NCBI GenBank assembly: GCA_002269645.1
Contig: NIVC01002897.1
Location: 1-64,000 of the forward strand
Source of the DNA: Macrostomum lignano
Lineage: Eukaryota
Direction of reading: 5' to 3'
DNA: 64,000 nt
In this document: positions 1 through 64,000 of the stretch, piece after piece
How the letters are laid out: every line of letters begins with the position of its first letter
How positions within the stretch are numbered: the first letter of the stretch is position 1
Made by a program: the position numbers and the translations under genes
Notes under the pieces: model-generated
What the model was told of the DNA's origin: nothing
The model's database searches: none
Seen by the model: the letters and a program-made list of their open reading frames with translations, nothing else

Positions 1-1128
1 TGGAAGCGATTAACAGCAATAAAATGAATAATAAGTGCAGCTTTTATTGCTGAGTTTTTTATACCTAATAGTTCAAATTTTATGGTTATCAAATAAAAAC
101 AAAAATTTCATACAACTTGAAGCAGCAGGGCAAAAACTGTTTGACTAGGGGGGGGGGGTAGGGGGCTGTGATACAGTGAAAATTAATTCTCTGTGCAGCA
201 TGACAGGTTAATTGCCAGGAAGCACAACTTGCTGAGAGAGAAAGAGATCCGATGCTGCTCACTTCAAGCCGCTCTCTGGCCGCAGCTCACCAGTAGCCAT
301 CCCCTCTCCCCCTCCATCCCCCCTTCCTCCCTCTTTGATCTCATAGCTTGGACCGCGAGTTACGACCGCCCACACACGTCGACGCGGATATGACACTGGA
401 GGACTGCAGGATAGATGCAGATTGATTCTGATCACGCGGCATCGCCTTTGTGAATTTTTAGTAGCCCCCTCCCCTCTGCACGCTCTGCATTCTCACATAT
501 CGTCAGTTTACGATCTCTACTCACTGAGCAAGTGAGCTGCAGTGTCACTTCAAACAAACTTTTTTTGGCTAAGCAAAGAAAGTGCCAAGTCAAATTGAAA
601 CATTGAAAACAGTTGCAGGGTCCTTGTTTAAGACTGCTGAATGTACTGGATTAGACATGAAACTGTTTTTTTTTGAGAATCAAGTGAAAAATTTGCAGAT
701 TTTTTTCATAATATTAATAGCAAACAGATGTCTTCAGCATCCTCAGCAGCTTGTTTCCCCATCGTTTTATTTCCGATTTTTAGGCCTTGTTTTGTTTTGA
801 TCAACAACAAGGCGCAAAACTTGGCTTCGTGGCAATAAAATCTTTCAACACCTGGTTGCGAGAATTTCTGTGTAACTTGTTTAAAGAAGAAGCATTTTTG
901 TTTTTGAAATTGGCAAGCAACTGCGCAGCTAGTTAAGTCTCAATTTTAGAGAGGTACGTGCCTGGTAATCCAGGTGTGTTAATCCAGCGCTCTAGTGTCA
1001 TTTAAAAAATGACCCGGATTTTTCTTGAAGCGAGTTAAGACAAAAAATGTTTAAATTTAAGCCAATGCTCCTCAAAAGAACTAAGAATTGAGATTAAGTT
1101 GAAGAAATGCAAACTAAACACATTTCAG

Positions 1129-2003
1129 GTGAAGGTAGTGGTCAAGGTTGTCTCCAAAGACCCGTCAGCACCATCCAATTTGGCCGTGGACAGCCGTCGC
1201 AAGCAGGTGACAGTTTTCGACACGACTCCGCAGTACCACCGGAGCCAGGGCTCGCACAATGTGCCAAAGGCGTTCATCTACGATTCGGTGTTTACTGAGG
1301 AGAATAGTCTGGTAAGTGGCTGCTTCATTGATGTTTTCAATTGAGCTGCTGAATTACCTTGAATAAGTTGGTTGGGCATTGAGCAGATCAGTCTGCCTCA
1401 TTTTCGGACATGTTTCGCTTTTGTATCTCTTCGGAGGCAGGATTGCTCAGTGGTCTGTGTGCACCCTGGCGCACTTTACGCGACATTGTCGCACAACCGG
1501 TGAGAGGCATTACTGCCCCATTCCTGAGCAGGCACACACTTACACAGGAGTGTACAGCGGCCCTGATTTTATTTATCTTTAGGCATGTACACTTCAATGT
1601 ACCTTGGGGGTTGGCCTTCAAGGTCGTTAGGGTCACGGCCCCCCTAGCTCTCTCGAGCCGCAACCTCTGGTTCACATTCATTTGGAGTTTTTGCACAAAA
1701 ATTGGCCGGGGGTTGTGGTGCGTGTCCCAAGACGGTCGATCCCCCAAGACACAGAGTGTACAACCCTGCGTGAACGTGTGCATGAGTCAAAGGCGTCGAA
1801 GGCTTTGCGCCAGGGTGTCCACAACCCTGGTGTGGTGCGAATATATAGCGCGTATACTGGCTGAACTGAGGCAGTTTCTATTAAACCATATCTTTAGCGC
1901 TTTGAATATCGGATTTATCATTTTAGTTTTGTAATAGAACAATAGCATCGGTTTGGTAGACAGATAAATTATGGAACCACCAATGCTTGTTGGATAATTG
2001 AAG

Positions 2004-2042
<39 letters not shown>

Positions 2043-5000
2043 ACAATTCGATACTCTTTTATGATAGCCATCGGGACTACAAAAAGCGGAAGCGTTGTAA
2101 TTCAAGCATTTGTCTGGATGTTTTTTCCGGGATGGGCACAACTCCAGTGAGGGAGGGGAGGTGGCAGACAGTCCAGGGATCTGGAAAGCTTTCATGTTCT
2201 ATTTTTGAGGCAATAGGACGGTCGGGCGCCAAGTGGCAATAAAAAGTTTTTCTCTGAATTTTTGTGATTTACAACCTGCGAGTTAGTTGGGGCTAGGCTA
2301 CGCGGTCTGCCGATAAAGAAAAAAATTGAGAGAGAAACGGTCATGACAAAAATGTGGGCATTTGCAATAGGCACTGTAATGGCTGGTCTAAGCTCGTAGA
2401 TCTTTATTGTCCAACGTAAAGGCATTCTTTCATTCAAGCGTTTCACCCGAATTCACCAACAGCCCGAACTGTGCGCCTCTGCATTACCGGACATCATCCA
2501 GGGTGTTGTTAACGGCACCGACGGTTGCGTCTTCGTATTCGGCTACGGCAATCTTGGTAAGTCTTCCACACCCTGTACTGATCCACAAGAGTTTAACACG
2601 ACAGAGATGGGAGAGAAGACATCTGAGAAGAGACGCTAACCTTGAACGGGCTATCGTGAAGTTTCACAGGACCCGGTGACGGATAGAAAATCAAAAAGTG
2701 GTTTTTTGAATAGAGAGCTACGAACTACAGTCGAAGCACAAAAAATGTTATTACTACCTTTCGGCACGCCGCCGATGCGGTATAAAGAAACGAAGGCAAG
2801 AAAAATGTCTTAGCTAGTATACTCGTAAAAAATATGATTCAGCGGTCCCTCACGTTGAAAGTCCGAACGGCGCTGAGAGCCCTAAGCCAGTACGCCGACC
2901 AGTAAGCCTTTCATCTTGCTGTCTCCTTTGCGGCGCTGAAAGAAAATGGAGAGCCGCAGTGGCGCACTGATCTGGCAAATAAAATGTAGCCCATGGTAAT
3001 GTATGCTGGCGTCCACAGCTGAGAGTGTCCGACTGTGAGGGTAGCTGAAAGAAGGCATCCGTTACTGGGCGACTGGGCGACCCACGAATTGGACTCTTAG
3101 AAGAGTGTTGGGGTTAGAATGGGGCAAAAAAGATTATAGAGGAAGTGGCGGAAGTGGCCGCTTTTGTTTTTCTGCCTCTCCGTACGGTCAAAGCGCTACA
3201 AGGACGAAAAAATCTCTTACTAACTCGCGGACACCACACACATCGTTGGCCATCAACCCCCAGATTTAACACCTTTCTTTCCCAACTTTTATTTGCGTCC
3301 CAATCACTTTTACTTTGCTAAGGGATCGCAGACTACTGACAGGCTCCGAAAAAAACTTGAAAAGTGTCTCTTCTTCGTATCTTTTCTCTAGATCTAAAGT
3401 CTACAGATGCTGCACCAAGGCGGTCTGGGTTGCTGGGTGGCCTGGTCGGTGAAACATGGCCCAATAAACCCCTCTCTAATTTCGTATCCTACGCAGGCAA
3501 GACGCACACCATGATGGGTAGCGACGTGTCGCCGGGCAGCCTGGGAGTCATACCGTGCGCAATCGCGTGGCTGTTCCACCTGATCCAGGAGCAGCAGCGG
3601 CAGCAGCACAGCACCGCGCGCTATTCTGTTCGAGTCAGCGCCGTCGAGGTGCAGGGGCGCGACGAGGATCTGCGCGATCTTCTCGCGGGGGAGGCCGGCG
3701 GCGGCGGAGGTGGCGGCTCTTCGGGTGCCGCGTCGGCGGAGGTGTACCTCAGAGAAGACCCAATCTCAGGAGCGCAGCTTGAGAACCAGTCGGAGCTCCG
3801 CGCCCCAACGGCGGAGAAGGCAGCGCACTATCTGGATGCGGCGCTGTACGCTAGGTCGCAGATGCAGCAACAGCAGAATGGCATGTCGCACCTGCTTTTC
3901 ACTCTGCACCTGTACCAATACAGAGTCGAACGCAGCGGTCACGGTCGCGGCGTTGCTGGTGGACGCTCCAGACTGCACCTGATTGATCTTGGCTCCGGCA
4001 GGACCTCCCGAGATTCAGGATATCCTGCATTGAGCCTAGCCGCCCTCGGCAATGTTCTGATATCGCTAGTCAATGGCCAGAGACAAATACCGAACAGGGA
4101 ATCCAAGCTGGGCCAGTTGCTTCGGGAAGCGCTGGGTTCGCTCACTTGTCGCGCATGCATGATCTGCCAAGTGTCCTCGAGTTTGCAGCACAGCACGGAG
4201 TCGCTGCAAATCCTGCAGTTTGCTAACAAAATTCAACGACTGCGCAGGCGGGGCGGGAAGCTGACAAGCAACAGCTCGGACAGCTCAAGCTGCGATAGTT
4301 TCGGTGTCAGGCGCGCCGGTCGGATGCGGCCGCCGCAGATGGGGCTGGTGATGGCGTCAGCGAGACTGAACGCTGTCACCTCGCAGAGCGAAGTAGACTA
4401 CAGCTCGAGCAGCGAGCAGAGCTGCGACACCGTCATATTTGCTGGCGGCTACATGACTGATAACGAGCATCCGCCTGGTGCAGCGGCTGCCGCCGTTGCA
4501 CGACGGCTGGCCCAGGTGTCGTCGAGCGAGGACTCCGACACTGGAACCGAGACTGGCGGCAGCGGAGGCGGCAGCGGCAGGCGGGTTCCGCGCACCAACG
4601 CCAGGGCGCGGCCCAGCCTAGGAGGCCGCCTGGTCGGGAAGATAACCGCAGTGGAAGCCCTGTCCATGCAGCCCGAGCAGTGGATCGATGGACCGAAAGC
4701 GATGCAGACGCCGATCCCGGCACCGTTGCAGCCGTCTCTCGTCCAGCATGCGCCGAACGTTCCATCGGCGTTAAAAGTGACGCAGAAGGCGGCCCCACCC
4801 GTGTGCAACGAGCGCTGGATTGATGGTCCTAACGCTTCGCCGCCATCCACGGAGGAGCGTCACCACAGGCCGGAGCCTTTCCAGTCACTGCAGCCCGCGC
4901 CACCACCTGCGACGCCTCATCAGCCTGCTCATCTTTCTGGTCAGCTGAACCCACCGCTTCCAGTGAAACCACCTGAACCGCAACGCAAAGACGCAGAGAC

Positions 5001-5607
5001 GCAATCCGAGGAGCCATACGAGTCCGAAAGCTCCACTAGCACCTACAGCACTCTGGAGCGAGGAAATCAGCGTGTGCTCAGCGATATCAGCGAAAAAACC
5101 GAGGACACTTCGGGAAAAAGCGGCCAGGAAGGAGAAGACGAAGACGAAGCTGAAGCAACGGAGCAACAGTCGAAGCCACCGTCGCCGCCGAAGACGATTG
5201 ATCTCGACGAGGAGTCGACGAACAACGATGTACTGGAACGCATCGAGATTCCTTCAGCGCCGCCGTTGACTCAGCCTTCAGCAGTCCTAGCATCGTCATC
5301 CTCCACTGGTGAGAGGACACCAAAACGACACCAACTGGCAGCTCAGCCTCCAATGCAAACTCACCACCATAGGCAAGGCTTGTCCTCTCTGCCAAGACTG
5401 CGTAGCACTCCCGAGGTGCCTGAACCTTCAAACTCTTCGACAACGTGTGCTGGAAGTCGGGTGAAGCCGTTCGTTCACGACTGGGTCGAGAAGCACTCGA
5501 GCCCTGAGTCGTGCGACTGCTCCGCTTACGGCGATGATTGCGACAAAACCGAAGCCAGCAAGGCGAGAATTCAGTGTCGGAAAAAGCATAAGCAGAAGCC
5601 GCAGCAG

Positions 5608-5639
<32 letters not shown>

Positions 5640-7903
5640 GCAGCAGCAACAGCAGTGCCAGAGTGCCTGCAGCTCCCCGGTGCACACACTGCTGCAACGC
5701 GACAGGCCGGCTTCCTTGCAGAACACGCCAACGCATCATCTTCAGTCGCAACAGTCGCCAAACGCCAGTCGCCACCGATCGCGCTCGAGCAAGCGCTCAG
5801 CGCAGCAGCCGACGGTCCCTCCGCCTTCGCTGGCTCGAGTTGCTCAGTGGCTAGAAGGTGTTGAGCCCGACGACCTTCGTGCCGCAGTTGCGGCTGCGGC
5901 TGCCGCTTCCTCGACAGCTCCGACTCAGCAAAGTTCGACTGCAACCGTGACCTCGCCACCGCCCGCGTGCACTGAGGGGCATCAACAGCTGCATCAGTAC
6001 CATAATTTCCCTCAGCTACAGAAAATTGCTCCGGAACAGGCATCGGCAGCTTCGATCGCTTCAACACCGACACCGAGCCATCGACGGACAAGCAGCTCGC
6101 TGTCCTCGGAAGCAACTCCAGCATCGCCTTGCATCGCTGATGCGGCCTCTGGTCGATCATCCGCCGCGTCCACCACGAAGGACAGCAAAGAGGCAAGCAG
6201 CAGCACCCTGGGCCGGAAGGCAGCCAGCAAGTGGGCCAGCTTCCTCAACAGCCCCCTGTTCGGCAAGCGATCGTCCAAGTCCTCAGCAGCAGCGGCGCAG
6301 CAGACGCCACAGCAGGCAGTACAGCCGCAGCGACTGCGGATGGCCGATGCGGCACCAACTCCAGCTTCGACATCAACAATCGTGCAGAAGCGTCGCGGCG
6401 AAAGTCGCCGATCGTCAGCGGTTGCTTCGTCGACAGCGGCGGTCGCGTCCCAGCCTGTCGTCATTCCATCGCCGTACCACACGGTGACGCAGCCGCGGGC
6501 CTCAGTCCACAGCAGCTCTGGGCCCGACTCCGACTGCTCGTACAATCCTCTGGGAGCTTACTGCGGCATCGGCACCCGCCGACGTTGCGGTGGCGTCACT
6601 GGCGGCGCCTCTTCGGGCTACGAGTCCATGCTGCGAGACAGTGAAGCGTCCAGCTGCCATGACACTGCCAGCGAGCGCTCCGGACCATCGGCCGGGAAGA
6701 AGATTCCAGTCATTGCCGCGGCTCGCTCCGGTACAAGGAGAAAACGTAAGTGTCTCATATTTCACTCATCAGGGCCAACTTCAAAGGTACAGAGTGTGTT
6801 CATGGCTGACGATACGAAAGTGACGATGTGTTGTGTGCTTGCTTAGACGTCGAAGGAATGAGCTTGACCGCGAGCCTTCCTGCCAACTTACTGTACAGGT
6901 TACATGCTGTACAGTGCTCTTGGTCTTAGCCTCGTAACTAAATCGCTGCATTTCCCACTCTCCGCTGTCAAACAGAGACTCATCATCAGCATCGCAGAAG
7001 CGGTGGCAGCCGTTCTCGATCTCGCTCTGCTCCAACAGCTGAGGATGGCGAGGCAGAGGGCGACGGCGACTCATCGTCGAAAGTTGAACTCGACGTCGCA
7101 ACGTTGGCAGAGGAGCGCGAGGAGATCAAGTGGCAAATACGCTGCGAGAAGGTTGATGAGCTGCTGTATCAGCAGGAACAGCTCAAAAACGAGATGCTGC
7201 AGGCTAAACGACTGCTGATGGCCGATCCCGGAAGTTGGAATTTCGATTGTGAGTTCATTTTTCTGCGGCAATTATTCAGACTAGGGATTTATTTTCGTAG
7301 GATGATTTTAGGCACCCTGGAGCAACGCCTTTTGGCTACAACGTCCCACAAACTGCCAACTTCGCACACTTCTGAGCACATACAAGCGTTTCTTATCGTC
7401 AGGCATGTGCACTCTTTGAGCCTTTGAGGTTGGCCCTCCAAAAAAAATGAATCCATTTTTTGTGCGCACAAGCACTGAATCAAACCAGGGGGGTCTGCGG
7501 CGCGAGAATCTGACGCGTTTTACCATTGAGCTGCTTTACTCATTCAGAATATGGATGGTCAAGAGTCTGTCTCGTCACTGAAACTAAAAATGGCTTTTTT
7601 TAAAGTGACGGAAGGACAAACATGAAGTTCTAATCTGGGGGTGGGTTTTGTAGCTTCTTCACACTACTGTAGTCAGTAGGCAGTCTAGCGTCTATATACA
7701 CAGCTAGCTTCATGATTCTTTCTATCCCTGGTTCCCGACCCGCAGTACACGTGGCCGAGAGCATGGATCCGGAATCTCCAGGATTTCTAGAAGCGCTGCG
7801 CAAAGAGACGTCCATCCTGCGCAAGCGAGTGCACGCCTGCAAGTCGCACCTCCTATTTGTCAGCTGTTTCGACGCGAGGAACCCGTCCGAGGAGACGGAG
7901 TGA
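1129..7903 (+). CDS. KIF26: Kinesin-11 family protein KIF26/VAB-8-like (spliced, 5' end probably incomplete)
   Basis: Exons 1129-1311 (VKVVVKV..KAFIYDSVF), 2463-2556 (ELCASALPDIIQGVVNGTDGCVFVFGYGNLG), 3497-6745 (GKTHTMMG..SRLHLIDLGSG..LREALGSLTCRACMICQVS, then a long low-complexity tail), 6976-7248 and 7746-7903 (C-terminal coiled coil, PESPGFLEALRKETSILRKRVHACKSHLLFVSCFD). All junctions are GT-AG with phases 0,1,1,1 matching. P-loop GYGNLGKT and DLGS switch II are typical of KIF26. Confidence 0.93.
1462..1817. mobile_element. Putative short non-autonomous element (MITE-like), copy A
   Basis: 12-bp perfect inverted repeat CACCCTGGCGCA (1462-1473) / TGCGCCAGGGTG (1806-1817). Interior aligns by eye to 7313-7490 (gcaccctgg..ttatc.t.aggcatgt.cact..ggttggcc.tc). 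No TSD found. Confidence 0.45.
2006..2040. repeat. (CT)n microsatellite
   Basis: Pure CT run in KIF26 intron. Confidence 0.95.
7313..7490. mobile_element. Diverged shorter copy B of the 1462-1817 repeat family
   Basis: Starts CACCCTGG, ends CCAGGGGG, and shares internal blocks with copy A. Confidence 0.4.
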
Positions 7904-8580
7904 TACTATACCCTGTCGGAGTCCTGCTCAACCCAGTTTTTATATCAGATTAAAGTTATTTGCGCGAATTTTTCAGATTGTTACAAACGCTTCATTTATT
8001 TCGCATGATAGCAGCTGATGACGTGGACACTGGACGCTGATGCAATTTTCAGCAAAATTGTCAGGGTTTGCAAGTGAAGCGATTCTCTGTCTCAGCTGCC
8101 CATTTGACTTTATAATTCATATTTTAACGCGTGTTCGAAGTCTGCCCCAGTTGCTCCAAGCTGCAATGCGTTACGAAAGGCTTCAATAATGACACAGATC
8201 AATTTGATGCCTCTGTTCTGGCTTCCTACTCGCTCTGTTCAATATTTTTGCTTAATCTTCCTGCTTAACTTTGTACACAAGACGCGCTCATCATTTTTCA
8301 GTGGCTTTGCTACAGTGTCTGTCCACCAAGAAACCATTGATAATTTGAAAAAAAATTCTAACGATGCCTTTCCTAACCTTGGCTGGTGTTTCTCTAAAGT
8401 GTGCGTGTTTTTCGGCTAATAAATAAATGTTATCTTAATGGGCATTGGGCGCGAGTTGTTTGTGCTGCTCATTAATTAATCGTAATTTCTCATCAAGCGA
8501 TAATTAAGTTGGACTATATGGTTAATTTGTTTCTTTAAATCCTATTCTGATATGTCCTGTTCTCAGCAATCCGACTAGCA

Positions 8581-8945
8581 TTAGTTAGCACTCCCTCAGC
8601 TCGCAGTCCCTCAGCTAGCACTCCCTCAGCTAGCACTCCCTCAGCTAGCACTCCCTCAGCTAGCACTCCCTCAGCTAGCACTCCCTCAGCTAGCACTCCC
8701 TCAGCTAGCACTCCCTCAGCTAGAACTCTCCCAGCTAGCACTCCCTCAGCTAGCACTCCCTCAGCTAGAACTCTCCCAGCTATCACTATCTCAGTAAGCA
8801 CTCTTTCAGCTAGCACTCCCTCAGCTAGCACTCCCTCAGCTAGCACTCCCTCAGCTAGCACTCCCTTAGCTAGCACTCCCTCAGCTAGCACTCCCTCAGC
8901 TATCACTATCTCAGTAAGCACTCCCTCAGCTAGCACTCCCTCAGA
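8581..8945. repeat. 15-bp minisatellite (TCAGCTAGCACTCCC)n
   Basis: About 24 tandem units; produces the spurious GVLAE ORF. Confidence 0.95.
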
Positions 8946-9518
8946 GCCGTGGCCTGAGGCAACTACCTGGTCACGCACAGGTAAGCACACCGGGATAACC
9001 CATACCTTTAGAAGCAAAGGTCAGAGGCTGCAGGCCCTGGGGTCCACCTCCAAAACCTGCAGAGATCGAGCAGATGACATATTTCATATTTCATATCGGC
9101 ATTCTGTACCAGTACATCCTCAGCGAGACTCTCAAGCATTCTTTCATCACTCCGATACCGCTGGCACCAATTCAAAACAAAAGGCACAGCTGCAGGTGGC
9201 TATGGACGTTAAAATTAAATCGTTAAAATCATGTTACATACCTTTGCTTGTTTACTAACAGTAGTACATTAGCTCCAGTTGAGCAGTAGGTATTAATTTG
9301 TGAAAGAGCCAATTATTCTTTTTATTTGCTGGAATAAATAGAAAATGATGAATATTAAATTTATGATATTCTGCCTATTCAATGACGCTATACTGAATGC
9401 AAAACTTCCCCCATCAATCAATGATTTTTTCTGTCATTTGACGACCTAAGCGGAGTCAATTCCACCCGTTAAATTACAGCATCTATGCAAGCGGCACTGC
9501 TTTTATACAATGAATGGA

Positions 9519-9835
9519 GGGGGCTGTAGCCTAGTGGTTAGAGCGTCGGAGCGTCGGAGAAAGGTCGGGGGTTCGATTCTCGACCCACTCTTGGAACAAT
9601 TTGTGTTCTTGAGCAAGACACTTAACTCTGCATTGCTTCAGTTCACCCAGCTGTAAAATGGGTGCCAGCATTAGCTGGGGTAATTGAAGGTGTGTGTGGC
9701 GACCCCCCCCCCAGTCCTTGGACTGAACAGCCGTACGCAGCCTTCAGATGCGCCGCGCAATAGCTGCGGCTGAGCTGTCGATTGCACATCTGGCCATTAG
9801 GGCAGGTGTAATCAAATATTTTGTTATTATTATTA
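9519..9835 (+). mobile_element. tRNA-derived SINE with CORE-like central domain, copy 1 (near full length)
   Basis: A box TAGCCTAGTGG (~9528), B box GGTTCGATTC (~9570), central TTGAGCAAGACACTTAACTCTGCATTGCTTCAGTTCACCCAGCTGTAAAATGGG resembling the MIR/CORE consensus, (TTA)n tail. Highly similar copy at 29979-30263. Confidence 0.85.
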
Positions 9836-10500
9836 CAGTTGTTTAGTTGAGCTCAAGTATAGTCTCAGACGAACTGCTGAGTTCCCTCGAGTGTCTGTCT
9901 TTTTCTCTTCTAACTAAACTACAACTACAAATTACGAGTATGAAGAACAATTTTTTGCAATTCAGGCCCTTTAAAATACTCAAAACTTGATGGCTTGTCC
10001 TTCCGAATCGAAAATTTATTTGAAATTCGAATCGACATTGGAACCCTTATGGCCTATTTATCAAAAGAGCCGAAGTTGCTGCGCAATAAGATAAAATTAA
10101 TGTTGCGTTTTAAATCAAGCTAATCTTTTAACTTTGTTAAACTTGGAGTAATTTAGAAGGATAAATAAATAAAATTAAATTTCGCTTAAAAACTGTGCGT
10201 TGGTGTGTCCGCATGCCCTTGTATAGACAAAGCGAAATTGAAATTCCAATTAGGAAAATTGAATTCTTCTCACTCTCACTCTCAATTTTATTAAGGCAAG
10301 GTTTAACATTTAGGCGGTCCACGAAATGCCAGGTTTAGTAACTGCTGTAGGTATTTTAGGTAAGTCACCAAATTAGGTTCCAGGTTTTATGATGCGTTGT
10401 AAAATGTGGCAACAGACTGCAGGCAAATTTTCTAAATTGAATTGCTGAGGCCAGCAAAAACTGGACTTGTCCTAAGAGGTGCACAGAACACTAGATGTAA

Positions 10501-11476
10501 GGAGCGCCATTATCGGTGTAAGGAGCGCCATTATCGGTGTAAAGGGGCGCCATTATCGGTGTAAGGGGGCGCCATTATCGGTGTAAGGGGCGCCATTATC
10601 GGTGTAAGGAGCACCATTATCGGTGTAAGGAGCGCCATTATCGGTGTAAGGGGCGCCATTATCGGTGTAGGGGGTGCCATTATCGGTGTAAGGGGCGCCA
10701 TTATCGGTGTAAAGGGGCGCCATTATCGGTGTAAAGGGGCGCCATTATCGGTGTAAGGGGCGCCATTATCGGTGTAAGGAGCACCATTATCGGTGTAAGG
10801 AGCGCCATTATCGGTGTAAGGGGCGCTATTATCGGTGTAGGGGGTGCCATTATCGGTGTAAGGGCACCGTTGTAAGGAAATCGGTGTAAGGGCACCGATA
10901 ATGGCGCCATTATCGGTGTAAGGAGCGCCATTATCGGTGTAAGGAGCGCCATTATCGGTGTAAGGGGCGCCATTATCGGTGTAAGGGGCGCCATTATCGG
11001 TGTTAGGAGCGCCATTATCGGTGTAAGGGGCGGGCATTATCGGTGTAAGGAGCGCCATTATCGGTGTAGGGGGTGCCATTATCGGTGTAAGGGGCGCCAT
11101 TATCGGTGTAGGGGGTGCCATTATCGGTGTAGGGGGTGCCATTATCGGTGTAAGGGGCGCCATTATCGGTGTAGGGGGTGCCATTATCGGTGTAAGGGGC
11201 GCCATTATCGGTGTTAGGAGCGCCATTATCGGTGTAAGGGGCGGGCATTATCGGTGTAAGGAGCGCCATTATCGGTGTAGGGGGTGCCATTATCGGTGTA
11301 AGGAGCGCCATTATCGGTGTAGGGGGTGCCATTATCGGTGTAAGGAGCGCCATTATCGGTGTAGGGGGTGCCATTATCGGTGTAAGGGCACCGTTGTAAG
11401 TGCACCGTTGTAAGGAAATCGGTGTAAGGGCACCGATAATGGCGCCATTATCGGTGTACGGGGTGCCATTATCGAT
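10501..11476. repeat. 21-bp minisatellite (AGGAGCGCCATTATCGGTGTA)n with two internal palindromic junctions
   Basis: About 45 units; perfect 26-bp palindrome CACCGATAATGGCGCCATTATCGGTG at 10893-10918 and 11431-11456. Confidence 0.95.
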
Positions 11477-12496
11477 GTAATTGTTGATGCAATTGATGCA
11501 ATAACATAACAAATGACAAAAACTGCAAAGTTACCTGGATATCCATCAAATCAAAGAGATGAAAACTCTGTAGACCTTTTATAGTCCACAAGTTGACTTG
11601 GGTAAAATTTTGCTCAAAGCATACACACTGTTTTAAATAGGCTTCCAGAGAACTAGAGCATAGAGTAGTTTTTGTACTTTTACAATTTATTAGCTTTTTT
11701 TCAGTGAAATTACTGACATAAAATGAAACCATATTTAAGCATTGCAAAAAAATTTAAATTTACAAAGGTAAAATGGAAACAAATCTGTTTGCGAAATAAT
11801 ATTAGGAAGTGATATATTTTTACGCTTTTACTAACCGCCATGGACTCCTTTCCGGGTCCAGGTGTTATTTAGGAGTCCATGCGATATAGTAGAACGCAAG
11901 TGTCTGGGTTTCGAGTGGGCAGTAAATTTGCATCGATGAGAATTAAATAAAAATTAAATACCAGGTACACAAATTAAATAGGGGCCTCATAAAACCTCTA
12001 ATAAGTCTTACTGACATCGTTGAACGAAAAAATTCAAACAAAAAAAGAATTCACACGGGACCGGTCGGTGAATTAAGGCGCAATCAGGCGGTCTCACTGG
12101 AAATGAAATTATAAACAAAATAAATTCAATAAAATGACCAAAAATATTTTTAAGCAAGTAAAGCTGGGGGGGCTTTGGAATTTCAAGTATTTCATTTTCG
12201 AGTGTCAGCAGATTAAACAAGAGTCGAAGCAGATTAGGAAATAAAAATAAAAATAAGTTTTTGTTTTAATGCTAGGAAATTCTTATTGAAACAGAAAAAC
12301 AGGAAGTGCGGCGCGAGTGCAGTGCTTGTTCCTGAAGTAGCAAATTTGTTTCTTTTTCCTGCTGGGGAATTTCCCGTGACTGCCGCCAAGGAGGCCGAAA
12401 TCTTGAGAGTGGGAGTGGAGTAGCGACTTTAGCTGAGCCCCTGCTATGAATATTTGCGATATTCTGGCTTCGTATTACTTAAGATTTTGGTATACC

Positions 12497-12799
12497 CTCG
12501 TGCCCTATCCCATACCTCTGTGCCCCTACCCCATACCCCTGTGCCCCTACCCCTTACCCCTGTGCCCCTATCGCATACCCCTGTGCCCCTATCCCATACC
12601 CCTGCGCCCTTATCCCATACCCCTGTGCCCCTATCCCATACCCCTGTGCCCCTATCCCATACCCCTGTGCCCCTATCCCAAACCCCTGTGCCCCTATCCC
12701 ATACCCCTGTGCCCCTATCGCATACCCCTGTGCCCCTATCGCATACCCCTGTGCCCCTATCCCATACCCCTGCACCCCTATCCCATACCCCTGTGCGCC
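12497..12799. repeat. 21-bp minisatellite (GTGCCCCTATCCCATACCCCT)n
   Basis: About 14 units beginning ~90 nt past the BicC stop; G-rich on the BicC sense strand. Confidence 0.95.
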
Positions 12800-12886
12800 T
12801 AAACCATGCGACCATTTACAATCATGAATATGATTCCACGGTACAGGTGTGACTAATCACCGCTAATGCCTATCCAGACTGCATAT

Positions 12887-15800
12887 CTAGATCGCCGCTG
12901 ACCCTACAGACTGAGCGGCCTGAGCCGCCAGCAGGTGAATCAGTTGCTGCACTTTCTGCCTAGTGGCGTAATTGAAGCCTAAACTGCGCAGATCGTCCTC
13001 GGACAGTTTCCTGAAGGCGCACACGTCGATTTCCTGGCTAATCATCGCCTCAGCGCACTCGAGCAGGTTGTGCCGATCAAGCAGGCACAGCAGGGCGTCG
13101 ATTCCGTCTGAGTCATCGGTGTCCCAGGACGACTGGCTGACGGAGCCGGTGGCGCCGGGAGCAGCATTCGCTGGCTGGCGATGACTAGTTGAACAAGCAG
13201 CCGCTTCTCCCAGCTGAGCAAGTGGCTGATAGTAGCAACTCTGAGCGAATGGTGTTGTTGAGTAGGCCGACGATGAACCCTGCTGCTCGGTGGCAGCCGT
13301 AGTCTGTGACTGTGACGACGACGAAGCAGTGGCCTCAGTTCCGCCTGAGGCTGCTGCTGGGTCGGAGCTGGCGAGGCCGATGCCCTGGTTAGCGACTAGG
13401 AGGCTGGCTCCGCAGGACCGGCTGAAGAAGTAGCCAGACCACTGCTTCGTTGGCCGGCGGTCGCCTTCAACAGCCGGCTGAGACATGATGCGCTGAGCTG
13501 CCAACTTTCGACGCGAATATTCCGCACCGGGCGCTCGATTCTCCGGACTCAACGGGGGCGGAGACGCGTTGGTTGAGCTGGTCCGACTCGGCTCAGTCCG
13601 AGACGTCGGTGAGGAAATTGGCGACGTCTTAAACTCGTCGGACTGAGACGAGCTCGGCAGCGGCTTCGGCATCAGCTGTACAAACGGTGGAGAGGCGAGC
13701 ATACTCGGAATTGTCGGCGAATGTTGCGGATACGAGAACGACTGCTGAGCAGTAGATGCACCCGGCGAAGCCAGAAGCGTCTGCTGCACCTCCGGAACTG
13801 GAGTCCCGAAGATCCTGCTCAATAGCCGGTACATCGCGTGGGCGTTGCCCTCGTGAGTTCGAAGAGTCACCGCTCTGGACGAGCCCGTGGCACCTCCGCC
13901 GCCGCCACCGCCGCCGCCACCACCGCCTCGCCGAATGGCGAAGTCAACGACAACGCCTTCAATGTTTCGACCTTTCAGCGATTCGACAAGCGAATCCTCC
14001 GTGGCGAACGCGTTGCAGGGCATGTCGAAGCACAGGAAGGCGGGCAGGCAGGCCAGCAGGAAGGAGCGAAGGCGGAGCAATGACCGACAGCCGCCAGCCT
14101 CCGACATGACGGCGCCAGTGTCAGTCAAATCGAACTGACTCACGCCGAACTGTTTCAGAGTGGATTTCAAAAAGTTCGACTCGCCAGCCGAAGTGGCGAT
14201 GGCGGTTGGCAGCGACAGGAGCTCCAGCTGGAGCCGCTCTCGCACCGCGGCCGCGTGACGCCGCTCGAAGTCCAGCCGACACGTCACCAGAAGCGACTGC
14301 TGGCTGCAGTGCGGCTGCTGTAGCGACCCGGCCGCCAGCCTGAGGAAATTCTCAGCATAGAGCGACAGGCGTTCGACCGCGATCGCCACTCGTTCGGCGT
14401 TCTCGACGAGACCGCGAATCAGCCAGCCACCGCTGCCGCCGAGCTGATGATGACCGCTCGTGTGCTGCCGAGTGACGCACACCTTGCAGAGCTCGCAGAT
14501 CTCCCTGACGAACAGGTGACTGGCGGGGTCCGGCACCGGCGCGGGCAGCAGCAGCAGCAGAGCCAGCGGCTGCTTCGCCCGGATCATCCGTCTGGCCTCC
14601 TCCATCCCGGCCGGCTGCGGACCGTCGAGGCCGTTCAGCGACACCTGGTTGCTCTTGGCCGCGGCGCACTCGGCGGCTGACGCGCCAGAAGCCAGCGCAG
14701 CCGCCGCCGCAGCAGCCGATTGCGCCGACTTGTTGGAGTCCGGGAAGTGAATGTCGGTTCCAGTCCGGGATTTGATCTCCTTCTGTAGAGCGCCGTGCCG
14801 ACCGATCAGCTGGCCGTGCTCGTTGTGAGGCACGTCGATTCGCAAAGTCAGCTTTGAGAACTTCCGGCTGCAATAGCTGAGCACCATCGCCTTGGCCAGC
14901 TGGACCGCTTCTGAACTGCCCATGACTTTCACCTGCGAGTTCGTGTGGGTTTGTGTTCGAATTCGAAGCTACTATAACACGAAGCTTACCACCAAGCGCC
15001 TCTTAGACAATCCCAGCGCCCTAAAACGGTACCTGAGCGGTCCTTTAAACTACCATAGAGTCCCTTAAACTACCATAGACTCACTTAAACTACCATAGAC
15101 TCCTTTAAACTACCATAGAGTCCCTTAAACTACCATAGAGTCCCTTAAACTACCATAGAGTCCTAAACTACCATAGAGTCCCTTAAACTACCATAGACTC
15201 CCTTTAACTACCACGGACTCACTTAAACTACCATAGACTCACTTAAACTACCATAGACTCACTTAAACTACCATAGACTCACTTAAACTACCATAGACTC
15301 ACTTAAACTAGACTCCCTTAAACTACCATAGACTCCCTTAAACTACCATAGAGTCCTAAACTACCATAGAGTCCCTTAAACTACCATAGACTCCCTAAAA
15401 CTACCACGGACTCACTTAAACTACCATAGACTCCCTTAAACTACCACGGACTCACTTAAACTACCATAGAGTTCATTAAACTACCATAGACTCCCTTAAA
15501 CTACCACGGACTCACTTAAACTACCATAGAGTTCATTAAACTACCATGGACCTTCCTTCCGCGTGACTGTCTTTTCAAATTTTAGAAATTTTGCTAAGCT
15601 CTGTACATCTTCCAATAAAAAGAAACCTTATAATTTTCAATGACTAGCCATCAGGCAGTATATGATGCTTATAGTGGCCTAGGAGTCATTAAATTTTCTT
15701 TTTGCAAACAGAATGGTATAATAAAAACATTCATTCAATCCATCAGTATTCCATTTATATTTATGTATCCCCAAACTTCTACGTCCAAAATTTCCTAAAA

Positions 15801-16935
15801 AAGGCAGTTTTTTATTGACCCATTGCCATAAAAATAAGGAAAAATTTACGTGGGAGAAATAGCTGATGGAGAATATAGGGATTGCTCAAAGGCTGACTTT
15901 TAGTCGATATCTATCTGCCTATCTGTGGCCTGAAAGGCTGATTTCCCACAAATTTCCAACAACACCCCCCAAGCATCGCCCACGTAGCAACAACCACCCC
16001 CACTGCTGGACACGACAAATCGGGACAAATACAGACCATGCAGTACACCGCATTTTGTGAACATCAGTAAGCTCTCTCAGGAATATCAGTAAGCTCTCTC
16101 AGGAATATCAGTAAGCTCTCTCAGGAATATCAGTAAGCTCTCTCAGGAATATCAGTAAGCTCTCTCAGGAATATCAGTAAGCTCTCTCAGGAATATCAGT
16201 AAGCTTTCTCAGGAATATCAGTAAGCTCTCTCAGGAATATCAGTAAGCTCTCTCAGGAATATCAGTAAGCTTTCTCAGGAATATCAGTAAGCTCTCTCTC
16301 AACAATATCAGTAAGCTCTCTCAGGAATATCAGTAAGCTCGCTCAGGAATATCAGTAAGCTCTCTCTCAACAATATCAGTAAGCTCGCTCAGGAATATCA
16401 GTAAGCTTTCTCAGGAATATCAGTAAGCTCTCTCAGGAATATCAGTAAGCTCTCTCAGGAATATCAGTAAGCTCTCTTAGGAATATCAGTAAGCTCGCTC
16501 AGGAATATCAGTAAGCTCGCTCAGGAATATCAGTAAGCTCTCTCAGGAATATCAGTAAGCTCTCTCAGGAATATCAGTAAGCTTTCTCAGGAATATCAGT
16601 AAGCTATCAACAGTATCCACTGGACTCACCTGTGGATCCCGTTTCGATTTTGCGCCAACCTTCAATTTCGATGGCCAAGCAATGCGGGCGCCAGTTCGCA
16701 GTTCGATGTCGTTAAAGAACCTCTCCAGAGGACAGACACCAGGCAGTTTCAGAGGCTCCTGCGCACTTGTAGGTCCCGCAGACGTCAACATGAGACTCTC
16801 CAGTTTGCGCCGATCAACTCTGAATCTTTCTTCAACTCGATCTGCTGTAATGATGCAGCCGTGATGACGCCCGGGAAACGAGTCGCTGCTTGAGCCGCCA
16901 GAAGATGACGAAGTGTCATCCGCTGTTGTAGACAT
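12887..16935 (-). CDS. BICC1: Bicaudal-C homolog (KH domains + C-terminal SAM), 2 coding exons, 783 aa
   Basis: Exon 1 16935-16630 (ERFRVDRRKLE..ARIAWPSKLKVGAKSKRDPQ) and exon 2 14932-12887, joined by a phase-0 GT-AG intron. Exon 2 contains TLRIDVPHNEHGQLIGRHG..DIHFPDSNK..KSNQVS (KH2), the BicC-specific RRKLAAQRIM..RPTKQWSGYFFSRS motif and SAM SQEIDVCAFRKLSEDDLRSLG. Confidence 0.93.
15044..15549. repeat. 20-bp minisatellite (CTTAAACTACCATAGACTCC)n in BicC intron
   Basis: About 25 tandem units. Confidence 0.95.
16062..16605. repeat. 22-bp minisatellite (ATCAGTAAGCTCTCTCAGGAAT)n in BicC intron
   Basis: About 25 units, starting ~25 nt from the exon-1 donor. Confidence 0.95.
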
Positions 16936-17480
16936 TTTTTTACAACTGAATAATGAACTTATAATAGAGAGCCCTAACTAAACTAACTATTGTGGATAGT
17001 GTCTATTATAAAGCTTGGTCTACACACTCGACTCAACGATATACAACTCTCTCTCTATATATTCGTGTCCATTGACTGCACTACCTTCTGAGAATTATAT
17101 ACCTCACCTACCTACCTTATATACAATTATGAAATAAGCCCTCAACCCAGAGACGGAATTGGACGAGAGAGCCTGGAGGGGTAGCTCAGGCCCCTGCGGA
17201 CAAATAGATTTTCAGGTGGCTGTAGCTGTTTTAAACACTGAGCCAATGCCTTCTTCTTTCTGTCCTTAACTGTCTGCCCCGTCTGACTGCCTGCTTTTGC
17301 AGAACCCCGAGAAGTGCTTTGTGGCGGCGTAGGGGGGGGGGGTCTTCGTGGTGTTCGCCTGACTCTGACTACATGGAGTTCTATAGAGATTTTGCAGTTC
17401 TGAAGAGGGAATCCTTTGGCAAACAGTTAACGATTATACGATAACTTTGAATATTTTAATATCAGATTTAGCGCCTTGGC

Positions 17481-17481
17481 A

Positions 17482-17520
<39 letters not shown>

Positions 17521-17567
17521 TAGTGTCTGTCTTAGTGTCTGTCTGTCTGTCTGTCTGTCTGTCTTAG

Positions 17568-17600
<33 letters not shown>

Positions 17601-17619
17601 TAGTGTCTGTCTGTCTGTG

Positions 17620-17650
<31 letters not shown>

Positions 17651-17657
17651 TTGTCTC

Positions 17658-17736
<79 letters not shown>

Positions 17737-17783
17737 TAGTGTCTGTCTTAGTGTCTGTCTGTCTGTCTGTCTGTCTGTCTTAG

Positions 17784-17816
<33 letters not shown>

Positions 17817-17835
17817 TAGTGTCTGTCTGTCTGTG

Positions 17836-17866
<31 letters not shown>

Positions 17867-17873
17867 TTGTCTC

Positions 17874-17904
<31 letters not shown>

Positions 17905-17927
17905 GTCTGTCTGTCTGTCTGTCTGTC
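17481..17927. repeat. (TGTC)n microsatellite, interrupted
   Basis: Long TGTC run with TTAG interruptions and an internal ~220-bp duplication. Confidence 0.95.
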
Positions 17928-18309
17928 TTAATTAACAGAACTGAATGACATCCAGTTACTAATCTAGACAAATATTCACAATTTTTCAGAAGTCCTCGGC
18001 CATAAAGACTGAAGGAAGGAAAAGATAACAGCACTGTAACTTTGGTGGCGAAGTGTGTTGAACAGATAAATATAGAGGCATCAGTATAGTAATAGATACA
18101 ATAATTTAGTTAAGAACAAGAGCACTTGTCCCCTTAAACCCTGACGAAATTGCTATTCGCTTTGGGGAGGGGGGGAGGGGGCCGAGGGAAGCTGCGTGCC
18201 CAGACAGACGGAGCAGTCCACTATGCAGGGCCATACGGCAAAGCACAGGGGGCGCACATAACAAAAAATAATAATTATACTGCTTAGCCAAGGAGACTTG
18301 GAGCTAGAC

Positions 18310-18631
18310 CAGGGGTTGGCAATTTTTTTACCAGATACTCAGATAGAGAATCTACCGCATGACTGCGGGCCAGATGAGAGGAGAGAGGAGAGGAAATGGA
18401 GCAGAAAGAAGGAAGATAGGAGAAAGGGGAGACAAGAAAATAAAGACGGAGGAGACGAGAGCAAACGTGTGATAAGTAGGAGAGGAGAGGAGAAAGGAGA
18501 GAAAAGAGCAGAGGAGAGAGGAGAGGAGAAAGGAGAGGAGAGAGGAGAGGAGAGAGAAGAGAGGAGAGGAGAGAGGAGAGAGAAGAGAGGAGAGGAGAGA
18601 GAGAGGAGAGAGGAGAGGAGAGAGAAGAGAG

Positions 18632-18663
<32 letters not shown>

Positions 18664-18735
18664 GAGAGAGAAGAGAGGAGAGAGAGAGGAGAGAGAAGAG
18701 AGGAGAGGAGAGAGGAGAGAGAGAGGAGAGGAGAG

Positions 18736-18768
<33 letters not shown>

Positions 18769-19615
18769 AGAGAGGAGAGAGAAGAGAGGAGAGAGAAGAG
18801 AGGAGAGAGAAGAGAGGAGAGAGAAGAGAGGAGAGAGGAGAGGAGAGAGAAGAGAGGAGAGGAGAGAGGAGAGGAGAGAGGAGAGGAGAGAGAAGAGAGG
18901 AGAGAGAAGAGAGGAGAGAGAAGAGAGGAGAGAGAAGAGAGGAGAGAGGAGAGGAGAGAGAAGAGAGGAGAGGAGAGAGGAGAGGAGAGAGGAGAGGAGA
19001 GAGGAGAGGAGAGAGAAGAGAGGAGAAAGAAGAGAGGAGAGAGAAGAGAGGAGAGAGAAGAGAGGAGAGAGGAGAGGAGAGAGGAGAGGAGAGAGGAGAG
19101 GAGAGGAGAGGAGAGGAGAGGAGAGGAGAGGAGAAAGGAGAGGAGAGAGGAGAGGAGAGGAGAGGAGAGGAGAGAGGAGAGGAGAGAGGAGAGAGAAGAG
19201 AGGAGAGAGAAGAGAGGAAAGATGAGAGGAGAGAGGAGAGGAGAGAGGAGAGGAGAGGAGAGGAGAGGAGAGGAGAGGAGAGAGGGGAGAGGAGAGGAGA
19301 GGAGAGAGGAGAGGAGAGAGGAGAGGAGAGGAGAGGAGAGAGGGGAGAGGAGAGGAGAGGAGAGAGGAGAGGAGAGAGGAGAGGAGAGGAGAGGAGAGAG
19401 GGGAGAGGAGAGAGGGGAGAGAGGGGAGAGGAAAGAGGGGAGAGAGGAGAGGAGAGAGGAGAGGAGAGAGGAGAGGAGAGGAGAGGAGAGGAGAGAGGAG
19501 AGGAGAGAGGAAGAGAAGGGATTAGAGAGAAGAGCGCTGAGAAGAGATATACACATTGAGCATGCCGGATAGGGAGGCCACATGTGGCCCGCAGGCCGGA
19601 GTTTGCCGACCCCTG
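18310..19615. mobile_element. hAT (Charlie-like) non-autonomous DNA transposon filled with GA-rich low-complexity repeat
   Basis: TIRs CAGGGGTTGGCAA (18310) and TTTGCCGACCCCTG (ends 19615); 8-bp flanks AGCTAGAC / CGCTAGAC (7/8 match, CTAG-centred). The interior 18480-19515 is (GAGAG/AGAGG)n. A related relic lies inverted at ~46400-46540. Confidence 0.8.
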
Positions 19616-19618
19616 CGC

Positions 19619-19732
<114 letters not shown>

Positions 19733-19951
19733 CTGCGTCCTACGCTCGTACATGTAGTTTCGGGGTGAAACTTTCAGCTTAAAAAATAAGACAGCTCGTT
19801 TCAGCTCAAAAGTAATGCGCTAAGCTGCAGTAGAGAAAGTTCTAAATCATTTAACCATCCCAAAAAACTGGCTTGTAAAATATTCTGTTTAATCCTCTGT
19901 GACCGATTTTTATTTAAGGCCGATCTTACAGGTTTTAATTCAGCGCCGTAT

Positions 19952-20418
19952 ATTTTAGCGCCAATTCAGCTCTACAGACTAGATTTGAGCGCCAATTCAG
20001 CTCTACAGACTAGATTTTAGCGCCAATTCAGCTCTACAGACTAGATTTTAGCGCCAATTCAGCTCCACAGACTAGATTTTAGCGCCAATTCAGCTCTACA
20101 GACTAGATTTTAGCGCCAATTCAGCTCTACAGACTAGATTTTAGCGCCAATTCAGCTCTACAGACTAGATTTTAGCGCCAATTCAGCTCCACAGACTAGA
20201 TTTGAGCGCCAATTCAGCTCCACAGACTAGATTTGAGCGCCAATTCAGTTCTACAGACTAGATTTGAGCGCCAATTCAGCTCTACAGACTAGATTTTAGC
20301 GCCAATTCAGCAACACAGGCTAGATTTTAGCGCCAACTCAGCAACACAGACTAGATTTTAGCGCCAATTCAGCAACACAGGCTATATTTTAGCGCCAACT
20401 CCGCTCCGAGTTGGCGCT
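19952..20418. repeat. 31-bp minisatellite (TTTTAGCGCCAATTCAGCTCTACAGACTAGA)n ending in an 11-bp hairpin
   Basis: About 14 units; terminal stem AGCGCCAACTC / GAGTTGGCGCT at 20391-20418. Confidence 0.92.
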
Positions 20419-20689
20419 GAGTTAAAAACTAGATTTAAACGCAATTTTTTTAGCGCCAGTATACTTTTGAGCCATTTTGTGGGCTGGAAATTCCTTCAAT
20501 TATTTACAAGAAGATTTGATGATTTTAGTAAAACTTGATTGGTTCAGATTGCAACGGCCTCTCTTACTAAGCTCGTAGTCATAGCGTCTAAAAATGAGGG
20601 TGTTTCAACAATAACCTGGACTGCTAAAACTTCTATAAAGGTTCTCCTTGACTTCTTTAAACGAGGCCCAGAATGCAGACACGAGATTT

Positions 20690-20860
20690 AGAAGGAGGAG
20701 GGTGGGGGCAATGAGAGGCGGAAAACCGGGAGTGTCACAGAAACCGACCGAGAGACGCAAGTAGGAAGGGAGAGGAGGGGATTGACGAGCGGGGGGGGCG
20801 GCGGCGGGTCCGGAAAAAGCGCGCGAGCAAGCGCGTGTGTAGCGCGCAAAAGTATCCATG
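20690..20860. promoter_or_regulatory. CpG/GC-rich patch, possible BicC promoter
   Basis: Unique GC-rich segment with GGGCGG-like and GCGCGC motifs ~3.8 kb upstream of the BicC ATG. Function is inferred only. Confidence 0.25.
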
Positions 20861-21050
20861 TTATATTATTATTGCCATCACTCGTAGAATTTTCAGGCCC
20901 AAATCCAGACCCTCGGCAGACATCGAGGGCTGAGAAAAGTCGGAGGTTAAAAGGGAGGCTTTCCCTACTTTTTCGTCTTTGAAAATGTGCGCACGATTTG
21001 GTACTGACTCATACTTGCGAAATACTGACTCATGCGAAACTTGCACTTTT

Positions 21051-21472
21051 TAGTGTGTTTTGGCGCTCTGAGGTGCGTTTTGGCGCTCTGAGGTGTGTTT
21101 TGGCGCTCTGAGGTGTGTTTTGGCGCTCTGAGGTGCGGATTGGCGCTCTAATGTGAGTTTTGGCGCTCTGAAGGTGTGTTTTGGCGCTCTGAGGTGTGTT
21201 TTGGTGCTCTGAGGTGTGTTTTGGCGCTCAGAGGTGTGTTTTGGCACTCTGAGGTGTGTTTTGGCGCTCTGAGATGTGTTTTGGCGCTCTGAGGTGTGTT
21301 TTGGCGCTCTGAGGTGCGGATTGGCGCTCTAATGTGAGTTTTGGCGCTCTGAAGGTGTGTTTTGGCGCTCTGAGGTGTGTTTTGGCGCTCAGAGGTGTGT
21401 TTTGGCACTCTGAGGTGTGTTTTGGCGCTCTGAGATGTGTTTTGGCGCTCTGAGGTGCGGATTGGCGCTCTG
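21051..21472. repeat. 20-bp minisatellite (GTGTGTTTTGGCGCTCTGAG)n
   Basis: About 21 units. Confidence 0.95.
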
Positions 21473-22180
21473 GGGTTGCGTATTAAACGCACGAAAAGAC
21501 CATAAATTTAATTCAGCTATAACTAATGATCTTTGAATACCGCTCGAATTACGAACTGTACATGTAGATGTAAATCTGTTCAACATGTAGAACAGTAAGT
21601 GACTCAGTACTTAATATGGTTTCAGGCTGCCAGGGCTAGACTGTAATCGATGCTTTCGAAAATCGCAATTAATGCTTTAATTGTACGAGAGTTCTTGAGA
21701 AAACTTATTAACAGTATATTATAAGCCATCTGAATTTGCTACATATTGTGCAAATTCTGACAAAGTAACCCTCGAATCCTGTAGTTCGATACCAATAAAG
21801 TGCGGTGCTGCGAAACCCCCGTTTCTATGCTATGCAACTCGTTGACGATTTTGGCGCGAATATACTCAAATTCTAACTACTATACTTAACAATTTTGGCG
21901 CCAATAAACAGAAGTCTTGGCGCCATTAAACTTAACAATCTTGGCGCCACTAAATTTTGACGAAGAAAGAACTTAAAACAGTACACAATTTTTATTAAAT
22001 TTAGGAAGCACCCTTCATTATTTATTTAAGAATTTCTGCGGCTTCTGTTAGACAATACGGCTTAAGTTTGTGCTCGAATACAACTACTGATAAGTAGTAA
22101 TGCAAGGGTTTTGCCTTTGACGAGTTTAATGACTGATATCTTTATTTACTTAATCGGCATCTATTATATTTAATATCCTA

Positions 22181-22970
22181 TCTAGCACCCCTAATACCCC
22201 ATCTAGCACCCCTAATACCCTATCTAGCACCCCTAATACCCATCTAGCACCCCTAATACCCCATCTAGCACCCTTAAAATTCCATCTAGCACTCCTAATA
22301 CCCCATCTAGCACCCCTAATACCCCATCTAGCACCCTTAAAATTCCATCTAGCACTCCTAATACCCCATCTAGCACTCCTAATACCCCATCTAGCACCCT
22401 TGATACCCTATCTAGCACCCTTAATACCCCATCTAGCACCCTTGATACCCCATCTAGCACCCCTAATACCCCATCTAGCACCCTAATACCCCATTTAGCA
22501 CTCCTAATACCCCATCTAGCACCCTTGATACCCCATCTAGCACTCCTAATACCCCATCTAGCACTCCTAATACCCCATCTAGCACTCCTAATACCCCATC
22601 TAGCACTCCTAATACCCCATCTAGCACCCCTAATACCCCATCTAGCACCCCTAATACCCCATTTAGCACTCCTAATACCCCATCTAGCACCCTTGATACC
22701 CCATCTAGCACTCCTAATACCCCATCTAGCACTCCTAATACCCCATCTAGCACCCCTAATACCCCATCTAGCACCCCTAATACCCCATTTAGCACTCCTA
22801 ATACCCCATCTAGCACCCTTGATACCCCATCTAGCACTCCTAATACCCCATCTAGCACCCTTGATACCCCATCTAGCACCTCTAATACCCCATCTAGCAC
22901 CCTTGATACCCCATCTAGTACCTCTAATACCCCATCTAGCACCCTTAATACCCCATTTAGCGTCCCTAAT
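22181..22970. repeat. 21-bp minisatellite (CCCCATCTAGCACCCCTAATA)n
   Basis: About 37 units. Confidence 0.95.
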
Positions 22971-23451
22971 ATCCCAGCATATAAAGAATTGATGTTTTAG
23001 CAAGCCATAACAATAATTTAAACCAGATACTGTAATGAAAAGACAATGATGTGGTCTACGATGATGATCAATACCAATATATTGGACAATACTCTACAAA
23101 AAACCAGAGCACAAACACACAGGATACAAGACCGCAGGGGCATTTTGAAGGCAACAATAATTATAAATTATGATAATACAAGAAAATACATTTTTTTAAA
23201 AATATACGCTTGATAAACAAAAAGCTACTTGATTAAATTTTTCGATAATAAAATTTTTCGATATTTTATTACACTTTATTTGACCTTGATATACTCGTAG
23301 CAAAGTGAAACGGCATTTGCATGTAAAGGCTGGATTTTTCCATTATCAACAGCGACAAAACTTATAATAGATGGTTCAAAACTGAAGCGACAAAAAAATA
23401 GGGATTCAGAGCGCAACAATAAAGCTGTAGCAGTGTGTGTTAAACTGGCAT

Positions 23452-23862
23452 TGGGGCGCCGAAATTGGGAATCGGCGCCAACATTAGGTTTTTGGCGCCG
23501 AAATTAGGATAAGGGTGCCAATATTGGGATTGGGGTGCAAATATTGGGATTGAGGCGCCAAAATTGGGATTGGGGTGCAAATATTGGGATTGAGGCGCCA
23601 AAATTGGGATTAGGGCGCCAAAATTAGGATTGGGGCGCCAAAATTGGGATTGGGGCGACAAAATTGGGATTAGGGCGCCAAAATTAGGATTGGGGCGCCA
23701 AAATTGGGATTGGGGCGACAAAATTGGGATTAGGGCGCCAAAATTAGGATTGGGGCGCCAAAATTGGGATTGGGGCGACAAAATTGGGATTAGGGCGCCA
23801 AAATTAGGATTGGGGCGCCAAAATTGGGATTGGTGCGACAAAATTAGGATTGGGGCGCCGAA
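23452..23862. repeat. 20-bp minisatellite (GGGGCGCCAAAATTGGGATT)n with 60-bp higher-order repeat
   Basis: About 20 units, starting ~90 nt past the Ago stop codon. Confidence 0.93.
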
Positions 23863-23952
23863 ATTTGTGATTTGTTTGGCGCGCACAGAAAGTGGGATGA
23901 ATTAAGGCGCTAAGCTAGAGATTTTAGGACTTGAAGTCGGTTCGAGAAGTTC

Positions 23953-26900
23953 CTACAAAAAGAACATGCTGTCGTCCCTCGAATAAGCAGGCTCAATCTT
24001 TTCGAGTCTTAGCGAGGCCGGATCCGTGGCGGCAGACTGGCGCGAGCTGACACTGCTAGCGTCGGGACTGGAGTCCTCGCCTTGCCAAGTTCGGGCTCTG
24101 AATGCGCACAGGTGAGCGTAGTACACTGGAGAGGGGATGCTCACCTGTAGAGATATGGGAACATGCTATATGTACATGTACACACACTGCATAGTAGAAA
24201 TATTCAGTATTGAAGTCGTCTGACTTTATTGAAAATCTCTTATTACATCGAACAATGTACTGAGGCAATTTCACAACCAGAACCTAGTCACATTCACAAC
24301 ACAACCTAGTCTCATTCACATAAAAAACTAGTCACATTCACAACACAATCCAGTCACATTCACAACACAACCTAGTCTCATTCACATAAAAAATTAGTCA
24401 CATTCACAACACAATCCAGTCACATTCACAACACAACCTAGTCTCATTCACAACTTAGTGACATTCACAACCTAGTCACATTCACAACACAACCTAGCCA
24501 CATTCATATAAAAAACTAGTCACATTAACAACACAACCTAGTCTCATTCACAACCTAGTCACATTAACAACACAACCTAGTCTCATTCACAACCTAGTCA
24601 CATTAACAACACAACCTAGTCTCATTCACAACCTAGTCACATTAACACAACCTAGTCTCATTCACAACCTAGTCACATTAACAACACAACCTAGTCTCAT
24701 TCACAACACAACCTAGTCTCATTCACAACACAACCTAGTCTCATTCACAACCTAGTCTCATTCACAACACAACCTAGTCTCATTCACAACCTAGTCTCAT
24801 TCACAACACAACCTAGTCACATTAACAACACAACCTAGTCTCATTCACAACCTAGTCACATTAACAACACAACCTAGTCTCATTAACAACACAACCTAGT
24901 CACATTAACAACACAACCTAGTCACATTAACAACACAACCTAGTCACATTAACAACACAGCCTAGTCACATTCACAACACTTTCACCGTACACTCACCGA
25001 TCTGGTGCAGCGCATGTACACGTGGCACAGGTAGTAGGTGAACAACTGCAGATCGTCAGAGCTCCACTTATTGTCATCCCACAGCACGTGGTACAGAGAC
25101 GGCTTGGAGGTGCCCTGGATGCCTTCATGGCTAAGCAGATAGAAATTGAACTCCCGTTTGTGCACTATGTCAGTGTCCACCACAGTGCCTGCCGGGCAAT
25201 TGCCGCTCTTGCCAACAGCATCCTGCCTACTAGCTGGGAACAAGCGAGTATGGTGCCGCTTGCCAACTATGATGAAGGTGATTCGAGGCTCGTACTCGTT
25301 GCCGGTCGCCATCTCCGTGCAAGCCTGCTGGATTGCGGCAACCTCGTGTCTGAGGACTTCGGTGAATTGGCCCTCTGAGACGCCGTCTCTGTAGAACATT
25401 ATGCTGGTAGGCTTAAAGCCGTTGCGCTTGTAGAACTTCAATAGCAGAGCTTTGACTGCGCCTTTCATATCGTCTATCACCTCCTTCACAGCGTTGGTCT
25501 CAGTGCCTTTGCGAGACACCTGACAGAGTTGAGAAGAGCGAAGAAGGTTTGCTGCTAGGTTTTGTGAAATTGCTTGTGTCTCCTGTCTCACCCTCATCTA
25601 TCCGTATAAAAGTGGGACTGTCACATTTTTTTGGTGACAGTCGAAATTGTGACACTGCTTGTCACGCTTGTGACAGTGATGTGACAGTCAGTTATTAATG
25701 TGACCGTCGATGTGACACTCAAACAAACTGTCACAGCTGTGACCGTCCATGTGACAGTGAAATATTGTCACCAGTGTGACCGTCGATATGACACTCAAAT
25801 GTGACACTAAAAAAAAACTGTCACTGCTGTGACCGTCCATGTGCCTCGTGTGTTTAGTTGTTTTAAGCAATGGTAAAAAACTAACAATTTGGTAGAGTAA
25901 TATTTCCGATGCATCATTTTTTCTATTAAACGTGGTCTAGTTATTAGCATGTTAATTACGTGCCTCAATTTCTGTGCATAATCATCAAGTCAAATAAGTA
26001 TTTCCACGTGTATTGTTATACACATCTGCAATACAATCCACTCCACTTATCCAGTCAAGCACGTACATGCACAATATTTCAGTAGCAAACTAATAAATCA
26101 ATCATGATCACTGGTTCACTGGCATCCCGCTTGTCTTTAGTCGTCCAACCCATCTCCTCATCCTCATCCTCTTCAATTCAAGCTCGTAATTGCTTGAAAG
26201 TTTTTTCCTACTCAAGTTGAGTCAAGTATAGGTGATGGAGGGTGAGTATACTCGTTCACTAGTTTGCTCATTCGAGTTAGAAATTGTAAATATAAATTTA
26301 ACGAAACACAGCAGATACACAGAAAATAAAGAGATAATACACAAAAATAGCAACTCGAGGAGGAACTTCAATGCGAATCTAGCAATCGAAAAATGTTTTA
26401 GGAAACAATGTTGTACAACTTGGGTTCACATGACAACACATCGACTGTCACACAAGAGACAGTTTTTCGACTGTCACATTTGAGTGTCACATCGACTGTC
26501 ACAGTGGTGACAGTTTCTTAGAGTGTCACATTTGAGTGTCACATCGACTGTCACAGCGGTGACAGTTTCTTAGAGTGTCACATTTGAGTGTCACATCGAC
26601 TGTCACAGCGGTGACAGTTTCTTCGTGTGACATTTGAGTGTCACATTTGAGTGTCACATCGACTGTCACAGTGGTGACAGTTTCTTAGTGTGACATTTGA
26701 GTGTCACATCGACTGTCACAGTGGTGACAGTTTCTTAGTGTGACATTTGAGTGTCACATCGACTGTCACAGTGGTGACAGTTTCTTAGTGTGACATTTGA
26801 GTGTCACATCGACTGTCACAGTGGTGACAGTTTCTTAGTGTGACATTTGAGTGTCACATCGACTGTCACAGCGGTGACAGTTTCTTAGAGTGTCACATTT

Positions 26901-29900
26901 GAGTGTCACATCGACTGTCACAGCGGTGACAGTTTCTTAGTGTGACATTTGAGTGTCACATCGACTGTCACAGTGGTGACAGTTTCTTAGTGTCACATTT
27001 GAGTGTCACATCGACTGTCACAGCGGTGACAGTTTCTTAGTGTCACATTTGAGTGTCACATCGACTGTCACAGTGGTGACAGTTTCTTAGAGTGTCACAT
27101 TTGAGTGTCACATCGACTGTCACAGCGGTGACAGTTTCTTAGTGTCACATTTGAGTGTCACATCGACTGTCACAGTGGTGACAGTTTCTTAGAGTGTCAC
27201 ATTTGAGTGTCACATCGACTGTCACAGCGGTGACAGTTCTTAGAGTGTCACATCGACTGTCACAGCGGTGACAGTTTCTTAGAGTGTCACATTTGAGTGT
27301 CACATCGACTGTCACACTTGTGACAGCTTATTTCACTGTCACATCGACGTTCACATTTGAGTGTCACATCAACGGTCACAGTGGTGACAGTTTATTTGAC
27401 TCACATTTGAGTGTCACAATGAAGGGTCACATGTGATACAGTCATTTGAGTGTCACAAAACTGTCACATAGTCAAAATGTGAGAGTCCCACTTTTATACG
27501 GGTAGTCTCTCCTGTCTTATTCTCATCTAGTCTCTCCTGTCTCACCCTCATCTAGTGTCTAATCTCACAATCATCTAGTCTCTCTAATCTCACTCTCATC
27601 TAGTCTCTCGTGTCTCACTCTCATCTAGTCTCTCCGTCTCACCCTCATCTAGTCTCTCCTGCCTCACTCTAATCTAGTCTCTGCTGTCTCCCCCTTATCT
27701 AGTCTCTCCTGTCTCATCTTCATCTAGTCTCTCCTGTCTCATCTTCATCTAGTCTCTCCTGTCTCACACCCTCCCTTCAAGCTGAATTCCTAACAAAGCA
27801 ACACCGATCCGTCCCCAATGCCTGACCTGCTCCCTAAACTCGGCCGAATATCGAGTAAAATTGACATCCATGGAGGCGACCACAGCAGCAATAGACTTTC
27901 GAATAGAATTGTCGCCAGTTGGCGCAGGGTGGGTGACGTCAGCTCCAAACACAATCATTGGCTCCTTGACGATGGCGCGACCTTCAGCGTTGAGATCTCG
28001 CGCCAGCTGGTCCAGACGCCAATTGATGCCGCCCAGCTTGCCGTTGATCTTCAACAGGATGTTGCCAACTGTCTGCGGAGACGGCGCCCGTGGGCCTTCA
28101 ACATTCTTGGACAGCACCGCCTGAGTAATGATGCCGTACTTGAGATCGCCTAGACTCTTAATAGTCTTATAAGACTCTTTGTCGAACGCGTTCACCACAA
28201 ACATTGCGAACTCAATTTTGTCCTTTTGAAACTCGCGAAACATGCGATCGATCAAGTCGTGATTGGGCCGGCCCTCCTTAACGTACTTGCAGTTGTCCTC
28301 GCGCAGCGGGATGCCGTTCTGGCCCGCTTGCTGCGTCAGCATATTGAAAAACGGCATATCGTTGCGAACCCGATCGTCCAGGTTGACGAAGGCCCATCTT
28401 TGCACCTGGAGAGATCGGCGATGAACTGTAAAAACGACTAAGTTGGTACAGGATTTTAACGCAACCCACCTTGACCTGATCTCGACCCATCATTCCCTGA
28501 TGAAAACGGTACCTAAGCCATTTGAAGCGCTTTATTTTCTGCGACTCTTGAAACGACTCAGGGACTGTAGAGTCGTATTTAAGCCGTGAGTTGCGTCTGA
28601 AGCGCATTTGGGCTGCTTGATTTATATCATTTTGACCCACTTTCAGAACCTTATAGTGTATCTACAATAAAAAAACGCTTTGAGAGTGCTTTCACTTTTG
28701 ATCGACCTTTTGTGGTTCAAACAAGTCCGTATTCCTCACCCTGCATAAGTAGTAGGAAAATGGTACGGTCTGGCCCACGTCGCTGATTGGCTGGCCAATC
28801 AGCGAGGGGGAGCCAATCAGCGAGGGGGGCCAATCAGCGGGGGGAGCCAATCAGCGAGGGGGAGCAAATCAGCGAGGGGGAGCCAATCAGCGAGGGGGAG
28901 CAAATCAGCGAGGGGGAGGCCCCGGAGGTGGGGCGGGGCAGGCCGGAGGTAAAGGTGGGACAAGCCAGAGGCGGGGGCAGGCCGAGGGAGGGGCAGGCCA
29001 AGGGTGGGGTCGGGCAGGCCGGATATAGCTAAAATAGCTAGGCATGTACATGTACGTACACTCTAGCGCGAGAGTCGGACGCCCCTCCAGACTACGGACG
29101 GACAGATTAAACAAGATCCAATCAATTACCTGTCCAGTCTCGAAAAACACGGCATTCCTGGCGTCCCACTTGCCGGGACCCCTGTCCAACTTGACGCTCT
29201 GGTTCTTGGCATAGCCGATAGCCGGACTGCCTAGCACTCGACCCCAGAGTTGCAGCATCCGGACGTCGATGTTGACCTTAAACTCTGCCAAGTAGCGACT
29301 CTTATTTAGTTCGAGCCGCTTGAGCCGATCTTCAATTTCGGCTTTTCGTTGCTCGGCCGGTACGGCCGCTTTGCGAATGATTGCGCTAACAATTTCACCT
29401 TCTTTGTCCGGCGGTTTCTGATAGGGCATCATTGTGCACAGCTCCACAGGTAGAAGGGTGTTTCGGTTGCTAGACACTTTAGCGCAAGGCATGTGCGGAT
29501 ACTGTAGATCTCTACCGTACTGTTTTTTAAAGTACTGCTGCACCGTTAGTGTGGAACCATCGTCCAGAGTAATCGTAGAAGCAGCTGGAGATCGCTTCAG
29601 GTCGAAGATGGTATGCTTGCGGGTGAAGTTGCGACCTTCTTTGGTCTTGTAGTGGCTGGCCTCAACCCGGCACATCTTCACCAGCTTGCCAAGTATGATT
29701 CGATCTTTATCTGACAGCTCTCGATTCCAAACATCATCTCGCCAGCGTTTACTTTTGCCAATTTCGTAGAGCAGATCGGCCAGGTTCTTGCTGGGATAGC
29801 AGGCCACCTGATAGTAAAGCAGGATAGTAGAGTGTAGATGAGGGATAGTAGAGTGTGGGTGAGGGATAGTAGAGTGTAGATGAGGGATAGTAGACTGTAG

Positions 29901-32689
29901 ATGAGGGATAGTAGACTGTAGATGAGGGATAGTAGACTGTAGATGAGGGATGGTAGAATGTAGATGAGGGAGGGATAGTGGGTACAGCCTAGTGGTTAGA
30001 GCATCATACTGAACCCCTAACTACTGAAAGGTCGGGGGGTTCGATTCTCGACCCACTCTCGGAACAGTTTGTGTCCTTGAGCAAGACACTTAACTCTGCA
30101 TTGCTTCAGTTCACCCAGCTGTAAAATGGGTGCCAGCATTAGCTGGGGTAATTGAGGGTGTGTGTGGCGACCCCCCAGTCCTTGGACTGAACAGCCGTAC
30201 GCAGCCTTCAGATGCGTCACGCAATAGCTGCGGCTGAGCTGTCGGTTGCACATCTGCCCATTATGATATTCATCAATTAAAATACAGCAGTATAATACAT
30301 GAGAGATAATATGATAGAAGAAGAGTAGACAGTAGAACAGTTGATTAGAAACAGTGGAGTAGATATCATATCAGTCACTAACTAACCTGGGTATTATCAA
30401 CATTGAGTCGCACAGACCACTGCGGTCTCAGGCTAGCAAACAGGCCCTGATGCATAACCCAGGGCAATTCGCCTTCGCGCTGACCCAACGGCACCGACCG
30501 TTCAAAGAACAGCGCCCTGGAGCCAATGGGCACCATAGACTTTTCAATAAATGTAGCTTTTAAAAGTACATCCACAACTCGGATAGCATCAATGGGTATG
30601 TCGGCGGTGCCCATCTCTGTAGTCAAATAGGTCGAAATGTCGCCAAAATGACGGGTAGGCGTGCGAGATTCGACTACGAGGACCGAATACTCGTTCTCGC
30701 CCTCGCCGCTATCTTTGGGCAAGAGTACCCGCTTTTTGAAAGTGCTTTCGCTGGAGACGCCAGGCAGTTTGTCCAAGAAATAGGCCACCCGTCGGCCGTC
30801 ATAGATGTACCTGAGATTGATTTGGCGTTGTTTAAAAGTATCTTTTAAGTATCTATATCTTTATCACACAAATTCATTAACATTGCCTGGCTATTTCGGG
30901 GCACAGATACTAGAATAACTAGATGGGCCACTCAGCACATTTGCGTGCAAACTACTTTCGGTTCAGTAGTTAAAATAATTTAAACAGAAGTATTTTACTG
31001 TATTTTAAAGCCAAGGCTCAACTATTGGCTTTTAACCCCGCCCTCCCCCAGCTTAAACCCTCCAGCCGCGCCTTTCCACATTCACCCCCTCAGCGGTGGA
31101 CTGGCTAATGTACATTATGGCTGAATCAATTAGCAAGTTGTTTACTCGCCTGCAAGCTTGGGCTTCTAAACTTATCAAAGTCCCCCCGCCCCGCCCAAAT
31201 TTTTATTGCCCTTCTCGGAATTCCAGTCTAAAGCTGCCACGTACATTTCAGTGGACTGGCCAATGTACATTATGGCTGAATCAATTAGCAAGTTGTTTAC
31301 TCGCTTGCAAGCTTGGGCTTCTAAACTTATCAAAGTCCCCCCGCCCCGCCCAAATTTTTATTGCCCTTCTCGGAATTCCAGTCTAAAGCTGCCACGTACA
31401 TTTCAGTGGACTGGCCAATGTACATTATGGCTGAATCAATTAGCAAGTTGTTTACTCGCTTGCAAGCTTGGGCTTCTAAACTTATCAAAGTCCCCCCGCC
31501 CCGCTCAAATTTTTATTGCCTTTCTCGGGATTCCAGTCTAAAGCTGCCACGTACACTTCAGTGGACTGGCCAATGTACATGATGGCTGAACCAATTAGCA
31601 AGTTGTTTACGCCTGCAAGCTTGCACTTCAAAACTTATCAAATTCATTTCAGCCGACCCTTTATTTTTATAAAATAGCTTATGTATTCTTCTTTGCTACT
31701 GAACTGGAAGTAGGAAGCTGTTTTACTAAGTATATATGCCTGAGTGGCCCATCTAGTTTATTTATCAAAGTCAAAGGCCGCGCGCTGTACACCCAGTGTG
31801 AGCATGCGCATGAATGCGTGTCTGCGTACAGTATTGGCTCACCTGTACTGGTTGATCTTCGGGAAGAACTTCCCCATGAAAGCGCGCATCACAGCTTCGC
31901 ACTCTGTTCGTCGCAGTTCAAATGTTTTGCCTTTCTGCCTGACGTTCTGCGTTCTCTTATTGCAGTCTTGTATTTCAAAATCGTACATAAACACGCGCAG
32001 ATCGTCGGAAAACTTGAAATTAAAATGATTAGCATATAGGGCTATTTTTCGACCTTTAGTTCCGCCGCGATCCGGCCTGGACGGCAGCTGCCGGCGACGC
32101 TGATCGCTCACGGCGGACACGGTGACCGGGAGGAACTCCGTGGCTGGTAGTGCCGCCGCGCCTTCAACTGTGCCAGTTGCGCCTTCAACTTCAAGGCTAA
32201 GCTCGGATACTTCGCGTTCGATTTGCGATGTTTCCGCTTCTGGACGACTTGGCGGTGGCTGTTGAGGCTGCTGGCGCCATGCCTGTTGCTTCTTCTGCTG
32301 CTGCGGCTGTTGCTGCCGCTGTTGCTGTTGCGATGGTTGTTGCGGCTGTTGCTGTTGCGGTGGTTGCTGCGGCTGTTGTGGTTGCTGCTGCGGCTGCTGC
32401 TGCGGCTGTTGCTGTTGCGGTGGTTGCTGCCGCTGTTGCGGTTGCTGCTGCGGCTGCTGCTGCTGCGGTGGTTGCTGCTGCGGTGGTTGCTGCGGCTGTT
32501 GCTGCTGCGGTTGCTGCTGCCGCTGTTGCTGTTGCGGTGGTTGCTGCCGCTGTTGCGGTTGCTGCTGCGGCTGCTGCTGCCGCTGTTGCTGCTGCGGTTG
32601 CTGCTGCGGCTGCTGCTGCCGCTGTTGCTGCTGCGGTGGTTGCTGCTGCGGTGGTTGCTGCGGCTGTTGCTGCTGCGGTGGTTGCTGCG

Positions 32690-32729
<40 letters not shown>

Positions 32730-32816
32730 TGGGAAACCAGGAGCTTCCTGCGAAGGGCTGCCCTGATTGCCGCCGCGACCTCGGCCACGTCCGCGAGCTT
32801 TAGATTTAGCCGGCAT
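23953..32816 (-). CDS. AGO: Argonaute (AGO clade, divergent/flatworm-type), 6 coding exons, 1122 aa
   Basis: Exons 32816-31843, 30810-30387, 29807-29130, 28405-27827, 25519-24998, 24144-23953. All are GT-AG with phases 2,0,0,0,0, totalling 3369 nt and open throughout. Domains: N ([11 protein letters not shown]), PAZ ([27 protein letters not shown]), MID ([22 protein letters not shown]), PIWI ([38 protein letters not shown]). Confidence 0.96.
24275..24979. repeat. Compound 16-21-bp minisatellite (CACAACCTAGTCTCATTCACAA)n, Ago intron 5
   Basis: Fills most of the intron. Confidence 0.92.
25601..27502. mobile_element. Non-autonomous Tc1/mariner-type DNA transposon (1.9 kb) in Ago intron 4
   Basis: 29-bp TIRs TCCGTATAAAAGTGGGACTGTCACATTTT / AAAATGTGAGAGTCCCACTTTTATACGGG (2 mismatches). 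TA is duplicated at 25599-25600 and 27503-27504, inside a CATCTAGTC unit of the flanking minisatellite. The interior carries ~50-bp GTCAC/GTGAC-rich arrays and no transposase ORF. Confidence 0.88.
27505..27765. repeat. 25-bp minisatellite (ATCTAGTCTCTCCTGTCTCACCCTC)n
   Basis: About 10 units; one unit is left on the other side of the transposon at ~25576-25600. Confidence 0.9.
28783..28940 (+). repeat. 18-19-bp array of CCAAT-box units plus GC box, Ago intron 3
   Basis: CTGATTGGCTGGCCAATCAG palindrome, then ~7 units (GCCAATCAGCGAGGGGGGA), then GGGGCGGGGC at ~28930. Confidence 0.85.
29820..29975. repeat. 21-bp minisatellite (GAGGGATAGTAGAGTGTAGAT)n, Ago intron 2
   Basis: About 7 units, abutting SINE copy 2. 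Confidence 0.9.
29979..30263 (+). mobile_element. CORE-like SINE copy 2 (antisense in Ago intron 2)
   Basis: Near-identical to 9519-9800 across the B box, CORE-like domain and 3' part. Confidence 0.85.
31095..31645. repeat. 155-bp tandem satellite (~3.5 copies), Ago intron 1
   Basis: GTGGACTGGCCAATGTACAT recurs at ~31096, 31251, 31406 and 31561; units are highly identical. Confidence 0.92.
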
Positions 32817-35254
32817 TTTTTGCCAATAGCATTAACAGAATATTTTTTAGTGTGGAAGGAAAAGAAATAATAGCTACTTGGAACTCTAATAAAACAATGC
32901 AATAGCATTCCATGCTTCGATTTATTGTTTATAGTCTATAATATACTTTCTGCCTCAGAAGGTGAAGGTTCCAATCCAGTTTGTGAGTTGGATATTTGAT
33001 GACAAATAATTTTGTTAATTTTGCCAAAAATGACTGACCACAATTATTAGCAGCAATGACAAAATATAATTATCTAACATTCAAAAAGCTCTACTTTGGT
33101 CAAATTATAAACCTTTCTTTCTGTTAAAATTACTTTTTTAAAAAAACCATAGTCTGGATCATACTTAGTGCATGCTAGAATGCTGTGAATCAATGCACGC
33201 TGACACTAAATAAATGCATGCCAATACCATTTGTAGTTAGGACAATAAAGGACCTTTTTGCAGTTTTTACTATGTGACATTCAATTATATTATAATTAAA
33301 CTAATGATACAACCAATATGTACAATGTCCTACTAACAAACTGTTGATTTCTTTTCAATTATTTACTTTTATTTTACTTAATACTTTCTGAAAAACCACT
33401 CCTCTAATTTAGCCTTTATCATTAAAACTTTTTGTGGCAAATAACTTTGAATGTTCATCTATCATATGCCTTACACTGATATACCATAATGCACATTGCA
33501 TGCCATTTGTGCATTCTCACAACTACACTTTCTTTCAGTTACATGCTGATATTTTCAAATGCATACCAAAAAATAAGAAAAACTATAACTAAAGAGGCCT
33601 AATAAATGTACCTTTTAAATAACTAATTGTTTAGTAAAAAATTAAAATATTATATAATTAAATAATAAATGATATTTAAAACCATAGCCATTGGCATAGA
33701 ATTCTTAAAACCTATTGACTTAAAAATCAATGATATAAATAAAGAAAACTATTTTTTCTACTATTCATCATACTTTTATATATTTATACTATAGCTATGC
33801 TAATACAGATAAAAAACAAAGGAAAATCAAATTAAATAGTTTTATACTCATTCTATTCCATACTTAATCTTACTTACAAAATAACAAACAATCCATTGGG
33901 CCTAAGCTATTTTTTTGTTTAGCTAGCATATGTGAAACTCCTATTGAATATATTTTGAATATTTAATAGGTCTTTAGTTTATACCATGCAAGCCAGCTAG
34001 GCCTATTTAAATTCAAAACACACTGCCTAAATAATTTATATTTTCGTTTCTTATTTCTTCAGTCTCTCTACGAGGAGCGTTGGGTAGATAAAGCAAAGAA
34101 GACCTAGCTCCATGGCATATGCATATGCATTCGGTCGGACACAACTTACCACCTTAAAAGACGAAGCTGGCAACTGATTTAAAACAGCAAAAGCGAAAAC
34201 CGAAAATAAAGATTTTCGCTTTTGAATTCAATTTTTAACTTCTATTTTGTAACCTATAAATGTAAGTGAAATAAAAATTTGCATATTGTAAAGCTTTTTA
34301 ACAGCGTAAGACAAGTATGGTTAAAACTTTTCTTAAAATAGTTCAAAACAAAACTTGTTTAGGCTCCGGTTGAGCTCCCGAACCCAGTCCAATTTCTGGA
34401 CACAAACACCTACGAAACAGCATCGAAGATTTATTTTATACTTACAATTTATTTTATCTGCATTCTCGTGTCAATGCCAAAAATTTTTAAGCCTCGACAG
34501 TGGGCAAAGCCTCGATCAACTGATGGACAATTAATATCAATATCCGGGAGCTGGCATTATGGATGGACACCCTGTTTCGCTGATCAAGCCTGTACAATGA
34601 AACTTGACAATGTCAGAAAACCTCAACTGTTGGACATCCTCAGCTAGTCTCTCTCAAACATTCCATCATCACCCGGACGCCGTCGGCACCTTTCAGCAGA
34701 CGACACCAAGCGCGTACACATGTGTACTACGAACGTATATTACAATAAAAACAAAGGAAAACTAGCGCCATGTATGATAGCTACTACTCATGTACACTCG
34801 ACGACATGTGGACGAAATTGTTTTTGTTCGTATTCTACTCTTTCTTGACTCATGCGGACTTGGGTAATATTTAATTAAATTACACTTCCAAATCTCTCTC
34901 GGGTGTCCATAGTCACACGGTTTCGTCTTTTAAAGGTGTCGCCAACCAGGGTTGTCGGAACCGGGGCATGGGGGAGGCTGGAGCCTCCCTTCCTCAAGCG
35001 ACAAGCCTTCTTTAATTTCCTTTCTTTAGCTCTGCCCGGCCCATCACCGCTTGGTTGTATAGGCCCCGTCACCCTCAATGGGGTATGTAGACACTCGTAG
35101 TTCATGTTGTTCTCAATCTTATTCCACTACACTACAGCTTTTTTCTAATGTGCTTAAGCCTAGTAATATTAGTGTTTAGCACTTTTACTTTGGCGTCTCT
35201 GATACTAATTTCGAGTCTGCCGCAATCCCAAGACTTAAACCGCTGCTGGCGCTG

Positions 35255-36836
35255 TTGTTGTTGTTGTTGTTGTTGTTAGTGCTGAGACGTTTTCCACCTA
35301 GCCCGGTACCAGCCCCAGTACATGTACGCCAGGGCTGCATCCGGATCTTCATTTAGCCAGCTCAATTCGGACGCTCCGTACTGCCGGCGCGTTCTCTCCG
35401 TGGCCGGGCAGGAGCAGATCACGTGTTCAACCGTGTCGGCCTCCTCTCCACAGGCCGGGCAGGTGTCTTTATCGGTCTCCCGATCCTATGGCGATAAGCC
35501 TCCAGCTCCAGCGAATGTCCGGTGCGGAGCCTCCGGAAGCTGACACCTTCCGCCCCGACATTGAGTCCTGGGGTGCCTCGCCATGCCACTTCTCCCGCAC
35601 GTGCGGATCGTGCGCTCGTGCCTCCAGCGTTATAGTAGTCGCGCTCCTCCTCCCTCGCGTGGGCATACAGCCTCCTCCTGACACTGGCCAGCACACCGGC
35701 GCCCTCCTGGGCAAAGGCGGCAGCCGCGCCCGCAGCCTCGTCCGCTGCCTCGTTGCCAGTCAGGCCGCAGTGCACGGGGACGCAGCACAAGGTCACCTTC
35801 CTACTCTGGGCACATATGTCTTCCAAGAGCTGCTGTGCCCTAAGCGCCAGCGGGTTGCGGCCTGTGCCCTTGATGGCCATGAGCCCACTCTGGCTGTCCG
35901 ACACCAAAAGAGCCGATCTCTTCACTGATCATGGGCCTGTAGCCACTCCAGCCCGCGGGTAATCGCCTTGAGCTCCGCTTGCAGCGAAGAGGCCGGCAAG
36001 CCAGCCGGTTCCTTGATGATGATGGGGGCCGCTCTCTGCTCCCGCGGCTCATCTGTCTTCCAGATCACCACTCCGCTGCCTCCTCCCAGCTCCTGCACCG
36101 ATCCGTCAGAGTAGATGGTGACGTCAGGCTTTTGACACGCCTCACTTTTGCGTTCCCCGGCAAGCTGCAGATTCTCCGCATCGCTGGATTTCCTGGTGTC
36201 CGCCTCGCACACCATGATCTTGGCCTTGGCTCGCCAGTCGCTCCAGGGCGCTCTGCTACTGGCGTCGGGAATGCGGCTGATCGTGTCTAAACTGGCGGCC
36301 GCTAGGAAAGCTCCGGCCTTCGCGCGCCATCCCTTCCGAGCCAGGCACTCATTTTAGCGCCGCAGGCACTCATTTTAGCGCCGCAGGCACTCATTTTAGC
36401 GCTGCAGGCACTCATTTTACCACCGCAGGCACTCATTTTAGCGCCGCAGGTACTCATTTTAGCGCCGCAGGTACTCATTTTAGCGCCGCAGGTACTCATT
36501 TTAGCGCCGCAGGTACTCATTTTAGCGCCGCAGGCACTCATTTTAACGCCGCAGGCACTCATTTTAGCGCCGCAGGCACTCATTTTAACGCCGCAGGCAC
36601 TCATTTTAGCGCCGCAGGTACTCATTTTAGCGCCGCAGGCACTCATTTTAGCGCCGCAGGCACTCATTTTAGCGCCGCAGGCACTCATTTTAGCGCCGCA
36701 GGCACTCATTTTAGAGTCTCTGCCTTGGTGCTTCTTCCGCCAACAGCCTCCTGGGGGAGCCGGCGGGAAGCCCGAGCCATCGATCAAGGCGGGCCCCCCA
36801 GTTAGCCCCACACAGGCCACGGAGGTCGACAAGCCC
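35255..36836 (-). mobile_element. 5'-truncated non-LTR retrotransposon (RNase H-containing, I-group-like) with 10-bp TSD
   Basis: RNase H motifs IYSDGS, QAELKAI, VSDSQS, HCGLTGNEAAD; RLRTGH; CPAC-x8-H-x4-C knuckle. TAA stop at 35278-35276 is followed directly by a (CAA)n tail. Perfect TSD GCTGGCGCTG at 35245-35254 and 36837-36846. Several -1 frameshifts and one 0.37-kb minisatellite insertion. Confidence 0.92.
36342..36714. repeat. 21-bp minisatellite (CAGGCACTCATTTTAGCGCCG)n inserted inside the LINE
   Basis: About 18 units; reverse complement of the 37102-37548 array. Confidence 0.95.
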
Positions 36837-36928
36837 GCTGGCGCTGCAATTAAAAATCACTAAAATGCCGTCAGATAAAAAATTAAAGAGACAGCGCCAA
36901 GAGGAACTGAAGGAGGCAGCCAAGAGAT

Positions 36929-37698
36929 AAGTGGCGTAGGCAAGGGGGATAAGGGGATGTATCCCCTGTGGGGTTTTGGGGGTCTGGTGTGGGAGTGAAA
37001 TGAAAATGAAAAAAATTAGCAGGTAAAAAAGAGAAACAAAGTTAACAAATGGTCTAATCCAAAAGATACTGATCTAAAAGAATAGCTATATAATATAGGA
37101 CGGCGCTAAAATGAGTGCCTGCGGCGCTAAAATGAGTACCTGCGGCGCTAAAATGAGTGCCTGCGGCGCTAAAATGAATGCCTGCGGCGCTAAAATGAGT
37201 GCCTGCGGCGCTAAAATGAGTACCTGCGGCGCTAAAATGATTACCTGGGGCGCTAAAATGAGTGCCTGCGGCGCTAAAATGAGTGCCTGCGGCGCTAAAA
37301 TGAGTGCCTGCGGCGCTAAAATGAGTGTCTGCGGCGCTAAAATGAGTGTCTGCGGCGCTAAAATGAATGCCCGCAGCGCTAAAATGAGTGCCCGCAGCGC
37401 TAAAATGAGTGTCTGCGGCGCTAAAATGAATGCCCGCAGCGCTAAAATGAGTGCCTGCGGCGCTAAAATGAGTGCCTGCGGCGCTAAAATGAATGCCCGC
37501 AGCGCTAAAATGAGTGCCTGCGGCGCTAAAATGAATGCCTGCGGCGCCAAAAAACTTTGTAGTACTCATACTTGTAGAACTATTAGGCAGGACAGTGGAT
37601 GGTACTTGTAATTTTTATTGAAGTTACCTTACGCAATACTAATAAGCAGTAGTCTCACCAGTTGTATACCCCCGTGAAAAGTTCTGACTACGCTTCTG
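36929..37698. mobile_element. Degenerate hAT-type MITE (CAGTGGCGTAG-like TIRs) containing a 21-bp array
   Basis: Left AAGTGGCGTAG..GGGGATGTATCCCC, right GTATACCCC..CTACGCTTCTG. Flanks CAAGAGAT / CAGGGTAT match at 5/8. Internal array (GCGGCGCTAAAATGAGTGCCT)n at 37102-37548. Confidence 0.5.
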
Positions 37699-39032
37699 CA
37701 GGGTATCCAGAAAATGAACTGATTGGTCTTTCCCTTTGCAATTTTCATTCATTCGGGATATTTACTAAATAAATTGATAGTGCAGTACAGTTGCTCAATG
37801 TTTGAATCAGTTGAAAATTCGAGAATTTTCAGACTTTTGGCCACTTTCAACACGGAATTGAATATTGGCCTTGAGGTTGGCTCATGTTCTTGAATTCCGT
37901 GTGCCTGCGTTGCTTTGCTCCGTTCCGCCGCAACACAGGCCAAGACAGAACCCAAGACAGAATTGATTTAATTACATTAGGTACCAGTCCCATAAAGCAT
38001 TTCACACTGTACCAAAAAGCTCCTCACAATTAGGATAATCTACTGGTACACAAATGTGCATGAAATCACAATGTAAACAAAAATTTGACATGACACAAAG
38101 TTTGATAAAATGAAAAAATAGAATATCAAGATATTATTTTTGCTATTAAATTTATTATTATTAGTTCTTCCGCAATTTTCAGTTTCCGGGGCAACAGCAA
38201 ACAAAGCAAACAAAAATTATAAAGAAGCATTGCTCGACAGTTATAAACCTGATTAAGCGGCCATTGAACAAGAAAAGGATATTTTGTGTTGACGATCGCA
38301 GTCTCGAGACCGCACTACTGGCAGTAGGACGACGTATATTTAACGCGTAAAAGTTATGAGAACTTATTGAATGCCCTTCAAAAAATAATTTAGTAAGAGT
38401 TCTTCAAAGCCACTGTTTTTTGAGAATAAAAGTTTTGAATTTTTTCTCTTTTGGGACTTTCCAAACGCTAGAAGACCTAGCTTGTATATAGATTGCACAA
38501 ACACACAAGCAAAGCTAATATAATGTTGAAGAGCAAACAAATAAAACTGTCAACATAACCATGTCGCAAGATTTATTAATTGATTGCACGATAACAAATC
38601 AGCTGTATTGATTCTGTCAATAGATCTAAAGTATATTATGAAAGAATGGGAGAGATTCACTAAACAAAAAAACAGGATAATTTTGTGTGTGCTCTTTTGA
38701 AAGATTTATTAAAAATACGCCTGCAAAAACACGGATGAACAAGAAAAGCCGTAGATTTCAGAAAGCTTTTATTACTAAACAAATTAAATAATAACTGAAA
38801 AAATAGCTATAATATGTGACGAGTAAAGATACCAGTAAATTTTGCGCGGAAAAACAGCTGGTCCACAAGTGCACTGTAGTAAAACAAAAAGTTATTAAAA
38901 AAATTTATCTAACCAAAAAAATTTAAACTACAAACTAACAAAAGATTTGAATAAACTGTAGGCCTGAATATTGCACAAACTTCTATCACACTTTTCGCTT
39001 GAAACCTATTTGAGTCCGGAAACTTGTGTCCA

Positions 39033-39535
39033 GGGACAGAGTGAAAAGGGAGTGACGGGGGGGACAGAGCGACAAGGGAGTGACGCGGGGACAGAGTGAC
39101 AAGGGAGTGACGCGGGGACAGAGTGACAAGGGAGTGACGCGGGGACAGAGTGACAAGGGAGTGACGCGGGGACAGAGTGACAAGGGAGTGACGCGGGGAC
39201 AGAGTGACAAGGGAGTGATACGGGGACAGAGTGACAAGGGAGTGACGCGGGGACAGAGTGACAAGGGAGTGATACGGGGACAGAGTGACAAGGGAGTGAC
39301 GTGGGGACAGAGTGACAAGGGAGTGACGTGGGGACAGAGTGACAAGGGAGTGACGGGGACAGAGTGACAAGGGAGTGACGGGGACAGAGTGACAAGGGAG
39401 TGACGGGGACAGAATGACAAGGGAGTGAGGAGGACAGAGTGACAAGGGAGTGACGGGGACAGAGTGACAAGGGAGTGAGGAGGACAGAGTGACAAGGGAG
39501 TGACGCGGAGACAGAGTGACAAGGGAGTGACGGAA
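39033..39535. repeat. 26-bp minisatellite (GGGGACAGAGTGACAAGGGAGTGACG)n, block 1
   Basis: About 19 units. Confidence 0.95.
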
Positions 39536-40274
39536 ACGGAGTGATAATAGAGTGGCGGGGGCAGATTGGAAGTGGGTTAAAATGATCGTAAACAACTGTG
39601 GTGCAACACTTTGACAACCTCCAAAGTCTCAGAATAAGTTTAACTTTTTGGAACAAACGTTGCTTAGTTGTAAAAATATTTTTTTAAACGGTATAACAAA
39701 CTTGAAGCTGGCAGCTGTGAAAGAATAGAAAAATTTTGGAACTTCAGATAACTATATAATAAATAGTATATGTTACTCAAGGATAATAATAACTAAAAGG
39801 TTGCATTGTTTCTCAGAAGTTGAAAATAAAAGCGAAAACAGATATAAAGGCAAATAAGGCAGTAGTACTATTAGTAATAGAAAAGCGTACAAGCTTCGCT
39901 TTGCCATATTATTAATGGAATAATTTCCTTGTCCACGATGACGAGATTTTACACTTCAGACGCTAAACTGCCTACTGATAATGAAACATTAGTAGCATCA
40001 GTGGGACAGCTTGATAGAATATTTCGACAGCAGGGCAGAAGTTAATCAAACGATAAAAATCTATTAATAAAGGCCGTTTACAACAATAAACCAGCTGATA
40101 ACAAAAAAAATGAAATCAGGATTAGCGGCAGATCGATAAGCTGGGTTAGCCGGCAGCATGGGACAACTTAAGTAGATTAGGATGTGAAAATGTTGTTTAA
40201 TAAAATTTGAAGGCTGGTTTTAGGCTCTAAACGGTGGTTTGCGTTCTGATTATACTTAAATGGTTCCTTGTAAT

Positions 40275-41258
40275 GGAGTGACGCGGGGACAGAGTGACAA
40301 GGGAGTGACGTGGGGACAGAGTGACAAGGGAGTGACGCGGGGACAGAGTGACAAGGGAGTGACGTGGGGACAGAGTGACAAGGGAGTGACGCGGGGACAG
40401 AGTGACAAGGGAGTGACGCGGGGACAGAGTGACAAGGGAGTGACGTGGGGACAGAGTGACAAGGGAGTGACGCGGGGACAGAGTGACAAGGGAGTGACGT
40501 GGGGACAGAGTGACAAGGGAGTGACGTGGGGACAGAGTGAAAAGGGAGTGACGTGGGGACAGAGTGACAAGGGAGTGACGCGGGGACAGAGTGACAAGGG
40601 AGTGACGCGGGGACAGAGTGACAAGGGAGTGACGCGGGACAGAGTGACAAGGGAGTGACGCGGGACAGAGTGACAAGGGAGTGACGCGGGGACAGAGTGA
40701 CAAGGGAGTGACGTGGGGACAGAGTGACAAGGGAGTGACGCGGGGACAGAGTGACAAGGGAGTGACGTGGGGACAGAGTGACAAGGGAGTGACGCGGGGA
40801 CAGAGTGACAAGGGAGTGACGCGGGGACAGAGTGACAAGGGAGTGACGTGGGGACAGAGTGACAAGGGAGTGACGCGGGACAGAGTGACAAGGGAGTGAC
40901 GTGGGGACAGAGTGACAAGGGAGTGACGTGGGGACAGAGTGAAAAGGGAGTGACGTGGGGACAGAGTGACAAGGGAGTGACGTGGGGACAGAGTGACAAG
41001 GGAGTGACGCGGGGACAGAGTGACAAGGGAGTGACGCGGGGACAGAGTGACAAGGGAGTGACGCGGGGACAGAGTGACAAGGGAGTGACGCGGGGACAGA
41101 GTGACAAGGGAGTGACGCGGGGACAGAGTGACAAGGGAGTGACGGGAAACAGAGTGACAAGGGAGTGACGCGGGGACAGAGTGACAAGGGAGTGACGCGG
41201 GGACAGAGTGACAAGGGAGTGACGGGAAACAGAGTGACAAGGGAGTGACGCGGGGACA
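40275..41258. repeat. 26-bp minisatellite, block 2 (same unit and orientation as block 1)
   Basis: About 38 units, ending ~200 nt from the ERK stop. Confidence 0.95.
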
Positions 41259-41460
41259 GCTTAAAAAGAGATTTTGTTTTTTAGAAAACATTTGAAGGCC
41301 GGTTTTAAGCTTTTAAGGATGGTTTCTGTTCTGATCTCACTCAAGTCGTCCCTAAATCTTCAGTTGAGGCAGAAAAATAAACAAACAAAGCAAAATAAAA
41401 AGACAGAAAGCGACACCGTTTATGCAATTGTAAATATGAGCGGTCTGGTATTGTTGCGCA

Positions 41461-50477
<9,017 letters not shown>

Positions 50478-51614
50478 TTTTATTGAATAATAATTTATAA
50501 GGACGCTTTAACAAATAGATGACTTACTGCACATAGACGGCAGATAACTATTTAAAGGTCAAGTTACAGACCGACGCAATCACCCTAATTTCTTAGAAAA
50601 TACATAAACTTGAACGACTAGTTGTTTGTTAATCTGATTGCATATGTTCTGGATAGCGATATCCACTGAATAAAATGTAAAAAAAGAATATTTAAATATA
50701 TTTAGTTATTTTATACTAAAATACTGCAAATAAATTAATCAACTGTCTCTATAGTGTAACCTTTTAAATTTTTATTTTCGTGCTCGAAAAAATAAGTTTC
50801 TTTGAAATACAGGTATCTAAAACTGCACTAGCTATCATTATTTTCATGATCATTAAGGAAATATAAACCTCTTAGACTTCTTAAATTTCTTTCGTTACGA
50901 CTGCGATACATGTTTCTATTTCAGTTTTATGATTCGCTTCTTACCTATGGCTATGTTTTGGGATGAAATGTGGAATACTATATATAGTATGGTCGATATC
51001 GATCTATCCAGCATATTTCCATTTATCATTATAGATTATTCCATTTATAATTATAATTCTTTCCATTTATAATATAATTATAGATTTTAAGTCTCCAGTA
51101 TAGTATTGCTTTGCATAAATTTTTGACAATCAGTGTTTTATTTTAGCTTCTTATGATAGGCTTAAGAAAGGAATGAAACATTCTATGTCATTTTAATGGT
51201 AATGCTCGAGAGAGGTGCTATTTTCTATTGCTACTGTTGTTACTATAGTTAAGTTCAATGATTTAAATTAAGGGAACTATATTCATGATTTTTTATGAGG
51301 ATGTAGTATACTATCGATTAAAAACCCAATAAGTAAGTCAAGTTTTTCATTTTAAGAGATTGATAACATAGTATGTGACAATATTAAAACTTATAGAAAG
51401 TTTTTTCAATATTTTTTTCAAATAATGTTACTATTACCAAACAGTTTTTTAAATATTCAATAAAACAAATTTATTTACAAAAAATGTTCAAGTTAATACT
51501 TTTGGTATTTTTGTTTTAGATTATTGTATTAATCTTTTTTAATAATTATTTTTGAAATATTTAGAATTTGAATTAAAACTTTTCAAATTGAAACATTGCA
51601 TGCACCCAATCAGC
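50478..51614. promoter_or_regulatory. Candidate bidirectional promoter between divergent ERK and SLC25A3
   Basis: Start codons face away from each other ~1.1 kb apart; the spacer is very AT-rich and free of tandem arrays. Confidence 0.55.
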
Positions 51615-53754
51615 ATGTTCCGCAAGCCTCAACCAGCTGCTAGCTCTGCCCAGAGTGCCAGCTCAAAGCCTACTACTGGATCCATTGCATCTCCCCAGCA
51701 GCAGCAATATAGCTGCGAATTTGGCTCTACCAAATACTATGCCTACTGTGGTTTTGGTGGCATTGTCAGCTGCGGTCTGACCCACACTGCTGTTGTGCCA
51801 CTTGACCTGGTCAAGTGCCGCATGCAGGTTGACCCTGTCAAGTATCCGGGCATTATTCCTGGCTTCAAGGTGACACTGGCTGAGGATGGCATGCGAGGCT
51901 TGGCTAAAGGTTGGGCACCAACTTTTATTGGCTACTCGATGCAGGTAAGCATTCTGTTGGTTTCTTGTTTGGTTGTGGCATGGAATAATTTGACTTTCAG
52001 CACTGCTTAAATCTAGCACCTATTTGATGCAGTACTACTAAATGCAGCACCTCCTAGGTCTAGCAATCCTAGATCTAGCACCCATAGATCTAGCACCCAT
52101 AGATCCAGCACCCATAGATCTAGCACTCATAGATCTAGCACTCATAGATCTAGCACTCATAGATCTAGCACCCATAGATCTAGCACCCATAGATAAAACA
52201 TCCCTAGTTTTAGCACCCCATAGATCTATGCACTTATCTCTATACTTGAAATTTCCCATATTTTCCCAACCTAAATCATCTATCAATCTACATGCACACG
52301 CAACGCTATTACCAATAAATCAGGGCCTCGGGAAATTCGGTTTCTATGAAATCTTCAAAAATGTGTACACCAACCTGATGGGCCCGGAGAATGCCTTCCT
52401 CTATCGAACTTCACTGTACTTGGCCGCCAGCGCCAGCGCCGAGTTCTTCGCCGACATGCTCCTGGCCCCGATGGAAGCCACCAAAGTGCGCATTCAAACC
52501 AAAGCCGGATTTGCTAACAATCTACGCGAAGCCTTCCCCAAGATGCTGGCAGCCGAAGGCGCCATGACATTCTACAAAGGCCTACCGCCTCTATGGGGCC
52601 GCCAGATTCCCTACACTATGATGAAGTTTGCCTGCTTCGAGCGCACAGTGGAAGCACTGTACAAATACGTGGTGCCCAAGCCGAGAGAGCAGTGCAATAA
52701 AGCTGAACAGCTCACTGTAACATTTGTAGCTGGTTACATTGCCGGCGTGTTTTGCGCTATCGTGTCCCACCCGGCTGATACTATGGTGTCCAAGCTCAAT
52801 CAGATGCCGGACGCTGGACTGGTTGGTGTGGCTAAGGCTCTCGGATGGAAAGGTGATGAGTTTCTCTGTTGTTAGCGGGAATTTTCGCAAGTTCGCAAAT
52901 CCCATTGGAATACCGGATTCTCTAAAGGCGCCAGATCTTCTAGGGGCGCCAGATCCTCTAAGAGCGCCAGATCCTCTAGTGGCGCCAGATCCTCTAAAGG
53001 CGCCAGATCCTCTAGGGGTGCTAGATCCTCTAGGGATTCCAGATCCTCTAGTGGGGCCAGATCGTCTAGGGGTGCTAGATCCTCTAGGGGTGCTAGATCC
53101 TCTAGGGGTGCTAGATCCTCTAGGGGTGCTAGATCCTCTAGGGGTGCTAGATCCTCTAGGGGTGCTAGATCCTCTAGGGGTGCTAGATCCTCTAGGGGTG
53201 CTAGATCCTCTAGGGGTGCTAGATCCTCTAGGGATGCCAGATCCCCTAGTGGGGCCAGATCCTCTAGGGGTGCTAGATCCTCTAGGGGTGCTAGATCCTC
53301 TAGGGGTGCTAGATCCTCTAGGGGTGCTAGATCCTCTAGGGGTGCTAGATCCTCTAGGGATGCCAGATCCTCTAGGGGCGCCAGATCCTCTAAGGGCGCC
53401 AGATCCTCTAGGGGCGCCAGATCCTCTAGGGGCGCCAGATCCTCTGGGAGCGCCAGATCCTCTGGGAGCGCCAGATCCTCTGGGAGCGCCAGATCAGGGG
53501 TCGGCGTCATTAATGAGCATAGCTGCATGACTGTAATTAACCCAGCTGTCAACTCACTCCATAATCCCTTCCTCTCACCCCACACAGCCATGTGGAAGGG
53601 CCTGGGCGCTCGCATCATCATGATAGGCACCTTGACGGCTCTGCAGTGGTTCATCTACGACACTGTGAAGGTGGTACTGCAGATGCCGCGACCCCCGCCG
53701 CCAAGCATGCCGGAGAGTCTGCGTAAGAAGCTGGAAGCCAAGCAGAGCGCTTGA
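51615..53754 (+). CDS. SLC25A3: Mitochondrial phosphate carrier (SLC25A3/PiC), 3 exons, ~341 aa
   Basis: Exons 51615-51944 (SCGLTHTAVVPLDLVKCRMQVDP..KGWAPTFIGYSMQ), 52324-52852 (GLGKFGFYE..PMEATKVRIQT..GRQIPYTMMKFACFE..SHPADTMVSKLN) and 53588-53754 (WKGLGARIIMIGTLTALQWFIYD). Phases 0 and 1 match. An in-frame alternative ATG lies at 51600. AATAAA at ~53887. Confidence 0.96.
52071..52222. repeat. 15-bp minisatellite (GATCTAGCACCCATA)n, SLC25A3 intron 1
   Basis: About 9 units. Confidence 0.9.
52921..53495. repeat. 18-bp minisatellite (GATCCTCTAGGGGTGCTA)n, SLC25A3 intron 2
   Basis: About 31 units. Confidence 0.95.
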
Positions 53755-53994
53755 ACTTTTTTATTATTGATGATAAACGACGAACAAAACTTACTGATGG
53801 ATTTATTGAAACTTATTAATATTTTAGGATTATAATCATCAGAACCTGCTATTAGTAGTATAAAAATGAACCTGTAGTTTTTTTAAAATAAATGTGTTTT
53901 AGTTACATGCGCTTTGTTGTGTGCTAGCGTGCATGTTGGTCTGTCCCAGATTATACTGCATAGAGCTTTATAGAAGTACACTGGCGACTGAAAG

Positions 53995-54710
53995 TGTGCC
54001 TGAAGAACCATAGAGGGTAGCTGAAGGTGAGTGCCTGAAGGACCATAGAGGATAGCTGAAGGTGAGTGCCTGAAGGACCATAGAAGGTAGCTGAAGGTGA
54101 GTGCCTGAAGGACCATAGAAGGTAGCTGAAGGTGAGTGCCTGAAGGACCATAGAGGATAGCTGAAGGTGAGTGCCTGAAGGACCACAGAAGGTAGCTGAA
54201 GGTGAGTGCCTGAAGGACCATAGAAGGTAGCTGAAGGTGAGTGCCTGAAGGACCATAGAAGGTAGCTGAAGGTGAGTGCCTGAAGGACCATAGAAGGTAG
54301 CTGAAGGTGAGTGCCTGAAGGACCATAGAGGGTAGCTGAAGGTGAGTGCCTGAAGGACCATAGAGGGTAGCTGAAGGTGAGTGCCTGAAGGACCATAGAA
54401 GGTAGCTGAAGGTGAGTGCCTGAAGGACCACAGAAGGTAGCTGAAGGTGAGTGCCTGAAGGACCATAGAAGGTAGCTGAAGGTGAGTGCCTGAAGGACCA
54501 TAGAAGGTAGCTGAAGGTGAGTGCCTGAAGGACCATAGAAGGTAGCTGAAGGTGAGTGCCTGAAGGACCATAGAAGGTAGCTGAAGGTGAGTGCCTGAAG
54601 GACCATAGAAGGTAGCTGAAGGTGAGTGCCTGAAGGACCATAGAAGGTAGCTGAAGGTGAGTGCCTGAAGGACCACGGTTCCCTATGGTACCACAGAAGG
54701 TAGCTGAATG
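53995..54710. repeat. 35-bp minisatellite (GAAGGTAGCTGAAGGTGAGTGCCTGAAGGACCATA)n
   Basis: 19 copies of GGTGAGTGCC at a 35-bp period from ~54026 to ~54656. Confidence 0.95.
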
Positions 54711-55224
54711 AGTTTTAGGAAAGTTACCTGAAGTGAATTTATGACCCCTGTATCTTAAATCCGCTATTGAACCTATTTAACAAATCAAACTTCAGACTAA
54801 CACGACAAAATAGCAAAATTTGTTTTATTTAGCAACTCATCAGAATTCTGAATAATATTTTGAATTTCAGAAAACCTCCATTCGTTTCTTATAAACTTTC
54901 AAGTATTTCGTTTTTTAGACATTTTTATGACAAAACAGCTTTTGCTTACTTTTCATCTACAATTTTTTGAGTTTATTTTTCGATGAAAAAAGTGTGCATG
55001 TCTAATTAACTTTTAGTTAAGTTTCTGACTTGCCATTTTAGATTTTAAGTTTATATTTTTTAGTCAGTTCGTGTTCTTTTCATTCAGAAATATATATGAA
55101 ATTGACATGCAAATAAAAAACTGAAGAAAGTCTCACTTTTAGTTTTAGCGAGTTGCCGTTTAGATATCAATATAGATCTTTGTTGGTTTTTTCAACTTGT
55201 AATTATTGACTTCAACAGGTACTC

Positions 55225-57775
55225 ATTCAGGTTCACCGTCCACTCTTCCATTCACTCTTTCCCATTCACTCTCCCATCTACTCGCCCATTCACTCTCCCA
55301 TTCACTCTCCCATTCACTCTCCCATCTACTCCCCCATTCACTCTCCCATTCACTCTTTCCCATTCACTCTCCCATCTACTCCCCCATTCACTCTCCCATC
55401 TACTCCCCATTCACTCTCCCATCTACTCCCCCATTCACTCTCCCATCTACTCCCCCATTCACTCTCCCATTCACTCTTCCATTCACTCTTTCCCATTCAC
55501 TCTCCCATCTACTCCCCCATTCACTCTTCCATTCACTCTTTCCCATTCACTCTCCCATCTACTCCCCCATTCACTCTCCCATCTACTCCCCATTCACTCT
55601 CCCATCTACTCCCCCATTCACTCTCCCATCTACTCCCCCATTCACTCTCCCATTCACTCTTCCATTCACTCTTTCCCATTCACTCTCCCATCTACTCCCC
55701 CATTCACTCTCCCATCTACTCCCCATTCACTCTCCCATCTACTCCCCCATTCACTCTCCCATCTACTCCCCCATTCACTCTCCCATTCACTCTTCCATTC
55801 ACTCTTTCCCATTCACTCTTCCATCTACTCCCCCATTTACTCTCCCATTCACTCTCCCATCTACTCCCCCATTCACTCTCCCATTCACTCTTCCATCTAC
55901 TCCCCCATTTACTCTCCCATTCACTCTCCCATTCACTCGCCCATCTACTCCCCCATTTACTCTCCCATTCACTCTTCCATTCACTCGACCATCTACTCCC
56001 CCATTTACTCTCCCATTCACTCTCCCATCTACTCCCCCATTCACTCTCCCATTCACTCTTCCATCTACTCCCCCATTTACTCTCCCATTCACTCTCCCAT
56101 TCACTCGCCCATCTACTCCCCCATTTACTCTCCCATTCACTCTCCCATTCACTCGACCATCTACTCCCCCATTTACTCTCCCATTCACTCTCCCATCTAC
56201 TCCCCCATTCACTCTCCCATTCACTCTTCCATCTACTCCCCCATTTACTCTCCCATTCACTCTCCCATTCACTCTCCCATCTACTCCCCCATTTACTCTC
56301 CCATTCACTCTCCCATCTACTCCCCCATTCACTCTCCCATTCACTCTCCCATCTACTCCCCCATTCACTCTTCCATCTACTCCCCCATTTACTCTCCCAT
56401 TAACTCTCCCATTTACTCTCCCATTTACTCCCTCATTCACTCTCCGATTCACTCTCCCATTCACTCTCCCATTTACTCTCCCATCTACTCCCCCATTTAC
56501 TCCCATTCGCTCCCCCATTCACTCTTCCATCTACTCCCCCATTCACTCTCCCATCTACTCCCCCATTCACTCTCCCATCTACTCCCCCATTCACTCTCCC
56601 ATCTACTCCCCCATTCACTCTCCCATCTACTCCCCCATTTACTCTCCCATTCACTCTCCCATCTACTCCCCCATTCACTCTCCCATTCACTCTCCCATCT
56701 ACTCCCCCATTCACTCTCCCATCTACTCCCCCATTCACTCTTCCATCTACTCCCCCATTCACTCTCCCATTTACTCTCCCATTTACTCCCTCATTCACTC
56801 TCCGATTCACTCTCCCATTCACTCTCCCATTTACTCTCCCATCTACTCCCCCATTTACTCCCATTCGCTCTCCCATTCACTCTCCCATCTACTCCCCCAT
56901 TCACTCTTCCATCTACTCCCCCATTCACTCTTCCATCTACTCCCCCATTTACTCTCCCATTCACTCTCCCATTTACTCTCCCATCTACTCCCCCATTTAC
57001 TCCCATTCGCTCTCCCATTCACTCTCCCATTTACTCTCCCATCTACTCCCCCATTTACTCCCATTCGCTCTCCCATTCACTCTCCCATCTACTCACCCAT
57101 TCACTCTTCCATCTACTCCCCCATTCACTCTCCCATCTACTCCCCCATTCACTCTCCCATCTACTCCCCCATTCACTCTTCCATCTACTCCCCCATTCAC
57201 TCCCCCATTCACTCTTCCATTCACTCTCCCATTCACTCGCCCATCTACTCTCCCATCTACTCCCCCATTTACTCTCCCATTTACTCTCCCATTTACTCCC
57301 CCATTCACTCTCCGATTCACTCTCCCATTCACTCTTTTTCATTCACTCTCTTATTCACTCTCCCATTCACTCTCCCATTCGCTCTCCCATTAACTCTCCC
57401 ATTCACTCTCCCATCTACTCCCCCATTTTCTCCCATCACTCTCCCATTCACTCTCCCATTCGCTCGCCCATCTACTCCCCCATTTACTCTCCCATTTACT
57501 CCCCTATTCACTCTCCCATTCACTCTTTTTCATTCACTCTCTTATTCACTCTCCCATTCACTCTCCCATTCACTGGTTACCATTCACTATTCCCATTCAC
57601 TATTTCTTATTCACTGTTCCCCATTTACTATTCCCCATTCACTGTTCCCCATTCACTATTCCCCATTCACTGTTCCCCATTCACTATTCCCCATTCACTG
57701 TTCCCCATTCACTGTTCCCCATTCACTGTTCCCCATTCACTGTTCCCCATTCACCGTTCCCCATTCACTGGTACC
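55225..57775. repeat. 2.5-kb compound C/T-rich 12-13-bp minisatellite (CCCATTCACTCT / CCCATCTACTCC)n
   Basis: Ends ~60 nt before the CYP ATG; source of the spurious 910-aa ORF. Confidence 0.95.
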
Positions 57776-57837
57776 CATTCATTGGTTCTCATTGAGCAAC
57801 AGCAGTTGGTGCTACATCATCTTCATGAACAGAACAG

Positions 57838-60800
57838 ATGCTGCTGGAACTGTGCCTCAGCCTCATCTTTCTGTGGCTTCTGTGGCGCCTCACCTACGCC
57901 AGAGATCGCGGTTCAAAACCGATGCCTCACCTACCTGAAGTGCCATTCCTAGGCCACCTGCCATTTCTAGCCGTGAAGCATCTGCGCGATCCCAAACGCC
58001 GTCAGTACATGGACATGGTGACGATGCAGCACCATCCAGTCTTCAGTAACATTGTCGGTCTACAGAGATTTGTCATCATCAGCGGCTACGAGGCCATCAA
58101 GTCGGCATTCTTCGATTACGGTGACGCATTCTCCGGCCGGCCAAGGAATCCGTTCTACCTGCTGGTGTCCGGCGGCAAAGGCGTTATTCTGTCCGAGGGT
58201 AGCACCTGGAAGGAGCAGCGACGTTTTGCACTGCGGGTGCTGCGCGATCTGGGGCTGGGCAAGTCGCGAATGGAGGAGGTGATCTCGGCCGAGGCGGAGG
58301 AACTTGTGGCTAATTTTGCTGCTCTGAATGGCCGGCCGGTCAATACTAAGGATTTGTTGTCGAAGGTTAGGGTTGTTGTTGTTTTATTGAACTGTGTTGG
58401 GCAGTTTTATGACGCTTCATTTTCTTTGGCGCCGAAAGAATTTTTGTGTTGTTAACAATTTAAAAAATTAGCAATACTGGTAAATGCTTGCACGAGTTAA
58501 TACGTTTTACTTAAAACAGAAATACTAAAAGCATGAAAGCACCAAAATACAGCACAATAAACAACGGACAACACCAGCAACACAGCAACAAAACCAGCAT
58601 CTCCAACAACAACAACACCAGCATCTCCAACAACAACAATACCAGCATCTCCAACAACAACAACACCAGCATCTCCAACAACAACAACACCAGCATCTCC
58701 AACAACAACAACACCAGCATCTCCAACAACAACAACACCAGCATCTCCAACAACAACAACACCAGCATCTCCAACAACAACAACACCAGCATCTCCAACA
58801 ACAACAACACCAGCATCTCCAACAACAACAACACCAGCATCTCCAACATCAACAACACCAGCATCTCCAACATCAAAAACACCAGCATCTCCAACAACAA
58901 CAACACCAGCATCTCCAACAACAACAACACCAGCATCTCCAACATCAACAACACCAGCATCTCCAACAACAACAACAACACCAGCATCTCCAACAACAAC
59001 AACACCAACATCTCCAACAACAACACCAGCATCTCCAACAACAACAACACCAACATCTCCAACAACAACACCAGCATCTCCAACAACAACAACACCAGCA
59101 TCTCCAACATCAACAACACCAACATCTCCAACAACAACAACACCAACATCTCCAACAACAACAACACCAGAATATCCAACAGCAACAACAGCAACATCTC
59201 CAACAACAAGAACAACACCAAGAACAACACCTGCAAAAATAACGAAAACAACACCACTATTAAAAACTATATCAACAACAGTATTAACAACAACAAAAAC
59301 TATAACTAAAACAACAATAAAAGCAACAAGGACAACAAAATTAACAAATAACAACAACACGAACCCGCCAGGCCGTGGCAAACGTTATCGGCGGCCTGGT
59401 GTTCAGCGAACGATCCGGCTACGAAGATCCGGACTTTAAGGCCACCATCGATCACGTGACCAACGTCACCCAGGTGGGCAGTCCGGCACAGTTTCTCACC
59501 ATATTCTACCCGTTCCTGTGCCAACCATGGATTGTGAAACTGCTGCCCGGGCTCAATCGGTCGGTGATATCCAGAGACTGGCTCAGTGAGGCCTGTCAGG
59601 CTCGCGTCAATCGAATCAGACAGAAATTTAACGAAGAATTCGGAGAAGACATTGTCGACAATGCATCGGCTGCTGAGCCGGTCAACTTTGTTGAGGCCTA
59701 TCTGAGGGAGCAGCGGCGCCGGCTGGCTGCGGGAGAGTCCACGCTGGGATCCTTTGATGACGAGCAGCTGGTGCAGGTGCGATGGCGCTGGAGGTCTGAG
59801 GGGAGGGGCAGCAGGCACTGAAGGATCTGAGGGGAGGGGCAGCAGGCACTGAAGGAGCTGAGGGGAGGGGCAGCAGGCACTGAAGGAGCTGAGGGGAGGG
59901 CAGCAGGCACTGAAGTATCTGAGGGGAGGGGCAGCAGGCACTGAAGGATCTGAGGGGAGGGGCAGCAGGCACTGAAGGATCTGAGGGGAGGGGCAGCAGG
60001 CACTGAAGGGTCTGAGGGGAGGGGCAGCAGGCACTGATGGATCTGAGGGGAGGGACAGCAGGCACTGAAGGATCTGAGGGGAGGGGCAGCAGCCACTGAA
60101 GGATCTGAGGGGAGGGGCAGCAGGCACTGATGGATCTGAGTTGAGTGGTCAGTAAAGCATGGAGATCGCACTCTCAAACCCAACAGACGGTGCTGGACTT
60201 GTACATCGCTGGGTCGGACACAACGACCTCCACTCTTGGCTGGCTGCTGCTGTACAGCGCTCTGCACCCGGACGAGCAGCGCCAGTGCCAGGCCGAGCTG
60301 GCCACCGAGCTAAGTGAGGCTCCCGTCAGACTGGATGATCGCCGACGTTTGCACCGAGTGCTGGCGTTCATCGACGAAGGCATGCGAATGAGCAGCATTT
60401 TGGTGCACAATGTTGATAGGCAAGTTGCTTTATTGAACATCTGTGCGGTTTTTCTCATTCAAGTGCGCAACTAGTGCTACTTATAGTAAGCAGATAAGCT
60501 GTAGTGGCTTGTACCTGATTTTTATATTAATATCCTCTGACACTTTCTTAGTGTCTCCTGGCACCTTTTTGTGACCCCCTTGACCCCCTTGACACCTACT
60601 TTAGTCCCCCTGACACCTGTTTTAGTGACCCCCCTTTGACACCTATTTAGTGACCCCCATCTGACACCTATTTTAGTGATCTCTTGACACCTATTTTAGT
60701 GACCTCTTGACGCCTATTTTAGTGACCCCTGACACCTATTTTAGTGACCCCCTTTGACACCTATTTTAGTGACCCCCTGACACCTATTTTAGTGGCCCCC

Positions 60801-61911
60801 TTTGACACCTATTTTAGTGACCCCCCTTTGACACCTATTTTAGTGCCCCTGACACCTGTTTTAGCGACCCCTCCCCCCTTGAAACCTATTTTAGTGACCC
60901 CCTCTGACACCTATTTTAGTGACTCCCCCTCTGAATTCTGTTTTAGTGACCCCCTCTGACACCTAGTGACCTCTATCTGACACCTATTTTGTGACCCCCA
61001 TCTGAAAACTATTTAGTGACCCCCATCTGGACACCTATTTAGTGAACCACTCTGACACCTTTTTAGTGACCCCCTCTGACACCTATTTAGTGACCCCTCT
61101 GACACCTATTTAGTGACCCCCTCTGACACTTATTTTAGTGACTCCCCCTCTGAATTCTGTTTTAGTGACCCCCTCTGACACCTAGTGACCTCCATCTGAC
61201 ACCTATTTTGTGACCTCCATCTGACACCTATTTAGTGACCCCCATCTGAAACCTATTTAGTGATCCCCTCTGACACCTATTTAGTGACCCCCTCTGCCAC
61301 CTATTTAGTGACCCCCTCTGACACCTATTTAGTGACCCCCTCTGCCACCTATTTAGTGACCCCCTCTGACACCTATTTAGTGACCCCCTCTGCCACCTAT
61401 TTAGTGACCCCCTCTGACACCTATTTAGTGACCCCCTCTGACACCTATTTAGTGACCCCCTCTGACACCTATTTAGTGACCTCCTCTAACAGAAATTGAA
61501 TAAACATTTGTTAAACATTGCCGCATTGTCAGGCGGGTGCTCAGAGACACTGAGTTCCTCGGCTACCTGATCCCAGCCTCCGCCATCGTGTTCATCAATC
61601 TCTACGGTCATCATCGGGATCCGAGATATTTTCCCAATCCGTCCGAGTTTAAGCCAAGCAGATTTCTGGACTCGGACGGGCGATACCAGGCCAGCCAATA
61701 CCTGATCCCATTCGGCCTGGGCCGCAGGTCCTGCCTAGGCGAGTCCCTGGCTAAAGCTGAGGTGTTCCTATTGTTTGCCAGCTTGCTGCAAAAGTTCAAT
61801 ATTGAACTGACGGATGAGTGCTTGAAGCTTGGCGAAGACCTGCTGGTTGGTACGGACGGTATTGTGCGGGCGCCGGAGCCGCATCAACTCCGGCTGGTGC
61901 CTAGAGACTAG
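57838..61911 (+). CDS. Cytochrome P450, clan 2-like, 4 exons, 514 aa
   Basis: Exons 57838-58365 (signal anchor, Pro-rich hinge, WKEQRRF..LRDLGLGK), 59372-59776, 60187-60419 (I-helix AGSDTT, K-helix EGMR) and 61533-61911 (PSRF, heme FGLGRRSCLG). Phases 0,0,2; intron 3 has a GC donor. Confidence 0.94.
58590..59345. repeat. 24-bp AAC-rich minisatellite (CAACAACAACAACACCAGCATCTC)n, CYP intron 1
   Basis: Regular units decaying into AAC-rich low complexity up to the acceptor. Confidence 0.93.
59790..60140. repeat. 31-bp minisatellite (GCAGCAGGCACTGAAGGATCTGAGGGGAGGG)n, CYP intron 2
   Basis: About 11 units making up nearly the whole intron. Confidence 0.95.
60560..61485. repeat. 22-25-bp minisatellite (GACACCTATTTTAGTGACCCCCT)n, CYP intron 3
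   Basis: About 38 degenerate units. Confidence 0.93.
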
Positions 61912-62104
61912 AGAGACTTTAGAGTAGCTGTTCTTTTTCAACGGTTAACTTATTAACTACTGCTAGTAGCATCATGACAATGATTTTTTGTTTTTTGTAT
62001 TTTGGATATTCGCCCATTGATTGAAGCGGTATTGTCTCTGATTAAGTGCGTAAATCGGGTCTAACATTGTTTTCAAATAAATTTTAAATAAGAGTCAGTT
62101 GCTT

Positions 62105-62470
62105 ACTAAAATAGGTGTCAAAGGGGGTCATTAAAATAGGTGTCAGAGGGGGGGTCACTAAAATAGGTGTCATAACTAAAATAGGCCGGTGTCAGAAGGG
62201 GGTCACTAGAATAGGTGTCAGGGGGTCACTAAAATAGGTGTCATAGGGGGTAACTAAAATAGGCCGGTGTCAGAAGGGGGTCACTAAAATAGAGGTCAGA
62301 AGGGGGTCACTAAAATAGGTGTCAGGGGGTCACTAAAATAGGTTTCATAGGGGGTAACTAAAATAGGCCGGTGTCAGAAGGGGGTCACTAAAATAGGTGT
62401 CAGGGGGTCACTAAAATAGGTGTCAGGGGGTCACTAAAATGGGTGTCAGAGGGGGTCACTTAAATAGGTG
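62105..62470. repeat. Inverted copy of the CYP intron-3 minisatellite (AGGGGGTCACTAAAATAGGTGTC)n
   Basis: Reverse complement of the 60560-61485 unit; begins just after AATAAA at 62076-62081. Confidence 0.93.
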
Positions 62471-63729
62471 TGGGGGACAATATACGAGTAATAGGTGTAA
62501 AATGCACACCTAATAAATGCTTAGTGAAAAGCTCGAGAGCCTATATTGTTCTGTTCTATTGTAATGTAATTGCATTGCAACTTTAAGTGTGTTAATTCTA
62601 GGTCTTTAGAGAGTTGAATATAAAGTTAATTATCTTTAATCGACATTCCAGTTTTATACAACAAATTAATAACTGTACTGTTTTTTCGCTTACAAATTTT
62701 TTCAAAAGCTTTAAACACAATCATTTTTATCGAGTGAATAAATAATTTTATGAGTTTTATTAATTTAACGTCAATTATGTACTAATAATTAAGTGGCAGT
62801 TTGTTAGATAAAATCGAATTACGTTTTATTTGACCCCAGAGAACGCACTTGCACATGGGTACTTTGTTTCGTGGTAAACAAAGAAGCGAAGAAACTAAAA
62901 ACTAAAAATAAGAAAAATCCTATATACTAAAATAAGAAACTAAAAAAAACTAAGACAACGAATACACTGAAAAAATCTAAGAATACGAAACAACAAAAAA
63001 ACGAAAAAACTGACAAAAATTACGACACTAAAAACAAAGAAAATGAAAAAGCGAAGAAACGATAAAAAACAAAAAACAAAGAAAAATAAGAAACTAAAAA
63101 TACGAAAAAAACGAAGAAACAAAGAAGAAAGAAGTAATTTCGCTGTAATATAACAAACTATCACTATTGTTTTCTAAGAAACGAGCGGGGTTTTCCGGCT
63201 TTGGTGACGCCGTTGTTGCGGAATCGAACCAACGACTTAATTAGTGTCACAAGACATCGGAAAGCGTTTTCGCTGAGCTAATCGTACCTGTTTTTTACCA
63301 GAAATGTCCAATAACAATTGCACATTGTAATTATGAATTGTACTAATGTGAAGCAACTACCGCGCGTCTTTAGACAAGAGAATTTTAAATGCAGCAATGT
63401 GTTTTTACAAGCTTTCAACCTAAGCCTTCAAGGGTTTCGTTTTTCTACAGGTATATAATTTACAAGCACAACATAATTTTTCGCGTAAAGATCCTTTCTT
63501 ACCTACCTACCTACTTAGGGTATCTTGCGTTCTTCCGCCTCTCATGCTGACTGCTGATTAATGTTCAGCCTAAATTGCACAATGCATATCTGTATGGGCA
63601 GTATGGCATGACTAAGGGAGGACTTTAAAACTGTTTGCAAACTGTAATTGCTATGTGCAGCCTTAGATATACTCAAGTAGATCATTTTAAGCGGCTGCTG
63701 TCATTACAGTTTTGGCGCATTCACTACCG

Positions 63730-64000
63730 TCTTAGCGCCTTTATTACTGTTTTGGCGTTTTCATTACAGTTCCAGCGCCTTCATTACAGTTTTAGAGCCT
63801 TCATTACAGTTTTAGCGCCTTCATTACAGTTTTAGCGCCTTTATTACAGTTTTAGTGCCTTTATTACAGTTTTAGCGCCTTTATTACAGTTTTAGCGCCT
63901 TTATTACAGTTTTAGCGCCTTTGTTACAGTTTTAGCGCCTTTATTACAGTTTTAGCGCCTCTATTACAGTTTTAGCGCCTTTATTACAGTTTTAGCACCT
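63730..64000. repeat. 20-bp minisatellite (TTATTACAGTTTTAGCGCCT)n, runs off the window end
   Basis: At least 12 units. Confidence 0.95.

What the first reader, a model, noticed from the sequence alone, without database searches (positions are those of the whole stretch)
32250..32816. Argonaute N-terminus combines a PIWI-like RG box with a ~160-aa Gln/Pro tandem-repeat (prion-like) domain
Seen: [16 protein letters not shown] is followed by modules such as [18 protein letters not shown] and QQRQQPP, encoded by recombining CAG/CAA/CCG repeats and in frame with the N domain. Established: RG repeats in PIWI proteins are symmetrically dimethylated by PRMT5 and bound by Tudor proteins, and Drosophila Ago2 (the antiviral siRNA slicer) has a length-polymorphic Gln-rich N-terminus. 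Inference: a convergent siRNA-type Ago that may be recruited to germ granules (chromatoid bodies) through both Tudor binding and phase separation. This is the best candidate in the window for an undescribed small-RNA effector.
Basis: partly seen in the sequence, partly recalled or inferred. Interest (0 to 1): 0.75.

Follow-up and report, generated by a model that had tools for sequence, protein, structure and literature searches.

The report
Flatworm Argonaute with Ago2-like disordered tail
The repeat is real and codes for the disordered, glutamine-rich front end of an Argonaute gene of the flatworm Macrostomum lignano that is already in the public databases. This front end looks like the one long known from insect and crustacean Argonaute-2, so it is a new example of a known design.

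Summary
Window 32253..32816 on the minus strand encodes MPAKSKA(RG)4G followed by a 160-aa tract that is 69% Gln and 23% Pro. It lies in the first exon of a clean 6-exon, 1122-aa Argonaute gene (ArgoN, PAZ, L2, MID, Piwi; DEDH residues present).

The organism is Macrostomum lignano. The protein belongs to the AGO clade, not the PIWI clade, and groups with the flatworm-specific Argonautes (FLAgo).

The gene is not undescribed. GenBank PAA90227.1 already carries the RG box and Q/P tract, and ALD16265.1 ("Argonaute 1") is a truncated entry for it.

The tail is very probably translated:
- No in-frame ATG lies between M1 and the start of the N domain.
- A second genomic copy differs by exactly 81 nt (three 27-nt units) and stays in frame.
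- A transcript contig from a 74%-identical ortholog also carries an in-frame Gln-rich stretch.

The architecture is a basic head with an RG box plus basic Gln-rich repeats (pI 11.6). It matches the N-terminal disordered region of arthropod Argonaute-2. N-terminal RG clusters are common among AGO-clade relatives (17 of 111), so "PIWI-like" is not specific.

Methylation, Tudor binding, granule localisation and prion-like behaviour remain untested. The 23% proline and near absence of aromatic residues argue against classic prion behaviour.

A recurrent AW[G/Q/R] motif shared with arthropod Ago2 tails is the only mildly new point. Interest is modest.

The parts
23953..32816 (-). Whole Argonaute gene: 6 coding exons, 1122 aa, Macrostomum lignano FLAgo-type AGO-clade protein
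   Evidence: All five introns are GT..AG and the frame is continuous. Pfam on the spliced protein finds ArgoN 256-408, PAZ 510-596, ArgoL2 619-665, ArgoMid (weak) and Piwi 760-1078. The splice junctions match NCBI PAA90227.1.
31843..32816 (-). Exon 1 (974 nt): the N-terminal extension (aa 1-243) plus the first 81 aa of the N domain; donor GTGAGC
32832..32834 (-). In-frame TAA stop six codons upstream of the ATG; the ATG sits in an AAAAAATG context
   Evidence: The NCBI model in the sister locus starts 12 nt upstream of the ATG (YWQK-M).
32733..32816 (-). Basic head, aa 1-28: [28 protein letters not shown] (pI 12.0)
32772..32795 (-). (RG)4 box, aa 8-15, preceded by A and followed by G; a (G/A)R-type candidate arginine-methylation motif
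   Evidence: 0 of 200,000 shuffles contain it and the codons are heterogeneous. It is conserved in the second genomic copy.
32253..32732 (-). Q/P tandem-repeat region, aa 29-188 (160 aa; 68.8% Q, 23.1% P, 5% R; pI 12.0; no acidic residue)
   Evidence: It is 81 nt longer than in the sister locus L002.
32253..32294 (-). [14 protein letters not shown], aa 175-188: holds the only Trp and only Ala of the Q/P region, side by side (AW[G/R] motif)
   Evidence: Adjacency by shuffling has P=0.006. The ortholog has KQQQAWGHQKPQP twice. The motif recurs in arthropod Ago2 tails.
32088..32252 (-). Acidic linker, aa 189-243 (pI 4.4): [24 protein letters not shown]...SDQRRRQ. Partly conserved in the ortholog.
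31845..32087 (-). Start of the Argonaute N domain (aa 244-324, [22 protein letters not shown]...). The alignment to human AGO2 begins here.
30387..30810 (-). Exon 2 (rest of the N domain and linker 1)
29130..29807 (-). Exon 3 (PAZ and linker 2)
27827..28405 (-). Exon 4 (MID and start of PIWI; GGINW motif; catalytic D848)
24998..25519 (-). Exon 5 (PIWI; E898, D930, H1016; the TSKP motif)
23953..24144 (-). Exon 6 (C-terminus, ending ...DDSMFFL then the stop)

Best explanation
SHOWN. The region is the 5' part of exon 1 of the Macrostomum lignano flatworm-specific Argonaute (FLAgo; an AGO-clade protein with the catalytic DEDH residues conserved). It encodes a 243-aa N-terminal extension with four parts:
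1. A basic head with an A(RG)4G box.
2. A 160-aa Gln/Pro tandem repeat that is strongly basic and has almost no hydrophobic residues.
3. A KKQQAWR motif.
4. A short acidic linker into the N domain.
The repeat changes length in whole 27-nt units between genome copies and keeps the reading frame.

INFERRED. The extension is an intrinsically disordered tail of the type known from arthropod siRNA-class Argonaute-2. That type is basic, Gln-rich, repetitive and fast-evolving.

The most likely mechanism follows Drosophila Ago2. The Arg/Lys residues and the RG box bind RNA electrostatically. Together with multivalent Gln-rich contacts they concentrate the protein with RNA in reversible condensates. 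This would modulate small-RNA loading or target engagement rather than the catalytic cycle itself.

The RG box is additionally a plausible substrate of an arginine methyltransferase. Methylation would switch binding of Tudor-type partners.

The structural identification is about 0.9 likely. The condensate/RNA-binding mode is about 0.4. RG methylation with Tudor binding is about 0.3.
For: Gene model and domains.

Organism and database entries.

AGO clade, not PIWI clade, with DEDH aligned.

FLAgo grouping:
- Best hits are Mesocestoides, Echinococcus and Paragonimus FLAgos.
- A neighbour-joining tree supports the group in 195 of 200 bootstraps.
- The GGINW and TSKP motifs and the C-terminal MFFL are present (motifs from PMC8191739).

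Translation of the tail:
- An upstream in-frame TAA is present, and the only other Met residues in exon 1 are at aa 277, 310 and 314, inside the N domain.
- NCBI model PAA90227.1 includes the tail.
- The sister locus L002 is collinear at 97-98% identity. Its repeat differs by gaps of 63, 21 and 3 nt, a net 81 nt, all multiples of 3. That is 16.2 versus 13.3 copies of the 27-nt unit.
- The intronless ortholog contig L001 is open in the Gln-rich frame up to its 5' end. One other frame of that contig has a stop and the third is also open.

Ago2-like properties:
- pI is 11.6 for aa 1-243 and 12.0 for aa 1-188, with 7 hydrophobic residues in 188 aa. Arthropod Ago2 disordered regions have pI 11.5 +/- 0.99 (PMC12276012).
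- Of 111 complete relatives, 56 have extensions of at least 100 aa, 14 are at least 20% Gln, and 17 have an RG cluster in the first 40 aa. These include named arthropod Ago2 proteins.
- Artemia Ago2 starts MGGKGRGRGRGQ... and is Q-rich.
- The AW[GQR] motif is in 14 of 72 tails versus 2.8 +/- 1.6 expected.

Mechanistic precedent:
- The DmAgo2 disordered region is needed for condensates, which depend on Arg and RNA (PMC12276012).
- The DmAgo2 N-terminal region forms amyloid-like aggregates in vitro (PMC10114355).
- GRR length is polymorphic (PMC3002974, PMC4978909).
- RG methylation occurs in AGO-clade proteins (PMC6381116, PMC11317149, PMC8270938).
Against: - No expression, localisation, methylation or small-RNA data exist for this protein in anything I could search.
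- The parasitic-flatworm FLAgos in the hit list lack a Q-rich tail. The tail is therefore not a family-wide requirement.
- The M. lignano tail has far fewer aromatic 'sticker' residues (F28 and W180 only) and far more proline than DmAgo2, so its phase behaviour may differ.
- The window is full of tandem repeats, and another gene here carries a Q19 tract. Neutral expansion is therefore credible.
- The AlphaFold model shows no secondary structure and pLDDT of 19-29 over aa 1-262. The whole model is poor (mean pLDDT 36.5, 5-sequence alignment), so this is weak support for disorder.
- My tree does not resolve whether FLAgos are closer to Ago2-type or miRNA-type Argonautes.
Confidence: 0.6

Rival explanations
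1. Neutral by-product. The Q/P tract is a coding microsatellite/minisatellite that expanded by slippage and unequal exchange in a very repeat-prone genome. It is merely tolerated because it sits in a disordered tail, and it contributes nothing specific to Argonaute function.
For: - The repeat is heavily rearranged between two 97-98% identical copies.
- The window is crowded with tandem arrays in introns and intergenic DNA.
- A kinesin gene in the window carries a Q19 tract.
- Parasitic FLAgos lack the tract.
- The DmAgo2 GRRs are dispensable for RISC assembly in vitro, and copy-number variation gives no developmental defect (PMC3002974).
Against: - The frame is kept in both copies, and every gap is a multiple of 3.
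- An ortholog at 74% identity has a different but still Q-rich, in-frame tract with the AW motif.
- The tract has no acidic residue and a pI of 12, matching the conserved basic character of arthropod Ago2 disordered regions (PMC12276012).
- Basic Q-rich tails recur in many relatives.
Confidence: 0.25
2. The RG box is symmetrically dimethylated by PRMT5 and bound by Tudor proteins as in PIWI proteins. Together with a prion-like Q/P domain it recruits this Argonaute to germ granules or chromatoid bodies.
For: - A(RG)4G fits the (G/A)R motif class that is methylated in Aub and Ago3 and read by Tudor domains (PMC8249470).
- AGO-clade proteins with RG-rich N-termini are methylated too: AtAGO2 by PRMT5 with Tudor-SN binding (PMC6381116), and CSR-1A (PMC8270938).
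- FLAgos of schistosomes are germline- and stem-cell-enriched and bind transposon siRNAs, according to the review text in PMC5594548 and PMC8191739.
- The motif is conserved in both genome copies and is not a DNA repeat.
Against: - Nothing here tests methylation, Tudor binding or localisation.
- There are only four RG dipeptides, against 15 in CSR-1A.
- In CSR-1A the methylated RG motifs are not required for P-granule localisation (PMC8270938).
- The Q/P tract is 23% proline with no Asn, Tyr or Gly, which is unlike yeast-type prion domains.
- M. lignano keeps bona fide PIWI proteins for the granule-linked piRNA pathway (PMC4604429).
Confidence: 0.2
3. The tail is not part of the protein. Translation starts downstream, or upstream exons splice past the repeat, as in the UniProt models A0A1I8ITF4 and A0A1I8ITZ2 and in GenBank ALD16265.1.
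For: - P0001 and P0007 join an upstream RNase H ORF directly to ...[13 protein letters not shown], skipping aa 1-236.
- P0008 starts at the internal MYDFEIQ.
- Drosophila ago2 and C. elegans csr-1 both make short isoforms lacking the tail (PMC3002974, PMC8270938).
Against: - P0001 and P0007 are chimeras. They also run into the first exon of the downstream Bicaudal-C gene.
- P0008 starts at Met277, which removes the first strands of the N domain that align to human AGO2 from aa 244. It is best read as a transcript assembly broken at the repeat.
- No in-frame ATG exists between M1 and aa 277.
- The ortholog transcript carries the Q-rich frame.
- The NCBI model includes the tail.
Confidence: 0.05

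Closest known systems
Arthropod Argonaute-2 N-terminal glutamine-rich repeat region / basic disordered region (Drosophila Ago2 GRR1/GRR2; PMC3002974, PMC4978909, PMC12276012, PMC10114355)
   Same: - It lies directly N-terminal to the N domain of a non-miRNA AGO-clade Argonaute with intact catalytic residues.
- It is long (243 aa versus 397 aa in D. melanogaster), Gln-rich, tandemly repetitive and strongly basic (pI 11.6 versus 11.5 +/- 0.99).
- The short units resemble GRR1 (QQQQPQQPP versus QQLQQP).
- Copy number differs between gene copies.
- It has a Lys-rich or RG head ([16 protein letters not shown] versus Artemia MGGKGRGRGRGQ and Cloeon [16 protein letters not shown]).
- AW[G/Q/R] motifs occur in the repeats.
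   Different: - The core protein groups with flatworm FLAgos, not inside arthropod Ago2, and orthology is unresolved.
- Composition is more extreme (69% Q and 23% P in the tract) and has almost no Gly, Tyr or His, residues that matter in DmAgo2 condensates.
- There is one AW motif instead of one per repeat.
- No functional data exist.
Flatworm-specific Argonautes (FLAgo; SmAgo2/SjAgo2, Echinococcus and Mesocestoides Ago; PMC5594548, PMC8191739)
   Same: - These are the best sequence relatives (35-40% identity) and form a common clade with it (195/200).
- The GGINW and TSKP motifs and the C-terminal MFFL are shared.
- The MID domain is only weakly detected by Pfam, as reported for the clade.
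   Different: - The parasitic members in my hit list have no tail or a short, non-Q-rich one (P0003 has 1 aa, P0004 has 42 aa, P0009 has 131 aa at 3% Q).
- Motif 2 reads TSKPSL rather than TSKPxH.
- Motif 3 reads YAHLCA rather than YSHLAA or YAHLAA.
PIWI-clade N-terminal (G/A)R motifs (Aub, Ago3, MIWI; PMC8249470, PMC10681313)
   Same: A short run of alternating Arg and Gly/Ala lies within the first 20 residues of a disordered N-terminus.
   Different: The protein is not PIWI clade. PIWI tails are not Gln-rich repeats. Methylation and Tudor binding are untested here.
RG-rich N-terminal extensions of AGO/WAGO-clade proteins (Arabidopsis AGO2 and AGO1, C. elegans CSR-1A, Toxoplasma Ago; PMC6381116, PMC11317149, PMC8270938, PMC2877743)
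   Same: An AGO-clade protein with a disordered, first-exon-encoded RG region. In those proteins the region is arginine-methylated and tunes stability, partner binding or small-RNA choice.
   Different: Those tails have many more RG/GR or RGG repeats and lack a long Gln/Pro tract.

Membership tests
Argonaute, AGO clade | N, PAZ, MID and PIWI domain order | tested here: met
   Pfam on the spliced model finds ArgoN 256-408, PAZ 510-596, ArgoL2 619-665, ArgoMid 678-733 (23 bits, below the cut-off) and Piwi 760-1078.
Argonaute, AGO clade | Closer to AGO than to PIWI proteins | tested here: met
   Human AGO1-4 score E of about 1e-134 to 1e-138 over nearly the full length. Siwi, Piwi-A and PIWIL1/2 score 1e-31 to 1e-38.
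Argonaute, AGO clade | Catalytic DEDH tetrad | tested here: met
   D848 (GADVTHP), E898 (KEVIDDM), D930 (YRDGVSEG) and H1016 (LSHEGIQG) align to the human AGO2 residues. Slicing activity itself was not tested.
PIWI clade | Sequence affinity to PIWI proteins and PIWI-type motifs (TVTPTH, YAHKLA) | tested here: not met
   The window protein has TSKPSL and YAHLCA, and its PIWI-clade hits are about 100 orders of magnitude weaker than its AGO hits (motifs from PMC8191739).
Flatworm-specific Argonautes (FLAgo) | Clusters with the flatworm-only Ago clade | tested here: met
   Neighbour-joining tree on 820 columns: the window protein and its Macrostomum ortholog group with the Echinococcus, Mesocestoides and Paragonimus FLAgos and P0026 in 195 of 200 bootstraps. 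The method is rough.
Flatworm-specific Argonautes (FLAgo) | Motif 1: Asn-Trp at the end of MID | tested here: met
   [12 protein letters not shown] is present. NW occurs in only 24 of 178 sequences on hand, and those whose source organism I looked up are all flatworms.
Flatworm-specific Argonautes (FLAgo) | Motif 2: TSKPxH | tested here: inconclusive
   The window protein has TSKPSL. The diagnostic Lys is present but the His is replaced by Leu.
Flatworm-specific Argonautes (FLAgo) | Motif 3: the sextet around the catalytic-region His (YSHLAA or YAHLAA type) | tested here: inconclusive
   The window protein has YAHLCA, which is neither the canonical YAHLVA nor the FLAgo form.
Arthropod Ago2-type glutamine-rich basic N-terminal disordered region | Long, Gln-rich, tandemly repeated stretch directly N-terminal to the N domain | tested here: met
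   The extension is 243 aa at 47% Q overall. The tract is 160 aa at 69% Q, with a 27-nt period and 16.2 copies.
Arthropod Ago2-type glutamine-rich basic N-terminal disordered region | Strongly basic pI despite variable sequence | tested here: met
   pI is 11.63 (aa 1-243) and 12.0 (aa 1-188). Arthropod values are 11.5 +/- 0.99 (PMC12276012).
Arthropod Ago2-type glutamine-rich basic N-terminal disordered region | Repeat-number variation between alleles or copies | tested here: met
   The window has 16.2 units and sister locus L002 has 13.3, a net in-frame difference of 81 nt. Strain-level polymorphism was not tested.
Arthropod Ago2-type glutamine-rich basic N-terminal disordered region | Orthology of the carrier protein with arthropod Ago2 | tested here: inconclusive
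   The FLAgo group sits apart from the arthropod Ago2 group and the deep branching is unresolved. The literature proposes FLAgo may be a fast-evolving siRNA-class Ago (PMC8191739).
Arthropod Ago2-type glutamine-rich basic N-terminal disordered region | RNA-dependent condensate formation | not testable with these tools
   This needs recombinant protein or live imaging.
sDMA/Tudor-binding (G/A)R motif | Cluster of (G/A)R repeats in a disordered N-terminus | tested here: met
   [10 protein letters not shown] at aa 7-16.
sDMA/Tudor-binding (G/A)R motif | Symmetric dimethylation by PRMT5 and recognition by a Tudor domain | not testable with these tools
   This needs mass spectrometry or an anti-sDMA blot, plus binding assays.
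Prion-like domain | Q/N-rich low-complexity stretch of at least 60 aa | tested here: met
   160 aa at 69% Q.
Prion-like domain | Few prolines and charged residues, with enrichment of N, Y, G and S as in yeast prion domains (from general knowledge of PAPA/PLAAC-type predictors) | tested here: not met
   The tract is 23% Pro and 6% Arg+Lys. It has no Asn, Tyr or Gly and one Ser.
Prion-like domain | PLAAC/PAPA score; amyloid or heritable aggregation | not tested
   These predictors are not available here, and aggregation needs experiment.

The most novel reading that the evidence does not exclude
The three-part tail is an old, shared module of non-miRNA (siRNA-class) Argonautes of protostomes. 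The parts are a Lys/RG head, basic Gln-rich repeats, and Trp motifs of the form AW[G/Q/R]. The early-branching flatworm Macrostomum would have retained this module and parasitic flatworms would have lost it. That would tie the enigmatic FLAgo clade to the Ago2 lineage. It would also define AW[G/R] as a conserved short linear motif, perhaps WG/GW-like, with a partner still to be found.
Probability: 0.25. Interest if true: 0.55.

Novelty: new member of a known kind. Interest (0 to 1): 0.3.

Why it matters
If the tail works like the arthropod Ago2 disordered region, Macrostomum would provide a non-arthropod system for a long-open question: what the glutamine-rich Argonaute tails are for. Macrostomum is transgenic-tractable, transparent, and has both germline and somatic stem cells.

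It would also bear on the origin of the flatworm-specific Argonautes. These are thought to stand in for the lost PIWI pathway in parasitic flatworms, which makes them of interest for parasite biology.

As it stands the finding is an annotation-level refinement. The public UniProt and WormBase-type models and the GenBank 'Argonaute 1' entry miss or mis-join this N-terminus. Only PAA90227.1 has it.

Tried and rejected
- Word-indexed homolog searches with the N-domain half and with the tail plus N domain returned nothing, not even the known M. lignano entries. The index was swamped, so I could not survey tails in other Macrostomum species.
- A PDB sequence search with exon 1 gave no hit at E<=1, as expected for a disordered region.
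- Pfam finds nothing in aa 1-255.
- AlphaFold2 on a 5-sequence alignment gave a poor model (mean pLDDT 36.5). The tail is the least confident part and has no secondary structure, but I do not use the model as strong evidence and did not run a fold search on it.
- A first tree attempt with Biopython's distance calculator timed out. I replaced it with a numpy p-distance neighbour-joining tree.
- Literature searches for the locus tag Mlig013602 and for run SRR28338165 found nothing. The species of the ortholog contig L001 is therefore unknown.
- BLASTP of the tail against P0070 masks the low-complexity head. The similarity [22 protein letters not shown] versus [23 protein letters not shown] is by eye only.
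- I considered and rejected a PIWI-clade identity.
- I considered and rejected the plus-strand Leu-rich and Ala/Val-rich ORFs 32223..32870 and 32228..32803 as genes. They are frame artefacts of the repeat.
- I considered and rejected the RNase H-Ago fusion models.

Full report
**1. What is in the sequence.** The finding lies on the minus strand. An ORF at 31839..32816 (-) opens with [28 protein letters not shown] and runs straight into a Gln/Pro tract. By my limits the tract is aa 29-188, window 32253..32732. It is exactly 160 residues: 110 Gln, 37 Pro, 8 Arg, 2 Lys, 1 Ser, 1 Ala and 1 Trp. It is built from [22 protein letters not shown] and QQRQQPP modules and written with CAG (76), CAA (34), CCG (24) and CCA (12). 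Tandem Repeats Finder reports a 27-nt period, 16.2 copies and 76% matches.

The (RG)4 box (aa 8-15, 32772..32795) never arose in 200,000 shuffles of the protein. It uses mixed synonymous codons (CGC GGA CGT GGC CGA GGT CGC GGC). It is therefore a protein-level repeat and not a DNA microsatellite. All three frames of the Q/P repeat are open, so the open frame alone is not evidence of coding. The frame is set by unique coding sequence on both sides.

**2. The gene.** Following the frame through GT..AG junctions gives a six-exon gene:

| Exon | Window coordinates (minus strand) |
|---|---|
| 1 | 32816..31843 |
| 2 | 30810..30387 |
| 3 | 29807..29130 |
| 4 | 28405..27827 |
| 5 | 25519..24998 |
| 6 | 24144..23953 |

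It encodes 1122 aa. Pfam on the spliced product finds a full-length ArgoN (aa 256-408), PAZ, ArgoL2, a weak ArgoMid and Piwi (aa 760-1078), and nothing in aa 1-255. Against solved structures the core matches human AGO1-4 at E of about 1e-134 to 1e-138. PIWI-clade proteins score only 1e-31 to 1e-38. The catalytic residues D848, E898, D930 and H1016 align.

**3. Whose gene it is.** The closest database proteins are from Macrostomum lignano (97% identity). The cluster holds four entries:
- PAA90227.1 (Mlig013602.g1, 1099 aa, 'partial') starts [20 protein letters not shown] and contains the Q/P tract.
- ALD16265.1, 'Argonaute 1', 846 aa, starts at the internal Met277.
- Two UniProt models (A0A1I8ITF4, A0A1I8ITZ2) fuse an upstream RNase H ORF to ...[12 protein letters not shown] and run on into the first exon of the downstream Bicaudal-C gene. 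These are chimeras.

The gene is therefore already public, and one public model already contains the feature. The papers that mention M. lignano Argonautes do not describe this N-terminus, and three other targeted searches found nothing on it.

**4. Which Argonaute.** After the Macrostomum sequences, the best relatives in a full HMMER scan of 1.84 billion representatives are flatworm proteins, followed by arthropod Argonaute-2 and canonical Agos. The flatworm hits include Mesocestoides 'argonaute-2', Paragonimus and Echinococcus 'eIF2C', and the canonical-type Cichlidogyrus 'argonaute 1'.

The window protein carries the motifs proposed as diagnostic for flatworm-specific Argonautes. GGINW is present. 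TSKP is present, although it reads TSKPSL rather than TSKPxH. It also shares their C-terminal MFFL (PMC8191739). A rough neighbour-joining tree groups it with the FLAgos in 195 of 200 bootstraps. Whether FLAgos are nearer to the Ago2 type or the miRNA type is not resolved by my tree. The literature suggests they may be fast-evolving siRNA-class genes (PMC8191739).

**5. Is the tail translated?** Four lines of evidence say yes.
- A TAA lies in frame six codons upstream of the ATG. The only other Met residues in exon 1 are at aa 277, 310 and 314, inside the N domain, whose alignment to human AGO2 starts at aa 244. A protein with an intact N domain must therefore start at M1 or further upstream.
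- Locus L002 (GCA_002269645.1) is a collinear copy of window 42333..13388 at 97-98% identity. Its exon 1 flanks are nearly identical, but the repeat is reshuffled with gaps of 63, 21 and 3 nt. The net difference is 81 nt, or three 27-nt units (13.3 versus 16.2 copies), and the frame is kept.
- A 3172-nt intronless contig from a sequencing run (L001) encodes a 74-76% identical ortholog. It is open to its 5' end in the frame reading [71 protein letters not shown]... One alternative frame of that contig has a stop and the other is also open. Its species is unknown and its extreme N-terminus is missing.
- The NCBI model includes the tail.

**6. What kind of tail.** Residues 1-188 have pI 12.0 and a net charge of +15, with only 7 hydrophobic residues. 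Residues 189-243 form an acidic linker (pI 4.4). The whole extension has pI 11.6. This matches the description of the arthropod Ago2 disordered region as basic (pI 11.5 +/- 0.99), Gln/Arg-rich, repetitive and fast-evolving (PMC12276012, PMC3002974, PMC4978909).

I surveyed 111 complete representative relatives:

| Feature of the N-terminal extension | Count out of 111 |
|---|---|
| At least 100 aa long | 56 |
| At least 20% Gln | 14 |
| At least three RG/GR dipeptides in the first 40 residues | 17 |

Named examples are the Ago2 proteins of Artemia (MGGKGRGRGRGQHPQEQQ..., both features), Cloeon ([16 protein letters not shown]), Onthophagus, Dendroctonus, Coccinella, Halictus, Dinoponera and Chelonus. 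So neither the RG head nor the Gln-rich repeats are unusual for this part of the family, and the RG box is not a PIWI hallmark. Parasitic-flatworm FLAgos in the list lack a Q-rich tail.

**7. A motif noticed on the way.** The only Trp and the only Ala of the 160-aa tract are adjacent ([14 protein letters not shown]). The shuffle probability of that adjacency is 0.006. The ortholog has KQQQAWGHQKPQP twice. AW[G/Q/R] occurs in 14 of 72 relatives' tails, against 2.8 +/- 1.6 expected by shuffling (maximum 8 in 2000 shuffles) and in only 2 of 72 folded cores. Of 106 tail Trp residues, 34 follow Ala.

Most carriers are arthropod Ago2 proteins, so the counts are not phylogenetically independent. In DmAgo2, Trp-to-Gly changes weaken condensation only slightly, whereas Arg/Lys are essential (PMC12276012). 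The motif may be a weak 'sticker' or a WG/GW-like contact site. This is speculation.

**8. How it most likely works.**
- *Shown:* the anatomy, the AGO-clade/FLAgo identity, the in-frame repeat-unit turnover, and the Ago2-like physicochemistry.
- *Inferred:* the tail is disordered. The AlphaFold model has no secondary structure and pLDDT of 19-29 over aa 1-262, but the whole model is poor.
- *Inferred by analogy with DmAgo2:* the tail binds RNA through Arg/Lys and, with multivalent Gln contacts, promotes reversible RNA-dependent condensation that modulates loading or targeting.
- *Inferred from other AGO-clade proteins:* the RG box is a plausible arginine-methylation site that switches Tudor-type partners (PMC6381116, PMC8270938, PMC8249470).

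Classic prion or amyloid behaviour is less likely than in DmAgo2 because of the 23% proline and the lack of Asn, Tyr and Gly. Recruitment to chromatoid bodies is possible but has no support here, and in CSR-1A the RG motifs are not needed for granule localisation (PMC8270938).

The main rival is neutral repeat expansion in a very repeat-rich genome.

**9. Verdict.** This is a new member of a known kind of feature in a gene that is already public. The practical yield is a corrected N-terminus relative to three of the four public models, plus a cross-phylum motif worth a look. Interest is 0.3.

Noticed in passing
window 32253..32294 (-); L001 88..200; relatives P0020, P0055, P0084, P0096, P0110, P0122, P0135, P0145, P0156: A recurrent AW[G/Q/R] motif sits inside the Gln-rich N-terminal tails of this flatworm Ago and of many arthropod Ago2 proteins. 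It is in 14 of 72 tails against 2.8 expected by shuffling and is rare in the folded cores. I found no description of it in the papers read.
   Followed up: partly
window 35419..36215 (-) and P0001/P0007: RNase H-type ORFs of a retroelement lie about 2.6 kb upstream of the Ago start and are also present in sister locus L002. UniProt models A0A1I8ITF4 and A0A1I8ITZ2 wrongly fuse them to the Ago and to the next gene downstream. The two ORFs alone gave no Pfam hit at E<=0.001, although the precomputed annotation of P0001 lists PF00075.
   Followed up: partly
window 12887..16935 (-): A Bicaudal-C homolog lies immediately downstream of the Ago on the same strand. It has a BICC1 first KH domain at 16552..16935 and KH plus SAM domains in the 681-aa ORF 12887..14932. 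Bicaudal-C is a germline/RNA-regulation gene.
   Followed up: partly
window 29097..29129 (-), just after the exon 3 donor: Read-through of the exon 3 donor gives ...ETGQ|[10 protein letters not shown]. This resembles the true start of exon 4 ([10 protein letters not shown]). It may be a relic of a duplicated or alternative exon start, or it may be chance.
   Followed up: no
window 31096..31642 (intron 1) and 29822..29971 (intron 2): A 155-bp tandem repeat (3.5 copies, 96% matches) fills half of intron 1. A roughly 150-bp block in intron 2 matches L002 at four places (12967-13116, 13135-13284, 13387-13536, and the start of the 13513-17052 collinear match), so it looks multi-copy there. Intronic arrays therefore appear to vary between gene copies too.
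   Followed up: partly
window 36342..36714 and 37101..37552: Two arrays of a 21-nt unit (17.8 and 21.5 copies) have consensus units that are reverse complements of each other. They form an inverted pair about 390 bp apart, next to the retroelement ORFs. This may be part of a mobile element.
   Followed up: no
window 3364..6846 (+), 41744..43147 (-), 52042..52875 (+), 57838..58455 (+): Other gene fragments in the window: a kinesin motor protein with a run of about 20 glutamines near its C-terminal part, the C-terminal half of a protein kinase domain running into an intronic LSGLSSV repeat, a mitochondrial carrier, and the N-terminal part of a cytochrome P450.
   Followed up: partly
window 17447..19782, 22233..23003, 38909..41291, 43357..45492, 53883..54676, 55206..57938, 58497..59381: Very long minisatellite arrays give spurious ORFs of hundreds of codons in several frames. 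The locus is unusually repeat-dense, which bears on the neutral-expansion rival for the Q/P tract.
   Followed up: no
P0070 (EukProt transcriptome protein, 1119 aa): A distant Argonaute from an unnamed eukaryote transcriptome starts [22 protein letters not shown]. This is almost the same head as the window protein's [23 protein letters not shown], although the cores are only 34% identical.
   Followed up: partly

What the first reader, a model, noticed from the sequence alone, without database searches (positions are those of the whole stretch)
36342..37548. A minisatellite inserted cleanly into the LINE as an inverted copy of an array 400 bp away
Seen: on the minus strand the LINE reads GAA GCA CCA AGG CAG AGA CT[CTAAAATGAG..AGTGCCT]G GCT CGG AAG GGA TGG CGC. 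Removing the ~372-bp array restores an open frame, LPAGSPRRLLAEEAPRQRLARKGWRAKAG, continuous with the RNase H ORF, leaving only a 2-bp CT overlap. The array has no precursor in the LINE but is the reverse complement of the 37102-37548 array in the adjacent MITE. Inference: arrays spread by local inverted templated insertion (break repair or template switching), and did so during or after a recent retrotransposition. This offers a mechanism for the extreme minisatellite load and the other inverted pairs.
Basis: partly seen in the sequence, partly recalled or inferred. Interest (0 to 1): 0.72.

Follow-up and report, generated by a model that had tools for sequence, protein, structure and literature searches.

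The report
Minisatellite copy inserted inside a dead LINE

Summary
Array 1 (36342-36714) and array 2 (37101-37552) have the same 21-bp consensus in opposite orientation, and that unit occurs nowhere else in the window.

Array 1 interrupts a 5'-truncated, minus-strand non-LTR retrotransposon. This element has an RNase H and zinc-knuckle C-terminus, an (ACA)8 tail and a perfect 10-bp target-site duplication (35245-35254 and 36837-36846). A profile of 97 related LINE proteins aligns the two LINE pieces, searched separately, to positions 57-95 and 99 onward. The array is therefore a point insertion that cost at most one codon, and it puts a stop codon in every unit.

- **"MITE":** array 2 has no terminal inverted repeats, no duplication and no other copies.
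- **"Recent":** the LINE carries two frameshifts.
- **Block copy:** the order of variant units is no more similar between the arrays than in permuted controls, so this is not a fresh block copy.

The likeliest mechanism is a DNA-level copy made after the LINE integrated, joined with 3 bp or less of microhomology, followed by independent array turnover. I favour a template switch and cannot exclude fragment capture.

The window holds three more inverted minisatellite pairs with 613-696 bp spacers. Two of them flank exons that are still in place. Movement of satellite arrays by such routes is already described, so interest is moderate.

The parts
35245..35254 (.). Left copy of the 10-bp target-site duplication GCTGGCGCTG of the LINE insertion
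   Evidence: Exact 10-mer repeat found. It lies directly next to the (TGT)8 tail.
35255..35277 (-). LINE 3' tail, (ACA)n on the minus strand
   Evidence: TRF reports a (TGT)8.3 run at 35253-35277 with 100% matches. It follows the end of the LINE reading frame.
35278..36341 (-). 3' part of a 5'-truncated non-LTR retrotransposon: RNase H domain, the conserved RLRTGHS segment, a CCHC zinc knuckle and the end of the ORF. It has two frameshifts, near 35925 and near 35480.
   Evidence: Pfam RNase_H 3.5e-9 and a weak zf-RVT match. Profile positions 99-235, 237-384 and 384-439 are matched in three different frames.
36342..36714 (+). Array 1: 17 full units plus one 16-bp partial unit of CAGGCACTCATTTTAGCGCCG, interrupting the LINE ORF. 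It places a stop codon in the LINE frame in every unit.
36715..36836 (-). 5' remnant of the same LINE (122 bp, the region after the RT domain, GLVDLRG...PRQRL)
   Evidence: Searched on its own, it aligns to profile positions 57-95 and ends exactly at the array edge. P0002 aligns across the junction. 90 of 148 BLASTP alignments run across it without a break.
36837..36846 (.). Right copy of the 10-bp target-site duplication GCTGGCGCTG
   Evidence: It coincides with the end of LINE homology and with the fall in GC content.
36847..37100 (.). Unique AT-rich host DNA between the LINE insertion and array 2
   Evidence: No other copy in the window. No degenerate units above background.
37101..37552 (-). 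Array 2: 21.5 units of the same 21-bp unit in the opposite orientation. It is more variable, with private variants A2G, C7T and G4A, mostly in its outer half.

Best explanation
**Proposed sequence of events**
1. A non-LTR retrotransposon (endonuclease, reverse transcriptase and RNase H type) inserted on the minus strand as a 5'-truncated copy of about 1.2 kb. The insertion point was about 255 bp from an existing 21-bp minisatellite (array 2).
2. Later, at the DNA level, a copy of that minisatellite was placed at one point inside the dead LINE, 122 bp from its 5' end, in inverted orientation. No LINE sequence was lost, and the joins show only 2-3 bp of overlap.
3. I think the most likely route is a template switch during replication or repair. 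A 3' end at a stalled fork or break in the LINE used the opposite strand of the neighbouring array a few hundred bp away as template, then returned. This is the FoSTeS/MMBIR type, or synthesis-dependent strand annealing with a template switch.
4. At least two unit types were transferred. Both arrays then changed independently through slippage and unequal exchange, which erased any common order of variants.

**Shown:** the point insertion, the inverted relationship to the neighbour, the boundaries of the LINE insertion, and the lack of a shared variant order.

**Inferred:** the direction of copying, its timing after integration, and the molecular route.
For: - **Point insertion.** Separate searches of the two LINE pieces hit adjacent profile positions, 57-95 and 99 onward. 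P0002 and 90 of 148 homologues align across the join.
- **Not part of a working LINE.** The array carries a stop in the LINE frame in every unit, so it cannot belong to an autonomous LINE.
- **LINE delimited independently.** A perfect 10-bp target-site duplication and an (ACA)8 tail mark its ends.
- **Only relative is the neighbour.** The unit's only other occurrence in the window is the inverted array 386 bp away.
- **Joins.** A 2-bp AG duplication, with CAG shared at the left join.
- **Shared non-CpG variant.** C5T occurs in both arrays.
- **Array 2 looks older.** It differs from the consensus at 21 of 441 positions, against 10 of 357 for array 1.
- **A cis process with a length scale.** Three other inverted minisatellite pairs have 613-696 bp spacers, two with exons still in place. 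Five pairs are inverted and one is direct.
- **Precedent.** Microhomology-mediated movement of satellite arrays, with FoSTeS/MMBIR named as a candidate route, is described in PMC7403614.
Against: - No register of the two arrays preserves the order of variants, so the donor-copy relationship cannot be read off directly.
- Overlaps of 2-3 bp are close to what chance gives.
- The flanking 2-bp duplication fits fill-in of a staggered break plus ligation of a free fragment just as well.
- The single-stranded array is not unusually structured (z = 0.67 and -2.35). There is therefore no direct reason to expect fork stalling.
- No other copy of this LINE family, no sequencing reads and no empty-site allele could be obtained.
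- The excess of inverted pairs (5 against 1) is not significant. It could also reflect loss of direct pairs through deletion.
Confidence: 0.45

Rival explanations
1. Capture of a free fragment. A linear or circular piece excised from array 2, or from another array of the same unit, was ligated by end joining into a staggered double-strand break in the LINE. Orientation was a matter of chance.
For: - A 2-bp duplication (AG) flanks the insert, as expected from fill-in of a 2-nt overhang.
- Both joins are sharp, with 3 bp or less of homology.
- Circular DNA from satellites and its re-insertion are proposed for Drosophila satellites (PMC7403614).
Against: - The insert is 17.7 units rather than a whole number. 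End trimming could account for this.
- Capture does not predict the very short donor-to-target distance. It also does not predict the recurrent 386-696 bp spacing or the mostly inverted orientation of neighbouring pairs.
Confidence: 0.25
2. The array was already in the source LINE transcript (a non-autonomous, array-bearing subfamily). Array 2 would then be the later local copy, or the proximity is a coincidence.
For: - Copying direction cannot be read from the arrays.
- Array 2 also has sharp edges with no proto-unit in its flanks.
- Dead LINE copies can be mobilised in trans (established knowledge).
Against: - A stop in every unit rules out an autonomous master copy.
- Homologues show no insertion at this position.
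- Array 2 is longer and more diverse.
- A local inverted copying event is still needed to explain array 2.
Confidence: 0.1
3. The array is, or rides in, a mobile DNA element (a MITE, a foldback element, or a Helitron or Helentron carrying satellites) that inserted at both sites by local hopping.
For: - Long inverted arrays around a spacer look like a foldback element.
- Satellite-like arrays carried by Helentrons are known in oyster (PMC7492417, listed).
- Array units in the window share sequence modules.
Against: - There are no terminal inverted repeats or flanking repeats around array 2.
- The flanks have no further copies.
- Array 1 has no non-repeat termini and only a 2-bp duplication.
- Its ends are not the 5'-TC...CTRR-3' of a Helitron inserted at A|T.
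- The spacer is host DNA: the LINE 5' end, its target-site duplication and unique flank. In two other pairs the spacer is an exon still in place.
Confidence: 0.08
4. Reverse-transcriptase template switching during target-primed reverse transcription copied an array transcript or nearby DNA into the growing cDNA.
For: LINE reverse transcriptases do jump templates (established knowledge). The array lies only 122 bp from the 5' junction.
Against: The enzyme would have to return to the next nucleotide of the LINE RNA after 372 nt. Known chimeras arise at the 5' end of the RNA and do not return.
Confidence: 0.05
5. Assembly artefact: a chimeric or fold-back read produced a false inverted duplicate.
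For: The window is 34% tandem arrays, which is hard to assemble. No reads were available.
Against: - The arrays differ by private variants and in length, so neither is a mirror image of the other.
- The joins fall at one LINE codon and leave the frame intact. A fold-back chimera would not do this.
Confidence: 0.03

Closest known systems
Movement of satellite arrays to new euchromatic sites by microhomology-mediated repair, circular DNA or FoSTeS/MMBIR (Rsp-like into 1.688 in Drosophila simulans and D. mauritiana; PMC7403614)
   Same: A block of tandem repeats appears at a site that did not have it. The joins are sharp and show a few bp of overlap. The arrays expand and turn over afterwards.
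   Different: - There the target is another satellite with shared homology, and spread covers megabases. Here the target is a unique LINE sequence and the donor lies 386 bp away in inverted orientation.
- The unit here is 21 bp, a minisatellite rather than a satellite of more than 100 bp.
Template-switch mutations and locally templated insertions (intra-fork strand switch; polymerase-theta end joining; FoSTeS/MMBIR) - from my own knowledge of that literature
   Same: The donor lies within a few hundred bp. The inverted orientation arises from copying the opposite strand. The process returns to the original position with little or no loss, and the joins show microhomology.
   Different: - Described events are mostly tens of bp and match their donor exactly.
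- Here the insert is now 372 bp and no longer collinear with the donor. A short seed followed by expansion has to be assumed.
Foldback (FB-type) transposons with long terminal inverted arrays of tandem repeats - from my own knowledge
   Same: Two arrays of short tandem repeats lie in inverted orientation around a spacer of a few hundred bp.
   Different: The spacer is host DNA, not the interior of an element. The outer edges have no target-site duplication. The left array lies inside a LINE that continues on its inner side.
Satellite-like arrays carried by non-autonomous Helentrons or MITEs in bivalves (PMC7492417, listed)
   Same: Many short dispersed arrays lie in gene-rich DNA.
   Different: No conserved element flanks or termini were found here.

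Membership tests
Non-LTR (LINE) retrotransposon with APE endonuclease, RT and RNase H | RNase H domain and C-terminal zinc knuckle homologous to LINE ORF2 | tested here: met
   Pfam RNase_H 3.5e-9. Profile of 97 homologues, E = 2e-24 to 3e-14 for the pieces. Full-length homologues carry Exo_endo_phos, RVT_1 and RNase_H.
Non-LTR (LINE) retrotransposon with APE endonuclease, RT and RNase H | Hallmarks of target-primed insertion: complete 3' end with a simple-repeat tail, 5' truncation and a target-site duplication | tested here: met
   (ACA)8 tail and a 10-bp duplication exactly at both independently estimated ends.
Non-LTR (LINE) retrotransposon with APE endonuclease, RT and RNase H | Reverse transcriptase and endonuclease domains in this copy | tested here: not met
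   The copy starts at profile position 57, after the RT domain. It is a truncated, dead copy, as is usual for LINE insertions.
   The best inverted local alignment of the flanks scores below the shuffled mean (P = 0.86). Only AT-rich 9-10-mers were found.
   No direct repeat beyond chance (P = 0.18). The flanks have no second copy in the 64 kb. Genome-wide copy number could not be tested.
Foldback transposon | Inverted terminal arrays that enclose element-specific DNA and are bounded by a target-site duplication | tested here: not met
   The inverted arrays are present. However, the spacer consists of the LINE 5' end, the LINE's target-site duplication and unique host DNA. The outer flanks are unrelated.
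Locally templated (template-switch) insertion | Donor sequence nearby, in this case on the opposite strand | tested here: met
   The only other occurrence of the unit is 386 bp away and inverted.
Locally templated (template-switch) insertion | Insert collinear with a stretch of the donor | tested here: not met
   No register beats permuted unit order (0.948 against 0.949, P = 0.59). This is compatible only with an old event or with a short seed plus expansion.
Locally templated (template-switch) insertion | Microhomology at the switch points | tested here: inconclusive
   CAG at one join, and a 2-bp AG duplication. This is too short to tell apart from chance.
Re-inserted circular DNA from a tandem array | Insert is a whole number of units, with the same phase at both ends | tested here: inconclusive
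   The insert is 17 units plus 16 bp, with 5 bp missing. End trimming could explain this.
Helitron or Helentron carrying satellites | 5'-TC...CTRR-3' ends, insertion between A and T, and a 3' hairpin | tested here: not met
   The ends of array 1 are CAGGCAC...TTTTAG, between GAGC and AGTC.

The most novel reading that the evidence does not exclude
This genome may have a dedicated, polar process that seeds minisatellite arrays as inverted pairs about 0.4-0.7 kb apart, on either side of untouched host DNA such as exons or a LINE fragment.
- One possible form is synthesis primed from two nicks on opposite strands using one small repeat template. Another is a protein that recognises shared core modules such as GCGCTAAAAT and CAGGCACTCA.
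- In the three pairs whose units can be compared (36342/37101, 52046/52930 and 60581/62105), the same strand (CTAAAAT...GTG) reads outward from the spacer.
- Unit consensuses across the window share 8-9-mers five to ten times more often than shuffled controls.
Probability: 0.1. Interest if true: 0.8.

Novelty: new member of a known kind. Interest (0 to 1): 0.42.

Why it matters
Tandem arrays rarely show how they reached a new site, because the empty site is usually unknown. Here the interrupted LINE reading frame supplies the empty site to the base. It shows that a minisatellite can be placed at a site with no homology, without loss of target DNA, next to its only relative.

If the pattern of inverted pairs at 0.4-0.7 kb holds genome-wide, it would give a testable route to the very high minisatellite load (34% of this window). 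It would also be relevant to genes, since arrays flank exons within about 35-200 bp.

As a single locus it remains an example of processes already proposed for satellite DNA.

Tried and rejected
1. **Other copies of the LINE or of the array flanks in the window:** none found.
2. **Close relatives of the LINE in the protein collection:** the word-indexed search gave only four hits, at 28-38% identity. The exhaustive search gave thousands of homologues, but the closest is 36% identical. The family consensus for this genome could therefore not be obtained.
3. **The same locus in another assembly, using the neighbouring Argonaute exon:** no hit.
4. **The 21-bp unit in metagenome and prokaryote genome collections:** no match.
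5. **The predicted empty-site 21-mer in metagenomes:** one hit (L002). It is a bare 21-mer in an unrelated contig with no similarity on either side, so it is a chance match.
6. **The contig of P0002:** another truncated LINE fragment in a eukaryotic contig. It adds no information about the array.
7. **Degenerate units in the flanks:** none above background. The CTAAAATG and GTACTCAT 8-mers I noticed by eye are not significant.
8. **Inversion with one breakpoint inside a single ancestral array:** rejected, because undoing it would break the LINE continuity shown. In the other pairs it would also invert exons that are in the correct orientation.
9. **Fork stalling due to array hairpins:** not supported.
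10. **Rfam scan of the window:** no RNA family found.
11. **Literature search to identify the organism by its minisatellite load:** inconclusive.

Full report
**What is there**

Tandem Repeats Finder reports a 21-bp array at 36342-36714 (17.8 copies of CAGGCACTCATTTTAGCGCCG, 96% matches). It reports a second array at 37101-37552 (21.5 copies of the reverse complement, 92% matches). The arms are 92-94% complementary over up to 373 nt, with 386 bp between them. A search for the unit with up to three mismatches gives 39 hits, all inside these two arrays, against none expected from shuffles. The basic observation is therefore correct and far beyond chance.

**The interrupted element is a LINE, and its limits can be fixed**

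A block of 60-69% GC at about 35300-36840 stands out from a background of about 30% GC. On the minus strand it encodes an RNase H domain (Pfam 3.5e-9) and a weak zinc-knuckle match.

The distant homologue P0002 (33% identity) led to more than 10,000 relatives in the exhaustive protein search. Full-length members carry an AP-type endonuclease, a reverse transcriptase and RNase H. This is a non-LTR retrotransposon of the RNase H-bearing kind.

The ORF ends about 20 bp before an (ACA)8 run (TGT on the plus strand, 35253-35277). An exact 10-mer, GCTGGCGCTG, lies immediately outside that tail (35245-35254). It occurs again at 36837-36846, exactly where LINE homology and high GC stop. Across the whole search space one such 10-mer is not rare, about 0.16 expected. 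Its position within a few bp of two independently estimated ends makes it a convincing target-site duplication.

The insertion is therefore 35255-36836. It is a 5'-truncated copy of about 1.2 kb plus the 373-bp array. Array 1 lies 122 bp from the LINE's 5' end, and array 2 begins 255 bp beyond the right-hand duplication.

**The array is a clean point insertion**

Frame restoration alone has a one-in-three chance, so I tested continuity without joining anything.

I built a 445-position profile from 97 homologues and searched it against the separate pieces. The piece upstream of the array aligns to positions 57-95 and ends at the array edge (E = 2e-4 in this small search). The downstream piece starts at position 99 (E = 2e-24). 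Only about one residue of the profile is unaccounted for.

P0002 aligns straight across the join (PRQRLAR-KGW against PRCRLKHERGW). So do 90 of 148 pairwise alignments. In the LINE frame the array has a stop codon in every unit, so it cannot belong to a working element. No resemblance to the unit exists in the LINE flanks beyond a shared CAG.

On the plus strand the joins read GAGC|CAGGCAC... and ...TTTTAG|AGTCTC, against an inferred original GAGCCAGTCTC. That amounts to a 2-bp AG duplication, or equivalently 2-3 bp of overlap.

**What does not hold**

- **'MITE'.** The flanks of array 2 show no inverted or direct repeat beyond chance (P = 0.86 and 0.18). They have no second copy in the window.
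- **'Recent'.** The LINE changes frame twice, at profile positions 235/237 (near 35925) and 384 (near 35480), and has a stop at the first shift. The target-site duplication and tail are nevertheless perfect.
The arrays share the consensus unit, the non-CpG variant C5T and the CpG variant C20T. No register gives more identity than permuted unit order (0.948 against 0.949, P = 0.59).
  - Array 1 has private G16A and G16C/G18A variants.
  - Array 2 has private A2G, C7T and G4A variants, mostly in its outer half.
  - A fresh 372-bp block copy is thus excluded. Either the copy is old and both arrays have turned over, or a short seed of at least two unit types was copied and then expanded in place. 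The run of four C5T units in array 1 fits local expansion.

**Mechanism**

Several alternatives can be set aside on the evidence above.

- An inversion that split one ancestral array is ruled out, because undoing it would destroy the LINE continuity shown.
- A foldback transposon is ruled out, because the 'loop' consists of the LINE's own 5' end, its target-site duplication and unique host DNA.
- Template jumping by reverse transcriptase would need a return to the very next nucleotide after 372 nt.
- An assembly chimera would not produce two arrays with different private variants, nor joins that fall at one LINE codon.

What remains is a DNA-level, homology-independent insertion of a copy of the neighbouring array, or the reverse direction. 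It could arise in either of two ways:

- a template switch onto the opposite strand during replication or repair; or
- end-joining capture of an excised fragment.

I favour the template switch for three reasons. The donor is only 386 bp away. Neighbouring same-unit pairs in this window are mostly inverted. Their spacers fall in a narrow range. The 2-bp duplication fits capture at a staggered break equally well, so this preference is moderate. The single-stranded array is not unusually structured (z = 0.67 and -2.35), so I have no direct support for fork stalling.

**The wider pattern in the window**

Thirty-six arrays cover 34% of the 64 kb. Same-unit arrays are neighbours, never distant. The pairs are listed below.

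| Pair | Orientation | Gap (bp) | Identity |
|---|---|---|---|
| 25699-25799 / 26437-27418 | inverted | 637 | 70.5% |
| 36342-36714 / 37101-37552 | inverted | 386 | 93% |
| 52046-52233 / 52930-53495 | inverted | 696 | 71% |
| 60581-61491 / 62105-62471 | inverted | 613 | 77.5% |
| (TCTG)n 17482-17928 / (AGAC)n 19620-19732 (microsatellites) | inverted | 1691 | 88% |
| 39033-39532 / 40275-41259 | direct | 742 | 92% |

In two inverted pairs the spacer is an exon in its proper orientation. One is a mitochondrial-carrier exon at 52342-52875. The other is the last cytochrome P450 exon at 61531-61911.

As in the LINE case, the arrays sit at two separate points on either side of unrearranged host DNA. 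Five inverted against one direct is not significant, however, and direct pairs may be lost preferentially through deletion.

**Comparison with what is known**

Movement of satellite arrays to new sites with microhomology at the joins has been described for Drosophila X-linked satellites. Circular DNA and FoSTeS/MMBIR are discussed there as routes (PMC7403614). Short, locally templated inverted insertions are also well known (my own knowledge).

This case is a member of that class. Its useful particular feature is that the empty site can be inferred to the base from a protein-coding frame. The donor is a minisatellite a few hundred bp away. It is not a member of the MITE, foldback or Helitron families, whose defining features were tested and not met.

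**Limits**

No other copy of this LINE family, no reads and no second assembly of this organism could be reached with the collections available. The direction of copying, the timing relative to LINE integration and the molecular route are therefore inferences.

Noticed in passing
window 1-64000: 36 tandem arrays, mostly with 12-35 bp units, cover 34% of a gene-dense metazoan window. The genes include a kinesin-like gene, a KH/SAM protein, an Argonaute, an ERK-type kinase, a mitochondrial carrier and a P450. Arrays lie mostly in introns, some within about 35 bp of splice sites.
   Followed up: partly
window 52046-53495 and 60581-62471: Two inverted same-unit array pairs flank exons that are still in place: a Mito_carr exon at 52342-52875 and the last P450 exon at 61531-61911. 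The left array of the second pair ends about 35 bp before the exon's acceptor site.
   Followed up: partly
window, unit consensuses of arrays at 19952, 21053, 36342, 52046, 53996, 59784, 63703 and others: Otherwise unrelated units share roughly 10-bp modules: TTTTAGCGCC (arrays 19952, 36342, 63703), CAGGCACTCA (36342, 53996, 59784) and GCACTCAT (36342, 52046). With 8-mers, 24 pairs of arrays share a word against 4.8 in shuffles. With 9-mers, 12 pairs do against 1.2 (P < 0.002). Units look like mosaics of common pieces.
   Followed up: partly
window 37353-37520: In the outer half of array 2 a variant CTGCGG to CCGCAG recurs every third unit, forming a 63-bp higher-order repeat. The change equals the exact reverse complement of the hexamer, so it is either a 6-bp micro-inversion or two symmetrical transitions.
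   Followed up: no
window 36342-37552, 52046-53495 and 60581-62471: In the three inverted pairs whose units are comparable, the same strand (CTAAAAT..GTG) reads outward from the spacer. Three out of three is only P = 0.25, but it would be worth a genome-wide count.
   Followed up: no
window 24983-32816 (minus strand): A divergent Argonaute gene has a clear Piwi domain (2.3e-57), but its PAZ-region exon found no relative in the word-indexed search. Its N-terminus is a Q/P-rich stretch of roughly 160-170 residues encoded by the CTG-type array at 32283-32726. The LINE and array locus lies about 2.4 kb upstream of its first exon.
   Followed up: partly
window 9559-9799, 30026-30263 and 46999-47098: A short dispersed repeat of about 240 bp (94.6% identity between two copies, plus a third partial copy) is the only non-tandem repeat family in the window. 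It may be a SINE or MITE and is unrelated to the arrays studied.
   Followed up: no
window 41744-43147 (minus strand): An ERK-type kinase exon abuts the 21-bp array at 41755-42753 so closely that one open frame runs from the exon through the whole array. Gene predictors are likely to mis-call this.
   Followed up: no
L002 3852-3872: The predicted empty-site 21-mer has one exact match in a JGI metagenome contig (Ga0164315_10007148), with no similarity on either side. It is a reminder that single 21-mer hits in collections of this size occur by chance.
   Followed up: yes
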